Shown: piece after piece, positions 1-64,000 of the stretch
Position numbering within the stretch: the first letter of the stretch is position 1
Layout: each line of letters starts with the position of its first letter
Assembly: GCA_000146465.1 (NCBI GenBank)
Contig: CP001943.1
DNA: 64,000 nt
Reading direction: 5' to 3' (one strand)
Position numbers and translations under genes: made by a program
The notes under the pieces: model-generated
What the model saw: only the letters and a program-made list of their open reading frames with translations
Database searches by the model: none
What the model was told of the DNA's origin: nothing

Positions 1-42
1 ATCGGGCATCTTCGGAAGGTTTTTGGAGAAGGATGGGGAAGC

Positions 43-1239
43 ATGCTTATTGAAGGAACAGTGGCAACACCAATAGAGGAAGAGAGATTAATATTTTTGT
101 GCATGGCTTTGGGGATCCGACTGGAAGAGGCTGTTAGGAAGTGCAGTGGGATAGTTCAGGATAGCAAGTCTATAGGATATCTGGGAGTTGTTTCCTTTCG
201 ATATCTGCTGTCTATTGGCCACTACACTGTCATTGATCCGGGATACATTAACAGAGGAAACCCTGGATCATTTCTTGCAATGGTGTATCTAAGCAGATGT
301 ATTGATAACAGTGGTGCTTTGGAGTCTCTTGAGTCCTATTCAACAAGATATGGAGAGGGGAACCCGGAAGCATGCAGGAAGATTGGAGGTCCTGAGAATT
401 GCGCAAAGATCATGAGCCATCTAATGAAGTTTCTTAGAGATAACATCGAAGATGAATTTTCTTCACAATTGGTTCAGAAAGTGGTTAGAATCTGCCCTTC
501 TTCTGTAAGTCCCGAGGTCGTGAGGTTTATCGATGAATTTGTATGGAAAAATGTCAGGAATATCAATTCACCTCAAGCTTATGGATATCTACTTGATGTG
601 CAAGGACTTGTTTTTCTGAAGACAGGAGACAATACCTGGATTCTGAATCTTGTGCAGGTTGTGCTAAGCGAAGAGATATTCGAAATATATTCCTCTTCAC
701 TATTTCTTCTTGCCATTGTTGTTCTGCACTCATCTGGAGACTTCTCACCTGTTGTAGAAATAATAAGACAGGAGAGCCTGTGGAAAACTAAGGAGCTTCT
801 TCTAAGTATGGTTTGCCTTACAGTATCCCTTTTCAAGACGGGGAATTGCAGCAAGGAGCAGGTGGACTACATTGTTGAGTATCTGCTAGGAGTCAGCATT
901 CATCATGCCTATGTTCTTCTCACCAACACAGTTGTTTCGGGAGATTATCTGAAGTGGATCAAGGGAGAAAACATAGAAGAGGAATTTGTGCTAGCTTGTG
1001 CACTGAAGAAAAGGGGCTTGATCAGCGAAGAGATGTACAAGGAGATATACACCAGGAGTCTTCAGTATTTTGAAAAGAATTTTGTGTCGAAAAGAAATGC
1101 CCGGCGGGTTCTGAGAGGGCTGGGATATGGGATGGAAAGCTTTGGGAGGAGTGAAGCTTACGGGGTAATGGAAAGAAACAAACACAGTATAGGCTATGAA
1201 AACATTCCTTTCAGTGTAGCCGTTGCCTTTGAGCTCTAA
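43..1239 (+). CDS. Hypothetical alpha-helical repeat protein. The frame is open back to position 1, so the gene may be 5'-partial, although ATG 43 is preceded by a GGTTTTTGG...GGGG promoter-like motif.
   Basis: 398-aa ORF in a dense, gap-free gene array. The helical, low-complexity-free sequence gives no confident family assignment by eye. Confidence 0.45.
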   Translation: MLIEGTVATPIEEERLIFLCMALGIRLEEAVRKCSGIVQDSKSIGYLGVVSFRYLLSIGHYTVIDPGYINRGNPGSFLAMVYLSRCIDNSGALESLESYSTRYGEGNPEACRKIGGPENCAKIMSHLMKFLRDNIEDEFSSQLVQKVVRICPSSVSPEVVRFIDEFVWKNVRNINSPQAYGYLLDVQGLVFLKTGDNTWILNLVQVVLSEEIFEIYSSSLFLLAIVVLHSSGDFSPVVEIIRQESLWKTKELLLSMVCLTVSLFKTGNCSKEQVDYIVEYLLGVSIHHAYVLLTNTVVSGDYLKWIKGENIEEEFVLACALKKRGLISEEMYKEIYTRSLQYFEKNFVSKRNARRVLRGLGYGMESFGRSEAYGVMERNKHSIGYENIPFSVAVAFEL

Positions 1240-1367
1240 AGTCCTGTTTTCCTTTTGGCATGTTCTTTTATTTTATGGCAATAAACCAGATTTGATTCTC
1301 TAGATATATTTTTTCCACCCACCATCTGAGATGAATTATTTTTCTGAGTAGCAAGCCCTTATTTACG

Positions 1368-2546
1368 ATGTTTCAGCCAGGGATTGAGGCATACCTGGAT
1401 GCCATAAAACAGCAGTACGATACGGTTATGGCAGAAAATAGGTCTCTGCGGAAGGAGAACATTCGTCTTGTTGAAGCAAATGGGCAATATGCAAGGAAAA
1501 TCCAGTACTACACGAGTATTTTAAACAGACAGAAGCATATGTCTCTGGAGACCGAGGGGTCGTTTATAAGACCTCCAAAGTATTTGAAGAGAGGAAGCGA
1601 TTGGAGTGTTGATGGAGATAAGCTGTGCATAGTGAGCGTTCGGGACAAGATAATGGTGGGAGGAAAGATAACGAATGCTGTTATAAGCAAGTGCGGGAAG
1701 TTTGTAGCATTTGGATGTGGATACAAAGTATTTATTGTAATGGAGAAGACTATTTGGTTTTTGGACACCTCTTCCGAGAAGATGGAGAGATACGAAGAAG
1801 GAATGTTTGAAGGAGAGACACAGGAATACAGGATATGCCCCATGGACTTCACTTGTGATTCTCTTTATCTGTATGCGGCAGATGGGAAAGGAGCAGTGAG
1901 GATATGGAGTCTGAAGAGTAAGGCTCAAGAAGGATTACTGAGGCCTTGTGATCCTGTTGCACTCAAGATAACCAACAACTTGGTGTTTACGATTGAATGG
2001 GACAAGACCATGAATGTGTATGATTCAAACAACAAGGTTCTTACTCTAAGCTCTGAAGAGGAGTTTAGTGGGCCCATGGCAGTAAGTCCAGACGGGAGCT
2101 TCGTATATGCAGTTGTGGGAAGAACCAAGATTCTTGTTTTTGACATCAAAACAGAGATGGTTCATCTAGCAAACACCAACGAGGATCGAATTCTGGCGAT
2201 AGCAACCTCTCCAGAACACGCGATAATGTCGATAGGAGGCCATGGACGAAATGCCTATCTTTACAGGATAAAGAAGGAAAAGCCCTTACCCAGGGTGCAG
2301 GATTCTATCGATCAGAGAGGCACTGTCTTCTCTCTAGGATTCATAGGAAACCATTTGCTTGTAGGACAGCCCGAAGGTGTTATGATCTGGGATCTGTCGG
2401 AGAAAAGAAGCATGAGGATACAACTCCAAGAGTCAAATGTGATTGGAATATCCACATGCAAGGACTCTTTTGCCACCGTAGACAACAATGGAGTCTTACG
2501 TGTATGGAGATATTACAATTCTGTGGAATGGGATAATAGCTCTTGA
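1368..2546 (+). CDS. WD40-repeat protein with an N-terminal coiled coil
   Basis: N-terminal heptad coiled coil (AENRSLRKENIRLVEANGQYARK). Repeated ...VRIWSLKS... and ...VLRVWRYY... WD-like blades follow. ATG is preceded by a CCC motif. Confidence 0.6.
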   Translation: MFQPGIEAYLDAIKQQYDTVMAENRSLRKENIRLVEANGQYARKIQYYTSILNRQKHMSLETEGSFIRPPKYLKRGSDWSVDGDKLCIVSVRDKIMVGGKITNAVISKCGKFVAFGCGYKVFIVMEKTIWFLDTSSEKMERYEEGMFEGETQEYRICPMDFTCDSLYLYAADGKGAVRIWSLKSKAQEGLLRPCDPVALKITNNLVFTIEWDKTMNVYDSNNKVLTLSSEEEFSGPMAVSPDGSFVYAVVGRTKILVFDIKTEMVHLANTNEDRILAIATSPEHAIMSIGGHGRNAYLYRIKKEKPLPRVQDSIDQRGTVFSLGFIGNHLLVGQPEGVMIWDLSEKRSMRIQLQESNVIGISTCKDSFATVDNNGVLRVWRYYNSVEWDNSS

Positions 2547-2664
2547 CGAGCATCCAATTTAAAATGCAATCCCCTAGAGACTTTATTATTAAAATGTTTT
2601 TTGGCCTATTGGCACTTCTATGCTATCCGTAGAGAAGATAATTGGCAAAATGTCTTCTTTATTG

Positions 2665-4113
2665 TTAGAGCCTGGAGATGTATTCCTTTATATCCGAAAC
2701 CCAAGCGTCTCTTTCCTTTTCACAGGTGGTGTATAACTCCACTCCCTCTCCAGATCTTTCAAGACAGAAGCCGACTTGGCCAATGGGCAAAACATTACAG
2801 TTACTAAGAAGAAAGATCTTGTAGACTCTGCTCTTCTCATAACATATAAGAGCCTTTCCAACAAACTTAAAAAGGTATGCCTTCCATCCATCCTTGTCCA
2901 TCAAGAGATACGAAGATCTGAGCAGATGGGTACTGGAAATGTCTGAGAGAATGAAAGGCTGTAGCTGCTTATCGGTCATCTCCGAGTTTAGCGCGATTTC
3001 TATTGCTCTATCTCTTGCTCTTCTATCTTGTGGAGACATTGCGTTTGCTAGTGTTGCACATCGGATACCGGGGAAAAGTGTAGAAATATCCTTTATGGTC
3101 TTGCATATTATCCATTTTATGTCCGACTCAACTGTGATGTAGTACTTGGTTGTTTCGGCTGAACCTTCGTAACATAGTACAGTGTTAGAGATCCTGATTT
3201 GAGGATAGATTGTTAGTTTGCGGCCAGGAGCATAAAGATTTGAAGCCATTTGGGAGTTCCGAGTTTCTGACCAGCTGTGAGAAGCCCCCTTTAGATTACC
3301 TTCGGGTTTTTCGATCGTATTCTCTGGCTTGGACATGGACTTTACATACATCACATCGATAGGAGCAAAGGTTGGAGACTTCCCTGTTCTAGTATACAAA
3401 AAGCTGGGTCCTTGATACGAGGTTTTGCTCGACAAGCTAAGAGAACTTGCGTTTGATAAGGGATTACTAAATACAGATTTGGAGACAGAGAGGTCTTCTT
3501 CTTGGGCTTCCTTTTTGCCAAAAGGACTTGGCGAAGTTCGGTTTCTTCTATTTCCAAAGCTGCCGGAATTGGATGGAGCTTCTCTATTGAAAATAGAGCT
3601 GCTCGCTATTGATCTTACATAGCCCACTTTGGATCCTCGATTGATGGAATCCTCAACGCTTCCCTTATTCATACCATACGAGCTGAAGTCTATAGACGAT
3701 TTTTTGTAAAGATCCATTCCCACCATCGATCCCTTGGATATGTCTTTATGGGCCGGGCTCCTATTCATAGCTCCAGAAGAGTTTACTTTCCATGGAATCA
3801 CTCCTCCAATAAATCCATCCCTCATCTTTGTACTATTTACATCACCAGAATTGTTTTTTGGAATGCCATCTGCAGCTCCATTCTCATTTGAAAAGTCCTT
3901 GCTCTTGCCAAAGTAGTTTGCAGGAGATTCTAGCTTAACATTTCTGTTGAATACAAATCCACTTCCAACACAAGCCCTTGCCTTAAACTCCTCATTGATC
4001 CTTCTTAGCTTCTCATCCATCGATCCCATCGACAACCCTCTTGCATCCCTAAACTTTCCTTCCGGTTCTTCTGCAGCAGGAGACAGGTATGAGTTCAAAG
4101 AGTCTTTTCCCAT
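2665..4113 (-). CDS. Ser/Asn-rich protein with a C-terminal PH-like domain
   Basis: 482-aa ORF. The C-terminal about 100 aa (…GKALICYEKSRVYKIFLL…LERSGEGVELYTTCEKERDAWVSDIKEYISRL) has a PH-domain pattern. Upstream ATATTTAC...CCC motif. Confidence 0.45.
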   Translation of the reverse strand: MGKDSLNSYLSPAAEEPEGKFRDARGLSMGSMDEKLRRINEEFKARACVGSGFVFNRNVKLESPANYFGKSKDFSNENGAADGIPKNNSGDVNSTKMRDGFIGGVIPWKVNSSGAMNRSPAHKDISKGSMVGMDLYKKSSIDFSSYGMNKGSVEDSINRGSKVGYVRSIASSSIFNREAPSNSGSFGNRRNRTSPSPFGKKEAQEEDLSVSKSVFSNPLSNASSLSLSSKTSYQGPSFLYTRTGKSPTFAPIDVMYVKSMSKPENTIEKPEGNLKGASHSWSETRNSQMASNLYAPGRKLTIYPQIRISNTVLCYEGSAETTKYYITVESDIKWIICKTIKDISTLFPGIRCATLANAMSPQDRRARDRAIEIALNSEMTDKQLQPFILSDISSTHLLRSSYLLMDKDGWKAYLFKFVGKALICYEKSRVYKIFLLSNCNVLPIGQVGFCLERSGEGVELYTTCEKERDAWVSDIKEYISRL

Positions 4114-4198
4114 GTTTAGGGCTCAAGTAAATATCAATATTCAAAAGCCTTTAATAAAACCTTGAAAATTCACGCGCGCATAAGTAAAACAAAATTCT

Positions 4199-6397
4199 TT
4201 AATATTCTTTCGCTGTTGTTAACAGTCTACAGATATCCTCAACAGGGTCTACAAATATCTTTCTCCTATACACTTCGTGGCAAAGCTCTTCAAAGAGCTC
4301 TCTTGTATCGTCGTCCACAACCATGTTCAGGACAGAAGTTCTGAGATAATCGATTGCCTTCTCTTCGTCGATCCCAAGAAGATAGAGGTATTTATGTTTC
4401 CTAACCAGAAACTTTGAGAGATGGCGTATCTCTTTGTTTGTCTTCTTTTCAAGCCTAAACACCCACATGTCATTTACGCGCCGGTCTACCTTTTCGGAGA
4501 TATTCCCTCCAAACAAGTAAAACCATCCATCCATCTCTACAAACTGGTGTGCGGACCTTGGCGCCGGTTTGATATCCACTCCGGCTTCTGTTCTTGACTT
4601 CACCACCACTTCAGTCCATTTCTTCTTAATCAGAGAAAAGGTATATACATCTATGTTTTCAAATCTTCCTTCCTTCTCTTTTCCATGGCAGAAAAGAACA
4701 ACAATCTCATTCAAGTACAGAAGGCCCCTCTGGACAACTCTTCCCTCTCCACTGATTGGGAATGGCACACTTTGGAAAACAGTGTCTGTGTCCAGTCTGT
4801 AAAAGACCATTTCTCTCATCGAGCTTTTGTTCTTCTGCCCTCCTATGACTACAAGGCTATTGTTGTAGATGCTACCCTCGATATAGTCAGGGGGAATAAA
4901 CACCATACTATGCTCCAGTCTTGACTTCAGAGAGGGAGTGCTTGAAGGTTGCATTGTATCCGACCTTATTACCATCCACCTGCTCCTAAACAAACTCGAC
5001 GACGATGTTGAAGGTTCATGGCGGGAGTTGGATTCATCTAGCATATTTTCCTGGGAGATCCCTGTTCCAAATGATGGAGAAATCTCAGCCATACCGGGAG
5101 ATCTCTTCTCTTTTCCGCCGAATTGGCCGCAAGTCCTGTACCTTCCATCTGTCTCTGAGATGGGCTTTCCAACTTCATTTGTTCTTCCACACTTTCCCAA
5201 GACCTCCATCCCATAGCCCAGGGATCTTTCGTCAAGTGAAAACATGTAAAGTCCAGAGTATGTGTCTTCCTTCTCTGTAGATCTTCCTCCGAACACATAT
5301 AATTTATCTCCCACAACAACCATCTGATGATCATATATGTTTCCCGGTCCTCCCTCTTCGTCCGAGTTAATCACCCTCCAGTTTCCATCGAAGACCCATA
5401 TGTCTGATTTCCCTGAAAAGACCTTGCGAGAGGATAAGCAGATATATTTCCCCATCAGATAAAGTTTCGACCCGTATGAAACCATTCGGTGGCAACTTCT
5501 TTTCCCTGGTGATACTGTATTCATCTTAATCTCACTCCATTCTCCGCCTCTGTATCTCCAGAAGTCCTCTAGTTCTTCCACTCCGTTCCATCCCCCGTAA
5601 AGATACAAACTCCCATCCATTTCAACCATTTGATGTCCTCCTCTTTCGCAAGGCCATACCTCGGCTCTTGGTATCTCTGTCCACACCAATGAATAGGGAG
5701 AACTATCTATGAATCCTTGGAAGACACACGGATCTAACCTATCCAGTACTTCTTCTGTATCCTCGTACTTATGGCTTTCCAGCAGGTGCCTTATGTGCTT
5801 TACAATTTCGTCTTCTATTTTATCGGAGCTTCTTTTCTCGAGAATCTCATAAACATCTCTAAATCCACAGTCTCTCAGGAATTTCAGGCAGTTTCTCATG
5901 GATTTCCCAAAAATAACCATTTCATTGTATCTTGCAAATTTCTCGACATCGGCTATTCCTCTCAGCTCGACAAACCATAAAGAGTAGCTGAAGTTGACTC
6001 CCCATGCAGCAAGAGGCTCAATCTTCACATACTGGGCAATGTAATATGTCTCATCCTTTACAAGGAGATTAAAGGTCTCCATTTCAGAATCGTTTTTTAG
6101 GCCTCCGCACAAGACCTCTTTGTACTCGACGCCATCTCCGGAAACGCTTATTCTCATCTTTTTAACATTCGATACATGCATCTTGTTGTACTTTCCAAAT
6201 GTAATGGTCACCACAAGGCTTGGAGGGATCTTTAAGATGATATATTGGAGATGATCGTTAGTTGATGTCGACCATCTTGAGTTTGGATCCATGGGGTCAT
6301 TCTTTTTGATATTGCTTGGCATGTATACAGAGGCATATGTTGAATAGCTGTGTATCTCATAGGGAATCACGGTGTAAGACCTTCTATCATTCAACAT
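4199..6397 (-). CDS. MKLN1: Muskelin-like protein: discoidin domain, LisH/CTLH and Kelch repeats (CTLH/GID E3 complex component)
   Basis: N-terminus matches the muskelin discoidin region (…NSRWSTSTNDHLQYIILKIPPSLVVTITFGKYNKMHV…). A LisH/CTLH-like stretch follows, then GGHQMVEMDGSLYLYGGWNG and multiple Kelch blades (KLYVFGG, FYLFGG). Upstream CAAAATGTT...CCCC motif. Confidence 0.8.
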   Translation of the reverse strand: MLNDRRSYTVIPYEIHSYSTYASVYMPSNIKKNDPMDPNSRWSTSTNDHLQYIILKIPPSLVVTITFGKYNKMHVSNVKKMRISVSGDGVEYKEVLCGGLKNDSEMETFNLLVKDETYYIAQYVKIEPLAAWGVNFSYSLWFVELRGIADVEKFARYNEMVIFGKSMRNCLKFLRDCGFRDVYEILEKRSSDKIEDEIVKHIRHLLESHKYEDTEEVLDRLDPCVFQGFIDSSPYSLVWTEIPRAEVWPCERGGHQMVEMDGSLYLYGGWNGVEELEDFWRYRGGEWSEIKMNTVSPGKRSCHRMVSYGSKLYLMGKYICLSSRKVFSGKSDIWVFDGNWRVINSDEEGGPGNIYDHQMVVVGDKLYVFGGRSTEKEDTYSGLYMFSLDERSLGYGMEVLGKCGRTNEVGKPISETDGRYRTCGQFGGKEKRSPGMAEISPSFGTGISQENMLDESNSRHEPSTSSSSLFRSRWMVIRSDTMQPSSTPSLKSRLEHSMVFIPPDYIEGSIYNNSLVVIGGQKNKSSMREMVFYRLDTDTVFQSVPFPISGEGRVVQRGLLYLNEIVVLFCHGKEKEGRFENIDVYTFSLIKKKWTEVVVKSRTEAGVDIKPAPRSAHQFVEMDGWFYLFGGNISEKVDRRVNDMWVFRLEKKTNKEIRHLSKFLVRKHKYLYLLGIDEEKAIDYLRTSVLNMVVDDDTRELFEELCHEVYRRKIFVDPVEDICRLLTTAKEY

Positions 6398-6546
6398 TTC
6401 TCAGGGGCAACTTTGTCAACATTTTGATGTACCTTGATTTTGATTCATTCTCAGATAATAAAAGAATGATTAGGGTTCATCATAAGATTGCCTGAGACCA
6501 ATGAGATTGTTACAGTATGTATATAAACCAGAGATTTTTTTATCCC

Positions 6547-8055
6547 ATGAAATTGGAATTACATATGGTAGATGAAGGGGGAAGAAATGAGTCTGTTGGA
6601 TTTGATAGAGGAAAAGCGTCGAAGAGGCTTCTGTGGGTAGGAAGTGATTCTGAAGTTCGGGGAAGGTCGAGTCTTCGGAAGGAGAAGGGAGGGATTGCCA
6701 GGGGCCCAGAGAAAAGTAATCAGCACTCTGGAAATGACAAGAACGAGACGGTATCTCAAGACTCCAAGGAAGAAGAGAAGGCGATTGCAACAGAGGATGG
6801 AGACAGCAAGGTTAGGACGAGTGAGAAAGTGAAAACATTAAATTCGTTCAAGGACCTCTCCTCTCCATCTCTGGTAAAGGTGCTTGGAAGAGAATACACT
6901 GCGCCCACAGTCATACAGAAGTACTGTATACCATCGATGGTTGATGGAAGAAATCTCCTCTGTAGAGCACCGACGGGAATGGGAAAGACGATGTGTTTCC
7001 TAATCCCGATCATAGAAAGATATCAACAAATGAACAAGCCACAGGCATGTATTATCTCGCCAACGAGAGAACTATGCGAACAAATTCGAACGGAGGCTTC
7101 CAAACTTGTGGTTGGGAGTAAGATTCGGGTGGTGTCTATCTACGGCAAGAAGCAGGATCTTCCTAGCTATGCTGGAGTCGACATTATAGTTGCAACACCT
7201 GGAAGGCTGATAGATCTATTGCACAAAGATAAGGTGGATCTTTCTGAAGTAAGGATGTTTGTCCTCGACGAGGCGGACAAGCTTCTGGACATGGGATTTG
7301 AGATGCCTATAAGGGAGATCCACAAATTTGTTCCTAAAAACACACAGACATGTCTCTTCAGTGCCACGTATTCACCAAAGCTTACGAGGATGATAAACTA
7401 CTTTCTCCCTGACGACAAAGTCTCGATAGAAATTCCCTCTGAGACTCTTAAGAACATCCGGCAGGACATTGTGGAGGTAAGGAATAAGAAGAAAATGCTT
7501 CTTAATATCTTAAGGAGCTCGGAGATCAATCTCAAGGGGTCATGGAGGATGGAAGTGCAACCCGATAAAGTGCTTGTTTTTGTTGAAAGAAAGAGCGAAT
7601 GCGGGGAGGTTGAGAAGACCCTAAAGAAAAATGGGATCCTCTGTGTTACTCTGCATGGAGATAAGGAGCAGTCAGATAGAAACGAGGCATTGAAAGGGTT
7701 CCGTAATGGAAGATTCCCTGTGATGGTTGCAACCTCGGTGGCAGCCCGGGGTATAGATATCAAGGATGTAAAACTGGTGATAAATTACGACATTCCGAAA
7801 GACATAAAGGAATACATCCATCGGATAGGACGTACCGGACGAGAAGGGAAGTCTGGGAGGTCGATATCGTTTTATGATGGGGGAATGAGTGCTGATTTCA
7901 AGAAAGCATTGATAGAGGTCTTGAAAGAGTCCAAGAACCCCATTCCTTCGTTTCTGAGCGATACTGCTGAAGACTTTGATGCCAGGCTTCAAAGATTGAA
8001 GGTAAGTGCTGATAAGGAGATGTCGGATGACGAAGAAGTCGGGCTGTGGGGATGA
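6547..8055 (+). CDS. DED1: DEAD-box ATP-dependent RNA helicase, Ded1/DDX3-like
   Basis: Motifs APTGMGKT, PTRELCEQI, DEAD, SAT and HRIGRTGR are present. The block LVFVERK…HGDKEQSDRNEALKGFRNGRFPVMVATSVAARGIDI is DDX3-like. Start set at ATG 6547 (ATTTTTTTATCCC immediately upstream) rather than the track's 6517. Confidence 0.85.
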   Translation: MKLELHMVDEGGRNESVGFDRGKASKRLLWVGSDSEVRGRSSLRKEKGGIARGPEKSNQHSGNDKNETVSQDSKEEEKAIATEDGDSKVRTSEKVKTLNSFKDLSSPSLVKVLGREYTAPTVIQKYCIPSMVDGRNLLCRAPTGMGKTMCFLIPIIERYQQMNKPQACIISPTRELCEQIRTEASKLVVGSKIRVVSIYGKKQDLPSYAGVDIIVATPGRLIDLLHKDKVDLSEVRMFVLDEADKLLDMGFEMPIREIHKFVPKNTQTCLFSATYSPKLTRMINYFLPDDKVSIEIPSETLKNIRQDIVEVRNKKKMLLNILRSSEINLKGSWRMEVQPDKVLVFVERKSECGEVEKTLKKNGILCVTLHGDKEQSDRNEALKGFRNGRFPVMVATSVAARGIDIKDVKLVINYDIPKDIKEYIHRIGRTGREGKSGRSISFYDGGMSADFKKALIEVLKESKNPIPSFLSDTAEDFDARLQRLKVSADKEMSDDEEVGLWG

Positions 8056-8133
8056 TGTTTCTTTTGGTTAATGGGATAATAAATACTGGTTGGCAATTTA
8101 TGTTAGGAAAACTGGCCTTGTGTTTTCCAATCT

Positions 8134-8988
8134 ATGTTGTGGACAGAAAAGTACAGGCCTAAGTCTGTGGACACATTTGAGGGTCCTGAGCATCTCAAGA
8201 GCATTTTAAGAAACTCCAGCGAGAGAGGACATCCGAACCTCCTTCTGTATGGACCACCTGGGACAGGAAAGACGACCTTTGCCCATCTCTTGGCAACCAG
8301 GAAGCTGGAGCTTAATGCATCTGACGAAAGAGGCATATCTGTGATAAGAGAAAAGATCAAAGTGTATGCATCTACACTGGAAAAGGACAAAACAGTAATA
8401 CTCGATGAGTGCGAAAATCTCACGTCGGATGCACAGCATTGCCTGAGGAGAGTTATTGAAGATTCTGTGAACACCCGCTTCATATTTATTACAAACTATC
8501 CATCGAAGATCATCGGGCCCTTGAGAAGTAGATTGGTAGGAGTGAAGTTTACACTTGCAGATAATAGGGTTCTTGAGGGCATAGGAGGCAACGAAGGACT
8601 AGGCTACGACAAGGAGCTATATCGCAGACTTTTTAAGCTCTGTGGAAACGACTTAAGAAAGGCAATCAATGTGCTTCAAGGCATTGCTCCCCTGAGCAGC
8701 TTCTGCATTGAAGAGGCCGTTGGAAGTATTCCTCAAAAGACGGTGGATGAGTTTTGGAAAGTAGGAAGGGCAGAAGTTATGGATTACTCGAAGATGTTCC
8801 TGAGAGACGGATACTCTGCACTTCAATTGGTTCGGCAGCTGGCTGGGTGCTGGAAAGGAAGCGATGCCCAGTCTGCAAAGTTTCATCTTCTGCTCTCGTC
8901 GCTTGAAGAGAAAGCGGTCTTGGGATGTTCGGATGAGTTAGTCTTATATAATCTCCTGGGAGGAAAGGTTGAGATTTTTAGCCAATAA
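8134..8988 (+). CDS. Replication factor C small subunit (clamp loader AAA+)
   Basis: Contains [33 protein letters not shown], a Walker B ILDECE, and the SRC-like PLRSRL. Shortened to 284 aa. Confidence 0.8.
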
Positions 8989-9028
8989 ATGGAGTTGTTG
9001 ATATTTAATGAACATAAGCTCAGTCCGG

Positions 9029-9451
9029 CTACCTTTTGTTCAACATTTTCATTAGTCTTGCATAATATCCCCATCTTGCTAGATATTCCCCACTTGGATT
9101 GCGCTTGCACTGATCAATCTTTTTCTCCAAGTCCTCTTTGATTCTGTTTCTATCTTCATTGTTCTTGGCATTCGAAATCGCTTGCTCGTAGTCCAGCACG
9201 TCGATCAAAAACTCCTTCCCGACATCGATATTTCCTGGATTGTTCAAGTATCTTGCCCTGGAGAGATCGTTTTTTAATGTGTCGTAAGCTTTGTTTATTT
9301 CCTCCATTGATATGTCTTCTCCTGAAGGACTTGCTTTGTCTGGATGGAATTTTCGACTCATCTTGTAGTATCTCTCCTTCAAGACATTCTGGTCGATGGC
9401 GAACGAAGGCTTGAGTCCAAAGATGTCGAAGTATCTTGATGGACTTCCCAT
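9029..9451 (-). CDS. JAC1: J-domain co-chaperone, HscB/Jac1-like (Fe-S cluster assembly)
   Basis: N-terminal J domain (YFDIFGL…YYKMSRKFHPDK) followed by a short helical C-terminal domain typical of HscB/Jac1. 140 aa. Confidence 0.6.
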   Translation of the reverse strand: MGSPSRYFDIFGLKPSFAIDQNVLKERYYKMSRKFHPDKASPSGEDISMEEINKAYDTLKNDLSRARYLNNPGNIDVGKEFLIDVLDYEQAISNAKNNEDRNRIKEDLEKKIDQCKRNPSGEYLARWGYYARLMKMLNKR

Positions 9452-9481
9452 CTGTGTGGGTGATAGTAGAGTTGAAATGGG

Positions 9482-18817: not shown

Positions 18818-19369
18818 ATGAAGATTTTGGTCACAAGAACAGTAAAGATCCCAGAGGGCTGCATTGTGAAGCAGGAGGGGAAAGTCTTTACATTCGAGGG
18901 CCCGAAGGGAAGGATAGTCGAGGACTGTACTCGACATCCGCTAACATTTGATATCTATGAGGGGAATGTCCGAATCCGACTCTGGAATGGAAAGAGAAAG
19001 GCTGCAGCTCTTGCAATAACGGTCGAGTCTCTTTTGAAAAATGCAGTCAAGGCCGTCACAGTTGGATTTGCATACACTCTGAAAGCAGCATACAACCATT
19101 TTTCTATAAACATGGAGGTCAAGGAAGATGGAAAAGTCCTCCTTGTGAAGAACTTTCTTGGAGAGAAGAACATCAAGGTGTTTAGGATGCGTGGAGTGGC
19201 AAGGGTTAGACTGGACGAAAGGAAGGATACAATAGTGATTGAGGGCCCATCTCTGCCGGATGTTTCCCAGAGTGCAGGGACAATCTCCAACGAATGCAAG
19301 GCTAAGAACCGAGACAGCAGAGTGTTCCTTGACGGAATCTTTGTTACAGAGAGAGGCATCATGGCTTGA
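18818..19369 (+). CDS. RPL9: 60S ribosomal protein L9 (uL6)
   Basis: MKILVTRTVKIPEG…GVARVRLDERKDTIVIEGPSLPDVSQSAGTI…KDSRVFLDGIFV matches uL6. The ATG is preceded by AAAAATTTTATCCCTA. Confidence 0.85.
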   Translation: MKILVTRTVKIPEGCIVKQEGKVFTFEGPKGRIVEDCTRHPLTFDIYEGNVRIRLWNGKRKAAALAITVESLLKNAVKAVTVGFAYTLKAAYNHFSINMEVKEDGKVLLVKNFLGEKNIKVFRMRGVARVRLDERKDTIVIEGPSLPDVSQSAGTISNECKAKNRDSRVFLDGIFVTERGIMA

Positions 19370-19448
19370 GTAAAGGTCGTACTTTATTTTATATTTAGTT
19401 TTTGAAATGCTATTTTTTCTGAGCCTATTCTTTAAGATCTCAACCCTC

Positions 19449-19916
19449 TCAGTTGGCCTGGGCTTCTTTTTTCTTGGCCTTTGTGGTGTGGCTTTCGAAG
19501 GAAACTTCACTTTCAAGCAGGGTTGCGTGTCTTTCGATGTATTCCAGATCGCTTTCCTTGTTTGCCTCCTGTCCTGTCAGGATTCTGTCTTTGATGAAGA
19601 AGTCTTCTCTTCTCTTCCTTATATCAAGTATCTTTGGAATGCTGGAAAGCGTCTTTTGCACCTCTTTGCGGTCGTATATGCGCGGCTCGTTGAGGCGGTG
19701 CTCGAACTCCAGGATGGGGTCGTTACAAAGCTCCTTGTTGGCCATCTTTCTCGATATCTTTGTCCATTTGACTTTCCTTGGATTGACACGTCTCTCAAAG
19801 AGTTTTCTGCACTTTGATCTGCAGAATCTAAAGACTTTTGCATCGTTCCGGACATAGACTGTTCCATGGCCTTGGTATATATTTGACGAGCAGAACCAGC
19901 ACTTTTCAATCCTCAT
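19449..19916 (-). CDS. RLP24: Ribosome biogenesis protein RLP24 (L24e-like)
   Basis: MRIEKCWFCSSNIYQGHGTVYVRNDAKVFRFCRSKCRKLFERRVNPRKVKWTK is near-identical in pattern to RLP24. Confidence 0.8.
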   Translation of the reverse strand: MRIEKCWFCSSNIYQGHGTVYVRNDAKVFRFCRSKCRKLFERRVNPRKVKWTKISRKMANKELCNDPILEFEHRLNEPRIYDRKEVQKTLSSIPKILDIRKRREDFFIKDRILTGQEANKESDLEYIERHATLLESEVSFESHTTKAKKKEAQAN

Positions 19917-19968
19917 TTTACCCCTCCATCCATCTGGAATTTCTATACAGTTGTCCCAAATATTTTAA

Positions 19969-21297
19969 TTAAACAGCAATAGAAGACACCTCTCCAGTCT
20001 TCGTCTTTACCTTGGCAATAATCTCAAAGAGCTCATTCCTATTCATTACCACATATCCCCCGAGTCTTTCTCTCCTGTGGAAGAGCTCAGAGGAGATTGG
20101 AGGGTCGTCTGTTGTCACGATAAATCTATCCTCGAGATATCCCTGAAAAATAATCATCTGCCTGAAAGAGGGACTGTACCTTCTTCTTATGTACATGTCG
20201 AAATAGTGCTCGAAAAGGTGTACCAGAACGCCTATTGCCATTCCCTTCAGAGTCTCGGAAATGTTGATCCTGAAGAGGAGGATATTTCCAAGTTTCCGGA
20301 TGTTGGCAAGGCTGTCTCTGTATATCCAGATAAGTTCGTGGTGAATCTTAATACTTTCTTTCATTCCCAGAACCTCTCTACTTGACAGACACAGAAAAGC
20401 GTCTACTCTAGCGCCTTTTAGCAGATGATGGCATATCAGAAAGAAGTTTTCTATGGGGGATACCTCGATGCCATATCCAATCTTTTTTACAAAGCATTTC
20501 CTTTTTCGGAAGTGTGACTCTATCAATGCTTTTGTGCTGTATCCAAGGTTCCCATACAGTTCATATGAGGCCTCTCTGGAAATCCCTTTTCTTGCAAGGT
20601 ACTCACAGATTCTTTGGGCCTCAGCGCTTTTGTTCTTCTTGTAGTATATCTTGTTGCTGACAACAAATGGAATATCATTCTGAAGTGCTGAAAACAGGGA
20701 CGTAAAGTTCAGAAAGGAAATACAAGGTCTTTCGACGTAATACAGCCCATCGGTGTCTGTCAAAACACCGGCCCTTTGGATCTCAAACACGAGATCTGCA
20801 TGTAGCTCTCGACAACCTGCACATATGCTGTCTGAGAAGTTGCTTTCATTCTCTAGATCATCGACCGGCGTGAGGTCCTTTGTAAATATTCTGTGGAACC
20901 CAAAGCACACGATCATGGCCCATAGAACATCGGTAGTGACGTAGTTCATAGCCTTTGCTAGGGAGTATGCCAGCATGCATGAATGAATCCAGTTGGGCTT
21001 GCAGGTGCATACAAACCAGGAGCCTTGGAGCGAAGAGTTTTCTTGGCCACAAAGAGAAAGGAAATTCTTACATTCTCTGGGATCCAGGTCTATGAACACA
21101 TTTAAATCTTGGTCGGAGTGGTGCTCTACCTTTTCAGGCTGAAAATCCATTTCAAATCTGATAAGTTCTTTGTGGAGGATTTCTGTAATAATCTTAGCTG
21201 CACATACACTCGAAGGAATGTCTGGGATGAATATCCTTACCGACCTGTATGACTTGAACTTGTTGATGATGCCAATAGGATTCCCTATATCAAGCAT
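19969..21297 (-). CDS. CDC45: CDC45-like replication initiation protein
   Basis: N-terminal VRIFIPDIPSSVCAAKIITEIL matches the CDC45 DHH-like [22 protein letters not shown]. Internal …DVLWAMIVCFGF… matches the LWWAIVGLT region. Start set at ATG 21297 (AATAAAAAATAT…GGGCAG upstream) rather than the track's 21534. Confidence 0.65.
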   Translation of the reverse strand: MLDIGNPIGIINKFKSYRSVRIFIPDIPSSVCAAKIITEILHKELIRFEMDFQPEKVEHHSDQDLNVFIDLDPRECKNFLSLCGQENSSLQGSWFVCTCKPNWIHSCMLAYSLAKAMNYVTTDVLWAMIVCFGFHRIFTKDLTPVDDLENESNFSDSICAGCRELHADLVFEIQRAGVLTDTDGLYYVERPCISFLNFTSLFSALQNDIPFVVSNKIYYKKNKSAEAQRICEYLARKGISREASYELYGNLGYSTKALIESHFRKRKCFVKKIGYGIEVSPIENFFLICHHLLKGARVDAFLCLSSREVLGMKESIKIHHELIWIYRDSLANIRKLGNILLFRINISETLKGMAIGVLVHLFEHYFDMYIRRRYSPSFRQMIIFQGYLEDRFIVTTDDPPISSELFHRRERLGGYVVMNRNELFEIIAKVKTKTGEVSSIAV

Positions 21298-21491
21298 CTG
21301 CCCTGAATTGTGGATATTTTTTATTGAATGACTGAATAGGATTGTAAAGCCATAAAGGCTGTTCAAAGGTGTGTGTGGGAGAGCATCAGGGGTTTTCCAC
21401 GGATTAGCAACCCTTCTGAATGAATAGATACTTCTGCCGGGAGATTTTGCTTCTTGAAGAGATAACAACAGAGCTCTTGGGATCCAAGGAA

Positions 21492-21767
21492 ATGGATGAG
21501 GAGACAACCCACAAGGCCAAGCTGCTGCTAACAATAAAGGACAAGCTCAATGAGAAGATGATGGAGATGGAGGAGTACTATATGAAGAGAATAGAGTTCT
21601 ACAGGGAAAATGATGGGACAAGGGCAAAGGAATTGGAGAAACAGACAGAAGAATGCAACGAGAAGTATCTAGGGCTTCTGATACGAGCAAAGGAGCTCGG
21701 ACATCAGATAGAAAGACTTGAGATAAAGGGCCTTCGAAATAAATCTTGTGCCGGAAATGAGTTGTGA
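21492..21767 (+). CDS. Small coiled-coil protein (hypothetical)
   Basis: 91-aa charged heptad-rich ORF. It fills what would otherwise be a 690-bp gap between CDC45 and the next gene. Confidence 0.3.
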   Translation: MDEETTHKAKLLLTIKDKLNEKMMEMEEYYMKRIEFYRENDGTRAKELEKQTEECNEKYLGLLIRAKELGHQIERLEIKGLRNKSCAGNEL

Positions 21768-21984
21768 GAGGCTATCTTGCAATTTTCCTATATTGGAATA
21801 AGGGGAAGAGCGAAGCAGGGTAAGAGAGTCCTTCGGCGCAGAAGTGAGTAAAACAAGTGATTTTGAGCAGAAAACTTTGATTCTGCCTGTCTACGGTTCT
21901 TTGGGGGAAGCCAAGAGAAGGGTCTCCTTTTACCCTTTTGCACCCTGTGATAAAATATAAAAAGAAGAGGGAAAGAGGGGTTGA

Positions 21985-23151
21985 ATGGCAGGCGAGAGGG
22001 CCGAATACGGCGGGATTGCCGGTGGACAAGAATTAATTTATCATTTCCAAGAAGACAGCGATGATCTTGGGGTTGAGAAGGAGTATGAGGAGAACGAGCC
22101 CAACTCTCTTAGGCTCCGAAATTTTGTAGAGGACGAGCTGTATCAGTCTGACGGACAAATGCAGTATAGAGGGGAGGACGAAATGAGGCTTCGGTATGGG
22201 CGCAAGAAGAAGGAGAAGAGAAAGAAGAAGAAGAATGATGAAAACAAAAGGCCATCGAATAGGAAGATAGTGAATCTTCCTGCGTCTCCTCCTTATGTAC
22301 GGTTTGTAGACGGAGAGGAAAGACTATGCTTCAAGTATGTAACGAAGGTCAGCGAGTCGGCACGTGATGCGATGCCCAAGACAGATCTGGAGGATAATGA
22401 GTTCTGTGTAAGATTTGATCTTGACAGCGTGGACATCAGCAAATTGAACGAAAAGTTCAAAGCAGACAACTGTGTGTATCCCAGGGCAAATCTCCCCTAT
22501 GAGATGTATACTGGAAACAGATGGGGATTTGAGACGGAATGCAACCGACTGGCATGGCAGTTTGTTTCGTTGAATCCTGTTCTTCTGTATGGAAAGAAGG
22601 GACTTATCCAGAGAGCCGTCGACTCTTACAGAACAATCAACAAGCAGAGCAGAAATAAGAGGATTGTCAAGGAAGATCGGTTTCCTAGCGACATTGAGAA
22701 GAGGAAGCATGTTTCTGGAGCACCCTCGACGATCACGATTCAATGGACCAACAGAGGGATTTTGAAAAAATGTAAAATCCAAGTTAACATCGAAAACATA
22801 AACTATGGGAAGATCGACGATGAATTCAAGTCGAGGTTTTCTGTATTTATGGACGATTTTGATGACAAGTCGTTTGGGAAGAGCAAGTGGGAAAGCCACA
22901 ACGTAGATAACGAGCTTGCAGTAAAGATAGCTTTTCTCAATGTTGAGAACACGTCGTTTTGGAATGCCATCAAGGCGCTTGATAAGACAACTGTGCTCAA
23001 GAAGGCAATTGAAGCATATAAACAAAAGAGAGATGAGTATGCAAGCTCCGATGATGACACCGAGATGTCTGATGTTATTGCAAGCGCGCTTGGGAGCAGT
23101 CTGGGAAACTCAAAGAGCTGTAATGTTGAGAATTTTTATTTTGATAATTAG
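21985..23151 (+). CDS. Hypothetical protein with an acidic N-terminus, a KR-rich patch and a globular C-terminal domain
   Basis: 388-aa ORF. A GGG-rich, A/T-rich stretch lies upstream. No family recognised by eye. Confidence 0.4.
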   Translation: MAGERAEYGGIAGGQELIYHFQEDSDDLGVEKEYEENEPNSLRLRNFVEDELYQSDGQMQYRGEDEMRLRYGRKKKEKRKKKKNDENKRPSNRKIVNLPASPPYVRFVDGEERLCFKYVTKVSESARDAMPKTDLEDNEFCVRFDLDSVDISKLNEKFKADNCVYPRANLPYEMYTGNRWGFETECNRLAWQFVSLNPVLLYGKKGLIQRAVDSYRTINKQSRNKRIVKEDRFPSDIEKRKHVSGAPSTITIQWTNRGILKKCKIQVNIENINYGKIDDEFKSRFSVFMDDFDDKSFGKSKWESHNVDNELAVKIAFLNVENTSFWNAIKALDKTTVLKKAIEAYKQKRDEYASSDDDTEMSDVIASALGSSLGNSKSCNVENFYFDN

Positions 23152-23204
23152 TCATGAATTTGTCTTGAATAAATGATATTGTGGAGAATGTGCATTCAAT
23201 TGTT

Positions 23205-24767
23205 ATGAAACTGTGTTTTAAGATGTTTATAGTTTTTGGTATAAAGGCTTTTCTTGCTGTAAACAATACTATGCTACTTGTGTATCTTCTGGGCTGCCTT
23301 GCCGAGATAGTGGAGCAATGCAAGCCTATCAACGAGGGATATGTACTCAGTAAGTACTTTGCTCAGTGGTGCCCGGCGTGCCAAAACATGGGGCCGCTTA
23401 TAGAGGAGATCAGTAACAAGATAGACAGGCACGAAGCAAATCTAAAAATAAGAAGTGTTGACTGTGATGAATGTTCTTGTCCAAATGTCAAAAGTTACCC
23501 GACGCTGGAGATGTCTAAGGATGGAGAGACTCTTGGAAAGCTGGAGGGTCCTCAGGATTATGACGAAATAATTGAGTTTATTGTAAACCATACTGGAATC
23601 GAGAGAAGCGTGTTTGAAGGACATGCCGCACAGAAGGAGGCCGAGGTTAGGAGGTTGAATAAGAATGACTTCCTCAGTGGGTTTGATGGTCCTCATATTG
23701 TTCTGTTCTATTCCAGAGAGGACGACAAATACAGAGAAATATTTAAGGAGATTGCAAAGATCTATAATGGAAAGCTGAATGTCGGGGAGATCGACAGTGC
23801 AGAGTCTGCAGAGTTTGTCAATAGATATGACATCAGGTCTTATCCCTCGATATCTGGAATCTATAACGGATTGGTTGTTCCTTTCATAGAGAAAGGGAAA
23901 GAGCCCAGCATGCCCAACTTGATTGAGTTCTGCGACAAGCTCATCGAACAGTCGTTCGCCAATCTGACCCTTGCCAAGTTTGGAGAGCTAGCATCGAAGC
24001 TTGAGCCTGGAGAGCCTATCTATGTGGTCTTCCATAAGAACCTTGCGCTGGCCAATGCATACTTCCAGAGGATGGCCCACATGTACAAGTTCCGGGCCAG
24101 TATATACAGGTCAGATGACCAGGCTCTATTTGAAAAGGCATCCATATTCCCTAAGGAGCTAGGCTCTGGCTCAGACACAACCTCCAGCCCCAACCATGAA
24201 GATGTTGTCATTCTCTCTGTGTATAAGAACGGGGTCTTTTACAGATACTCAGATACCTTTGGAGATGAGACAAAGATAACAGATTGGATATTCCACACCC
24301 ACTACAGGTATTTAACAAGAATCGACAATCACAACTTCTACTCCATATTCCATGGCCTCAAGCCTGTAATGATACTTCTGACAAGAGGAGAGGAGCTAGT
24401 AAACAAGATGAACGAGTTTAGTGCAGACAGACACCTAGGGGTTCCATACACAGACATGATATTTGCTACCATGGAGATCGACGAGTATCCTCTCTTTGTC
24501 CCGACACTTCTCCCAAGACTTTCCACTCCTGCATTGATTGTGTTTGAACCCTGGAGAAATCTATTCCGCCACAAAAAGGCCAAGCTCACAGAAGACAACT
24601 TCATTTCTACAGCAATGGATACCTACACTCTGTACCAAAACAACCGCCTTCCGCTTTACCCGCCAAAATCACACAATGTTTTGAAGTACTGTTTGCTCGG
24701 TGGGCTAGTTCTCGGAGTCGGATTGTACTACTCCTCCAAGGCTGGCTTTGCAAAGAAGAACAAATAA
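23205..24767 (+). CDS. Thioredoxin-domain membrane protein (PDI/TMX-like) with a signal peptide and a C-terminal TM
   Basis: FAQWCPACQNMGP thioredoxin active-site variant. Hydrophobic N-terminus MKLCFKMFIVFGIKAFLA. C-terminal TM VLKYCLLGGLVLGVGLYY followed by KKNK. The track start at 23181 is GTG. Confidence 0.65.
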   Translation: MKLCFKMFIVFGIKAFLAVNNTMLLVYLLGCLAEIVEQCKPINEGYVLSKYFAQWCPACQNMGPLIEEISNKIDRHEANLKIRSVDCDECSCPNVKSYPTLEMSKDGETLGKLEGPQDYDEIIEFIVNHTGIERSVFEGHAAQKEAEVRRLNKNDFLSGFDGPHIVLFYSREDDKYREIFKEIAKIYNGKLNVGEIDSAESAEFVNRYDIRSYPSISGIYNGLVVPFIEKGKEPSMPNLIEFCDKLIEQSFANLTLAKFGELASKLEPGEPIYVVFHKNLALANAYFQRMAHMYKFRASIYRSDDQALFEKASIFPKELGSGSDTTSSPNHEDVVILSVYKNGVFYRYSDTFGDETKITDWIFHTHYRYLTRIDNHNFYSIFHGLKPVMILLTRGEELVNKMNEFSADRHLGVPYTDMIFATMEIDEYPLFVPTLLPRLSTPALIVFEPWRNLFRHKKAKLTEDNFISTAMDTYTLYQNNRLPLYPPKSHNVLKYCLLGGLVLGVGLYYSSKAGFAKKNK

Positions 24768-24826
24768 AACCTCTTTGACATATATTATTTTGAGAGAAAA
24801 ACAAAACGGAGAAGCCTCGTCCATCG

Positions 24827-26095
24827 ATGAAGTTGATTTACATTCTAGGAGATCTGCTTATCTCGTATTGGAAAGACATCCTAAAGGTAGTCATAGAAAC
24901 ACTCGTAATTTACCTAGTGGTTCGATTTAGATATCGCTCCAATAAGGATGTTATCATTTTTCCACAGAATGTAATTGATAAACTTGTGGCTGAGTTTGAT
25001 CCCGACGACTTGGTGAAAGACGTCCCCAGCGATGTGATGCTGCCCAGCGTGTACAAGGAAGGGATGGTTGATCTGGCAAACTTCGATGTGTTTGGGTTGG
25101 CAATGGAAAACAAGAAAGAGATTGTCGAGGCCATAAGAAAATATGGAGTTGGGACTTGTGGGCCTCGGGGATTCTATGGGACTCTGGACATTCACCTGGA
25201 CCTTGAGAGGACCATTAGCAGGGAGCTTGGTGCAGAGGCTTCCATTGTGTATCCAAACAGCTTCATAGCTGTCAACAGTATCATTGCGTGCTTCTGCAAG
25301 CAGCAGGACATTGTGTTTTACCACGAGGACTGTAACGAGGCTATTCTTAGGGGGATCGGGCTGTCGAAGTCGAAGAATATTGAATTTGCAAGCATCTCGG
25401 ACCTGGAGATAAAGCTGGAGTATTTCACGAGGCCGAAGGTAAGGAACTTTGTGATTATTGAAGGCCTTTCAAAAAACACAGGAAAGATTGTAGACATTAA
25501 AAAGATATTGGAACTCAGAGACAAATACAAGTTCAGGATTATCTTGGATGAGTCCTATGCCATTCCCCTGCTCAACAAAAGAGGAGTCTGCGGGGCAAAT
25601 GGAGTAAGTATTAAGGAGATCGACATTACCATTGGATCTCTGTCCGGGGGACTCTGTTGTGGTGGAGCATTCTCCTTAGGGACTTATCACGCTGTAGATT
25701 ACCAGAAGCTGTCTGGATCTTCCTACTGTTTCTCGGCGTCTCTGCCAGGAGCCTTAGCTAAGGCTGCAATCCTGAACATTCAGAGGGAGTTCGACTATGA
25801 GGGATTGAGAAACAGAGTGGAGTTGTTTCATGCAACTTTTGAGTCCAAGACATATGAGATTATGTCTTCTCCTCTATCACCCATAGTGATTGTTGTAAAG
25901 AAGAGAGAAGTAAGGAGGCCAATGTCTAGGGAGGCACTGCTAAAGGAAGTCCTAGATATAAGAAGTGAGCTTTTAAAGAATGGAATTATTGTTGGATTCA
26001 ACCACAATCCATATCCTTCCCTAAGAATTTGTCTGAAGGCCAAGATCCCAAGGGACGATGTTACAAGGCTCGCAGTCATGTTGAATAAATGGTAA
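24827..26095 (+). CDS. LCB1: Serine palmitoyltransferase subunit, LCB1-like (class-II aminotransferase)
   Basis: GTCGPRGFYGTLDIHLDLERTISRELG is the LCB1 signature. There is an N-terminal TM and a PLP-fold core. Confidence 0.75.
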   Translation: MKLIYILGDLLISYWKDILKVVIETLVIYLVVRFRYRSNKDVIIFPQNVIDKLVAEFDPDDLVKDVPSDVMLPSVYKEGMVDLANFDVFGLAMENKKEIVEAIRKYGVGTCGPRGFYGTLDIHLDLERTISRELGAEASIVYPNSFIAVNSIIACFCKQQDIVFYHEDCNEAILRGIGLSKSKNIEFASISDLEIKLEYFTRPKVRNFVIIEGLSKNTGKIVDIKKILELRDKYKFRIILDESYAIPLLNKRGVCGANGVSIKEIDITIGSLSGGLCCGGAFSLGTYHAVDYQKLSGSSYCFSASLPGALAKAAILNIQREFDYEGLRNRVELFHATFESKTYEIMSSPLSPIVIVVKKREVRRPMSREALLKEVLDIRSELLKNGIIVGFNHNPYPSLRICLKAKIPRDDVTRLAVMLNKW

Positions 26096-26132
26096 CCAAA
26101 ATCTGTTTTATTTCTTGGAACATACATCTGTG

Positions 26133-26369
26133 TCATACCATGGCCTTCTTGGCAGGGAACTTTATAAGATCCACAATCTTCAACATCTTCGATGCTAGAG
26201 AAGACATCTCTGTGTCTAACAGAATTTCCATCAGCCCCGTGAAAATAGTCATCTGGGAGTGGTCGTACTGGCCTAAGATGTCATAGAGACACCTATCAGC
26301 TGCCTCCGGAACCTCAGAAAGGTTGCTGCTGAATATCAAGGAGTTCAGATGGACCAGACTGCTATGCAT
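26133..26369 (-). CDS. Small hypothetical protein (78 aa)
   Basis: ORF lies directly downstream of an AAATATTT…CCCC motif shared with the divergent gene at 26424. The track start at 26375 is TTG, and the first ATG is 26369. Confidence 0.35.
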   Translation of the reverse strand: MHSSLVHLNSLIFSSNLSEVPEAADRCLYDILGQYDHSQMTIFTGLMEILLDTEMSSLASKMLKIVDLIKFPAKKAMV

Positions 26370-26423
26370 CCACAAGGGGTGGTGAGAGTAGAATAAAGAA
26401 ATATTTGCAGTATGAATCCTTAA

Positions 26424-28313
26424 ATGGGAATCTGCAGGAACAAGGACTTTGTAATAGTCTCTGAGAAAAACGAAATTCTAATGATGGATATTATGACACT
26501 CTCTGTGTTCCACAGAAGAGAATGTGGAGTTAACTCACCTGTGGCATGCAGCAACGAGTATGTATTTATTGGAGATGGATGTGGGGTTATGGCACTGGGT
26601 CTTCTCGATCTGAAGGAAAGGGAGGTATGCAGAATGAAAACACCTGTAACTGCCATTTTCCACCTGGATGGGTTTATATATTGTGGAAGTGAAGAGGGAA
26701 CTATCTATGTTTATGGAGGAGGGAGAAAAGAAGATGGAGATGTGGGTGAGGGAAAGGATTCCATGGATTTTCTAGGGTCTGAGCTTTCAAACGAGATGTT
26801 TTCTATGGATGACGGGGGATTTAAGCTTGTGAAAACCATGAAACATCCTGGGCCGGTGACTCAAATTTGTAGTGATGGGACAGAAGTGTTTGTGGCGGAT
26901 ATGAGGAACAAAGTAACGGTCTATCCATCCAAGAAAACCTATGACATCAAAAACCCTAAGCTTGCTTACAAGAATTACATATTTGCAAGCGAAAGGAACA
27001 TGCTTTATTGCAAAACGCGAAATGCATTTGCAACCTACCTGACAACGGAGAAACCGATAAGTGGCTACACCTTCAGCATGAATGGAGGAGTTTTATTTGC
27101 ACAGTGTAGAGATACCGTGGATGTTGTTGACTTCAATACCAAGAAAGTTGTAAAGAAGGTGGAGGTTGCAGGGAAGTTTGTATATGATGATGTTAGAGAC
27201 AGGTTGGTGTGGTTTGATGGAAAAAGACTTGTAGCTGTTGAGAATGTTCTCGAGAGGGAATATAAGGGGATGGATGGGATAATGTTTAGAGAGGATGGAC
27301 TTGTCGAGAAGAAGATCAAGATTGATGAAGAAATGGATGAGAATATTGTAGAGAAATACAGAGAAGATGGATTGTGGAAGAAGCCTCCGAAAAGGAAGTA
27401 TTTTAGAGCATCGTCGGAGGGAGAGAATGGATTAGGAGAAGGAGGGGAAGAGAAAAAAGAAGTGGTTGATCCTGACGAATGGGTGGAAGAAGCGAAGACA
27501 AAAGGAAAGGATAGTCTTGGGAGATCCAAGTTAGAAGCAGAACCTGGGAGTCTTCTATGCTATAATACCGAGGGCTATATGACTTGTATTGGGGATGAAG
27601 AAAGAGGTAGAATAGAAATCAACTACCATGATGTTTCTCGAAGAAGAATCGAGGTGGATGGTATCCAGGGATGTACTATAGGAAGTTTTTGCCAAGATAA
27701 CATTATAGTAGGAAATGGGAAGAAGATCTTTTATATCGGGCCATCCTCTCGATGGGAGAAAGAAGTTGAGGCAAGTATTGTTTCCGTGTCTGAGAAGATG
27801 GTGGTTTCCTTCTCTGGAGAGCTTCGGGTCTTTGGCCTTGACGGGTCCGAGATGCTTAACTGTCTTATTCCAGATGTAAGTGCCATATGTTGCCGTTCCG
27901 ATATCATTGTGGTGTTTTCACGAGAGATAATTGTGATTGATCTGTTTAAATCAACCGAAAGATTCTTTCTTCCATCTCCAGTGGACTTTGCTTGCTTCGA
28001 TGAAGGTGAAAAGGTTTTTTACAGAATCAACGGGAAAATGTACCAGCTTTATAAGGGACTTTCTGTTAGGGTGTGTGAAGCCCCGAAACAACCGCTAGCT
28101 GTGTTCAAGGGGAATGTGATTTCCTTAGGGCCTTCCAGAAGGTTGTTTCCATCTCCACATGTTGAATACACCCAATTCGATGTATTTGATCCATGCAGGT
28201 CCAAGGAGCCGATGGGTTCTACTGAAGATGAAGAAGTCCTCTGCAGTGAAGATTATGAGAACAAGAATGTAGAGGTGAGTAAGAGCAAGAGGTACAACCC
28301 CCTTAAGAAATAA
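26424..28313 (+). CDS. Hypothetical beta-propeller/WD-like protein with an acidic C-terminal tail
   Basis: 629-aa ORF with repeated …GTIYVYGG…-type blades. The ATG is preceded by GAAATATTTGCAG…CC. Confidence 0.45.
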   Translation: MGICRNKDFVIVSEKNEILMMDIMTLSVFHRRECGVNSPVACSNEYVFIGDGCGVMALGLLDLKEREVCRMKTPVTAIFHLDGFIYCGSEEGTIYVYGGGRKEDGDVGEGKDSMDFLGSELSNEMFSMDDGGFKLVKTMKHPGPVTQICSDGTEVFVADMRNKVTVYPSKKTYDIKNPKLAYKNYIFASERNMLYCKTRNAFATYLTTEKPISGYTFSMNGGVLFAQCRDTVDVVDFNTKKVVKKVEVAGKFVYDDVRDRLVWFDGKRLVAVENVLEREYKGMDGIMFREDGLVEKKIKIDEEMDENIVEKYREDGLWKKPPKRKYFRASSEGENGLGEGGEEKKEVVDPDEWVEEAKTKGKDSLGRSKLEAEPGSLLCYNTEGYMTCIGDEERGRIEINYHDVSRRRIEVDGIQGCTIGSFCQDNIIVGNGKKIFYIGPSSRWEKEVEASIVSVSEKMVVSFSGELRVFGLDGSEMLNCLIPDVSAICCRSDIIVVFSREIIVIDLFKSTERFFLPSPVDFACFDEGEKVFYRINGKMYQLYKGLSVRVCEAPKQPLAVFKGNVISLGPSRRLFPSPHVEYTQFDVFDPCRSKEPMGSTEDEEVLCSEDYENKNVEVSKSKRYNPLKK

Positions 28314-28383
28314 ATGGCTTTAAATTCTCTATGAACCAGGATGCAAGGTCTGTATGTGGTGTTGGTTATTGGAGGACTTATAA

Positions 28384-28455
28384 GGTGGTATGGTCTAGTG
28401 GTATGACGCTTGCTTAGGGTGCAAGAGGTCTTGGGTTCGAGTCCCAATACCGCCC
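28384..28455 (+). tRNA. tRNA-Pro (anticodon AGG)
   Basis: Cloverleaf: acceptor GGTGGTA/TACCGCC, D-arm GTCT-AGTGGTA-TGAC, anticodon arm CTTGC-TTAGGGT-GCAAG, T-arm TTGGG-TTCGAGT-CCCAA. A TTTT terminator follows. Closely resembles eukaryotic tRNA-Pro. Confidence 0.85.
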
Positions 28456-28520
28456 TTTTGCTTGTGCTTCCAAACACAGGGGAAAGAATTCTTCTGTTCT
28501 CTCTAAAATATCCAATTAAT

Positions 28521-29074
28521 TTATTTTCGAGTCTCCTTGGACTTCTTGTTAAACTTCTCGGTATAGAACTTCAGCTCGCTTCCCTGCAGAACATGTCCCA
28601 GAGCTGCTCCTGCCTGCCCAGGTCTTGAGGTGATGATTCCATATAGATGTCCTTTTTCAAAATTCTCATGCAACTCAGGATCAGTGCTGCTTCCTATCGT
28701 CTCGATATCCTCTTTGAATGGTTCTGCCTCAATCTTAACAACAGAGCTCTTCGTTAGAGTATTGGTACGAACAAGATCGTTGGAGCTGGGATGGTACACA
28801 ACCTGCAGAAGCTTGGATGCTCTAGTCTTCCCAGTGCTGGGGAATCGAAAGTACCCAACATCCAGCCTCAAAGCCTTATATTTCTTGTTTCCACCTCTCA
28901 CTCTAACAGGAATCACCCTCCTTTCCCCTATCTTTGTTGCACTCGGCTGAGATCCTGCCCTGTTGTTGCGCTTCTTGCGGCTGATTACAGCCTTTGCTCC
29001 CGTCTTCCTACGCTTGTGGTCTCCTCGATGGTTTATTCCTAAAATTAATCTTCCTTCGGAGATCACTTACCCAT
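28521..29074 (-). CDS. RPS8: 40S ribosomal protein S8e, intron-containing. Exon 1 is 29071..29074 (ATGG) and exon 2 is 28521..29038.
   Basis: The spliced product starts MGINHRGDHKRRKTGAK…VRVRGGNKKYKALRLD…, which is eS8. In the unspliced frame a TAA sits just upstream of GINH. The ATG is preceded by CAGAAAAAATTTGCCCTGAA. Confidence 0.85.
29039..29070 (-). other. Spliceosomal intron (32 nt) in RPS8, after ATG-G
   Basis: Minus-sense sequence GTAAGTGATCTCCGAAGGAAGATTAATTTTAG. It has a canonical GTAAGT donor and a TTAATTTTAG branch/acceptor block. The phase gives M-G-I-N. Confidence 0.75.
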
Positions 29075-29075
29075 T

Positions 29076-29333
29076 TCAGGGCAAATTTTTTCTGCTCTCT
29101 TTATTGGAGTCTGCCTCGCTTTCATTCGGCTCCTCAGGGTTCTGAGATGTGCTGGGCACAAGTACTTCCATAGTCTTCTTTCCAAGTTCTGCCATCTCAT
29201 TTCCAGTTGCTTCCATCGCCTCCTTGATGGTTTCCATGTCAAGCTTCAATATCTTGTCTCTACGCAGTCCCATGATAAAGGCAGTAAGAGACGCTAAGAA
29301 CACGGTTGTTATAAAAGCCATCTTCAGCGTCAT
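29076..29333 (-). CDS. Small single-TM membrane protein (hypothetical)
   Basis: MTLKMAFITTVFLASLTAFIMGL TM helix followed by a charged tail. Upstream TATATTTTTTTTGATG motif. Confidence 0.35.
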   Translation of the reverse strand: MTLKMAFITTVFLASLTAFIMGLRRDKILKLDMETIKEAMEATGNEMAELGKKTMEVLVPSTSQNPEEPNESEADSNKESRKNLP

Positions 29334-29911
29334 CAAAAAAAATATACCTTCCAAAGATAAATACTTCCTATCCAATCATTTTTCTCTGTTTCTTACACCA
29401 GAGGTCTCTGAAACAGACTCATCTGACTTCAAGAACAAAGATTTCTTTTATGGCAAGGCTCGGTGGATTCAGAAAGTAGAAGGAATATCAGATGTTATTG
29501 TATGTTGGGCACCGAAGATCTTTGCATGCTACGCTTGTGAGTATTGGTTCTATACCATCTGCTGCAGCTTTTTTAGTAATTCTGACCAAAGAATATCAAA
29601 GGGAGGATTCCATTGTTTCTACTGCCGTGGAGTTCATTACAAAGACCTTCCCGATCCTTTTCCAGGAGGATTCTTGGGGCAGTCTACAGAAGGAAGTTCC
29701 AAAACAAGGAATAGTTCTTTACCAGGCTGAGGATGACCGAGCAGCAATCCATAAAGCACTCTAGGGAAATGGATGAAGGAAGATCCATCCAAGTCGTGGA
29801 AAGGAGTAGAGCCATGTCCTACGAGATGACAAAAACCCAGGGGACAAAGGCTAAGAGGCATTCGGTAATTAATCAAAGATAAAATATAAAAATTGCATAG
29901 AATAAAGTGGT

Positions 29912-30253
29912 TTATATCTCATCGGCCTCAACCTTGTAGAGCTTGACAAACACATGGGTCCCGAGCTGCTTTGGGTTCAAGTTCCTTGTGAATTTAGCAC
30001 GGACCGCTCCAGAATTCCCGTGTATCCTGGTTACTACTCCATGGACAGGGTATTTTTCCCCTTCAGTGCTTGTCTTGAAGCAGACAACTCCGTTGCCCAC
30101 ATACTTCTCAGCCTCAATCTTGCTTCCCACGTTGTTGATCTTCAGAAGAGCATATCTTGGATGAAGTCTCCTCAGCCCTCTCTTGAAGGAAACAAATGTT
30201 GCAGGGATCGTTGTACGGCTCAACACCTCTTCACTCATTATTGGTTTAGACAT
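29912..30253 (-). CDS. RPL35A: 60S ribosomal protein L35a (eL33)
   Basis: …FKRGLRRLHPRYALLKI…VTRIHGNSGAVRAKFTRNLNPKQLG… matches eL33. The ATG is preceded by AAAACAAAAATTTTGATCCCTCGTT. Confidence 0.85.
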   Translation of the reverse strand: MSKPIMSEEVLSRTTIPATFVSFKRGLRRLHPRYALLKINNVGSKIEAEKYVGNGVVCFKTSTEGEKYPVHGVVTRIHGNSGAVRAKFTRNLNPKQLGTHVFVKLYKVEADEI

Positions 30254-30285
30254 AACGAGGGATCAAAATTTTTGTTTTCAAATGA

Positions 30286-30618
30286 TTACTGGAAGGACAG
30301 AGTATTTGTAATTGAATACAGGTTGCACACAAGCCCTTTCTCTTCTGTGCTTTTGTTAGGAACATACTTCTTCTTAACCTCCTCAAGAGCTGCCTTAAGG
30401 ATCCTTGGCTTAACCTCCTTGGGAAGGTCCTTCTTCGAGAACTTAGTCTTTGTGAAGTTGAAGAAGAATGCATGTTCATACACTGCCAGCATGGCATCAT
30501 CAACATACTCTAGGGTGTCGATGTTCTTGGCCTTGTACCTGAGATATTCTCTTTTAATCCTTTCGTAGTCGCAGACAAGGTGCTTTGTGGAGAGCTCCTG
30601 GATGTAGTTCCTCTTCAT
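30286..30618 (-). CDS. Small basic hypothetical protein (110 aa)
   Basis: Compact K/E-rich ORF tightly packed between RPL35A and MAD1. No family assigned. Confidence 0.4.
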   Translation of the reverse strand: MKRNYIQELSTKHLVCDYERIKREYLRYKAKNIDTLEYVDDAMLAVYEHAFFFNFTKTKFSKKDLPKEVKPRILKAALEEVKKKYVPNKSTEEKGLVCNLYSITNTLSFQ

Positions 30619-30657
30619 TTAATGTTGGGCTGGCGTTATGGCCACTGAATTTGTTAC

Positions 30658-31272
30658 ATGATGGAAACCCCTAGAATGGAGGAGCTGTATAGGAAATTTT
30701 CAGAGACTCTAAGAGAAAACACATCGCTAAGACATCAGATTGTCGATCTCGAATCTGCCTTGAGCTCGAAGGAGCAGGAGCTATTGATGGCCAAAGAATC
30801 TTCAGGCTTAGGTCAATACTTGAGGAGGATAGAGTCTTTGGAGCGAGAAAATAAGAGGTTGAAAGACATGGTAGAGAGGGCAGGGCAGGACAACTGTGAG
30901 GGTGAGAATATAAACCCAAACGCGATCATGAGTGAAGAGAAAACAGAGAATGGAACCCATAGAAGTGAGACTAAAGATCCTAGTGGAGAGCTGCGCCAAT
31001 ACCTTAAGACAATAAGAGAATATGTCACAGGCCTTACAGGGTACAAAATGGAATTCCGGGATGGGGAAATCATCTTCCATTCCCTCTATGCCTTTGACAG
31101 CGAGGATGTTTTTATCTTCCGATACAAGTCTGGAAACATGGAGCTCGTTAACAACGACTTTGCCGCTTCATGGGCCACAGAGGTACAAAACTACCTGATT
31201 GCAGGAAAGTCCATTCCTGCATTCCTTGCAGCGGTCACCCTAGAACTCTTCAACAAGAAGACATTTGGATAG
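30658..31272 (+). CDS. MAD1: Spindle assembly checkpoint protein MAD1, drastically shortened (coiled coil plus C-terminal domain only)
   Basis: C-terminus YVTGLTGYKMEFRDGEIIFHSLYAFDSEDVFIFRYKSG…KSIPAFLAAVTLELFNKKTF parallels the human MAD1 C-terminal domain (…[34 protein letters not shown]…DSIPAFLSSLTLELFSRQTVA). A coiled coil lies upstream. Confidence 0.7.
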   Translation: MMETPRMEELYRKFSETLRENTSLRHQIVDLESALSSKEQELLMAKESSGLGQYLRRIESLERENKRLKDMVERAGQDNCEGENINPNAIMSEEKTENGTHRSETKDPSGELRQYLKTIREYVTGLTGYKMEFRDGEIIFHSLYAFDSEDVFIFRYKSGNMELVNNDFAASWATEVQNYLIAGKSIPAFLAAVTLELFNKKTFG

Positions 31273-31323
31273 AGCAATGTGTTTTAATTCAAATAAAAAC
31301 TAACCGCTAAAGCATCCGGCCGC

Positions 31324-32805
31324 TTATTGGATACACTTGAGGAGATCCACTATTTTGTCGGGCTTCAAGTTGGAGAGGACGTTGTTTTGTTGGCTTATCT
31401 TCGGGAGGCTTTCCATAAACTCGTCCAGGAGCCTTGAGTTGTCTTTGATCTTCAGATCGAGGAAGTTGAATGAATTAAGGAAGCAATGGTATCTTCCAAG
31501 AATCCCTTCCATTTGTATATCCTTCTCCCTCTCGGGAAGAGCAGGAAGAATTGCATTGTCCTTAATCGAGCTCATCTTCTGGTCAACGAGCTCTCTGAAC
31601 AGCTCCATGCTCCCGATCATAAACTCGTATTCTATCATCGAGTCCCACATTCGGGACGTCTTCTCAAGCCTCTTAAACAAGGCTCTTGCATTTTCCTCAT
31701 CTCCTATCCGGAGCAGAAACAAGAAAAATTGCTCCTTTAGCAAGGTGGAGTCTGGATGCTTCAGGAGACCCGAGGAGAAGATATTGTAGGGTGTTGTTCG
31801 GCTTCCTGTTGCATAATACTCGACAAATGCGCAGTATATGAAGACATGAGGCCCTATTCCCTCGTTCCCAACTTCAATAAATAACTTCCTGAAAGATTCA
31901 AGACCCCTTTTCTTCAGGACATAGTTCAGATGGTTGATTCTTAACAGATCCGCTTCTCTTCCAGAAGACTTCCCGCCATCCTCATTCTCCTGGTAGAAAT
32001 ACTTCTTTTTCAGATCTCCATAAACTTCCTCCTCATCCATCACAAGCCCATAGTAAAGAGACAGAAACATCCCATCGCTCATCTCAATCCCTCTCTGAAT
32101 CACCTTCTTGGCCTTCTCTTTCTGTCCAATGCCTATCAGATATTCACTATAGAAGAAGTAGGCTTCTTCTGCATAATAGAATGAATCTAGGATGTAATTG
32201 TATATAAAGTGCATCCTAGACTCATGAGTTCTTCCCCCAAGCTTCATTCCGTTTTCCATCTCCAGATCTATTAGCTTTGCTGCATTCTTCACACTCCAGG
32301 ACCTTATCAGCGGTTGCATCTGCTGATACCTTTGGAACGAACTCTGGAAAATAGGAAGGGTGTCGCTTACTATCTTCTTTCCTGTAATTTTGTTGAGCTC
32401 TAGCTCAAAGTTCTCAAAGTCCTTCCATAGCTCGCTTAAGGAACTCATCGGCGTTTGCAGCGCTCTCATGTATCCATTTCTTATCTTTTCTATCCTTGTC
32501 TGTTCATCCTCGATCTTTCCAAGCTCTTCAATGTATTCCTTGTACAGTCCATACGAGTCCCAGTAATTCTCAAACTGCCCTAACGTAAACTCATACACCT
32601 CATACAACTTAAATTTCTTCTGGCTGACCTTTCGGACATACTCGATGTATAGCATCCAGAGCTCCAAGTTGTATGACTTCTTCAAACACTTTCCAAACAG
32701 ACTTTCAAGACTCCTATAGTCCTTCGATGTATACAGATCTCTTGCATGCTCCATAATAGCTGAAGGACTGCCCATTTCAATCCCTGTTTTCTCTTCTACA
32801 TCCAT
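31324..32805 (-). CDS. HAT-repeat protein, Rna14/CstF-77-like (mRNA 3'-end processing)
   Basis: Multiple half-a-TPR repeats (W…Y…E, e.g. LELWMLYIEYV, YEFTLGQFENYWDSY, ELWKDFENFE). Crooked-neck/Prp6-type HAT proteins cannot be excluded. Upstream GGGGGAATTTTGACCCCGG motif. Confidence 0.55.
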   Translation of the reverse strand: MDVEEKTGIEMGSPSAIMEHARDLYTSKDYRSLESLFGKCLKKSYNLELWMLYIEYVRKVSQKKFKLYEVYEFTLGQFENYWDSYGLYKEYIEELGKIEDEQTRIEKIRNGYMRALQTPMSSLSELWKDFENFELELNKITGKKIVSDTLPIFQSSFQRYQQMQPLIRSWSVKNAAKLIDLEMENGMKLGGRTHESRMHFIYNYILDSFYYAEEAYFFYSEYLIGIGQKEKAKKVIQRGIEMSDGMFLSLYYGLVMDEEEVYGDLKKKYFYQENEDGGKSSGREADLLRINHLNYVLKKRGLESFRKLFIEVGNEGIGPHVFIYCAFVEYYATGSRTTPYNIFSSGLLKHPDSTLLKEQFFLFLLRIGDEENARALFKRLEKTSRMWDSMIEYEFMIGSMELFRELVDQKMSSIKDNAILPALPEREKDIQMEGILGRYHCFLNSFNFLDLKIKDNSRLLDEFMESLPKISQQNNVLSNLKPDKIVDLLKCIQ

Positions 32806-32860
32806 CCGGGGTCAAAATTCCCCCAATATAACTCTTGTTCTAAAATCATTGGAAAAGGAA

Positions 32861-33793
32861 TCATTTATTCTTGTCCAAAAACTCCATGGCCTTTATCCCG
32901 CATATGGCCCCTGAAGCTGCAGCCGTCACAGCCTGGCGGTACTTCCTATCGCAGACATCTCCTGCTGCAAAAAGGCCCGGAACACTTGTGCATGCATCGT
33001 CCTTCACAACAATGTATCCGTTGGAATCCAGATCTACATTTACACTCTTCAGAAACGAAGTGTTCGGATCATGGCCTATTCCAAAGAACACCCCATCCAT
33101 CGGAATTGTCTTTGTCTCCCCCGTCTCGGTATTGCGGACAACAATCTCTTTAATCTTGTTGGTTCCCTCTGCACGCTCCAGAACATAGGGCGTCATTATC
33201 TCGATGTTCTCTGTGTTCCTAGCCTTCTCAATCATGTCGCTCCTTGCACGGAACTCATTCCTTCGGTGGATGATGTAGACTTTCTTGGCAATGTTTGAAA
33301 GATAAAGCCCCTCCTCCATGGCTGCATCTCCCCCTCCAATCACACAGGTGACTTTGTTTACGTAAATAAACCCATCGCACACTGCACACGAGCTCACACC
33401 TTTCTGCCAGAACTCGTCATCTCCTGTTCCAGGTACAAAAAGCCGTCTTGCAGAGGCCCCTGTGGCAACAATAACAATCCTTGCCTTTTTCTCTCCTTTC
33501 TCACTGGAAACCACAAACCACTCATCCTCCTTCCTCACGTCCGAAACCGTCTCCTTGACAACCCGGAGTCCCCTCGAGACTGCATGTTCTTTCATCAGCT
33601 GGGTGAGTTCTGGCCCCTCAATTCCCCCCGGAAACCCTGGATAGTTATCTACCGACGTTGTTGTGGTAAGTTGGCCTCCTGGCCCATTATTTCCTATGTA
33701 CCCTCCCTCAAAAAGCAAAGGGTTTCCCCTCATCGTATACAGTGCTGCATTATAGGCTGCTGGCCCACTTCCTATAATAACAATGTTTTCCAT
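32861..33793 (-). CDS. TRR1: Thioredoxin reductase (low-Mr type)
   Basis: IIGSGPAAYNAALY FAD site, CAVC redox-active motif (SSCAVCDG), GGGDAAMEEG NADPH site and FAAGDV. The track start is TTG, and the first ATG is 33793 (…CCCCA ATG). Confidence 0.85.
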   Translation of the reverse strand: MENIVIIGSGPAAYNAALYTMRGNPLLFEGGYIGNNGPGGQLTTTTSVDNYPGFPGGIEGPELTQLMKEHAVSRGLRVVKETVSDVRKEDEWFVVSSEKGEKKARIVIVATGASARRLFVPGTGDDEFWQKGVSSCAVCDGFIYVNKVTCVIGGGDAAMEEGLYLSNIAKKVYIIHRRNEFRARSDMIEKARNTENIEIMTPYVLERAEGTNKIKEIVVRNTETGETKTIPMDGVFFGIGHDPNTSFLKSVNVDLDSNGYIVVKDDACTSVPGLFAAGDVCDRKYRQAVTAAASGAICGIKAMEFLDKNK

Positions 33794-33851
33794 TGGGGCT
33801 TGATCCCGTCCGAACAATATCTCGCTAGGTCTTCCAATAATTAAGGCTAGA

Positions 33852-34490
33852 TCATTCTACCTTCTTCAGCTCCTTGTCTGTTTCCCTAATCACCTTTGAG
33901 GATCTTTCATTAATCATCGATATGTCGTTCACAATGCTCTTATGCCTGGCTGCTTCCTTATTCTGCTTGTCTGCCTCTACCCTTATCTGCCTCACCGTGT
34001 TCAACACTCCAACCATCTCCCGGTCAGTTTTGTTCTGCCCTTTTATGTACTCTTCTCCTTCTTCAAACTCCACGTGCTTGGGTGCTTGCTCTACATCGTT
34101 TTCTTCCTCCTGCCCCCTATTCACAATATCATCAATTCCTCCTCTATCTCTTCGAAACCATCTCTTTATCGCACGCACACATGGAAGTTCACAGCTGAAC
34201 ACTCTTCCTTCTCGCTCAATGTCCTCCGTAATCTCAGATCCCCTCCTAGCATTCACATTTATCCCAACCGCCGCTCTCTTTGCATTCTCCAGGGTCTCTC
34301 CTTGCCTCATAAGCTCCTCCGTCGTAGCCTTCTGCTTGAGAGCAGACTCGTCAAGCTGCATTCGAACCCCTTTTGCCCTTTCGTAGTTCTGCTCCTCAAT
34401 CCTTTCCGCCTCTTCAATCACATCCTGTGGGACCCCCTTCTTCTTCTTGCTCTTCACAGCCTTGTCCAGTGAGTAGACATCTCCTCCCAT
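33852..34490 (-). CDS. SNAP-25/Sec9-like Qbc-SNARE (tentative)
   Basis: Two heptad SNARE-like helices separated by a Cys-containing linker (ELPCVRAIKRWF). 212 aa. Confidence 0.4.
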   Translation of the reverse strand: MGGDVYSLDKAVKSKKKKGVPQDVIEEAERIEEQNYERAKGVRMQLDESALKQKATTEELMRQGETLENAKRAAVGINVNARRGSEITEDIEREGRVFSCELPCVRAIKRWFRRDRGGIDDIVNRGQEEENDVEQAPKHVEFEEGEEYIKGQNKTDREMVGVLNTVRQIRVEADKQNKEAARHKSIVNDISMINERSSKVIRETDKELKKVE

Positions 34491-34574
34491 CGGATTGTTT
34501 ATTTCTACGTTTTAAAAACTATCCTCCAAGGAAAACATCTTAGTAGCCTAAACATAGAAAACAAACATTTAATC

Positions 34575-35177
34575 TCATATCATCTTCTTCTTCTGGAAAA
34601 ACTTCTTGAGAGAGTACAGCTCGTATGAATTCACTCCGAAGTAGATAACAAGAGTTATCACCGAAAACACCGTCACAAAGGAAAACATCCTTCTGTGCTC
34701 GTAGTCAACACTCCCCATCCTGTGTGCAAGATACTCAGACTCGTTGTTGAGCTCGTAAAGCAGGTTGTCCAGCTTTGTCATTGCTGCCATGGCTGGCTCC
34801 ACACTGACTTTCTTTGCAACGTCCTTCTTGAATGTGTCAAACTGAGCACTAAAGTTGAGCTCTATCTCTCCAAACGTATGGGGCTGCGTCTCATCAATCA
34901 CAATAGGCGTTAATACCATCGACAGCACCTTTGGCTCGCTTATATTGAATGAAAAATGTGTCTCTGTATCCACAGGAAGGTTTTCGTTTGACAGGTAGAC
35001 ACTTCCACTCTCAGATGCCAATACAGCCTTAAAGCTAGAGTTTTTACAATTGATCGGCTTGAGATATCCTTTGCAGATCTTGTTTTCAATCACATCAAAC
35101 TCAACCTCGATGTTTCTTTTCCGCCTTACAGAGAAGATCTCTGCAAATATTATCCCAAGATATAGGACAAAAATCAT
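34575..35177 (-). CDS. p24/emp24/GOLD-domain cargo receptor
   Basis: Lumenal GOLD-like domain, coiled-coil stretch, a single C-terminal TM (FSFVTVFSVITLVIYFGV) and a short cytosolic tail ending KKKMI. Confidence 0.7.
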   Translation of the reverse strand: MIFVLYLGIIFAEIFSVRRKRNIEVEFDVIENKICKGYLKPINCKNSSFKAVLASESGSVYLSNENLPVDTETHFSFNISEPKVLSMVLTPIVIDETQPHTFGEIELNFSAQFDTFKKDVAKKVSVEPAMAAMTKLDNLLYELNNESEYLAHRMGSVDYEHRRMFSFVTVFSVITLVIYFGVNSYELYSLKKFFQKKKMI

Positions 35178-35250
35178 GGGTTGTTTGGGTATAAGGTATT
35201 TCTATCTCATTCCTTATTTGGCAAGGGATACACAAGGTTCATATGATGAT

Positions 35251-35748
35251 CTAGATTTCCCTGAACTCCCCCTCCCTAAGCCTTACTGCAGAGGGTCCTT
35301 CGACATGCTCTCCATCTCTCACCACTATACAGTGTTCTCCCTTGTACTTCATGGCTTCAAACCTAATCCCATCCTTGGACACATATCCATACACACTTTG
35401 TAGAATTCCACAGATCATTTCCAGGCATTCCTCTTCTTTTCCTGTGTACTGAAGTAACGGGAGCCTTCCCAGACTGATGATACCTTGATTGTGTGTGGGG
35501 TGGAACGAGAAGTAGTATGGAAAGAAAGACTCCGATATGTCTTTTGATACTTCTCCTAAACCCATAGGCTTTTCCGGCTTGCCAGTGAAGAAAAAGTCGT
35601 CTGCCATCCTTTCACCGATCCTCTTTCCAATTGTAAATAACCTCTCTCTACTTCCTTCTGGCCCATCCTTTATGACTTTGTTGATGAATGATGTATACAT
35701 CAATCCAAAGACGTCATGGTTCACTTTCTGGCCATCCTCCCTAGACAT
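35251..35748 (-). CDS. TRAPP complex subunit of the Bet3 family
   Basis: 165-aa protein with a Bet3-like alpha/beta pattern (…LFTIGKRIGERMADDFF…). Confidence 0.6.
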   Translation of the reverse strand: MSREDGQKVNHDVFGLMYTSFINKVIKDGPEGSRERLFTIGKRIGERMADDFFFTGKPEKPMGLGEVSKDISESFFPYYFSFHPTHNQGIISLGRLPLLQYTGKEEECLEMICGILQSVYGYVSKDGIRFEAMKYKGEHCIVVRDGEHVEGPSAVRLREGEFREI

Positions 35749-35779
35749 TCAGGGCTAGTCTGCAAACCCTCAATACAAG

Positions 35780-36232
35780 ATGCAGAGCAGTAGCCACAGG
35801 GCCGGAAAAGACGCCTCCCAGGAAGGTCTGGAGTCTGTGGAGTTTCTCGACCATCTTGCAGATATCCAAATGCATTGCACGGCAACCAGCCTTCCGGCTC
35901 TGTATGAGGTGGCTGTGAAAGGGATGATGAGCTATGCAGTAAGAATACCACCGGCGGCCCAAGGGACCGGAAGAGTTGAGCTACAGGAAGGATCTTCCGA
36001 AATGAACATGGTGGGACTTCTAACATATTTCATTGATATGATGTATGGAGAAGGCCTTGTTGTCTCCGAAGTCTCTGTACAGCTAAAGGATGGCCATCTT
36101 TTTTGCGACTATTCCGTGGCAAGCGGATCCGAATGCCAAAGCCTCTGTGAAATCAAAGCAGTTACTTTATGTGGTTTGAAAATATTTGAGGAGGAGAATG
36201 TGTTCCATCTCTACTGCATCTTCGATGTTTGA
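35780..36232 (+). CDS. Archease (tRNA ligase RtcB cofactor)
   Basis: FLDHLADIQMHCTA… corresponds to the archease YLDHTADVQLHAWG motif. The C-terminal EIKAVTLCGLKIFEEENVFHLYCIFDV matches the archease EVKAITYSAMQVY…VFVIIDI. The ATG is preceded by CAAACCCTCAATACAAG. Confidence 0.7.
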   Translation: MQSSSHRAGKDASQEGLESVEFLDHLADIQMHCTATSLPALYEVAVKGMMSYAVRIPPAAQGTGRVELQEGSSEMNMVGLLTYFIDMMYGEGLVVSEVSVQLKDGHLFCDYSVASGSECQSLCEIKAVTLCGLKIFEEENVFHLYCIFDV

Positions 36233-36301
36233 CTTCCTCTTGGTCGGAGGACAAAAGAAGTAAATCCTTTATTAATGATTAAATAAACCCAAGGGAATTG
36301 G

Positions 36302-36961
36302 TCATTTCTTCTCCGGTTGCCCAGTCTCTGTAACCTCTATGAAGTTGTAGTTCAGGAGATCTGTAGGAGGCTTTGTCTCTTTCTCTTCCTTTTCAGGGCC
36401 CTGGAGTCTTTTCAAAGTTGTCTGGAATCGGCTCCTTAGAGACTCCAGATCCTTTGAGATCTTCTCCAAGGCTTTAAGTTCTTCTCCTATCTCTTTTATC
36501 TCGGCGCGGGTTAGAGAGATCTCTTTCTTCGGGCTCAACGGCTTGAGGAGAAATGATGCAGAGATCGGAGTTTCAAAAGTAAGCTCCGACTGGACTTCAG
36601 GCTTGGGGGCATCATCCGAGACTGTTTTTGACTCGTGATACCTCGAAGGAGTTGTTTTTTTCTCGACTTCGCTAAGAATACTCGGCAGCTTCTGCTCCGC
36701 ATTTGAATTCAAGACCACATTTTTCTTCCCAGAGTCCTCCTCAACCACTATCACAGTCTTCTTCCTGGGGGCGGGATTCTCTAAATCTTTGGAATGAGAT
36801 GGACTGTGCTTTCCCTTGGTAGGCAGGAGTCTGTGATGCTCATCCTTCACAGCAACCTCCAAAAACTTTTTGAAGATGTTATCTGTGGACTTGGTGGAAG
36901 AGTCCTCTGCACTGCAGAACACACTAAAGGTCAAGGTCATCGAGACCATCAGAAGCCTCAT
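36302..36961 (-). CDS. Predicted secreted K/E/S/P-rich protein (hypothetical)
   Basis: N-terminal signal peptide MRLLMVSMTLTFSVFCSA. A low-complexity charged body follows. No TM. Confidence 0.45.
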   Translation of the reverse strand: MRLLMVSMTLTFSVFCSAEDSSTKSTDNIFKKFLEVAVKDEHHRLLPTKGKHSPSHSKDLENPAPRKKTVIVVEEDSGKKNVVLNSNAEQKLPSILSEVEKKTTPSRYHESKTVSDDAPKPEVQSELTFETPISASFLLKPLSPKKEISLTRAEIKEIGEELKALEKISKDLESLRSRFQTTLKRLQGPEKEEKETKPPTDLLNYNFIEVTETGQPEKK

Positions 36962-37058
36962 TATTTACAAACTGTCTTTTGAATTTGTAGCTTAATCAAA
37001 AACCTGTTTCAAAGGGTGGTTGGGATGTTGATATGTAAGCAGCAGTAGACCCACGATA

Positions 37059-37847
37059 ATGGATTTTGTTCCTCCAGCCAAGCAGAGAGAGCTGAGGTCT
37101 GCACTCGAGAAGATAGAGTCCGGCATAGTGGTGGTCCACGGGCCTCCGGGGTCTTCGAAGACTTACAGCATAGAGAGGACGGCTCAGGGCTTGGGCTTGT
37201 CCATAGAATATATCGAAGATGTCGGGATGTACAAAAGTATGCTTCCCATCCGGAATGCCATATGTCTTACAGACATGGATGACTATGAATACTTGTCCAG
37301 GCATAGAAAAAGACTGGAGAAAATGAAGAACTTGGTGATTGAGACTAGAACATTGTTCTCCATTGGGAAAATACTTCCAAATGCCACCATTGTGAATTTC
37401 GGAAAGATCTCAAGTAGGAAGATCCAGAAGTTTTACAATCTAAATGAAAAGGAGGCTTTGAAGGTGGGAGAAAACCTCCATGCTGTTGGGTTCTGTAAGT
37501 ATGGTATAAGAAGCGAGACTGTTTCAATATTCCATCTACTTGGAAAGCTGTTCCACTCGAAAGAAACAGATGTCCCAAAGGCTGCCGAAATGATCAATGT
37601 GTATGGGCGAGACCGATTTATTGGGTATTTGATCGAGAACTGCACATCTTTCATGTCTATTAAAGACATTCACAAGCTTATCGATGGAATTAGCCTTGAG
37701 GACATAGGAGAAATGCATCTGGAGCATTTGATTTGGGTGGTTTTGAGCTCGGTGAAGGTAGGCCCAAGGAGGTTTTTCAGCTTCCGGTCGTGGAAGGGGG
37801 CCGTCTTAAGTGAGCACACATGTAGCAACCTTTGCATGAACAGATAG
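37059..37847 (+). CDS. AAA+ P-loop ATPase, Rad17/Rad24-like checkpoint clamp-loader subunit (tentative), shortened
   Basis: …QRELRSALEKIESGIVVVHGPPGSSKTYSIERTAQGLGLSIEYIE… parallels Rad17 …LLLTGPPGCGKTTTIKILSKEHGIQVQEWINP. 262 aa. Confidence 0.45.
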   Translation: MDFVPPAKQRELRSALEKIESGIVVVHGPPGSSKTYSIERTAQGLGLSIEYIEDVGMYKSMLPIRNAICLTDMDDYEYLSRHRKRLEKMKNLVIETRTLFSIGKILPNATIVNFGKISSRKIQKFYNLNEKEALKVGENLHAVGFCKYGIRSETVSIFHLLGKLFHSKETDVPKAAEMINVYGRDRFIGYLIENCTSFMSIKDIHKLIDGISLEDIGEMHLEHLIWVVLSSVKVGPRRFFSFRSWKGAVLSEHTCSNLCMNR

Positions 37848-37909
37848 TGTACATTTGTACCCAAGGCTGGGGAGGACTAAAGATAACTTGTAAACAATGA
37901 TCCCTGGCA

Positions 37910-38590
37910 ATGAGTTTTTCCAAGATCAAGCCGAAGTCTTACGAGGGAAAAATGGAAGAGTGGTTGTCTGCAATCAGCATGAAGGTTACTGACCTGAACA
38001 GTCTGGTTCTCGACTACCTGGTCCATGAGGGACTAGGGGATATTGCAGCAGAGTTTGCAAGAGATGTTGGATTGCCTTTTACTGCATCTTCATTTCTGAG
38101 CCATAGAACACGGATAAGAGATGCAATTGAAGAGGGAGATATCAAGAAAGCCATATCGAGGATAAACGATCTGAACACGGAGATAATTGATGGGAATATT
38201 GAGCTGTACTATTTCCTTATGGAACAGAAGGCATGCGAACAAGCACAAGCGATAAGAAGCGAAGGAGAAAGCACAGAGGAGCAGAAGGTGTTTATTCTCC
38301 TTGAAGAAGTTCTTGAGTTTATACGTTCTGAGCTGTCGCCGATTGTTGAGGAAAACCCAGCCTTGGGGCCGCACTTTGAGGACCTCCTTGAGTTTGTTGT
38401 GTTCAACTCTCGGAAAGAGGCTGTGGTGGAGAGGAGGAGGAGGTTGGCAGAGTATATCAACAGGAATATACTGGAGAAGTACGAAGTAACGGAAAACGAG
38501 CTAAAGAAAGTTCTTGACGGAATTGTAAAGGGCGAAAGATTGCTGACGGAGAAGTACAAGTTCCCCACATTCAACGAGTCATTTATATGA
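37910..38590 (+). CDS. GID8: Gid8/TWA1-like LisH-CTLH-CRA protein (CTLH/GID E3 ligase core)
   Basis: LisH (LNSLVLDYLVHEGLGDIAAEFARDVGL), then CTLH (…RTRIRDAIEEGDIKKAISRINDLNTEIIDGNIELYYFLMEQK…), then a CRA-like C-terminus. Confidence 0.7.
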   Translation: MSFSKIKPKSYEGKMEEWLSAISMKVTDLNSLVLDYLVHEGLGDIAAEFARDVGLPFTASSFLSHRTRIRDAIEEGDIKKAISRINDLNTEIIDGNIELYYFLMEQKACEQAQAIRSEGESTEEQKVFILLEEVLEFIRSELSPIVEENPALGPHFEDLLEFVVFNSRKEAVVERRRRLAEYINRNILEKYEVTENELKKVLDGIVKGERLLTEKYKFPTFNESFI

Positions 38591-38930
38591 CAAGAGCAAA
38601 AGAGACAAAAATAAAACATTACAATAAAAGACTAGTCGGAACACAGCAAAGCCTTGTTCCAAAGGGAACATCTGTCATCAATGAGATGAAGAAACATCTC
38701 GGCTTCCATTTGGCTTGCTGCCACAACTCGTCATTCTAGCCTCGTGGGAATGCAATTGCTGCATTGTGACGTTTCTGGTTAACTAAACAAATGATTCTGA
38801 ATAGTATCCTCGACGCAAGGGCATAAGGCTCCTCGGAATTTATCTACCATTCAAAACGTTTTTCTACGTTCAGGAGGCAGAATTGCTTCTTCTGCAGTAA
38901 CTCCTTAAAAGCGAAAAGAACACCCAGAGC

Positions 38931-39152
38931 ATGGGTGGGGAACCGAAAAGTATATTGCCTCTTGAGAAGATATATGCCTTTTTGTCGAGGGCTGCCGATG
39001 TAGAGATATGGGAGAAGGACATCGGAGTTCGGCACAAAGGAAGAATCGTTGGTTTTGACGAGTACATGAACATTGTGATGGATAGTGGGGCAAAAAGATA
39101 CTTGCTGAAGGGAGACTGCATATCTGTGGTGTTTGGAAAGGACATAGACTAG
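38931..39152 (+). CDS. SME1: Sm core protein SmE
   Basis: Sm1/Sm2 motifs …GRIVGFDEYMNIVMDSGAK…YLLKGDCISVV match SmE (IGFDEYMNLVLDDAEE…LKGDNITL). The ATG is preceded by AAAAGCGAAAAGAACACCCAGAGC. Confidence 0.8.
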   Translation: MGGEPKSILPLEKIYAFLSRAADVEIWEKDIGVRHKGRIVGFDEYMNIVMDSGAKRYLLKGDCISVVFGKDID

Positions 39153-39385
39153 GATAAAATGTAAGCTGGCCGCAATGGGCCAGGTATTGTTCTACTTCTC
39201 GGGAACGAATAGTGCAAAGAGTTGCACCACCAGTAAAGAGAAGTGGGGGTGGGAGCAAAAATATTTCTTAAACCTTTCTGGAGATCTAGAACAGGGGTGC
39301 ACGAGCAGAGAGTCCCTGTGGAAATACTGGCAGGTCTTAAGGACAGGCCAAGGAATAATAAAAAAAGTTTTGTCTCTGAGGGCTA

Positions 39386-40903
39386 ATGTTTGTTTTACAC
39401 CTTGTGGTTACTCTGTGTTCATCTCTGGAAAGAGCTCTGCTAGAGGAAGGAGATATAGAGCATGCAACCCGCCTCTGCGGAACAAGGGAGGGCCCACTGG
39501 ACTATTTCTATAGCTACTTTGTCAAGAAGGTGTTTATGGGGAAGGAGAAGGAAGCCCTTCTTGACATTGTGGAGTCCGACAACTATGGAGATGCCCGAAA
39601 CATTGTTCTAGGGATAATGTCCATGGAGTCTGGAAAAACAAATGAAAAGGCAAAGCTTGCAGCCGATCTGCTTTGGAATGTGGCAACAAAAGTTTCCAGA
39701 AGGTACCTGAAGAACCCTCATGTATTTCTTGCCACAGAGCCTTTTGGGAAGCTTGAGAGAAACTTCTTGTCGAAAAAGGGAGTGGAAAACATTGTCACAA
39801 TGGTTTATTCGGGAGACGACATATCTGCAAGGCTTTTTCTATCGTTATTGGACAACCGCAAGATATACATTGGCGATTATGTCGATGTGATAGAGTTCCT
39901 TGCAAAAAACGATCATGCAAGAGCGTTTGGATATCTTGGGGAGATATATTATCATGGGATTCGGATGAAGAAGTCTTTGGACGAAGCCATGTACTTCTTC
40001 TCACGAGGGAGAGAGATGCAGGACACGGTGGGGGCCTGCGGTGTTGGAAAGGTACTTATGTCCGACGAGTACAGAGATTACAAGAACGCAAAGTCTGCAC
40101 TGTTGCTGGCAAACAAGCTTGGGCAGTCTGGAGAGGCCGAGTATCTGATGTATCTACTTATGAGTAGGAGGCCTGAGTACATGCACAAGGCCAGCTCACA
40201 CATGGACTCTGCCCTTATGTATGGATATCTTCCGGCTATATGCAGGGATGGAATGAACTACTACACAAGCGGACAGTATATGAATGCTTGCATTCGGTTC
40301 CACCCAATCATCGAGTACTCGGACATTGTATACAATCTGCGAAGAAGGGCAGAAGCCAGCTTTGTGTCTCGACGATACAGACAATGTGTGATTGCATTGC
40401 TCATGTGTGCAGAACTTGGATCTGTCTCCTCTATGAGAAATGCAGTATACGTCCTTCAAAGGCATTCGGTCTTCGAGAGGCAGAAGGAAATGCTCTTTGG
40501 GCTATACATGAGACTCCTTTCGAAAGAAGATAAGGATGCTATAAACAGGATAGGGGATGCCTATTTTTACGGAGAGGGGGTTGAGAAGTCGTACAACGAT
40601 GCATTCGCATTCTACATGTCTGCAGCTCTTACTGGAGATCCCGAGGGATACTACAATGTCAGTTATATGTATGAGCACGGGTATGGAATAAAAAAGAGCC
40701 TGTTGCTTGCCTTCAAGTACATTCTGAAGATCAGTCCCGGGGACGACACATATTTGCTCCTCTTGTACACACACATCAGACTCTTTTCCAAGTTTGTTAC
40801 CTATCTCCTGTTTAACAAGTACTCGATTTCTGTATGGATAGGAGCTCTGGTTGTAAGAAAGATGTACATATCCAAAAGGAGCACAAAGGATTTGAAGGAC
40901 TGA
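39386..40903 (+). CDS. Sel1-repeat protein, Hrd3/SEL1L-like (ERAD), with an N-terminal signal and a C-terminal TM
   Basis: Multiple Sel1 repeats (…GDAYFYGEGVEKSYNDAFAFYMSAALTGDPEGYYNVSYMYEHGYGIKKS…). Hydrophobic N-terminus MFVLHLVVTLCSSL. C-terminal TM WIGALVVRKMY. Confidence 0.7.
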   Translation: MFVLHLVVTLCSSLERALLEEGDIEHATRLCGTREGPLDYFYSYFVKKVFMGKEKEALLDIVESDNYGDARNIVLGIMSMESGKTNEKAKLAADLLWNVATKVSRRYLKNPHVFLATEPFGKLERNFLSKKGVENIVTMVYSGDDISARLFLSLLDNRKIYIGDYVDVIEFLAKNDHARAFGYLGEIYYHGIRMKKSLDEAMYFFSRGREMQDTVGACGVGKVLMSDEYRDYKNAKSALLLANKLGQSGEAEYLMYLLMSRRPEYMHKASSHMDSALMYGYLPAICRDGMNYYTSGQYMNACIRFHPIIEYSDIVYNLRRRAEASFVSRRYRQCVIALLMCAELGSVSSMRNAVYVLQRHSVFERQKEMLFGLYMRLLSKEDKDAINRIGDAYFYGEGVEKSYNDAFAFYMSAALTGDPEGYYNVSYMYEHGYGIKKSLLLAFKYILKISPGDDTYLLLLYTHIRLFSKFVTYLLFNKYSISVWIGALVVRKMYISKRSTKDLKD

Positions 40904-41073
40904 TATGTTTTACTAGTAATAAAATGTTAGAATTGTTTTGTGGTGGAGAAGGGAAGAGTAGACGACATTTGGCTGTCTATTGTCTGTTCTGGTTATCCCG
41001 GACAAAGGGTAGATCCAAATTATTTCGATTGCGTTTTCCATAAAGACTGGCACATTTAATAGAAGGGAAATAG

Positions 41074-41589
41074 CTAGTACCAGTAGATGTCGAATGGAAA
41101 GTCCTCATGGGTCTCTTGAGACTCCATTGTCTTTGGTGAATTCTTGAGGCATCTCTCTTCCAGAAAGCTAAGCTTTTTCTTTATCTTGATGTCTGTTGGG
41201 AAATCAATTCCTTTGTAAAGAATAGACACAGATGGAAGCAGGGTGTGATGGGAATGGATTTGAAGATATCCCACTATGTGAAAGCTTCTGTCTCCACATG
41301 TTGCAGAGTATGTTCTCTTCATCATTGGGCTGCTGCTTAAAAGCTGCTTGTACACTAGGAAAACGCCCTGAACTCTTGATGGAGTCCAGGACATGTCATC
41401 GGTCCATCTCTTGATTCTGCTCTCCTCCTCGCAATATACAAATATGCTTCCGTGTCCTATCTTCTTTCTCTCTCTCGACGTGAGTCTTCTCTGGATCCTA
41501 GGAATGAGGCCTCTCCTTGCAAGATCGATTAGAACAAGGCAGTCTGATTCGTTTTCAATTCTACCATGAAAGGATTCGATGTCTGCCAT
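41074..41589 (-). CDS. WOPR-domain (Gti1/Pac2/Wor1 family) regulator
   Basis: N-terminus DCLVLIDLARRGLIPRIQRRLTSRERKKIGHGSIFVYCEEESRIKRWTDDMSWTPSRVQGVFLVYK matches the WOPR box-1 consensus (…LPRV.RRL…ER..I.SG.VFV…SGIKRWTDG..WSPSRI.G.FLIY…). Confidence 0.65.
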   Translation of the reverse strand: MADIESFHGRIENESDCLVLIDLARRGLIPRIQRRLTSRERKKIGHGSIFVYCEEESRIKRWTDDMSWTPSRVQGVFLVYKQLLSSSPMMKRTYSATCGDRSFHIVGYLQIHSHHTLLPSVSILYKGIDFPTDIKIKKKLSFLEERCLKNSPKTMESQETHEDFPFDIYWY

Positions 41590-41687
41590 GGAGACACAAG
41601 CCCATGCTTTGATGAAGACATGGAGATAATCTTACTTAAAGGAATGGAGATGACCAGATGCAGGGGATTGGAAGGAGCAAAGAAAAA

Positions 41688-41758
41688 TGGAGTTGCCAGG
41701 AATCGAACCCGGGCCAACTGCGTGCAAAGCAGGTATCATCCCACTAGACCACAACCCC
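41688..41758 (-). tRNA. tRNA-Ala (anticodon TGC)
   Basis: Minus-strand cloverleaf: acceptor GGGGTTG/CAACTCC with the G3:U70 wobble (Ala identity element) and A73. D-arm GTCT-AGTGGGA-TGAT. Anticodon loop TT-TGC-AC. T-arm CCGGG-TTCGATT-CCTGG. A T5 terminator follows. The variable loop appears to be 4 nt, so tRNAscan-SE should confirm exact ends. Confidence 0.8.
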
Positions 41759-41837
41759 TCGCTTGGTCCCCCTTTCAAAAACACATCCCTCCATCCGCCC
41801 CCCTTCTAAAACCACGGATTCCCTCAACCCACATAGG

Positions 41838-42311
41838 ATGTCCAGGACACTCGCCCCCGACGAGCTGCACATCCACAAAACTATTGCATCGAAGGTGGAT
41901 TTGGAAGAGATGGAAAGTGTTGAAAGCGTGTCCGTCATTGCAATGAACATGAGGCATTCAATTGTGAGTCCGGCGGTGTACAAGATAAAAGGAACCGACT
42001 CTCTCCTTATATTTGGAAGCATAGGGAATTCAATCGATCTTCGTGAACTTCAGAAGATGTATGAAAACAGTGTTAAAAGTTCGGAGACAGAGGAGCATGC
42101 TGGCCTTTATAGCAGTATCGGTGACAATCTGCAGAAGGAGGATGAGCAAAAACCTGAGGAAGTACCCGTCGAGGTTGACAACGAGCGGTTGTCCGAAGAG
42201 GATATAAAACTAATAAGCCAACAAGTTAAGGCTTCGAGGAGCGAAATAATTAGGGCACTAGCCGAGTCTGATTATGATGTTGTCAATGCAATGATAAAGC
42301 TAACTAAATAA
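41838..42311 (+). CDS. EGD2: Nascent polypeptide-associated complex alpha subunit (NAC-alpha/Egd2) with a C-terminal UBA
   Basis: NAC domain (…VSPAVYKIKGTDSLLIFG…) and C-terminal UBA (EEDIKLISQQVKASRSEIIRALAESDYDVVNAMIKLT). Start set at ATG 41838. Confidence 0.75.
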   Translation: MSRTLAPDELHIHKTIASKVDLEEMESVESVSVIAMNMRHSIVSPAVYKIKGTDSLLIFGSIGNSIDLRELQKMYENSVKSSETEEHAGLYSSIGDNLQKEDEQKPEEVPVEVDNERLSEEDIKLISQQVKASRSEIIRALAESDYDVVNAMIKLTK

Positions 42312-42318
42312 AAGGACT

Positions 42319-43287
42319 TTATTCGATGGGTGTTCCCTCTATCTCTGGAACATATACACAATAGAAGTTTTCTTTCAGGGTATCATAGTAACCCCTTCTA
42401 ATCGGATCCAGACTTGCAATCCTTTCAATTATGGCAATTCTTTCTGCCTCCTCCTCGGTGTAATCCAGAAGCACCAGTAGCGCCTCGTAGCATTCAGGCT
42501 CTTCCTCAAGAATCTCACGCACAAATCTGAAGCTTTCCTCTTCAGGGATGAACCTCATCTCCTCTCCATTTATTACCACCTTCCATCTCTCCGAGGTCCT
42601 TATAGACTCGTCTATCACAACAATCCGGGTGTGAAGTTCAAAGGCCATCGTCTTCCTGGTTCCACCGCTTTCAAAAGAAAGCTCACCACAAAAAGGCTTA
42701 TCAAGTAGAATCTCCAGCCTATTCCTGAATCTCCTGATGTACATTCCATGTCTTATCCTTTTCCTCTCCCTCCATAGGTAGAAGTATTCCCAGGAGGTTG
42801 GATCCATAGGATCTGTGTAAATGATGGTAAGGGGATCCTCCGAGTCTGGGTGGTGATGGAGATAGGAGTAGTTAAACACATCTCTCCCAGTCTTGGTTTT
42901 GAGGAAGAACATCCTGTAGCTCCAACAATGGAAGTTCCTTGGATCCGAGTCAAGTAGAAGCTTTGTTAAGAAGTCTTCTCTGCCAAGATATTTTTCTCTT
43001 TGTTCTTTGAAGTTTTCCATCATAAACTTCCTATGGTACCAAGGCTGGTAGGACTTGGGATTTCCTTGGAGAGCGTTCTCACAGACCTTGAGCTGGCTTC
43101 GGAAGTCGGAGGGATTCAATAGAAGATAGTCCTTAAGCTTGTTCCAGGAGTAATAGTCATCTGCTACAACCTGGACAATTGCTTTGTGTTTTTCTATCGA
43201 CTCCTCCTGCAGCCTCAGGTTCAATAAACCCTCCAATGCCTCCTTATCCTCAATGTATTCCCCTTCCTCGATGTTGTGGATAATCAT
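42319..43287 (-). CDS. Protein prenyltransferase alpha subunit (PPTA repeats; RabGGT or FTase/GGTase-I alpha)
   Basis: Repeated PPTA motifs (YYSWNKLKDYL, SYQPWYHRKFMM, NFHCWSYRMF). Confidence 0.7.
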   Translation of the reverse strand: MIIHNIEEGEYIEDKEALEGLLNLRLQEESIEKHKAIVQVVADDYYSWNKLKDYLLLNPSDFRSQLKVCENALQGNPKSYQPWYHRKFMMENFKEQREKYLGREDFLTKLLLDSDPRNFHCWSYRMFFLKTKTGRDVFNYSYLHHHPDSEDPLTIIYTDPMDPTSWEYFYLWRERKRIRHGMYIRRFRNRLEILLDKPFCGELSFESGGTRKTMAFELHTRIVVIDESIRTSERWKVVINGEEMRFIPEEESFRFVREILEEEPECYEALLVLLDYTEEEAERIAIIERIASLDPIRRGYYDTLKENFYCVYVPEIEGTPIE

Positions 43288-43361
43288 TTAGGGCCCTGTT
43301 CCCAGTGGGAAATCCATTTGTCTGAAATGGTGTTGGGATTGAAGAAAGTACCCTTTCCAAG

Positions 43362-44840
43362 ATGGATAGAATCGAAAGATTTCTGGGGAGAAGGCCAGTG
43401 AAAGGCCGACGCAAAGTCCAGTCCCAAGGCAAGGAGTTCTTGATAACAAAAGAGGATGTGAAGCTCATAAGGAGCTACAAGAAGAACATCTGCATGGATC
43501 CAGATGTCGATCTGTACAGGCCGTTGAACTTAAGTTTCAGCAGAAAGACGATGAACGAAGGAATGGAAACAAGGAAGAAAGTGGTGGTACCGAGAGCCGG
43601 AGGAAGGCCAAAGAAGAAAGAAAGAAGCATCCGAAAAGAAGTTAAGAAAAGGGATAAGAACGAGATTGTGGACATTTGGGAGGAAGAGGGTCTTGAGGAG
43701 CTGAATAGTTATGAACAGGACATGGTTGTAAAAGTGGGGGATGCATACACAGGGGCTGTGGAGGCACTAAGATATGGAAGAGAAGATCTTGAAGGCAGCC
43801 TAAGAAGGATATACTTGAGGCTCTACGAGCCACGAGATGGAAAGAATTACAGGCTAAGAGATCTTATCAAGGAACTGCCTAAGACAGAGACCCTAAGGCC
43901 GTTTCCAGAGGAGATTGGATTGTCGTTTAAGTTTTCGAAGGCAATCCGTGTTGGAATCAGCCAAGATTTCAAGAAATTTGGAGTGGGAGAAGGAAGGAAG
44001 CTTGGGATTTACGAGTTTAAAAACTTTGTAAAGCTGAGACATATCCTCTTTGATTCGGAGATACGGAAGATAATGTTTGCAAGGAATGGGTCTATATGTA
44101 CGTTGCTAGCAGACAACACCATCTGTGTTGTGGACGATATTTATGGAGGAGATGCGGAGAGTTCCAAGGAATCTTTTATTTCCAAGGAATTTCCTGCGTG
44201 GAGCAGAAAGGAGGCAGAAGAGGGAGCAGAAAGGAATGCATTTGTGTGCACGGTGATAAATCCCGAGGGAAAGATAAATGATATAGAAGCCCATGAAGAT
44301 GGTAAGCATATTATTGCAGTTTGTGGAAAGAAGATTATGGTCTACAATCTCAAGGAACGGATAGGGCGGGAAGTTCTAAGGGTCCGGGGAGCCACGCCTT
44401 TGAAGGCCAAGTTCCATAGATCTTTGAGCACAATGATTGTTTCCACAACAAATTCGTTAATCATCTACGATCTTGTGTCCAAGGAAATAGTAAGGGAAGC
44501 CAAGGAGTTTTCGTTTGTCCTTGACTTCTTTAGTGTTGAGGAAAGTAAGGTGGCTGTGGTAAACAACACGAACAAAATAATTCTGTACGATTGGTTGAAA
44601 AACAATGTGCAAAGAACCATGCTTCAAGAGGATGTGGGGATGGAGGTGGTGCAGCATGGAAGACTCAATCTGATGTGTGTTGCATATCCCACGGAGATGG
44701 TTGTTTTCTACAACGACGTAACAAACGACCTGGTGGTTCCTGTAAAAAGGATTCCGGGAAGGTATAGAGATATTTCATTCCATCCGCATCTTCCCTGGCT
44801 GTATGGAGTCGGAGGAAATAGACTGGATGTGTTTACGTGA
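43362..44840 (+). CDS. WD40 protein with a basic N-terminus, possibly BOP1/Erb1-like (ribosome biogenesis)
   Basis: K/R-rich N-terminal region and C-terminal WD blades ending …HPHLPWLYGVGGNRLDVFT, similar to the Erb1 C-terminus. Assignment is tentative. The ATG is preceded by GTACCCTTTCCAAG. Confidence 0.45.
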   Translation: MDRIERFLGRRPVKGRRKVQSQGKEFLITKEDVKLIRSYKKNICMDPDVDLYRPLNLSFSRKTMNEGMETRKKVVVPRAGGRPKKKERSIRKEVKKRDKNEIVDIWEEEGLEELNSYEQDMVVKVGDAYTGAVEALRYGREDLEGSLRRIYLRLYEPRDGKNYRLRDLIKELPKTETLRPFPEEIGLSFKFSKAIRVGISQDFKKFGVGEGRKLGIYEFKNFVKLRHILFDSEIRKIMFARNGSICTLLADNTICVVDDIYGGDAESSKESFISKEFPAWSRKEAEEGAERNAFVCTVINPEGKINDIEAHEDGKHIIAVCGKKIMVYNLKERIGREVLRVRGATPLKAKFHRSLSTMIVSTTNSLIIYDLVSKEIVREAKEFSFVLDFFSVEESKVAVVNNTNKIILYDWLKNNVQRTMLQEDVGMEVVQHGRLNLMCVAYPTEMVVFYNDVTNDLVVPVKRIPGRYRDISFHPHLPWLYGVGGNRLDVFT

Positions 44841-44906
44841 GATCTTAGGTGGATGGGGTGTGGAAAGCCTAATTCAGCCAGATTGAATTATAAGTAAATT
44901 TTTTAA

Positions 44907-45380
<474 letters not shown>

Positions 45381-45481
45381 ATGAGTCTTTAATTTTATTA
45401 TGTTGCTTTGAATTTCCTTGGGAGTATAGGGATGGAAGATCTCTTGCCTGACGGAAATCTTTTGAAACGGCATACCCTACA

Positions 45482-47518
45482 ATGGCCCGAATTAAGATAA
45501 GCGGAGTTCCTATCGAGATGCCGTTTGAGCCGTATCCTGCACAGATAGTGACGATGACAAAGCTTATATCCTGTCTGACGACAGGAACAAGCGGACTGGT
45601 GGAGAGTCCGACAGGGACTGGAAAGAGCCTATCTATAATATGTGCAGTGCTGGGATATAGTGAATACTTGAAGAGAGGAGCCAAGAGCATCAATGTCAAG
45701 AGAAGAGAGGGGGGGAGTTTGAAAGGAGAAGAGGCAAAGGAGGAGAAGCTGAAGATAATTATATGCTCGCGCACACACAAACAACTTGACCAATTGATTG
45801 AACAGCTTAGGAAAACACATTACAGGCCAAGGATCTCGATCTTGGCAAGCAGGAGCCAGTATTGCATATCACCTAAGCTAGGGGATGTTACAGACAAGAA
45901 CACAGGGTGCAACGAGTTGGTGAAGAGCGGGAGTTGTGCTTACTTCACGGGAAAGGACAGGCTTGCAAAAAGGGTTGGAGACAGGATATTTGACATAGAG
46001 GAGTTGAAAGGGGAGGGCCGGAGATGTGGTGGATGTCCCTACTATGCATCGAGGATCTTGAATGAGGATGCAGAAGTCATATTTGCTCCATATAACTATC
46101 TGATTGATTCCAGAATAAGAGAAAACACAGGAATTAGCCTTGAAAACAGTGTGGTCATTGTTGATGAGGCACACAACATAGAGGATGTATGCCGATCGTC
46201 GGGCTCGATTGAACTTAGCTCGCGGACTATCGAGATAATCCAAAACGAGATTCTAGGGGCAATAAGGAGGAGCGGGATGCTAGGAGAGATCAAACTGGAC
46301 TTTGTCAACCTCATGGACTTCTTTAGGAAGCTTCGAGAGGGGGCAGAGAGCACAGACGGGTTTGACAGAACTACGTTTGGAGGGAAGCTCCGGATAAGGA
46401 AGGGGAAAGAGATAAAGGATGAGCTTGAGAAGATGGGAATAACTAAGGAGTTTGTTTTAAAGATCAAGAATTCAATATACGCAATCCAGAAGAATGAAGA
46501 TGCAAAGGACCTGCTGAACATGAGTACATTCCATGTACTGGAAGGTCTTGACTCTGTCTTGTCTGCAATTCATTTCAGCGGATGCGATGCGTATTCGTTT
46601 GTGTTCCAGAAGACGAACGACGAAAACATAAGAAACTCGAGGTTATCCAAGTTTTCCTACAACTTCTGGCTACTGGATGCGGGTTATACATTCCGATCGT
46701 TTGTTGGGAAGGTGCGGTCGATTGTACTTCTGTCTGGAACCTTGACACCTTTTTCTTCGTTTTCATCGGAGTTGGGGCATGACTTTACTCATTCGATTGT
46801 TGCACCTCATCTAGTTACGGAAAAACAAGTATTTGCTTCGTGTGTTCGGAAAGGACATCTGCTGAAGGACCTGACTGGAACCTATGGGGTTTCGGACACA
46901 CCCCAATATCTGGACCAACTTTCTAGAATCATAGTGGATGTGTCGAACAAGGTCAAGAGCCATGGGGGAACATTGGTGTTTGTACCGAGCTATAGCTTCT
47001 TGGAGAATCTGCAGAAGAGAATGGGAGGAGAGAGTTCGGGGTTGTTGATTGAACCAAAAAGCGGGGGAGGAAATGAGTTTGAAAAGGTGATGAAAAGATA
47101 TAAGAACAGAATAGCAACAAAGCAGAGGGCAATATTCATGTGTGTCTACCGTGGGAAGGCGAGTGAAGGAATCGACTTCAAGGATTCCTTTGCAAGGGCT
47201 GTTATTGCTGTTGGAATTCCCTATCCAAGCCTACATGATCCGCAGGTAGAACTTAAGAAGGAGTTTAACGACAGATACAAAAGCTTCAATGGACGGCTCT
47301 GGTACGAGGCACAGGCGTTTCGAGCAGTGAATCAAGCACTTGGACGAGCAATCCGTCACAAAGACGATTGGGGGATTGTGATGCTCCTTGACAGCAGATA
47401 TTCGGAGAAGAGAGTACAGACTCACCTGTCCAAGTGGGTTACAGACAACATCAGGGTTCATGACTCGTATGACACCTGTGCCTCTGAGCTCTCTGGATTT
47501 CTGTCTTTGATTAAATAG
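45482..47518 (+). CDS. Rad3/XPD-family Fe-S DNA helicase, RTEL1-like
   Basis: N-terminus [21 protein letters not shown]…[21 protein letters not shown] parallels RTEL1 [21 protein letters not shown]…[21 protein letters not shown]. Four Cys for the Fe-S cluster (C…C…C…C), a DEAH box ([10 protein letters not shown]) and C-terminal helicase motifs are present. 678 aa. Confidence 0.75.
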   Translation: [678 protein letters not shown]

Positions 47519-47626
47519 AAGGGACTTAAAATAAAATTGTGAAAGCAATGCTTCAACGTTTTTCTAGATTTTTCCGGCTGTTTCGAGGAAAACGAAAATA
47601 TTTAACGGGAAATTCCCTAGCAATTA

Positions 47627-49696
47627 ATGTCGTCCAAACAAGAATCATTGGCAGAAGGCACTATAAAAGACAAGCATCCTGAGACACATGGATTTGAGGT
47701 TGATGTGAATCAGATGATGGACACTATGATCAAGAGTGTGTACTCATCCAAGGAGCTCTTTCTTAGGGAGCTAGTATCGAACTCCAGCGATGCATGCGAC
47801 AAGCTTAAGTCGCTGTACTATGAACTGAATTCCAAGGGATGTGATCTGGACCCGGTTACATCTCTAAGTATTGAGATAATCCCGAACAAGACGAACAGAA
47901 CTTTGACCATCAAGGATAATGGGATTGGGATGACGAAGCCGGACCTGATGAACTTCATCGGAACTATTGCAAGCAGTGGAACCAAGAAGTTCCGAGAGGA
48001 GATGAAGGAGAAGGGGAATGCAGCAGATGCCTCCAACCTGATTGGGCAGTTTGGTCTTGGATTCTACTCGTCATACCTTGTAGCGGACAGGGTTGATGTG
48101 ATAACAAAGCATCCTGAGGATGAGGCTCTTGTGTGGACATCTACTGGAAGAGATGTGTACACTATAGAAGAGTACACTGGAGATTCTTTCTCTCACGGAA
48201 CATCATTGGTGCTTTATATCAAGGAGGGAGAGGAGGAATTCTTGGATCCAAAGAAGATTAGTGAGATAGTGAAGAAGTACTCTCTGTTTGTGTTCTATCC
48301 AATATACACATATGTTGAGAAGGAGATTGAAGAGCCTTCTGAGGAAAAGGAAGAAGAGAAGGAAGAAAAAGCAACCGAGGAAACAACTGAGCCAAAGGTT
48401 GAAGAGGCGAAGGAGAAGAGACTGAAGAAGGTTACACAGAGGGAGCAGATCAATGCGGAAAAGCCCTTGTGGAAGAGAAATATAAAGGAAGTTCCCGAGG
48501 AGGAGCTGAAGAGCTTCTACAAGACGATTTCCGAGGACTGGGATGACTTCCTTGCAGTTGACTTCTGGCGTGTTGAGGGGCTTCTATCGATTGATCTTCT
48601 TATGTTTATTCCGAAGAGAGCCAGGTTTGATATGTTCAACAGGAACAAGAAGAACAACAACATTAAGCTGTACTGTAAGAATGTGTTTGTGACTGATGAT
48701 TTCGGAGATTCTATTCCCGAGTGGATGTCGTTTGTCAGTGGTGTGATTGCTTCTGATGACATTCCTATGAACATCAGCCGAGAGATGATCCAGGGAACAA
48801 ATGTAATGAAGCTTGTCAAGAAGATTCTTCCACAGAAGATTTTCGAGATGATTGGAAAGCTTGCCATGGATGCTGAGAAGTACAAGACTTTCTACAAGGA
48901 GTTTGGAAACTGCATCAAGATGGCGATTGGAGAGGCAAGCGAAGGACAGCAGGATGGCTATGCAAAATGTCTTCGATATTTCACTACAAAGAGTGGAGAG
49001 GAGATGGTGTCTTTGGATACATATGTGGAGAGGATGGCAGCCAACCAGAAGCAGATCTATGTGATAACAGGGCTTGGAAAGGATCAGGTCAAATCAAATC
49101 CAGCTCTAGATGCATTCCAGAAGTACGAGGTAATCTACATGTACGATGTGATGGATGAGGTCATGCTCCGAGGACTCAAGAAATACAAGGGACATGCTAT
49201 TCAGAGGATAACAAGTGAAGGAGTAGAGCTTCCCGAAGATGAAGAAAACAATGAGGAAATTGTCAAGTCGTTCGAGGAGTTCTGCAAGAAGGCAAAGGAT
49301 CTTCTCTCAAACAAGGTGGAGAAAGTTACGGTGAATCCAAGGCTTGTGAGTGCACCGGCAGTTATCTCGACAACTAAGTACTCTCTATCTGGAACGATGG
49401 AAAACATAATGAGGTCCCAGCCTGTCACAGAGGCAAATCCGTTTGCAGCAATGACTGCAGTCAGCAAGAAGATCTTCGAGATGAATCCCCACCATAAACT
49501 TGTCAAGAATCTTAAGACACTTTTCGATAACAACGAAATTGAAAAGATGGGTAAGATGCTGGAGCTGTTCTTTGAGACGGTTCTTATCCACAATGGATTC
49601 ATGCTGTCAGATCCTAAGACATTCTGTGCCAATGTCTTTGAGTTCCTTTGCTCCTCGGAAGTAAAGAGTGAGGAGCTTGTGGAAGAGGTCCAGTGA
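47627..49696 (+). CDS. HSP90: Heat shock protein 90 (cytosolic)
   Basis: N-terminal ATPase domain signature (…FLRELVSNSSDACDKLK…IGMTK…GTIASSGT…), a charged linker, and middle and C-terminal domains. 689 aa, ending …EEVQ. The ATG is preceded by AAAATATTTAACGGGAAATTCCC. Confidence 0.92.
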   Translation: MSSKQESLAEGTIKDKHPETHGFEVDVNQMMDTMIKSVYSSKELFLRELVSNSSDACDKLKSLYYELNSKGCDLDPVTSLSIEIIPNKTNRTLTIKDNGIGMTKPDLMNFIGTIASSGTKKFREEMKEKGNAADASNLIGQFGLGFYSSYLVADRVDVITKHPEDEALVWTSTGRDVYTIEEYTGDSFSHGTSLVLYIKEGEEEFLDPKKISEIVKKYSLFVFYPIYTYVEKEIEEPSEEKEEEKEEKATEETTEPKVEEAKEKRLKKVTQREQINAEKPLWKRNIKEVPEEELKSFYKTISEDWDDFLAVDFWRVEGLLSIDLLMFIPKRARFDMFNRNKKNNNIKLYCKNVFVTDDFGDSIPEWMSFVSGVIASDDIPMNISREMIQGTNVMKLVKKILPQKIFEMIGKLAMDAEKYKTFYKEFGNCIKMAIGEASEGQQDGYAKCLRYFTTKSGEEMVSLDTYVERMAANQKQIYVITGLGKDQVKSNPALDAFQKYEVIYMYDVMDEVMLRGLKKYKGHAIQRITSEGVELPEDEENNEEIVKSFEEFCKKAKDLLSNKVEKVTVNPRLVSAPAVISTTKYSLSGTMENIMRSQPVTEANPFAAMTAVSKKIFEMNPHHKLVKNLKTLFDNNEIEKMGKMLELFFETVLIHNGFMLSDPKTFCANVFEFLCSSEVKSEELVEEVQ

Positions 49697-49769
49697 ATCT
49701 TATTAAATAATTCTCTCAACACTTGTAACATTTGTGTTTCTGTTAATTGGCCCAAAAAAATTGCTGGGG

Positions 49770-52280
49770 ATGGAAGTGAAATTATGCGAAGATGCTTGGA
49801 AAGTTCTAAGTGCAATAAAGCAGACAATTGTTTCGGAAAGAATGAAAGATACGCCAGAGAACGTTACGGAGGCAGCGATTGAGACGTTTCTGGAGATGAG
49901 CCGAAGAAATGATCATTCGAAAGTGGAAGAGCTTCTTCAGATAATCCTGGCACATAAGAACTACATCACCGAGAAAAGTAGCACAGAGCTTGTGAGAAGA
50001 ATTCTTCTCTCCTTTAAGGAGAAGAAGGTTTATCTCCAAGGACTCCGGGTAATCAAGCATTTTGTGAAAAGCGGGAGATATCACATGTCGCACTTCAAGA
50101 TTCTTGTCGAAGACTGTTTTGGCCGGAAGTCACTAAAAACAAGGTCTGTGGAACTTGCAAAGAGATATCTGGAACTTGAGGAGTTTAGAAAGGAACTTCT
50201 AGGGTATATATCGAAGCTCGAAGGAACCGACTTGATAAGACACATCAACTGTTTCTTCGACTCTATTGCAGATGGAATTGATGTTGTAGAGAAACTTGAC
50301 TCATTTGTGAATCCGGATGTTTTTGAGGGGATGGAGACCGGCGAGGCAAGGGCACTGTACTCTGAATGCTGTGATATGCTCTACAAATATACGTTGATGG
50401 AGATGGAGGTTGGAATTCCGGATGAAAAGGTTTTTGAATACATAGTGAAGAAGCTTCAGATCCTGTTTGAAATTCCTTTTCCCAGGGGAGGAAAGCTCTT
50501 GGAAACTCTTTCATTACTTGCAGAAAAGGACTTGGTTGTTTCTTTAAGGAGCAAGCAGCATTTGATGAGATGGGATAAGAATCTGAAGAGAGAGGTTGTG
50601 AAAGAGCTCTGTGAGTCGAATTTGAAGAATGACAAAATATACGAGTTTATAAGATCTGTAAGGCACGTCCTTGTTCCCGAGTTCATGGATCTAATAAGAC
50701 ACATGGCAAGGAACTTTGTGGAAGGAGATGATAAATATCGATTTGCCCTTGGGGCAGTAGCAGGAATTATAGGAATCGAGGATCTATTTCTGGTACTAGA
50801 AGACATGGAAATAGAGATTAGGACATGGGCACCAATTATCCGATGTTCTTCAAATGGAGACATATCGTTTTTCATAAAGATTCTCCGGGATGTGGAGGAA
50901 AGAAAAGGTGTGGAATCTATCGACAGAACGATTCTCTTGAACTGTATTCCTGCATTCTGCAACTATGCAACTGATCGTACGGGTTCAATTGAAGGTCTCC
51001 TACAAATCATGAAAGCCAACCTAGGGAATTCAAACGTTTTTAATTCGATATGCACAGGACTAAGGAAGTTGATGCATTCCCACGAGAACAACATCAAGAA
51101 CAACTTGATTCTTCGAAACCCGATTCCTCCTGGGGAGTCGGAGAGAATCCTCCACTCAATCAGGAAATCCGAGATTGCTTTGGACATTCTTTCTGTAGGA
51201 ATTGGGAAGTGCTCTGATGAGCTGGATCAGACATTGTTCAAGCTACTGGAAACCGATGATTTTGGACTATCGAGCAGGATATTCCAGTATATCCTACTCT
51301 ACCCTCAGATTGAGTCTGTTACAGTCGGAAAGTGGAATCTATCGGGGATTTCGGATGTAATGAAGGTTGCAAGGTACTTTGTTCCAAAGATGAACAGCGA
51401 TTTCGAGATTTATAGCAAGCTCATGGAGTTCTGTCTTTCTGAGGACGGGGGAGCACAGAAAAGAGCATATCAGCTTCTGTATCACATGAAGAAGCATCAA
51501 AAGATTGATCTGTGCATCTGCGACACTTTATTTTCCCACGAAACCGATGAGAAGACAAAGGACTGCTCCCAGAAATGGAGGATTGCTCTTATTTATTCTG
51601 TTTATACAGTCGGATGCAAATGCTTTTCCGAGCGGAAGAAAGAATATCTCAACAGGATGCTTCCAGTGCTTGTGCTAGGTCTGAAGACAGGAAATGCTAA
51701 GGCCCGAAAGGTTTGTCAGGAAAATTTGGATGAACTTGTATCTGGGTTTTCATCTTCCGAATTTGATTTCTATTGTAGGCTAATGGTTGCAGGAACAGCA
51801 TCGGAAAATGTAGTTCTCAGATGCGGAATACTGGAAGCCTCTGTTGCACTAATAGAGAGCCACAGAGAAAGACTTTCCCAAGAATTCATCCAGTCGATGT
51901 ACGATGGCTGCCTCTCGACAAGTAGACTAGGAAGGGAAACTGTTCCCCATGTTCTCAAATTCTTAAATATCCTTGTTAGCACCTATGCAGTGAACCCTCA
52001 GGGATGTCTGGAAGTTTTAGAGCTATATGCAGACAAATTCAAAAGAAGATATGCAGAAGACGTCAAGTCGATTGTATCAAGACTGATTAGAAGAGATGTG
52101 GAGATCCCCAAGAGTCTCCGCCTTTTCTTGAAGGAAAGAAAAAGAAAAGGTCCTCGGGCAACCTTACAGATAACGAAGAAAAACAACGTGATGATCACAC
52201 AAGGAAAACAGAAACAGGAGAGCATTCCGTTTTCGGGCCACAGAAGAACCGTCAAGCGGAACAAGAGACACAAGAAATAA
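49770..52280 (+). CDS. Large HEAT/ARM-like helical protein with a KR-rich C-terminal tail (nucleolar ribosome-biogenesis type, e.g. RRP12-like; tentative)
   Basis: About 836-aa all-helical ORF ending KERKRKGPR…KRNKRHKK. The track start at 49734 is GTG. The first ATG at 49770 is preceded by CCCAAAAAAATTGCTGGGG. Confidence 0.4.
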   Translation: MEVKLCEDAWKVLSAIKQTIVSERMKDTPENVTEAAIETFLEMSRRNDHSKVEELLQIILAHKNYITEKSSTELVRRILLSFKEKKVYLQGLRVIKHFVKSGRYHMSHFKILVEDCFGRKSLKTRSVELAKRYLELEEFRKELLGYISKLEGTDLIRHINCFFDSIADGIDVVEKLDSFVNPDVFEGMETGEARALYSECCDMLYKYTLMEMEVGIPDEKVFEYIVKKLQILFEIPFPRGGKLLETLSLLAEKDLVVSLRSKQHLMRWDKNLKREVVKELCESNLKNDKIYEFIRSVRHVLVPEFMDLIRHMARNFVEGDDKYRFALGAVAGIIGIEDLFLVLEDMEIEIRTWAPIIRCSSNGDISFFIKILRDVEERKGVESIDRTILLNCIPAFCNYATDRTGSIEGLLQIMKANLGNSNVFNSICTGLRKLMHSHENNIKNNLILRNPIPPGESERILHSIRKSEIALDILSVGIGKCSDELDQTLFKLLETDDFGLSSRIFQYILLYPQIESVTVGKWNLSGISDVMKVARYFVPKMNSDFEIYSKLMEFCLSEDGGAQKRAYQLLYHMKKHQKIDLCICDTLFSHETDEKTKDCSQKWRIALIYSVYTVGCKCFSERKKEYLNRMLPVLVLGLKTGNAKARKVCQENLDELVSGFSSSEFDFYCRLMVAGTASENVVLRCGILEASVALIESHRERLSQEFIQSMYDGCLSTSRLGRETVPHVLKFLNILVSTYAVNPQGCLEVLELYADKFKRRYAEDVKSIVSRLIRRDVEIPKSLRLFLKERKRKGPRATLQITKKNNVMITQGKQKQESIPFSGHRRTVKRNKRHKK

Positions 52281-52352
52281 AACTTCATTTAATTTTGGTC
52301 TTCAAAATAATTCTATCTGTTTTTTTATTTATCTCTTCTGTAGCACTAGAAG

Positions 52353-54164
52353 TCATGCATAGGACCGTACAAAGTTAAGCTCCTCGTCAAAACTGTCATC
52401 GTAGTCCATTGTTGGAGCCTCCATTCCGATGCTTTCGCAGAAATTAGTAAAAAGGATCTTTAGGTCGAGAGATTCCTCCTTGTTTACGCAATCTCTGAGT
52501 ACAGAGAAGTATTGTCTTTGCATGTCTATAGGCATTTTTTGGAGGAGCATCATGGCAATCTTGCATCTAAAGGATGCACCCACCTTAAGCTGAAGTGCCC
52601 TGTCAACAAGATAAGCCCAAGTATCTTTATTCTCAAGCAGCATTAGGCTTGAGTACAGCCTTGCAAGGGAAATAGACTTGTGTTTCGAATATCCATACAT
52701 AATCTCTATGCTAGGAATTATTACATTCATCACTTGCATGCTTATCTCGGCCTTGTGCACAACAGAAGCCAGAAAGTCAATATCCTCAAAAACCCATGGA
52801 TGCAGAAAGATCGACATAAGTGTGGCCTTGCTCTTGATAAGACAAGACCAAAGTAAAGAGTCTCCGTCAAAGGCCTCCTTCCTGAAAAAGTATCTGAAAA
52901 ATCCTGTGTAATCTGCACAGAGTATAGATTGGGAAGGGGAAAAGAGTCTTGAGAGACAGTTGTTTACATGTACAAAGTCTACCTTCGAAGCCCTGTAGTT
53001 CCTGATTCTTTCTATAAACTCGCGAATTCTATGGCTGGTTGCCTCGTTCAAGAGGAAATACCGTCCTATCCCATTGAGACACATACAGTATGCTTCAATG
53101 TTCTTGGTCTTGAAGAGATAATCCAAGAGCCCAAACATCTCATCAGAAGAAACCTCTCTGAACTTACACATCTCGGATATAAGTAAGCAATTCGATATCA
53201 CATCGTTGTGGCTTGGGTTCTTTGCCTGATATATTTCTCTGAAGAGAACTGCTACAACTTTTCTTGCAACAGCTCCCATGTTTTTAAGTATCCTGGCTAT
53301 GCTTGATATGAAGTTAGGGTTGAGCTTCAACTGCATAAGCATGAAAACAACCTCCTTCTGGTTGTTTACGTTTTTTATGGATTTCGATAATGCATCCAAC
53401 TTCTCTGTATCTCCAGAATGCATAATGATGTAGTCCCTTATCTCTTTTATGTCCAGGCCCCCATCATAACATTCCAATGAGGCAGTACGCCCGGTGTAAT
53501 AGTGGAACTCCTCGTTCTCCACATCGGCCATCTTCTTAAGGTCATATCCCTCGTCACACACCTTTATCCCAAGAGACCTTGCTACAACATCAAGCCTCCC
53601 ACCCCTGTCTTCACTAGTCTGCGGATCTATCCTTTTAGCTTGGTTAGAAACCTCTGCTTGGCTTAGTTCATCCTTATAGTTTTCCATTATGTATCCGAGA
53701 AAGAGGATTCTAGGTTTTTCACTTATCTTGTTGCATAGATCTCTGATCAGATTTTCTCTTCTCTCCTCTTTATCCACAGTCCTTCTTGATAGAGTCTGCA
53801 AATCAAAGAAAAAGGCTGCAAGCCAGTACTTCTCCGTCTCCTCAATTCCATGATTTATGATCTTTCCTAATTCCGACATCAACAGCCTCATGAAGTCGCT
53901 GCATGATGTAAGTGCAGACGTCACCCGGACAACACTCTTGATGTCGTCTGTAGATTGTACTTTTGATAGAAGTATCGAAGTAACTATCTCGGAGGTGAAC
54001 TTGCTCATGTCTTCCTTCTCAAGATCACTTTTAATCGCTTCTACACTTTCTGAATTTATGTTTTTAAGCTTCTTTATGATCGAAAGCTTTTTTCTAAGCG
54101 GAGAGTTTCTCTTTCTTTCTGTATAAGGAACTCCCAAAGCCATAAGCTCATCTTCCCAATTCAT
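52353..54164 (-). CDS. MIF4G-like helical repeat protein (UPF2/CWC22/SGD1-type; tentative)
   Basis: 603-aa helical ORF with MIF4G-like spacing. No catalytic motifs. Confidence 0.4.
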   Translation of the reverse strand: MNWEDELMALGVPYTERKRNSPLRKKLSIIKKLKNINSESVEAIKSDLEKEDMSKFTSEIVTSILLSKVQSTDDIKSVVRVTSALTSCSDFMRLLMSELGKIINHGIEETEKYWLAAFFFDLQTLSRRTVDKEERRENLIRDLCNKISEKPRILFLGYIMENYKDELSQAEVSNQAKRIDPQTSEDRGGRLDVVARSLGIKVCDEGYDLKKMADVENEEFHYYTGRTASLECYDGGLDIKEIRDYIIMHSGDTEKLDALSKSIKNVNNQKEVVFMLMQLKLNPNFISSIARILKNMGAVARKVVAVLFREIYQAKNPSHNDVISNCLLISEMCKFREVSSDEMFGLLDYLFKTKNIEAYCMCLNGIGRYFLLNEATSHRIREFIERIRNYRASKVDFVHVNNCLSRLFSPSQSILCADYTGFFRYFFRKEAFDGDSLLWSCLIKSKATLMSIFLHPWVFEDIDFLASVVHKAEISMQVMNVIIPSIEIMYGYSKHKSISLARLYSSLMLLENKDTWAYLVDRALQLKVGASFRCKIAMMLLQKMPIDMQRQYFSVLRDCVNKEESLDLKILFTNFCESIGMEAPTMDYDDSFDEELNFVRSYA

Positions 54165-54223
54165 AGAAGGGACTTTCCTCCCAAAGGATTTATTACACTG
54201 GGGGCTTCTTGAAGCCCTTGGAC

Positions 54224-57200
54224 ATGAACCGGAACTATTTGAAGAACCTCTATCTCCAGCAACTCGAATCGGAACGGTATTCAGATGTATTCCGAGAAAG
54301 CCTACATAGCCTAGTGTCTGTGGAAATAATGAATACCGTTATACTCTTGGCTGTTAAGGATGATGACGAGGATGCACTCATCGATCTTCTGGAGTTGTTT
54401 CTGCAACATCTAGAGACCAACCCTATATTTTATGAGAAACTTGGGAAATCAAACCTTCACTTACTTCTGTTGGAACGTCCACTGAGGATGCAGAGCTACA
54501 CAAAACTAAAGTTGGTTTATGATAAGGTTAGGCCCAAGAGAACTCCACTAAGCTTTGAGCATACAGAGTTTCTCGCCAAAAACTTTTACAATTACTGTCT
54601 CTACAAGTACGCATACAATGATTATCAGTTCGACCTTGAGATGTCTGTGGAAGGATTTGGGCCGGTGGAGATGAATTTGTTCAAAGATCTCCTTAGGAAG
54701 ATATGCATTGAAAATAGAGAGAACGAGCATCTTGCTAATTATGTAAGAACTCTTCCCATGGACACAAATGTCTTTCTTGCTATAGTGGAGCCGGATTTCA
54801 AGGTAGATGCATCGAAGCTTGAGCCAGAGGATTTATTTGTTGTGTACCCAGCTCAGGTCCAAAGATGTAACCTGGGCTTGTTTACAAAGCCATTTCTTTG
54901 CAGTTTGAACTCTAAGGAGGGTCTTTGCAGAGTTTGTGGGAGAAGAGTTCTAGAATACCACTTTGAGGAGATCGACCACGAAGAATACCTGGAAAGTATA
55001 GCAGGAAATATCAAAGAGATATGTTTTGCTGTAAGTCATTGGGAAAAGGCCAGAACGCCTCGGGTGCTTATAACTGTTCTCAGGTCTCTGTTCAAAGGAT
55101 GCGAAGATCTCGAATGTTACAAATCCCTAAAGTACTTTCCGGTGAAAGAGGAGAGCGATATGGAGGATATAGTTGTAAAGTTCTTAAGATATGCAGCAAG
55201 CACATTGAACATTGAGAACATCCAGGTATCCCTCAGGATGCTTCCGTTTACAAGCCACACCCCAAAAGTAATATTTTCATACTTTGTTATTTTATTTGAA
55301 AGCTTACGAAAGTATCCGGAAAATGGGTTTTTGAGAAGCATAGTAAAGAATGTGGTGATGAGGAACAAGGACAAATTTATGAAGATAAGAGCAATGATAT
55401 TTGAATACTATATGAAGGGGGACGAAGAGTCGGTGTTTGACATTCCAAATAGAGAAAAAGAGGGAAGAGGCTTGAAGGATGGAAAGGACTTTAATACAAG
55501 CATAAGCGATAGACTTGAACGTAGACTTGCACCGTTGTCTGAATTCTTCAGCGAGGAGTGCGGATCTTTCGTTAAAAACAACATGTTCTACATATATCCT
55601 ATCATATACTCACTATGGCTTCCTCGTTGCACCCAGGATCTTGGATTTACTCAGGCAAATAACCACTTTCTAGTAATATCGCTTTGCCTCCAAGGGGAAG
55701 AAAGCAGAATAGATGAAATAGGATATGAAAAAGACGAACTGTATGGAATGGGGGTTGATGTAATTGTTCCCCTTTTGTGCAACGGATACTTCAAATATGA
55801 TATTCTGGAAAGGTTTTTTGGGGATACTCGGAAGTATATAAGCATCCACTTACCGAAGTTTTTATTTGCATTGAAGAAGGTGTATGTAGAAAGACCTTTT
55901 GAGTTTCGAGTATGTGTGTTTAAGGTTCTGAAGTGCATTATAGATGCAATTTCCAACAATGTGAAGATGTTGTTCAACTATCTATTTCCGTTTGTGGAGT
56001 TCTTTATGAGAAAACATGAAGACTCGTGTGGAATGGATTGCAAGATGATTTTCATTGAGTATTATTCATCATTTTTTGAGAACGATTGTTTTATCCGAAA
56101 CATGCCCAGGATATTTCCATATTTAGACGTTGAAAAGATAGTGAAGTGGAGCAATGCAAAGAATGAGGAAGACTACCTGGATATAGTCCTTGGGCTTTTG
56201 AACACCAAAGGGCACTTTTCACAGGAAATGGCCACCTCTAAAGCGGTGGAACTTCTTACAAGGGTCTTTGGAAGTATAGATAAAGATGGAGTGCTTGATG
56301 AAGAAAGCTTTGTGGAAAACATTCTTACCCGATTCTTTAAGAGCCCTACGTTTAGAATTAAGGTTGGGAGTATCTACAGGCGACTTAGAGAAGTGGAAAG
56401 TGATGCAGCATTCCTGATTGGATGTATATCACAGGAGTTTCTGGAACCAGAGATCCATCCCTCTGTCTGTGACGTTCCTATTATGGGGAATACTCCGGAA
56501 GCAATTGCTAGAGTGATGATTGAAAGGTATCTACTCGAGATAGATCCTGGAAAACAAGATCTTCATTTTTTCATAATACAGGAGACTTTAAAGTTTATTA
56601 GAGGGCCTTTAAGCGACAGTATAGAAGAAGTTGTTGATCAGTTTAGAAACACACAGTATCTCTATGAGCACGTGCCTACATATTCAACGGAGAAGTTGTA
56701 TGAAAAGACACATACATTTAAGAAGTTCCTCGAAAGGCTGTATCGGCACACCCTCTCAGAAGTTGAAAGGAGGAACAAAAAGGAATATTTTAATCTTCTT
56801 AGATATGGAGATCTGCTTGGGATTCCGTTTCTGGAGTTCCATTGCTTGTCCCTGTGCAGGCTACTTCTAGATTCGGGAGACAGCAGAGTTGCAGGGATTG
56901 CACAGAATATATCCCAGGACCTCGAGGGGGGAGTGGACAGAAAGATTGCAAGGTTTGTTCTGAAACTACACAGGTTCACAGAAGGGAAGTATGTTCCAGA
57001 TCTTGTGATACTCAGGATATCTATTTTTCTCAAGGACCATTATAACGCTATCCAGGTTTTAGAGAAGATGATAAGAAAAGAAAGGAGAAGGGATCTCTTT
57101 GATCTCCTCCAATACAACTACTATTGGATCAAGGACTATGACAAAGTACTAGGAATAAACTCGGTATTTGGGAGACCAACACTGATCAACCTTTTTTTTG

Positions 57201-64000: not shown

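Follow-up and report, generated by a model that had tools for sequence, protein, structure and literature searches.

We found that a 64-kb stretch of chromosome II of Encephalitozoon intestinalis ATCC 50506 (the window, to which all positions below refer) encodes orthologues of muskelin and of Gid8/Twa1, which are probably non-catalytic subunits of a slimmed-down RING ubiquitin ligase of the CTLH/GID type. The subunits of GID/CTLH ligases are Gid1/RanBP9, Gid2/RMND5, Gid8/TWA1, Gid9/MAEA, Gid5/ARMC8, Gid4 and Gid7/WDR26 or muskelin, and in mammals muskelin (MKLN1) is both a substrate-receptor and a supramolecular-assembly component of the CTLH E3 ligase. The orthology of both proteins is correct, with sequence, profile and predicted fold in its support, and the match scores greatly exceed what chance would give. 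The finding is largely ordinary and has precedents: both genes had been annotated previously, and a 2013 publication had reported CTLH components in microsporidia.

4199..6397, minus strand: muskelin orthologue, 732 aa, intact ORF with an ATG start; exact match to GenBank ADM11060.1
37910..38590, plus strand: Gid8/Twa1 orthologue, 226 aa, intact ORF with an ATG start; GenBank ADM11094.1, Eint_020960

The GenBank product names are 'muskelin N-terminus domain-containing protein' and 'CTLH domain-containing protein', respectively. A distance of 31 kb separates the two genes, whose neighbours are unrelated housekeeping genes, so genomic context is uninformative.

Domain architecture of the muskelin orthologue

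The 732-aa frame, whose translation includes the quoted peptide NSRWSTSTNDHLQYIILKIPPSLVVTITFGKYNKMHV, had been read as muskelin-like in the initial annotation, and our searches bear this out. Pfam returned Muskelin_N (PF06588; E=2e-86, 289 bits) over aa 8-197, covering profile positions 2-197 of 197, together with several Kelch families (E 1e-33 to 1e-13) and F5_F8_type_C. A sequence search of the PDB identified human MKLN1 (8ttq_A, E 3.4e-83), aligned over aa 10-373 and 461-700, and 8ttq was also the best PDB match (E 4e-44) to the AlphaFold model, which has the muskelin domain layout. Every module of the animal protein is kept: discoidin, LisH, CTLH, kelch propeller and C-terminal CRA-like helices.

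5954..6376, minus strand: discoidin (F5/8 type C-like) domain, aa 8-148; Muskelin_N and F5_F8_type_C matches, beta-sandwich in the model
5702..5947, minus strand: LisH and CTLH helices, aa 151-232; MKLN1 alignment and five model helices
4454..5680, minus strand: Kelch beta-propeller, aa 240-648; Kelch Pfam families and model strands
4985..5224, minus strand: disordered Ser-rich insert within the propeller, aa 392-471; pLDDT 22-34
4229..4438, minus strand: C-terminal CRA-like helices, aa 654-723; alignment with a verified human C-terminus and model helices

The discoidin domain matched the crystal structure 4pqq with a TM of 0.83 and 44% identity, and Foldseek matched the model to the kelch domains of LZTR1 and KLHDC2/3/10 with TM(target) of 0.7-0.8. 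The LisH and CTLH segments were less straightforward. Of the domain matches looked for, Pfam gave Muskelin_N and Kelch in this protein and LisH and CTLH/CRA in Gid8, but its separate LisH and CTLH models produced no match to muskelin at E<=1. The sequence does align collinearly through the LisH (172-204) and CTLH (206-258) of human MKLN1, and this homology, with the predicted structure, points to a LisH/CTLH segment that separates the discoidin domain from the propeller. With the whole Muskelin_N profile covered and these helices in the alignment and the model, the N-terminus is of the muskelin type and not that of a generic discoidin/kelch protein.

Mammalian muskelin (MKLN1; PDB 8ttq, 4oyu, 4pqq, 9snv) has the same domain order and nearly the same length (735 vs 732 aa). 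The discoidin domains are 39-44% identical, and the LisH/CTLH segment, the propeller (predicted to be six-bladed) and the CRA-like helices all have counterparts, although overall identity is only about 27%. The alignment is collinear except for the 80-aa propeller insert of E. intestinalis, which is lineage-specific: it is 70-92 aa long in Encephalitozoon and Ordospora, compared with 8-17 aa in full-length sequences from the other microsporidia, chytrids and animals. The tail behind the CRA helices is also much shorter in E. intestinalis and lacks the 'FFPDSMxxPKxNLxDL' end, which chytrids and animals have, as does one other microsporidian lineage.

Substrate pocket and docking helix of muskelin

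In MKLN1, propeller residues W291, Y346 and R517 recognise substrate C-termini (PMC12871134). The corresponding W270, Y318 and R557 of E. intestinalis are kept in nearly all microsporidian sequences aligned. The muskelin-specific docking signature is an aromatic residue right behind the conserved Leu of the second CRA helix, and docking roles have been assigned to F686 and Q679 of the human protein (PMC13061415). Human L685-F686 aligns with V709-Y710, so that in E. intestinalis too an aromatic directly follows an aliphatic residue of the docking helix, and either F or Y occupies the F686 position in all named microsporidia aligned; the lineage P0028-P0031 has lost the docking residue. The residue aligned with Q679 is E703; outside vertebrates R, K, E or H occupies this position, and we rejected it as a conserved docking residue. 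Conservation of the pocket and of the docking aromatic supports a muskelin function that is likely to have been retained.

The 226-aa protein and its interface residues

Assignment of the second frame to the LisH-CTLH-CRA proteins of the Gid8/TWA1 type, also proposed in the initial annotation, was upheld. Pfam matched LisH (4.7e-6, aa 28-51) and CTLH/CRA (5.2e-8, aa 65-196), both above the gathering scores, and a PDB sequence search found human Gid8 at E 2.3e-13. A profile built from the Gid8 clade matched Twa1 over its full length (1.5e-24), whereas RanBP9/10 and Vid30 were matched through LisH-CTLH only, at 3e-5 to 2e-3 (RanBP10 3e-5, RanBP9 2e-4, Vid30 1e-3), and MAEA and RMND5A were not matched by this profile at all. 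The model is all-helical (pLDDT 83), with Twa1 (9soc_B, TM 0.66) as the top PDB match in Foldseek. The domain order is LisH-CTLH-CRA, with no SPRY, RING or WD40 domain. By sequence, profile and fold the protein is thus nearer to Gid8/TWA1 than to the paralogues RanBP9, MAEA and RMND5; we also considered a RanBP9 that had lost its SPRY domain and rejected it, Twa1 being the best match by profile and fold.

37991..38062, plus strand: LisH motif, aa 28-51; Pfam LisH, model helices 26-39 and 43-53
38102..38497, plus strand: CTLH-CRA(N) domain, aa 65-196; Pfam CTLH and alignments
38498..38557, plus strand: CRA(C) cross-over helix, aa 197-216; model helix collinear with the C-terminal helix of Twa1

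Compared with the known structures (PDB 9soc_B, 7nsc_H; yeast 6swy_8), the protein has almost the same length (226 vs 228 aa) and the same succession of LisH, CTLH, CRA(N) and CRA(C), with no extra domain, but only about 27% identity. An acidic insert of 14-16 aa lies between CTLH and CRA, and the six-residue 'PFGDLL' fold-back loop (Twa1 159-164), which holds F160, is deleted from microsporidian Gid8. L160 and F165 correspond to Twa1 L147 and F152 and are invariant Leu and Phe in the clade alignment. Arg139, likewise invariant, sits at Twa1 Q126, while Val and Leu take the places of Twa1 R26 and F42. Of the Twa1 residues, L147, F152 and F160 accompany MAEA/RMND5A binding and exclude muskelin, and R26 hydrogen-bonds Y382 of RanBP9. 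A reading of the Arg at Q126 as specifically RanBP-like was rejected because MAEA has Arg aligned there also.

It could be argued that both assignments are wrong and that the frames code for generic kelch/discoidin and LisH proteins or are decaying pseudogenes. The missing Pfam LisH and CTLH matches in muskelin and the disordered insert that breaks its propeller would fit such a reading. Against it, both reading frames are intact, muskelin is collinear with MKLN1 save for that insert, the Muskelin_N match spans the whole profile, the functional residues vary little or not at all, muskelin orthologues of sister species are 77-79% identical, and Gid8 finds its best match in Twa1 in sequence, profile and fold. 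The frame, profile, residue and orthologue tests refute mis-annotation or decay, which we consider scarcely credible.

Distribution in microsporidia and other fungi

In an exhaustive HMMER scan, at least eight genera of microsporidia proved to have muskelin, the names including Vairimorpha necatrix, V. ceranae, Nosema bombycis, Astathelohania contejeani, Spraguea lophii and Edhazardia aedis. Muskelin identity to E. intestinalis was 77-79% in Encephalitozoon spp. and 55-56% in Ordospora, and Gid8 identity over the Encephalitozoon/Ordospora clade was 45-84%. Retention of muskelin together with Gid8 in a very reduced genome, as pointed out in the initial annotation, is confirmed. Its accompanying remark that muskelin is absent from most Dikarya is an overstatement, since many Basidiomycota (Agaricomycetes, Ustilaginomycotina, Exobasidium) carry muskelin; Schizosaccharomyces pombe is also among the carriers listed by Francis, Han and Adams (2013, PLoS One 8:e75217; PMC3797097).

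That survey was the only publication we found on CTLH or muskelin in microsporidia. There, muskelin is described as opisthokont-wide and, among fungi, as having a narrower species range than the other subunits. E. cuniculi and other microsporidia are reported to encode MRCTLH components while lacking FBPase; the available text names no microsporidian subunit set (PMC3797097). We found no expression, interaction or knock-out data on microsporidian CTLH genes in the literature.

Search for the remaining CTLH subunits and the proposed function

Phmmer queries with Gid8, muskelin and the human proteins RMND5A and MAEA (these two identical to PDB 8pjn_b and 8pjn_i) against all 181 ORFs of 60 aa or longer in the window gave nothing below E=0.08. 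Pfam searches of 40 further window ORFs gave no CTLH, RING-Gid or SPRY domain, and no catalytic RING subunit was seen among the window ORFs that lack a Pfam match. RING subunits (RMND5/MAEA), RanBP9 and SPRY proteins were all absent from the window and from about 10 kb on each flank; UBE2H/Ubc8-type E2 enzymes and the ARMC8-GID4 and WDR26 receptors were absent from the window. A homology query with Gid8 (E<=10) recovered 14 close orthologues only, the recall of this search being poor for divergent paralogues: it seems to be seeded on rare words and misses proteins that have 10 exact 5-mers in common with the query. The alignment-based search with muskelin added almost no further matches. In the literature we found no statement on RMND5 or MAEA in Encephalitozoon. 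Separately, two E. cuniculi proteins, ECU07_0330 (a RING finger protein) and ECU04_1490 (LisH and WD40), are leads for further CTLH subunits.

Of the defining LisH-CTLH-CRA subunits of the yeast GID and human CTLH complexes, two are present and conserved in E. intestinalis, but the window holds only these two, and the classic yeast substrate FBPase is absent. If the solved human and yeast complexes are a guide, muskelin would dimerise via its LisH, capture substrates with its propeller and be held by its CTLH-CRA helices on a LisH-CTLH-CRA scaffold, which Gid8 would join to an RMND5-MAEA RING pair. With a UBE2H-type E2, this pair may ubiquitylate the substrate. Gluconeogenic enzymes are excluded as the targets, since microsporidia lack FBPase (Francis et al. 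2013). Several findings count against a ligase: no RING subunit appeared in the window, its flanks of about 10 kb or the Pfam-less ORFs; RanBP9, the only known docking partner of muskelin, is reported missing; and Gid8 lacks Twa1 R26.

The first of these would be explained if the RING subunits had been lost and the two proteins had taken on roles outside a ligase, for example muskelin as a self-associating cytoskeletal or vesicle-transport adaptor and Gid8 as a LisH dimer scaffold. There are precedents: ligase-independent roles of muskelin are reported in animals (PMC2518711), and Twa1 is reported to homodimerise on its own (PMC5234100). However, the residues that are conserved are those that matter in the ligase context, namely the C-degron pocket of the propeller and the CTLH-CRA docking helices, and Gid8 has no known function outside the CTLH complex. 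Among CTLH subunits, RMND5, MAEA and TWA1 have the broadest conservation in eukaryotes, and Francis et al. single out RanBPM alone as missing in microsporidia. That no RING subunit was seen is, moreover, a matter of search reach, the window plus about 10 kb of each flank having been covered. We therefore regard loss of the ligase as quite improbable and favour the assignment of muskelin and Gid8 to a CTLH-type ligase.

Muskelin docking and the reported absence of RanBP9

The initial annotation expected RanBP9/Gid1 to be findable elsewhere in the genome. This is partly contradicted by the sole published survey, which reports that RanBPM (RanBP9) was not identified in microsporidia (PMC3797097). 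That muskelin keeps the RanBP9-docking aromatic despite this reported absence, while Gid8 has lost the F160 loop, is the mildly novel point of our analysis. The 2013 survey predates the structural docking code and so leaves aside the attachment of muskelin without RanBPM.

If RanBP9 has truly been lost, Gid8 might dock both muskelin and the RING pair, and four kinds of subunit (muskelin, Gid8, RMND5 and MAEA) would suffice. Several features of microsporidian Gid8 are in keeping with this. Twa1 F160 is reported to clash with muskelin (PMC13061415), and the loop that holds it is gone. The invariant Arg stands at Q126, one of the two most critical substitutions for Twa1-muskelin binding, and engineered Twa1 variants bind muskelin at about 150 nM, one of them binding Maea and muskelin (PMC13061415). 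R26, which in Twa1 contacts RanBP9, is missing as well. On the other hand, Twa1 L147 and F152 accompany MAEA/RMND5A binding in mammals (PMC13061415), and Gid8 keeps Leu and Phe at these positions. RanBP9/10 instead have Phe and Tyr there, which contact muskelin by pi-stacking and hydrogen bonding; with Gid8 as the docking partner, the aromatic residue that microsporidian muskelins conserve would have nothing to stack against. Arg at the Q126 position is shared with MAEA and so is not RanBP-specific, and the absence of RanBP9 itself depends on a BLAST-based survey from 2013 with strict domain criteria. On balance, true loss of RanBP9 with docking through Gid8 seems unlikely. It is just as doubtful that microsporidia have a naturally minimised ligase of this kind in which the C-degron pocket would be the main or only substrate receptor and there is no gluconeogenesis to regulate.

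Implications

As they stand, these results matter little beyond confirming the existing annotation and the phylogenetic survey of 2013. The label 'metazoan-specific', given to muskelin in recent structural papers, is contradicted by the microsporidian and fungal muskelins. Judging from retention and residue conservation, a CTLH complex, if E. intestinalis has one, may be indispensable, as the initial annotation proposed. That muskelin has been kept, with its pocket and docking residues intact, in a phylum that is known to discard genes speaks for an ancient core function that has nothing to do with gluconeogenesis and may be the link to ribosome biogenesis proposed for human muskelin. If the absence of RanBP9 is true, microsporidia would reveal the smallest size at which a CTLH ring still works, and a ring in which Gid8 docks muskelin would be nature's equivalent of the Twa1 variants engineered in work published in 2026.

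Identity of the two proteins

The window, which an exact match places on chromosome II of Encephalitozoon intestinalis ATCC 50506 (G+C ~43%), is densely filled by short housekeeping genes without introns. The features concerned are as follows.

Features of the window
4199-6397, minus strand: muskelin, 732 aa
37910-38590, plus strand: Gid8/Twa1, 226 aa
39386-40903: Sel1-repeat protein, just downstream of Gid8
44922-45380: ubiquitin-S27a fusion
54209-59647: ATR-like PI3K-related kinase
60292-62418: MCM helicase

We found that the 732-aa protein (ADM11060.1, labelled 'muskelin N-terminus domain-containing protein' in GenBank) is a genuine muskelin, as the initial annotation had proposed; the peptide cited there is present in the translation. 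It matched Pfam Muskelin_N over the entire profile (2e-86) as well as several Kelch families, and human MKLN1 was its closest solved relative in a PDB sequence search (8ttq_A, 3.4e-83). The alignment with MKLN1 was collinear over residues 10-373 and 461-700, covering the discoidin, LisH, CTLH, kelch and C-terminal regions. An AlphaFold model made from an input alignment of 15 microsporidian sequences (pLDDT 71) consisted of a beta-sandwich (1-148), five helices (151-232), a propeller (240-648) and four helices (654-723). Foldseek ranked MKLN1 first for this model (4e-44), and the discoidin domain alone matched the muskelin discoidin structure 4pqq with TM 0.83 and 44% identity. The claimed discoidin, LisH/CTLH and Kelch layout was seen in both alignment and model. 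The Pfam LisH and CTLH models gave no match, despite good alignment of this region with the human LisH/CTLH helices.

The sole large deviation of E. intestinalis muskelin is a disordered Ser-rich insert of ~80 aa within the kelch propeller (aa 392-471; window 4985-5224, minus strand; pLDDT <35). It is confined to Encephalitozoon and Ordospora, where it spans 70-92 aa; full-length muskelins of other microsporidia, of chytrids and of animals have 8-17 aa in its place. Such an insert is unusual in a lineage known for protein shortening.

The 226-aa protein (ADM11094.1, 'uncharacterized protein Eint_020960 / CTLH domain-containing protein') is Gid8/Twa1, again in agreement with the initial annotation. 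Pfam LisH (4.7e-6) and CTLH/CRA (5.2e-8) both scored above thresholds, and human Gid8 was the top PDB sequence match (2.3e-13). A profile of the Gid8 clade (13 members) matched Twa1 over its full length (1.5e-24), whereas RanBP10, RanBP9 and yeast Vid30 were matched only in the LisH-CTLH part (3e-5 to 2e-3); MAEA and RMND5A were not among its matches. The model was all-helical (pLDDT 83, pTM 0.75), with Twa1 (9soc_B, TM 0.66) as best fold match, ahead of RanBP10 and yeast Gid8. The full-length profile match and the best fold rule out a truncated RanBP9.

None of the nearby Sel1-repeat, ubiquitin-S27a, ATR-like kinase and MCM genes, with roles in proteostasis, the ubiquitin system or housekeeping, is tied to CTLH. 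The immediate neighbours of muskelin (2665-4113, minus strand, 482 aa) and of Gid8 (37059-37847, plus strand, 262 aa) had no Pfam match at E<=0.01; the latter carries the P-loop GPPGSSKT. The ORF at 43-1239 (plus strand), also lacking a Pfam match, is only the 3' portion of a 718-aa gene beginning left of the window (7716-9872 of that flanking locus, L005).

Distribution of muskelin

A word-indexed homology search returned muskelin orthologues from E. hellem and E. cuniculi (77-78% identity) and Ordospora (55-56%), and full-length-coverage orthologues at 35-38% identity on several more contigs, two of which have an extreme gene density like that of microsporidian genomes. Matches outside microsporidia came from chytrids, Zoopagomycota, many Basidiomycota and invertebrates. 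Recall of this search is partial for distant relatives and apparently relies on rarer words: the vertebrate cluster representative was missed despite 10 shared exact 5-mers, while matches sharing only 4 were returned. An exhaustive HMMER scan with a microsporidian muskelin profile added clusters scoring at or above chytrid level, mostly already labelled 'Muskelin', from Vairimorpha necatrix, V. ceranae, Nosema bombycis, Astathelohania contejeani, Spraguea lophii and Edhazardia aedis. Muskelin was thus found in at least eight microsporidian genera, and these named proteins make its retention phylum-wide, which strengthens the argument drawn initially from the retention of both subunits in so reduced a genome. 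The accompanying statement that muskelin is absent from most Dikarya was too strong, since many Agaricomycetes and Ustilaginomycotina have it; no Ascomycota were among the named matches of the word-indexed search, with its partial recall.

In a eukaryote-wide survey of all CTLH components, Francis, Han and Adams (2013; PMC3797097) found muskelin restricted to opisthokonts and present in fewer fungi than other subunits. RanBPM, by their account, 'was not identified in ... microsporidian fungi'. They also noted that components of the complex are encoded by microsporidia, E. cuniculi for example, despite a lack of FBPase. CTLH components in microsporidia were therefore already known from this survey, and the two genes of the window from GenBank annotation; our literature search found no other paper connecting microsporidia with muskelin or CTLH. 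A 2026 eLife structural paper states in its Introduction that muskelin 'appears metazoan-specific' (PMC13061415). An opisthokont-wide distribution had been stated before that in the 2013 survey, and the presence of muskelin in chytrids, Zoopagomycota, Basidiomycota and at least eight microsporidian genera contradicts a restriction to metazoans.

Other subunits of the complex

No RMND5/MAEA RING subunits were found in the 64-kb window or its flanks. Candidates for further CTLH parts come from a structure-based re-annotation of E. cuniculi (PMC10759460): ECU04_1490, a LisH and WD40 protein that could be WDR26/Gid7-like, Lis1 or TBL1, and ECU07_0330, an uncharacterised RING-finger E3-like protein. 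The initial interpretation is thus partly supported; identities and retention were right, the Dikarya claim was overstated and a complete E3 is unproven.

Substrate pocket and docking of muskelin

Human muskelin reads substrate C-termini via propeller residues W291, Y346 and R517 (2026 preprint, PMC12871134). They correspond to W270, Y318 and R557 of E. intestinalis. Almost every microsporidian muskelin examined keeps the three residues; Spraguea has F at the first two. In docking on RanBP9/10, muskelin F686 pi-stacks on RanBP9 F576 and Q679 hydrogen-bonds Y581, and the signature specific to muskelin is an aromatic immediately following a conserved Leu (PMC13061415). With reference sequences verified against PDB, human L685-F686 aligns with V709-Y710 in E. 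intestinalis, and every named microsporidian muskelin has F or Y at the F686 position; the Q679 position varies beyond the vertebrates, with E, K, R or H there. Judged from this conservation of pocket and docking aromatic, substrate face and docking helix are under constraint.

In one further lineage (P0028-P0031; L002 8001-10423 and L004 4069-6240), presumably microsporidian because it is very gene-dense, Lys-Leu replaces the aliphatic-aromatic pair. These muskelins retain a long C-terminal tail that is lost in Encephalitozoon, and both loci have a CHY/RING zinc-finger gene two genes downstream. One copy lies on a contig of 1.9 Mb that carries the flag UNVERIFIED_CONTAM and belongs to the assembly of the louse Menopon gallinae (GCA_040285465.1).

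Muskelin might instead be docked directly by Gid8, in a ring lacking RanBP9. The inability of Twa1 to bind muskelin is ascribed to its L147, F152 and F160, which take the place of F543, Y548 and V556 in RanBP10; eight substitutions, Q126R and F160V among them, convert Twa1 to muskelin binding (PMC13061415). Microsporidian Gid8 is Twa1-like at positions 147 and 152 (Leu and Phe). The six-residue fold-back loop 'PFGDLL' bearing F160 is absent, an invariant Arg occupies the Q126 position, and R26, which contacts RanBP9 Y382, is missing, all in favour of such a ring. However, Arg at the Q126 position is shared with MAEA, and no stacking partner would be left for the conserved aromatic of muskelin, so that the sequences are only weakly compatible with a ring of this kind. 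Between CTLH and CRA, microsporidian Gid8 also has an acidic insert of 14-16 aa; insert and missing loop map to aa 113-175 (window 38102-38497, plus strand).

An overlooked divergent RanBP-like protein is more likely than direct docking by Gid8; a RanBP9-less architecture, if true, would be of modest added value. The constraint on muskelin is what would be expected if it still functions within a CTLH-type assembly.

What the first reader, a model, noticed from the sequence alone, without database searches (positions are those of the whole stretch)
28521..29074. RPS8 carries a 32-nt intron after ATG-G with a canonical GTAAGT donor
In the unspliced frame the eS8 body (GINHRGDHKRRKTGAK…) is preceded by TAA. 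Upstream, ATGG is followed by GTAAGTGATCTCCGAAGGAAGATTAATTTTAG. Splicing gives ATG-GGA-ATA-AAC = MGIN…, matching the eS8 N-terminus MGISRD…. The intron ends in the same TTAATTTTAG block as the RPS17 intron, arguing for a shared branch/acceptor consensus.
Basis: partly seen in the sequence, partly recalled or inferred. Interest (0 to 1): 0.6.

Follow-up and report, generated by a model that had tools for sequence, protein, structure and literature searches.

The report
Known 32-nt intron in microsporidian RPS8
The window is from the parasite Encephalitozoon intestinalis, and the tiny 32-base intron just after the start codon of ribosomal protein gene S8 is real, but it is already annotated and its counterpart in a sister species is already published, so it is ordinary.

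Summary
On the minus strand, ATG-G (29074..29071) is followed by a 32-nt GTAAGT…TTAATTTTAG segment (29070..29039), then an ORF (29038..28521) with no internal Met.

- **Product.** Removing the 32 nt gives a 173-aa protein. It is 100% identical to the NCBI entry '40S ribosomal protein S8 [Encephalitozoon intestinalis ATCC 50506]', whose gene span (554 nt) already includes the intron. It is 82% identical to E. cuniculi ECU02_0880 (PDB 7qep_S8).
- **Orthologues.** E. cuniculi (31 nt), E. romaleae (33 nt), Ordospora pajunii (32 nt) and two unassigned microsporidian contigs (31 and 22 nt) carry an intron at the same point. Nosema bombycis and Vairimorpha apis read ATGGGAAT(A/C)AAT uninterrupted, which is the predicted junction.
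- **Older origin.** Amanita and Umbelopsis RPS8 also have an intron after CDS nt 4, so the position is probably ancestral.
- **Literature.** Peyretaillade 2009 lists E. cuniculi S8 with the same AAAAAAATTTGCCCTGAA signal and '(intron)'. Corradi 2010 states that E. intestinalis shares E. cuniculi's introns.
- **Shared 3' block.** The block shared with the RPS17 intron (17518..17496) is the published TAAYTT branch consensus.

Interest is low. Splicing in E. intestinalis RNA could not be checked here.

The parts
29083..29091 (-). AAATTT-like signal (AAAAAATTT) of microsporidian ribosomal-protein gene promoters
   Evidence: Sequence and coordinates. Peyretaillade 2009 Table 1 gives essentially the same string (AAAAAAATTTGCCCTGAA, one more A in the run) as the signal upstream of E. 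cuniculi 40S S8. It is conserved in all five Encephalitozoon/Ordospora loci.
29075..29082 (-). CCC-like motif and very short leader (GCCCTGAA) directly before the start codon. It also holds the TGA stop (29078..29076) of the upstream 85-aa ORF.
   Evidence: The CCC-like motif marks true start codons in E. cuniculi, where 5'UTRs are shorter than 7 nt (PMC2803860).
29071..29074 (-). Exon 1 of RPS8: ATG plus the first base (G) of codon 2
   Evidence: This is the same four bases in all orthologues.
29039..29070 (-). 32-nt GT-AG spliceosomal intron, phase 1. The 5' splice site GTAAGT is at 29070..29065 and the branch/acceptor block TTAATTTTAG at 29048..29039.
   Evidence: The NCBI gene span of 554 nt for a 173-aa product implies a 32-nt intron. 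Orthologous introns of 31, 33, 32, 31 and 22 nt lie at the same position. [quoted passage not shown]
28521..29038 (-). Exon 2 of RPS8 (codon 2 bases 2-3 through the stop TAA at 28523..28521)
28520..28525 (-). AATAAA polyadenylation-type signal overlapping the stop codon
   Evidence: Peyretaillade 2009 Additional file 2 lists 'ECU02_0880 AATAAA -5' for the E. cuniculi orthologue, the same arrangement.
17496..17518 (-). Comparison intron: the 23-nt RPS17 intron GTAGGTGGAAGCTTTAATTTTAG directly after the ATG (17521..17519)
   Evidence: The E. cuniculi S17 gene is listed with '(intron)' and the signal AAAATTTTTCACCCCAAGA.

Best explanation
This is the RPS8 (eS8) gene of Encephalitozoon intestinalis. 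It is interrupted after the fourth coding base by a genuine, miniaturised U2-type GT-AG spliceosomal intron of 32 nt.

**Proposed mechanism.**
1. Transcription starts a few bases upstream of the ATG, behind the ribosomal-protein promoter signals AAATTT and CCC.
2. The reduced microsporidian spliceosome recognises G|GTAAGT through the ACUUACC 5' end of U1.
3. It recognises the branch site in TTAAT. The branch adenosine lies only about 6 nt from the 3' splice-site G.
4. Splicing joins ATG-G to GA-ATA-AAC to give MGINHRG….

Splicing is obligatory for making the protein. The unspliced message encodes only MGK*, and the body has no other ATG.

**Origin.** The intron is inherited. It lies at a position shared with other microsporidia and with Amanita and Umbelopsis RPS8, and it has been lost precisely in some Nosema/Vairimorpha lineages.

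**Shown here:** the sequence anatomy, the identity of the product, positional conservation, and the intron-less junctions in relatives.

**Inferred:** the snRNA contacts and the actual splicing in E. intestinalis, taken from literature on E. cuniculi.
For: - **Sequence and reading frames.**
- **Product identity.** The spliced product is eS8: Pfam E = 5.7e-42 and 7qep_S8 (E. cuniculi ribosome) at E = 1.1e-91 over 1-173. It is 100% identical over its full length to the NCBI E. intestinalis ATCC 50506 S8 protein.
- **Source.** The window differs by 1 base in 6554 from an E. intestinalis assembly, in which the gene is called as 554 nt for 173 aa.
- **Orthologous introns.** They are 31 nt (E. cuniculi), 33 nt (E. 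romaleae), 32 nt (O. pajunii), 31 nt (Logan SRR21633403) and 22 nt (Logan SRR31860986). All follow ATGG, all start GTAAGTG, and all end in TAAYTTTAG or the close variant TAATAATTTAG. The length varies (22 and 31-33 nt), is never a multiple of 3, and the middle of the intron varies in sequence.
- **Intron-less relatives.** N. bombycis and V. apis read ATGGGAAT(A/C)AATCAC right after their AAATTT/CCC signals.
- **No alternative start.** There is only one Met in the product.
- **Chance.** The strict motif is expected 0.005 times per window.
- **Ancestral position.** The same intron position occurs in Amanita muscaria and Umbelopsis ramanniana RPS8.
- **Literature.** E. cuniculi S8 is listed with this very upstream signal and '(intron)' (PMC2803860). 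E. intestinalis shares E. cuniculi's intron complement, found by manual detection (PMC4355639). TAAYTT is the branch consensus (PMC2483917). Encephalitozoon U1 carries ACUUACC (PMC5499648). All annotated E. cuniculi introns were confirmed as spliced by RNA-seq (PMC3629993).
Against: - No RNA evidence for E. intestinalis itself could be reached with these tools.
- ECU02_0880 is absent from the per-gene expression table of the E. cuniculi RNA-seq study, so gene-specific splicing could not be read out.
- Short E. cuniculi introns are reported to be spliced at low levels, under 20% on average (PMC6349667), so most transcripts may stay unspliced.
- One other annotated E. cuniculi ribosomal-protein 'intron' (27 nt, in frame) was found unspliced by 5'RACE. 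Annotation alone is therefore not proof, although that case lacks the features present here.
Confidence: 0.95

Rival explanations
1. The 32 nt are not removed. Instead, eS8 is translated from a non-AUG start in the body frame, for example GUG at 29066, giving an N-terminally extended protein MISEGRLILGINHRG….
For: the ORF listing (bacterial code) finds such a GTG-initiated ORF at 28521..29066. Short microsporidian introns are reported as poorly spliced.
Against: - The ATG 8 nt upstream sits in the canonical AAATTT-CCC start context.
- With 5'UTRs under 7 nt, a scanning ribosome would meet that AUG first.
- Intron-less relatives encode MGINHRG directly.
- MGI(N/S) is the N-terminus in the eS8 chains of solved eukaryotic ribosomes and in the database homologues.
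- The segment has full splice signals, conserved in five further loci, and a variable middle.
Confidence: 0.02
2. The interruption is an assembly or sequencing frameshift, or the gene is a pseudogene.
For: A short out-of-frame insertion right after the start codon is what a frameshift artefact would look like in a single sequence.
Against: - The same structure is present in independent assemblies of E. intestinalis and E. cuniculi (two assemblies), and in E. romaleae, O. pajunii and two Logan contigs.
- The body is intact and highly conserved, at 82-84% amino-acid identity within the genus.
- eS8 is an essential single-copy ribosomal protein, and it is present in the solved E. cuniculi ribosome.
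Confidence: 0.01
3. The intron is real but works chiefly as a throttle. This adds to the best explanation rather than excluding it. Inefficient or regulated removal would limit how much translatable eS8 mRNA is made, possibly depending on life stage, and the sequence between the splice signals would be constrained for that purpose.
For: - Unspliced mRNA is untranslatable for eS8, giving MGK* with no other ATG.
- Low splicing levels of short introns are reported in E. cuniculi.
- The internal intron sequence, outside GTAAGT and TAAYTTTAG, is 59-82% identical between species, against 35-65% at four-fold sites of the same gene.
- Corradi 2010 reported the same trend genome-wide.
Against: - Only one of six species pairs is individually significant (E. 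cuniculi vs O. pajunii, p = 6e-4), and the counts are 17-18 nt.
- There is no conserved secondary structure in the intron: consensus energy -0.84 kcal/mol, with one covarying pair.
- Some relatives have lost the intron without apparent harm.
- Low splicing may simply reflect a degenerate spliceosome.
Confidence: 0.2

Closest known systems
RPS8 intron of Encephalitozoon cuniculi (ECU02_0880)
   Same: It has the same gene, the same position (after ATG-G, phase 1) and the same upstream signal AAAAAAATTTGCCCTGAA. It also shares GTAAGTG at the 5' end, TAATTTTAG at the 3' end, and AATAAA overlapping the stop codon.
   Different: It is 31 nt rather than 32 nt. It has CTAAT rather than TTAAT at the branch site. 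Six of the 17 internal alignment positions differ.
[quoted passage not shown]
   Same: It shares the length, GT-AG boundaries, GTAAGT, the TAAYTT branch motif a few nt from the AG, and a location at the extreme 5' end of a ribosomal-protein gene.
   Different: Nothing distinguishes it. It is a typical member.
First intron of fungal RPS8 genes (Amanita muscaria, Umbelopsis ramanniana)
   Same: The insertion point is identical, after CDS nt 4 in phase 1, with ATGG|GT…AG|G.
   Different: The fungal introns are 54 and 82 nt, and those genes carry four further introns each. Pneumocystis jirovecii lacks this intron. Shared position suggests common descent but does not prove it.
5'-proximal introns of Saccharomyces ribosomal-protein genes, some used for autoregulation
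   Same: Both are introns concentrated in ribosomal-protein genes of an intron-poor genome, close to the start codon, with near-invariant splice signals. This comparison rests on my own knowledge and the abstract of PMC3315480.
   Different: Yeast RP introns are hundreds of nt long. Whether yeast RPS8 has an intron, and whether the microsporidian RPS8 intron is regulatory, were not tested here.

Membership tests
U2-type (GT-AG) spliceosomal intron | GT at the 5' end and AG at the 3' end | tested here: met
   GTAAGT…TTTTAG at 29070..29039.
U2-type (GT-AG) spliceosomal intron | Removal restores a continuous reading frame that encodes the conserved protein, while retention breaks it | tested here: met
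   The spliced product is the 173-aa eS8, 100% identical to the database protein. The unspliced reading is MGK*. The length of 32 nt is not a multiple of 3.
U2-type (GT-AG) spliceosomal intron | 5' splice site complementary to the 5' end of U1 snRNA | tested here: met
   G|GTAAGT is the exact complement of ACUUACC, which Belkorchia 2017 report for Encephalitozoon U1, including E. intestinalis. The U1 gene itself was not examined here.
U2-type (GT-AG) spliceosomal intron | Spliced RNA observed | not testable with these tools
   No read data were available. For E. cuniculi, RNA-seq confirmed all annotated introns, but ECU02_0880 is missing from the per-gene table.
Encephalitozoon short-intron class | Length within 22-76 nt (23-47 bp for the 14 introns first annotated in E. 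intestinalis) | tested here: met
   It is 32 nt.
Encephalitozoon short-intron class | [quoted passage not shown] | tested here: met
   TTAATTTTAG lies at 29048..29039, with the second A of TAA 6 nt before the terminal G. The residue before TAA is T rather than the commoner C.
Encephalitozoon short-intron class | Orthologous intron at the same position in sister species | tested here: met
   Seen in E. cuniculi, E. romaleae, O. pajunii and two Logan contigs. The literature lists an intron for E. cuniculi and N. ceranae S8.
eS8 (Ribosomal_S8e, PF01201) | Full-length match to the family profile and to eS8 chains of solved ribosomes | tested here: met
   143.6 bits against a cut-off of 30.2, and 7qep_S8 at E = 1.1e-91 over 1-173.

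The most novel reading that the evidence does not exclude
The bases between the splice signals of this mini-intron may be under purifying selection, stronger than at synonymous sites of the same gene. The reason would be that the intron acts as a tunable gate on eS8 synthesis, for example through feedback by eS8 or stage-dependent splicing, rather than being a passive relic. The data here show only a weak trend, and Corradi 2010 already reported the general pattern of conserved introns.
Probability: 0.1. Interest if true: 0.45.

Novelty: already known. Interest (0 to 1): 0.07.

Why it matters
It matters little as a discovery. The intron is in the public annotation of E. intestinalis, and the E. 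cuniculi counterpart was listed in 2009.

Its value is as a check on the scan. A reader without tools correctly recovered a 4-nt first exon and a 32-nt intron from raw sequence, and correctly inferred the shared branch/acceptor consensus.

There is a small practical point. Gene callers that ignore such introns produce N-terminally wrong eS8 models in related species. Examples are the truncated V. ceranae entry and the read-through ORF in a Logan contig.

The comparison made here also adds modest context for why this intron survived genome reduction. The intron position is shared with Amanita and Umbelopsis, and the intron was lost precisely in N. bombycis and V. apis.

Tried and rejected
- **Other introns in the window.** A loosened pattern (GT[AG]NGT…TAAYT…AG) gave five hits. 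Only the RPS8 and RPS17 hits sit directly behind an AAATTT-CCC-ATG start signal, and these two are the only ones supported as introns. I judged the other three (55031..55083 +, 45778..45749 -, 27038..26965 -) to be chance matches.
- **Conserved RNA structure in the intron.** RNAalifold on five orthologues gave -0.84 kcal/mol and one covarying pair, so I rejected it. A single-sequence hairpin pairs UUUGCCC with GGGUAAG (z = -2.4). It would lie largely upstream of the reported transcription start, so I did not pursue it.
- **Gene-specific splicing level for the E. cuniculi orthologue.** ECU02_0880 is not in the Grisdale 2013 expression table, and no paper in the library mentions that locus tag.
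- **Papers not held.** Lee et al. 2010 (the primary description of constrained E. cuniculi intron structure) and Pombert et al. 2012 are not in the library.
- **Rfam scan.** It found only two tRNAs and a U3 snoRNA in the window, and no spliceosomal snRNA.
- **Selection on the intron interior.** A trend is present, but only one of six species pairs is significant.

Full report
**What is in the sequence**

The feature lies on the minus strand.
- ATG is at 29074..29072 and is followed by G at 29071.
- Next come the 32 bases GTAAGTGATCTCCGAAGGAAGATTAATTTTAG (29070..29039).
- Then GAATAAACCATCGAGGAGAC… continues as an open frame to TAA at 28523..28521.
- Read without splicing, the ATG frame gives MGK*. 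The body frame is closed upstream by the TAA inside GTAAGT.
- Joining ATGG to GAATAAAC gives a 522-nt CDS and a 173-aa protein, MGINHRGDHKRRKTGAK….
- That protein contains no methionine other than the first. The body therefore cannot be translated from any in-frame AUG unless the 32 bases are removed.
- The strict pattern GTAAGT-N(8-40)-TAAYTTTAG occurs once in the 64-kb window on both strands together, against 0.005 expected in 200 Markov simulations.

**What the gene and the organism are**

- The spliced product matches Pfam Ribosomal_S8e at 143.6 bits, against a cut-off of 30.2.
- It aligns end to end with eS8 of the solved E. cuniculi ribosome (7qep_S8, E = 1.1e-91). It also aligns with eS8 of other microsporidian, fungal and animal ribosomes. 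The N-terminal alignments printed (four chains) start MGIN/MGIS or, in 6rm3, with the extended …LGINHRG.
- In the large protein collection, the top hit is 100% identical over 173 of 173 residues. NCBI names it '40S ribosomal protein S8 [Encephalitozoon intestinalis ATCC 50506]'.
- The next hits are E. romaleae (84%), E. cuniculi ECU02_0880 (82%) and Ordospora pajunii (75%).
- The window differs at one base in 6554 from an E. intestinalis assembly (GCA_051312795.1). That base is at 28402, inside the neighbouring tRNA-Pro gene.
- In that assembly the gene is called as a 554-nt range for a 173-aa product. This is 522 nt of CDS plus 32 nt, and it does not translate directly.
- The public annotation therefore already contains exactly this intron.

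**Comparative test of the splice**

I fetched the orthologous loci and aligned their 5' ends. All are syntenic.

| Source | Sequence around the splice | Intron length |
|---|---|---|
| E. intestinalis (window) | ATGG\|GTAAGTGATCTCCGAAGGAAGATTAATTTTAG\|GAATAAAC | 32 nt |
| E. cuniculi | ATGG\|GTAAGTGGGCTTTGAAGAAGACTAATTTTAG\|GAATAAAC | 31 nt |
| E. romaleae | ATGG\|GTAAGTGAGCCTTCAAAGGAAGATTAACTTTAG\|GAATAAAC | 33 nt |
| O. pajunii | ATGG\|GTAAGTGGGCTTTGAATGAAGCGTAATTTTAG\|GAGTAAAC | 32 nt |
| Unnamed Encephalitozoon-like contig (Logan SRR21633403) | intron at the same position | 31 nt |
| Nosema-like contig (Logan SRR31860986) | ATGG\|GTAAGTGAAAATAATAATTTAG\|GAATCAAT | 22 nt |
| Nosema bombycis | ATGGGAATAAATCAC, directly behind its AAATTT/CCC signal | none |
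| Vairimorpha apis | ATGGGAATCAATCAC, directly behind its AAATTT/CCC signal | none |

- Length varies (22 and 31-33 nt) and is never a multiple of three.
- The ends are fixed and the middle varies.
- The two intron-less relatives carry the predicted exon-exon junction written into DNA.
- Together these features are the signature of a real intron, and they exclude a frameshift artefact.

**Start-codon context**

- The 17 bases before the ATG are AAAAAATTTGCCCTGAA (29091..29075).
- Peyretaillade et al. 2009 (PMC2803860) defined an AAATTT-like signal followed by a CCC-like motif as the hallmark of microsporidian ribosomal-protein gene starts. They measured 5'UTRs of under 7 nt.
- Their Table 1 gives AAAAAAATTTGCCCTGAA for E. 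cuniculi 40S S8.
- Their Additional file 3 marks that entry, and the N. ceranae orthologue, with '(intron)'.
- The same scan in this window finds the signal in front of RPL7A, an unidentified ORF at 18818 (+) that is probably RPL9 by E. cuniculi gene order, RPL35A, RPS8 and RPS17. Only for RPS8 and RPS17 does the direct reading stop after a few codons.
- The AATAAA overlapping the stop (28525..28520) also mirrors the E. cuniculi entry 'ECU02_0880 AATAAA -5'.

**The shared 3' block**

- The RPS17 gene (ATG at 17521..17519, minus strand) has a 23-nt intron, GTAGGTGGAAGCTTTAATTTTAG (17518..17496).
- Splicing it gives [10 protein letters not shown]…, which matches Pfam Ribosomal_S17e at E = 1.7e-36.
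- Both introns end in TTAATTTTAG.
- This is the published branch-site consensus. Irimia and Roy 2008 found TAAYTT in 13 of 13 credible E. cuniculi introns, with CTAAYTT in 9 (PMC2483917).
- Heinz et al. [quoted passage not shown] Both introns match it.
- The branch adenosine would lie about 6 nt from the terminal G. That is the very short, fixed branch-to-acceptor distance described for intron-poor genomes.

**How it most likely works**

- The donor G|GTAAGT is the perfect complement of ACUUACC, the 5' end reported for the U1 snRNA of Encephalitozoon species, including E. intestinalis (PMC5499648).
- The branch motif is a wobble-tolerant version of the yeast-type ACUAAC. This last point rests on my own knowledge of U2-branch pairing.
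- Splicing by the reduced major spliceosome joins the 4-nt first exon to the body.
- For E. cuniculi, RNA-seq confirmed that all annotated introns are spliced (PMC3629993). Short introns, however, are removed inefficiently, under 20% on average (PMC6349667).
- The steps shown here are the anatomy, the product, the conservation and the intron-less junctions.
- The steps inferred are the snRNA contacts and actual splicing in E. intestinalis.
- I could not obtain a gene-specific splicing level, because ECU02_0880 is missing from the per-gene table of that study.

**Where the intron comes from**

- I mapped the introns of three fungal RPS8 genes by fitting the annotated protein to the gene DNA.
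- Amanita muscaria (54 nt) and Umbelopsis ramanniana (82 nt) both have their first intron after CDS nt 4 in phase 1. This is exactly the microsporidian position.
- Pneumocystis jirovecii does not have it.
- The microsporidian intron is therefore most simply a retained, miniaturised ancestral intron. It has been lost precisely in N. bombycis and V. apis.
- Independent insertion at a G|G site is not excluded by three genomes.

**Anything beyond the ordinary?**

- The intron interior, excluding GTAAGT and the last 9 nt, is 59-82% identical between species pairs. Four-fold degenerate sites of the same gene are 35-65% identical.
- Only E. cuniculi versus O. pajunii is individually significant (p = 6e-4), and the counts are small.
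- Corradi et al. 2010 already reported genome-wide that Encephalitozoon introns and intergenic spacers are more conserved than synonymous sites. [quoted passage not shown]
- No conserved secondary structure is present in the intron.
- A regulatory 'throttle' role remains possible but is unsupported here.

**Verdict**

- It is a typical member of the known Encephalitozoon short-intron class.
- It is already in the public annotation, and its E. cuniculi orthologue is in the literature.
- Novelty: already known. Interest: low.

Noticed in passing
window 17496..17521 (-): RPS17 has a 23-nt intron directly after its ATG (GTAGGT…TTTAATTTTAG), behind the signal AAAAAATTTTCACCCCAAGA. The spliced product matches Ribosomal_S17e at E = 1.7e-36. 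It is also a known intron, listed for E. cuniculi S17.
   Followed up: yes
window 29076..29333 (-): An 85-aa ORF with no Pfam match ends at a TGA just 1 nt before the RPS8 ATG. The RPS8 AAATTT/CCC promoter signals therefore lie inside its last codons. Short ORFs are called at the same place in E. cuniculi (59 aa), O. pajunii (65 aa) and a Logan contig (83 aa), with varying 3' ends.
   Followed up: partly
window 28384..28455 (+): tRNA-Pro(AGG) lies convergent with RPS8, 65 nt beyond its stop. The only base that differs between this window and assembly GCA_051312795.1 over 6.5 kb (window 28402) falls inside this tRNA gene.
   Followed up: no
window 38630..38813 (-): There is an Rfam match to U3 snoRNA (ACEA_U3, 57.2 bits, gathering score 55).
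   Followed up: no
window 15855 (+) onward: RPL7A starts behind AAAAAATTTTACCCTCAA and reads MVLGKVKKIPAMAPK… with no canonical intron motif. In E. cuniculi an in-frame 27-nt 'intron' was annotated in a ribosomal-protein gene (probably this one, L7A/ECU02_0750i) and was found unspliced by 5'RACE (PMC2803860).
   Followed up: no
L008 (Logan SRR31860986) 178..747; PDB 6rm3 chain SI0; P0035 (V. ceranae): Several eS8 models of Nosema/Vairimorpha relatives look like products of a missed intron. P0010 reads through it (…KWVSENNNLGINHRG). The 6rm3 eS8 chain has extra residues before LGINHRG. The V. ceranae entry starts only at MAATKIG.
   Followed up: partly
window 29065..29086 (-): In a single-sequence fold, UUUGCCC (the promoter CCC motif) pairs with GGGUAAG (start codon plus 5' splice site), with z = -2.4. 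It would matter only in read-through transcripts from the upstream gene, because normal 5'UTRs are reported as under 7 nt.
   Followed up: no
Supplement of PMC3629993: ECU02_0880 (E. cuniculi RPS8), ECU02_0740 and ECU02_0750 are absent from the published per-gene FPKM table, although neighbouring genes are present.
   Followed up: partly

Follow-up and report, generated by a model that had tools for sequence, protein, structure and literature searches.

A short open reading frame in the 64-kb window (the whole stretch of DNA analysed, which derives from Encephalitozoon intestinalis ATCC 50506) raises the question of what remains of Mad1, the scaffold of the spindle checkpoint, when most of the protein has been removed. 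An earlier note on this DNA saw in the reading frame either an extreme reduction of the Mad1 scaffold or a paralogue. The question matters beyond this genome, as a function of the Mad1 C-terminal head beyond presenting Mad2 is hard to isolate in human and yeast, where the other functions of the protein are essential to the same pathway. Microsporidia possess a version of Mad1, here termed mini-Mad1, in which only the head part is left.

Gene Model and Locus

The open reading frame is present as described, at 30658..31272 on the + strand, with 204 aa. Translation almost certainly begins at the third ATG, 30676, since all orthologues begin with ME(E/D)L, the GenBank annotation of this genome gives a 198-aa protein from the same position, and the upstream ATGs at 30658 and 30661 are not conserved, being absent from E. 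cuniculi, E. hellem, and Ordospora. The mini-Mad1 CDS would then span 30676..31272 (+; 198 aa plus stop), 18 nt shorter at its 5′ end than first proposed, and residues are numbered below on the 198-aa protein unless the ORF is named. The gene is already known: besides its annotation, it is 100% identical to the E. intestinalis "putative MAD domain-containing protein" (P0001) and identical to EINT001283_Mad1 in the curated Mad1 orthologue set of van Hooff et al. (2017, EMBO Rep 18:1559). No explicit description of a short microsporidian Mad1 was found in the literature searched.

The distances to the neighboring genes are 57 bp on the upstream side and 51 bp on the downstream side, too little for missed exons, and mini-Mad1 is therefore truly short. 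The same slot is conserved by synteny in four other related genomes. The 57-bp divergent intergenic region (30619..30675, no strand assigned), presumed to hold the promoter and 5′ UTR, carries a conserved "TGAATTTGT" and a run of C just before the ATG in an upstream alignment of five species. This AAATTT...CCC arrangement also precedes the ATG of S8e.

Identity as a Mad1 Orthologue

A Mad1 C-terminal domain had been assigned to the ORF from sequence alone, and every homology method applied supports this assignment. The Pfam profile MAD (PF05557) matches with an E of 7.9e-18 and 64.6 bits (cutoff 30), using only positions 506-661 of its 661. In a phmmer search of the PDB, the sole significant sequence match is the human Mad1 C-terminal domain (CTD; 4dzo/7b1f), with an E of 3e-8 over ORF residues 118-202. 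The same domain is the sole significant Foldseek match (E 1.9e-6, probability 1.00, rmsd 3.0 Å, 95 columns) to the AF2 model, a monomer with a mean pLDDT of 70 and a pTM of 0.36. Alignment of the mini-Mad1 profile with full-length Mad1s by hhalign gives a probability of 99.9 and an E of 1.4e-35. The C-terminal ~95 residues of mini-Mad1 are thus unambiguously a Mad1 RWD domain.

Short forms of 111-237 aa are common to Microsporidia, compared with ~700 aa in canonical Mad1; the E. intestinalis protein has about a quarter of the usual size. In total, 38 such forms were counted, part of which were assigned to a taxon, and they occur in Encephalitozoon, Ordospora, Astathelohania, Dictyocoela, Vavraia, and Edhazardia. 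The long N-terminal coiled coil of the family (about 480-530 aa) is missing, with ~70 helical residues before the linker in the AF2 model. The claim that the protein has less than a third of the normal length and has shed most of this coiled coil was therefore correct. The suggestion of a paralogue fares less well. Homology searches with mini-Mad1 return one protein per named species, the locus is syntenic, and the more distant profile matches are Mad1s of 600-1000 aa that feature both the Mad2-interaction motif (MIM) and the Bub1-binding RLK motif. For these reasons, mini-Mad1 appears to be the single-copy orthologue of Mad1.

Anatomy of Mini-Mad1

The "short coiled coil" of the earlier note resolves in the AF2 model into two helices (aa 2-42 and 45-69), followed by a 30-residue disordered linker. 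Helix 1 (30679..30801, +) is leucine-zipper-like, with a pLDDT of about 90 and weak Pfam matches of the bZIP/HALZ type, and hhalign places it on the coiled-coil segment that immediately precedes the MIM of full-length Mad1. Residues E14, N15, and L18 are nearly invariant, pN within the genus is 0.02-0.12, and the helix bears a conserved, microsporidia-specific signature, M[DE]ELYxK..E.LKEN..LK. Helix 2 (30808..30882, +) aligns as a homologue of the helix that follows the MIM; hhalign pairs "IESLERENKRLKDM" with the post-MIM "L..Lr.En..L", and MAFFT agrees. In other microsporidia, this segment is variable or absent. The placement of helix 1 before the MIM and of helix 2 after it is the best alignment and not the only one, with the alternative mapping receiving a probability of 19% from hhalign.

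The linker (aa 70-101; 30883..30978, +) has a pLDDT below 50 for residues 73-101. Its length among orthologues ranges from 0 to about 45 residues, and it is absent from a 130-aa form (P0011). It is followed by a shortened stem helix (aa 102-121; 30979..31038, +) that aligns to human residues 628-637 and upstream, and that is approximately half as long as the stem of the human CTD. Stem residues E105, I113, T118, G119, and L120 are invariant. The RWD head (aa 122-198; 31039..31269, +) consists of four beta-strands and then C-terminal helices. Close to its end lies Thr196 (codon 31261..31263, +), aligned with Thr716 of human Mad1 and with the T of the full-length consensus "LF.rqT". As the zipper-like helices have a near-invariant Asn15 and the human CTD is dimeric, mini-Mad1 is predicted to form a parallel homodimer.

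Loss of the Mad2- and Bub1-Binding Motifs

The published MIM pattern, [KR][ILV]{2}x{3,7}P, is found in 38 of 41 full-length Mad1s, at 170-185 aa from the C-terminus. It is absent, anywhere in the protein, from all 15 microsporidian sequences tested. A MIM had been expected at residues about 60-110 of the ORF, if anywhere; the motif search detects none there or elsewhere, and the MIM site corresponds to a gap between ORF residues 53 and 54. At this junction (aa 47/48; 30814..30819, +), hhalign opens 19 columns opposite the consensus "...ydp ktKVlHl..NP...". Judging from this alignment, the MIM was lost as a clean internal deletion, with both flanking helices kept. Relaxed definitions of the motif (van Hooff et al., 2017) mostly match "L[IV]xGKSIP", which lies inside the RWD domain and is not a MIM. 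The remaining relaxed matches are isolated ones at non-homologous coiled-coil positions, each in a single species.

The RLK motif is likewise gone. Counted from a conserved GY anchor, the position holds R-L-x in 34 of 38 full-length Mad1s (RLK itself in 24) and in none of the 38 short forms. Human R617-L618-K619 correspond to D101-P102-S103 of mini-Mad1 (30976..30984, +), and in hhalign the RLK equivalent falls in a 4-column gap of the microsporidian profile. RLK was lost together with the rest of the upper half of the CTD stem, and the disordered linker stands in place of this half. Helix 2 does contain a "KRLK", which is most likely not the Bub1-binding motif; in other microsporidia the corresponding "RLK" reads RLR, ELK, RLM, RLI, or CIR, or is absent. 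An alternative would make helix 1 the helix behind the MIM and read "ENKRLKDM" in helix 2 as RLK, with the protein beginning directly after the MIM. It was rejected because MAFFT, the starts of HMMER local alignments, and hhalign (the 19% alternative) all disagree with it. That the protein is a Mad1 that has lost both its MIM and its RLK motif can be held with near certainty.

Selective Constraint on the Head

A protein that has lost both of its known partner-binding motifs, and whose middle is degenerate and variable in length, could be a non-functional relic decaying after loss of the checkpoint. Constraint was assessed by comparing pN between regions and with neighboring genes, as dN/dS proper is unreliable here owing to saturation of synonymous sites (pS 0.5-0.9, with many infinite dS values). 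Stem and RWD head together have a pN of 0.009-0.043 at a pS of 0.58-0.71, whereas the linker reaches a pN of 0.30-0.44. For the neighboring genes, pN ranges from 0.048 to 0.142, such that the stem and head are constrained at or below the level of the most conserved neighbor. The head and its terminal threonine are also more tightly held than a ribosomal protein encoded two genes away. Of the 41 invariant columns in the alignment, 36 lie within aa 122-198. T196-F197 is invariant, and a C-terminal T-[FLYM] is found in all 38 short forms. The microsporidian "HSLYAFDSED" corresponds to the strand and loop of human Mad1 that contact Box1 of Cdc20 (652-661), with H-S-L-Y-A-F and D144 invariant.

Evolution of the linker is by these measures nearly neutral, and strong purifying selection acts on the stem, head, and threonine. 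Mini-Mad1 is not decaying. In addition, the ORF is intact in every species in which it was found, including distant microsporidian lineages, and real decay in the E. intestinalis genome looks different: a PHD-finger gene 1 kb upstream of mini-Mad1 has acquired two frameshifts and a stop. With decay already refuted by the selection data, the notion of a relic is scarcely tenable.

Checkpoint Partners in the Genome

The checkpoint reading had been made to depend on the presence of a Mad2 gene in the genome, and two published surveys found none. E. cuniculi has no Mad2, and its Cdc20 has no MIM (Meraldi 2006, PMC1557759). In the van Hooff et al. (2017) dataset, the Mad2 file has no entry for E. 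intestinalis, V. culicis, or E. aedis, and the p31comet and TRIP13 files have none for E. intestinalis. Mps1, Bub3, Knl1, and Cdc20 are retained in E. intestinalis in that dataset. Within the 64-kb window, no HORMA, Bub1, or Mps1 gene was found. The E. intestinalis Cdc20 has 59 residues before its WD40 domain and no N-terminal MIM; the sole match to the MIM expression, "RVLHVALSP", is inside the WD40 propeller. A basic stretch before the Cdc20 C-box is at most a candidate Box1. The MadBub protein (EINT_MADBUB) contains a TPR and a GLEBS only; a motif scan detected no KEN, ABBA, CD1-like, or kinase motifs in it, and the annotation of Tromer 2016 is also without CD1. On the presence of a MadBub in E. 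intestinalis, two datasets of the same laboratory contradict each other, indicating that published absences can be errors. The mini-Mad1 evidence also corrects Meraldi 2006, according to which Mps1 and Bub3 are the only checkpoint proteins left in Encephalitozoon.

Given the absence of Mad2, p31comet, and TRIP13 in the literature, a Cdc20 without a MIM, and a MadBub reduced to a stub, no Mad1:Mad2 template can be assembled and no docking on the CD1 of Bub1 can take place. A minimal working scaffold could still be imagined if a cryptic MIM in the linker captured a highly divergent, undetected Mad2. Both helices that flank the canonical MIM are kept, non-canonical MIMs are described for land plants in the searchable text of van Hooff et al. 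(2017), and a published absence may be wrong, as the MadBub discrepancy illustrates. However, the 15 sequences have no canonical MIM and a gap at its position, and the linker, the sole candidate region, is almost neutral and missing from P0011. Moreover, neither of two independent surveys detected a Mad2, the MIM of Cdc20 is lost as well, and a mitotic checkpoint complex could not form once MadBub had lost its KEN and ABBA motifs. A cryptic scaffold is thus highly improbable, and mini-Mad1 is not a working checkpoint scaffold. With no MIM in the protein and no Mad2 in either survey, the earlier description as a spindle checkpoint scaffold therefore fails, and that of an extreme reduction of Mad1 stands.

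A Proposed Mad2-Independent Role for the Head

Since the Mad2- and Bub1-binding motifs are missing and the end domain is well conserved, mini-Mad1 is a remnant left behind by the spindle checkpoint, and its conserved domain must do another job. The best explanation overall, which we consider on balance probable, is a reduced Mad1 orthologue that has lost the motifs for Mad2 and Bub1 binding and whose conserved head serves a Mad2-independent role. Reduction removed about 500 residues of N-terminal coiled coil, the MIM, and the upper CTD stem with RLK. It spared the pair of leucine-zipper-like helices, a short part of the stem, the RWD head, and the counterpart of human T716.

What this role might be can be proposed only tentatively. 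In human Mad1, phosphorylated T716 is an Mps1 site that binds Box1 of Cdc20, and the Cdc20 N-terminus also requires the RLK region (PMC9605988). By analogy, the zipper helices of mini-Mad1 may pair two RWD heads in a homodimer, and the heads with Thr196 may form a docking surface under the control of Mps1, which is retained in the genome. This surface would bind the N-terminus of Cdc20, which is short and basic, or some other kinetochore protein, and the outcome would be a dimeric RWD adaptor with a Mad2-independent mitotic role. Against such an adaptor, the invariant head residues could serve folding and dimerization and not ligand binding, and the RLK region needed by the human Cdc20 N-terminus is missing from mini-Mad1.

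Roles that do not require Mad2 are known for canonical Mad1, at nuclear pores among other places, which lends some support to a different proposal, namely that the RWD dimer has been repurposed away from kinetochores, independently of Mps1. It would serve a lineage-specific partner, for example at the nuclear envelope or the spindle plaque, during meiosis or sporogony, or in trafficking. The microsporidia-specific signature of helix 1 fits this proposal, as does the absence of RLK and of the Bub1 CD1, the two determinants of kinetochore recruitment known from other organisms. However, mini-Mad1 has lost the N-terminal region through which Mad1 is directed to nuclear pores in other organisms, and the parts that were kept are those that act at kinetochores elsewhere, including a terminal threonine that is an Mps1 site there. 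Mps1, Knl1, Bub3, and the MadBub stub are also co-retained. Repurposing away from kinetochores is therefore rather unlikely.

Alternatively, mini-Mad1 could be a rewired docking module that joins the Knl1-Bub3-MadBub stub at kinetochores through a new interface, with MadBub contributing either its TPR or its degenerate C-terminal region, in a structural or attachment role and not in signaling. The arrangement would be comparable to that in C. elegans, with its Mad1 bound to the Bub1 kinase domain and not to CD1. A rewired module would account for the retention of the GLEBS-bearing MadBub stub, Bub3, and Knl1 when every effector motif is gone, and RLK is in any case not universal, being absent from the Mad1 of C. 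elegans and Xenopus (PMC8391104). Such an interface is, however, hypothetical, and the proposal overlaps with the preferred reading of a reduced Mad1 with a Mad2-independent head, from which it differs only in the partner. As a distinct explanation, it seems improbable.

The reading of a conserved, Mad2-independent head can be extended to regard mini-Mad1 as a natural separation-of-function allele that retains an ancestral activity of the RWD head without Mad2 or the Bub1 CD1. Candidates for this activity are an Mps1-controlled binding of Cdc20, which might delay anaphase without Mad2, or kinetochore attachment. This extension is speculative and unlikely as it stands. If it were true, organisms regarded as lacking a spindle checkpoint would still retain some form of mitotic surveillance.

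Comparison With Known Systems

Relative to canonical Mad1 (human MAD1L1, 718 aa, and yeast Mad1; 4DZO, 7B1F, 1GO4), mini-Mad1 shares the RWD head and the lower stem, at 30% identity and an rmsd of 3.0 Å. It also keeps the T716-equivalent threonine and the coiled-coil segments that appear to flank the MIM, and is probably dimeric as well. It differs in having neither the N-terminal residues, the MIM, nor the RLK-bearing upper stem, and in the absence, according to the literature, of the Mad2 partner.

The MIM loss is the same as that seen in the Mad1 of other eukaryotes without Mad2. In the searchable text of van Hooff et al. (2017), species that have Mad1 and no Mad2 never retain a canonical MIM, and the Mad1 set of that study includes EINT001283 together with a 180-aa Vavraia and a 193-aa Edhazardia protein. 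That loss of the MIM goes with loss of Mad2 is thus already published. The same searchable text holds no account of the reduction in length, the loss of RLK, or the constraint on the head. What is new here is the anatomy, in which the MIM and RLK have both been cleanly removed and the matching ligand of each is missing.

A missing RLK does not by itself set mini-Mad1 apart. In C. elegans, Mad1 binds the kinase domain of BUB-1 as its receptor instead of CD1. RLK is missing from both C. elegans MDF-1 and Xenopus Mad1 (PMC8391104); unlike mini-Mad1, these proteins are full length, keep the MIM, and act with Mad2 in a functional checkpoint.

In architecture, mini-Mad1 belongs to the same general fold class as Spc24/Spc25, Ctf19/Mcm21, and Csm1, in which short peptides from kinetochore partners are bound by an RWD head on a coiled-coil stalk. 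The Foldseek matches to Ctf19-Mcm21 and Spc24/25 are weak and not significant (E 0.4-1.1), and within this class both the sequence and the fold of mini-Mad1 are specific to Mad1.

Gene model and locus

The open reading frame at 30658–31272 (+) is present as the earlier note described it, a 204-aa minimal MAD1, and its product is Mad1. Translation from the third ATG (30676) gives the 198-aa protein called mini-Mad1 here, which is 100% identical to an annotated 'putative MAD domain-containing protein' of Encephalitozoon intestinalis ATCC 50506, the source of the window; the identical protein is named spindle assembly checkpoint component MAD1 in UniRef. All mini-Mad1 orthologues begin with ME(E/D)L, and comparison of the upstream regions shows that the two upstream ATGs giving 204 aa are missing from Encephalitozoon cuniculi, E. 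hellem, and Ordospora, so that 198 aa is the better model, and residue numbers follow it. In four Encephalitozoon species the Mad1 gene is also preceded by a conserved TGAATTTGT ~20–30 nt upstream and by a C-run directly before the ATG (30646–30675), an arrangement that supports 30676 as the start. A similar arrangement, AAAAATTTGCCCTGAAATG, precedes the ATG of the ribosomal protein S8e gene (29075–29090), and both resemble the start signals of AAATTT-like and CCC-like type that have been described in Encephalitozoon.

Only 57 bp separate mini-Mad1 from its divergent upstream neighbor and 51 bp from its convergent downstream neighbor, so that the protein is genuinely short rather than a truncated gene model. 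Synteny of the locus is kept in E. cuniculi, E. hellem, E. romaleae, and Ordospora colligata, in the order S8e, PHD, L35Ae, 109-aa ORF, MAD, Suf, TrxR, DUF5089, and EMP24. No further checkpoint genes were found within the 64-kb window.

Identity and architecture

The C-terminal homology to Mad1 claimed in the earlier note was confirmed by a Pfam profile search (PF05557 MAD, 64.6 bits, cutoff 30, E = 7.9e-18), in which the match is limited to profile positions 506–661 of 661. Among solved structures, sequence matches are confined to human Mad1 C-terminal domains (4dzo and 7b1f, E = 3e-8). An exhaustive profile search returned 684 relatives, the best 13 of which (E < 1e-30) are all 111–237 aa long; these are followed by full-length Mad1s of 600–1000 aa, matched at their C-terminal ends. 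The AlphaFold2 model of mini-Mad1 (mean pLDDT 70) places helices at residues 2–42 and 45–69, disorder at 73–101, and a helix at 102–121, followed by four beta-strands and C-terminal helices. In a Foldseek search of the PDB, the human Mad1 C-terminal domain was the sole significant match (E = 1.9e-6, probability 1.00, rmsd 3.0 Å, 30% identity), and those ranked after it were not significant.

Loss of both partner motifs

The Mad2-interaction motif (MIM), which the earlier note placed, if anywhere, in residues ~60–110, was not recovered there: the published pattern [KR][ILV]{2}x{3,7}P occurs in 0/15 microsporidian Mad1s, as against 5/6 fungal Mad1s at the expected place. Among full-length representatives, 38/41 have it as K[VI][VL]H..xNP, 170–185 residues from the C-terminus. 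When a 20-sequence microsporidian profile was aligned by hhalign to the C-terminal regions of 39 full-length Mad1s (probability 99.9, E = 1.4e-35, 191 columns), helix 1 mapped to the coiled coil that immediately precedes the MIM and helix 2 to the helix that immediately follows it. Opposite '...ydp ktKVlHl..NP...' the microsporidian profile has a gap of exactly matching position, 19 columns long. MAFFT agrees, placing an 8-residue gap at 'ILQLADNP', and local HMMER alignments start mostly directly past the MIM, at profile positions 25–36. The alternative mapping of helix 1 to the post-MIM helix reached an hhalign probability of only 19%. Whichever mapping holds, mini-Mad1 has no MIM.

The second motif, RLK, lies in the stem of the C-terminal domain, where Arg617 of human Mad1 binds Bub1 phospho-Thr461 (PMC8391104). 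Its position was located by counting back from the conserved 'GY' that starts the first strand; by this count R-L-x is found in 34/38 full-length Mad1s (RLK itself in 24/38) and in 0/38 short forms; Pro, Gly, and Asp are frequent at this position. The E. intestinalis residues here are D101-P102-S103, and in hhalign the RLK equivalent falls in a 4-column gap. In the AlphaFold2 model the stem helix is shortened to ~20 residues and preceded by the disordered linker.

Checkpoint partners

E. cuniculi was reported to have neither Mad2 nor a Mad2-binding site in its Cdc20, with only Mps1 and Bub3 listed as retained (Meraldi et al., 2006); that survey overlooked the E. cuniculi Mad1. In van Hooff et al. 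(2017), the orthologue files include E. intestinalis for Mad1, Bub3, Mps1, Cdc20, Cdh1, Knl1, and Zwint-1, as well as for Ndc80 and Mis12 complex members, Aurora, Plk, Survivin, and APC/C subunits, and omit it for Mad2, p31comet, TRIP13, and HORMAD; Vavraia culicis and Edhazardia aedis are also missing from the Mad2 file. Species that keep Mad1 without Mad2 never have a canonical MIM (van Hooff et al., 2017). E. intestinalis Cdc20 has only 59 residues before its WD40 domain, with a C-box reading DRYTK, and neither a KEN box nor an N-terminal MIM was found in its sequence.

A plain statement that E. intestinalis lacks Bub1 is corrected by EINT_MADBUB, a 434-aa protein of the Mad3/BUB1 family whose annotated features are only a TPR (17–105) and a GLEBS (137–170), compared with 8–10 features in human and yeast BUB proteins in the same file (Tromer et al., 2016). 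It matches PF17014 (Mad3_BUB1_I_2) at 158 bits, and its sequence has no KEN, ABBA-like, CD1-like, or kinase catalytic motifs. This protein is missing from the MadBub file of van Hooff et al. (2017), which comes from the same laboratory; reports that a microsporidian gene is 'absent' therefore call for caution.

With CD1 missing from EINT_MADBUB and Mad2 absent according to the literature, each motif lost from Mad1 has a missing ligand: Mad2 for the MIM and Bub1 CD1 for RLK. Presentation of Mad2 by mini-Mad1 is excluded, as the protein has no MIM and the genome, according to the published surveys, no Mad2; the reading of the gene as a reduced Mad1 stands, and that of a checkpoint scaffold does not. 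The docking set of Mps1, Knl1, Bub3, and the MadBub stub persists, and every motif needed for the mitotic checkpoint complex is gone. A cryptic working checkpoint is very improbable. Mini-Mad1 also lacks the known Bub1-CD1 docking site. That its docking has been rewired onto Bub3 and the MadBub stub, both of which are retained, seems quite unlikely.

Constraint and possible function

Since synonymous sites are saturated between species (pS 0.5–0.9), regions were compared by non-synonymous divergence (pN). Within Encephalitozoon, pN is 0.009–0.043 for the stem and RWD head (residues 102–198), 0.02–0.12 for helix 1, 0.16–0.24 for helix 2, and 0.30–0.44 for the linker. In the comparison of E. intestinalis with E. 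cuniculi, the stem and head give 0.041 and neighboring genes 0.048 (EMP24) to 0.142, with 0.114 for ribosomal protein L35Ae; Mad1 stem and head are therefore at least as constrained as the best-conserved neighbor. Of 41 columns invariant across 13 sequences, 36 fall in the head (residues 122–198). Such conservation shows that the protein is still doing something, and a dead relic, which would have the loss of both partner motifs on its side and this constraint against it, is scarcely credible.

Thr196-Phe197 is invariant in the 13-sequence alignment, and C-terminal T-[FLYM] occurs in 38/38 short forms. Thr196 aligns with human Thr716, the main Mps1 site, whose phosphate binds Cdc20 Box1 together with the beta2/beta3 region 652–661 (PMC9605988). 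The microsporidian match to this region is 'HSLYAFDSED', in which H-S-L-Y-A-F and D144 are invariant. The two N-terminal helices resemble leucine zippers, as indicated by weak bZIP/HALZ-type matches and a near-invariant Asn15. Plausibly, these helices would hold two heads together in place of the shortened stem, and the head with Thr196 would still offer a surface, under Mps1 control, on which Cdc20 or some other protein of the kinetochore docks; we offer this mechanism tentatively, as the leading one of several possibilities. A repurposed role away from the kinetochore, to be weighed with the absence of RLK and Bub1 CD1 on one side and the retained Thr196 and docking set on the other, is rather unlikely.

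Other genes in the window

In contrast to Mad1, a PHD-finger gene 1 kb upstream, between S8e and L35Ae (29484–29855, +), looks genuinely decayed in the E. intestinalis genome. It has two frameshifts and an in-frame stop (KE*FF); the N- and C-terminus share one frame, and the Cys-rich PHD core lies in a different one. E. cuniculi, E. hellem, E. romaleae, and O. colligata each have the gene as an intact ORF of 142 aa. Either the E. intestinalis ATCC 50506 copy is a pseudogene or the assembly is wrong here. The S8e gene contains a 32-nt spliceosomal intron (GTAAGT...TTTTAG; 29039–29070, −) directly after 'ATGG', and its removal restores M-G-I-N-H-R-G-D-H-K-R-R-K, where a mechanical ORF list gives only an ORF starting with GTG; in E. 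cuniculi the gene model exceeds its CDS by 31 nt, which fits an intron. A small ORF at 29136–29333 (−), 56% identical to an annotated 67-aa predicted protein of E. hellem and uncalled in the E. cuniculi and E. romaleae loci, may be an under-annotated small gene. The gene divergent from Mad1 (30286–30618, −; 57 bp apart) encodes 110 aa with no significant Pfam match, is conserved at 109–110 aa and syntenic across the five genomes (71% identical to its E. cuniculi counterpart, pN 0.14), and is an uncharacterised conserved microsporidian protein.

An ORF of ~1800 aa (54209–59647, +) is an ATR/Mec1-like PIKK (PI3_PI4_kinase, HEAT_ATR, FATC), a DNA-damage/replication checkpoint kinase kept where most of the spindle checkpoint is lost. 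Muskelin (4199–6397, −; Muskelin_N and Kelch repeats, E = 2e-86) and a LisH/CTLH protein (37910–38590, +) are GID/CTLH E3 ligase components kept in one of the smallest eukaryotic genomes. Seven long ORFs of 388–848 aa (43–1239, 2665–4113, 9482–10783, 19969–21534, 21985–23151, 43362–44840, and 49734–52280) match no Pfam family at E ≤ 1e-5 and may encode microsporidian proteins that evolve fast or are specific to a lineage.

Comparison with known Mad1 proteins

The mini-Mad1 gene and the co-loss of Mad2 and the MIM are already published: the identical sequence appears as EINT001283_Mad1 in the curated orthologue set from van Hooff et al. (2017), together with a 180-aa form from V. culicis and a 193-aa form from Edhazardia aedis. 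Other named short forms come from E. romaleae, E. hellem, E. cuniculi, two Ordospora species, Astathelohania contejeani, and Dictyocoela muelleri; short Mad1 is therefore widespread across Microsporidia. What is added here is the exact anatomy, in which both partner motifs are cleanly excised and a head under tight constraint is kept along with the flanking helices, and the use of mini-Mad1 as a natural minimal Mad1.
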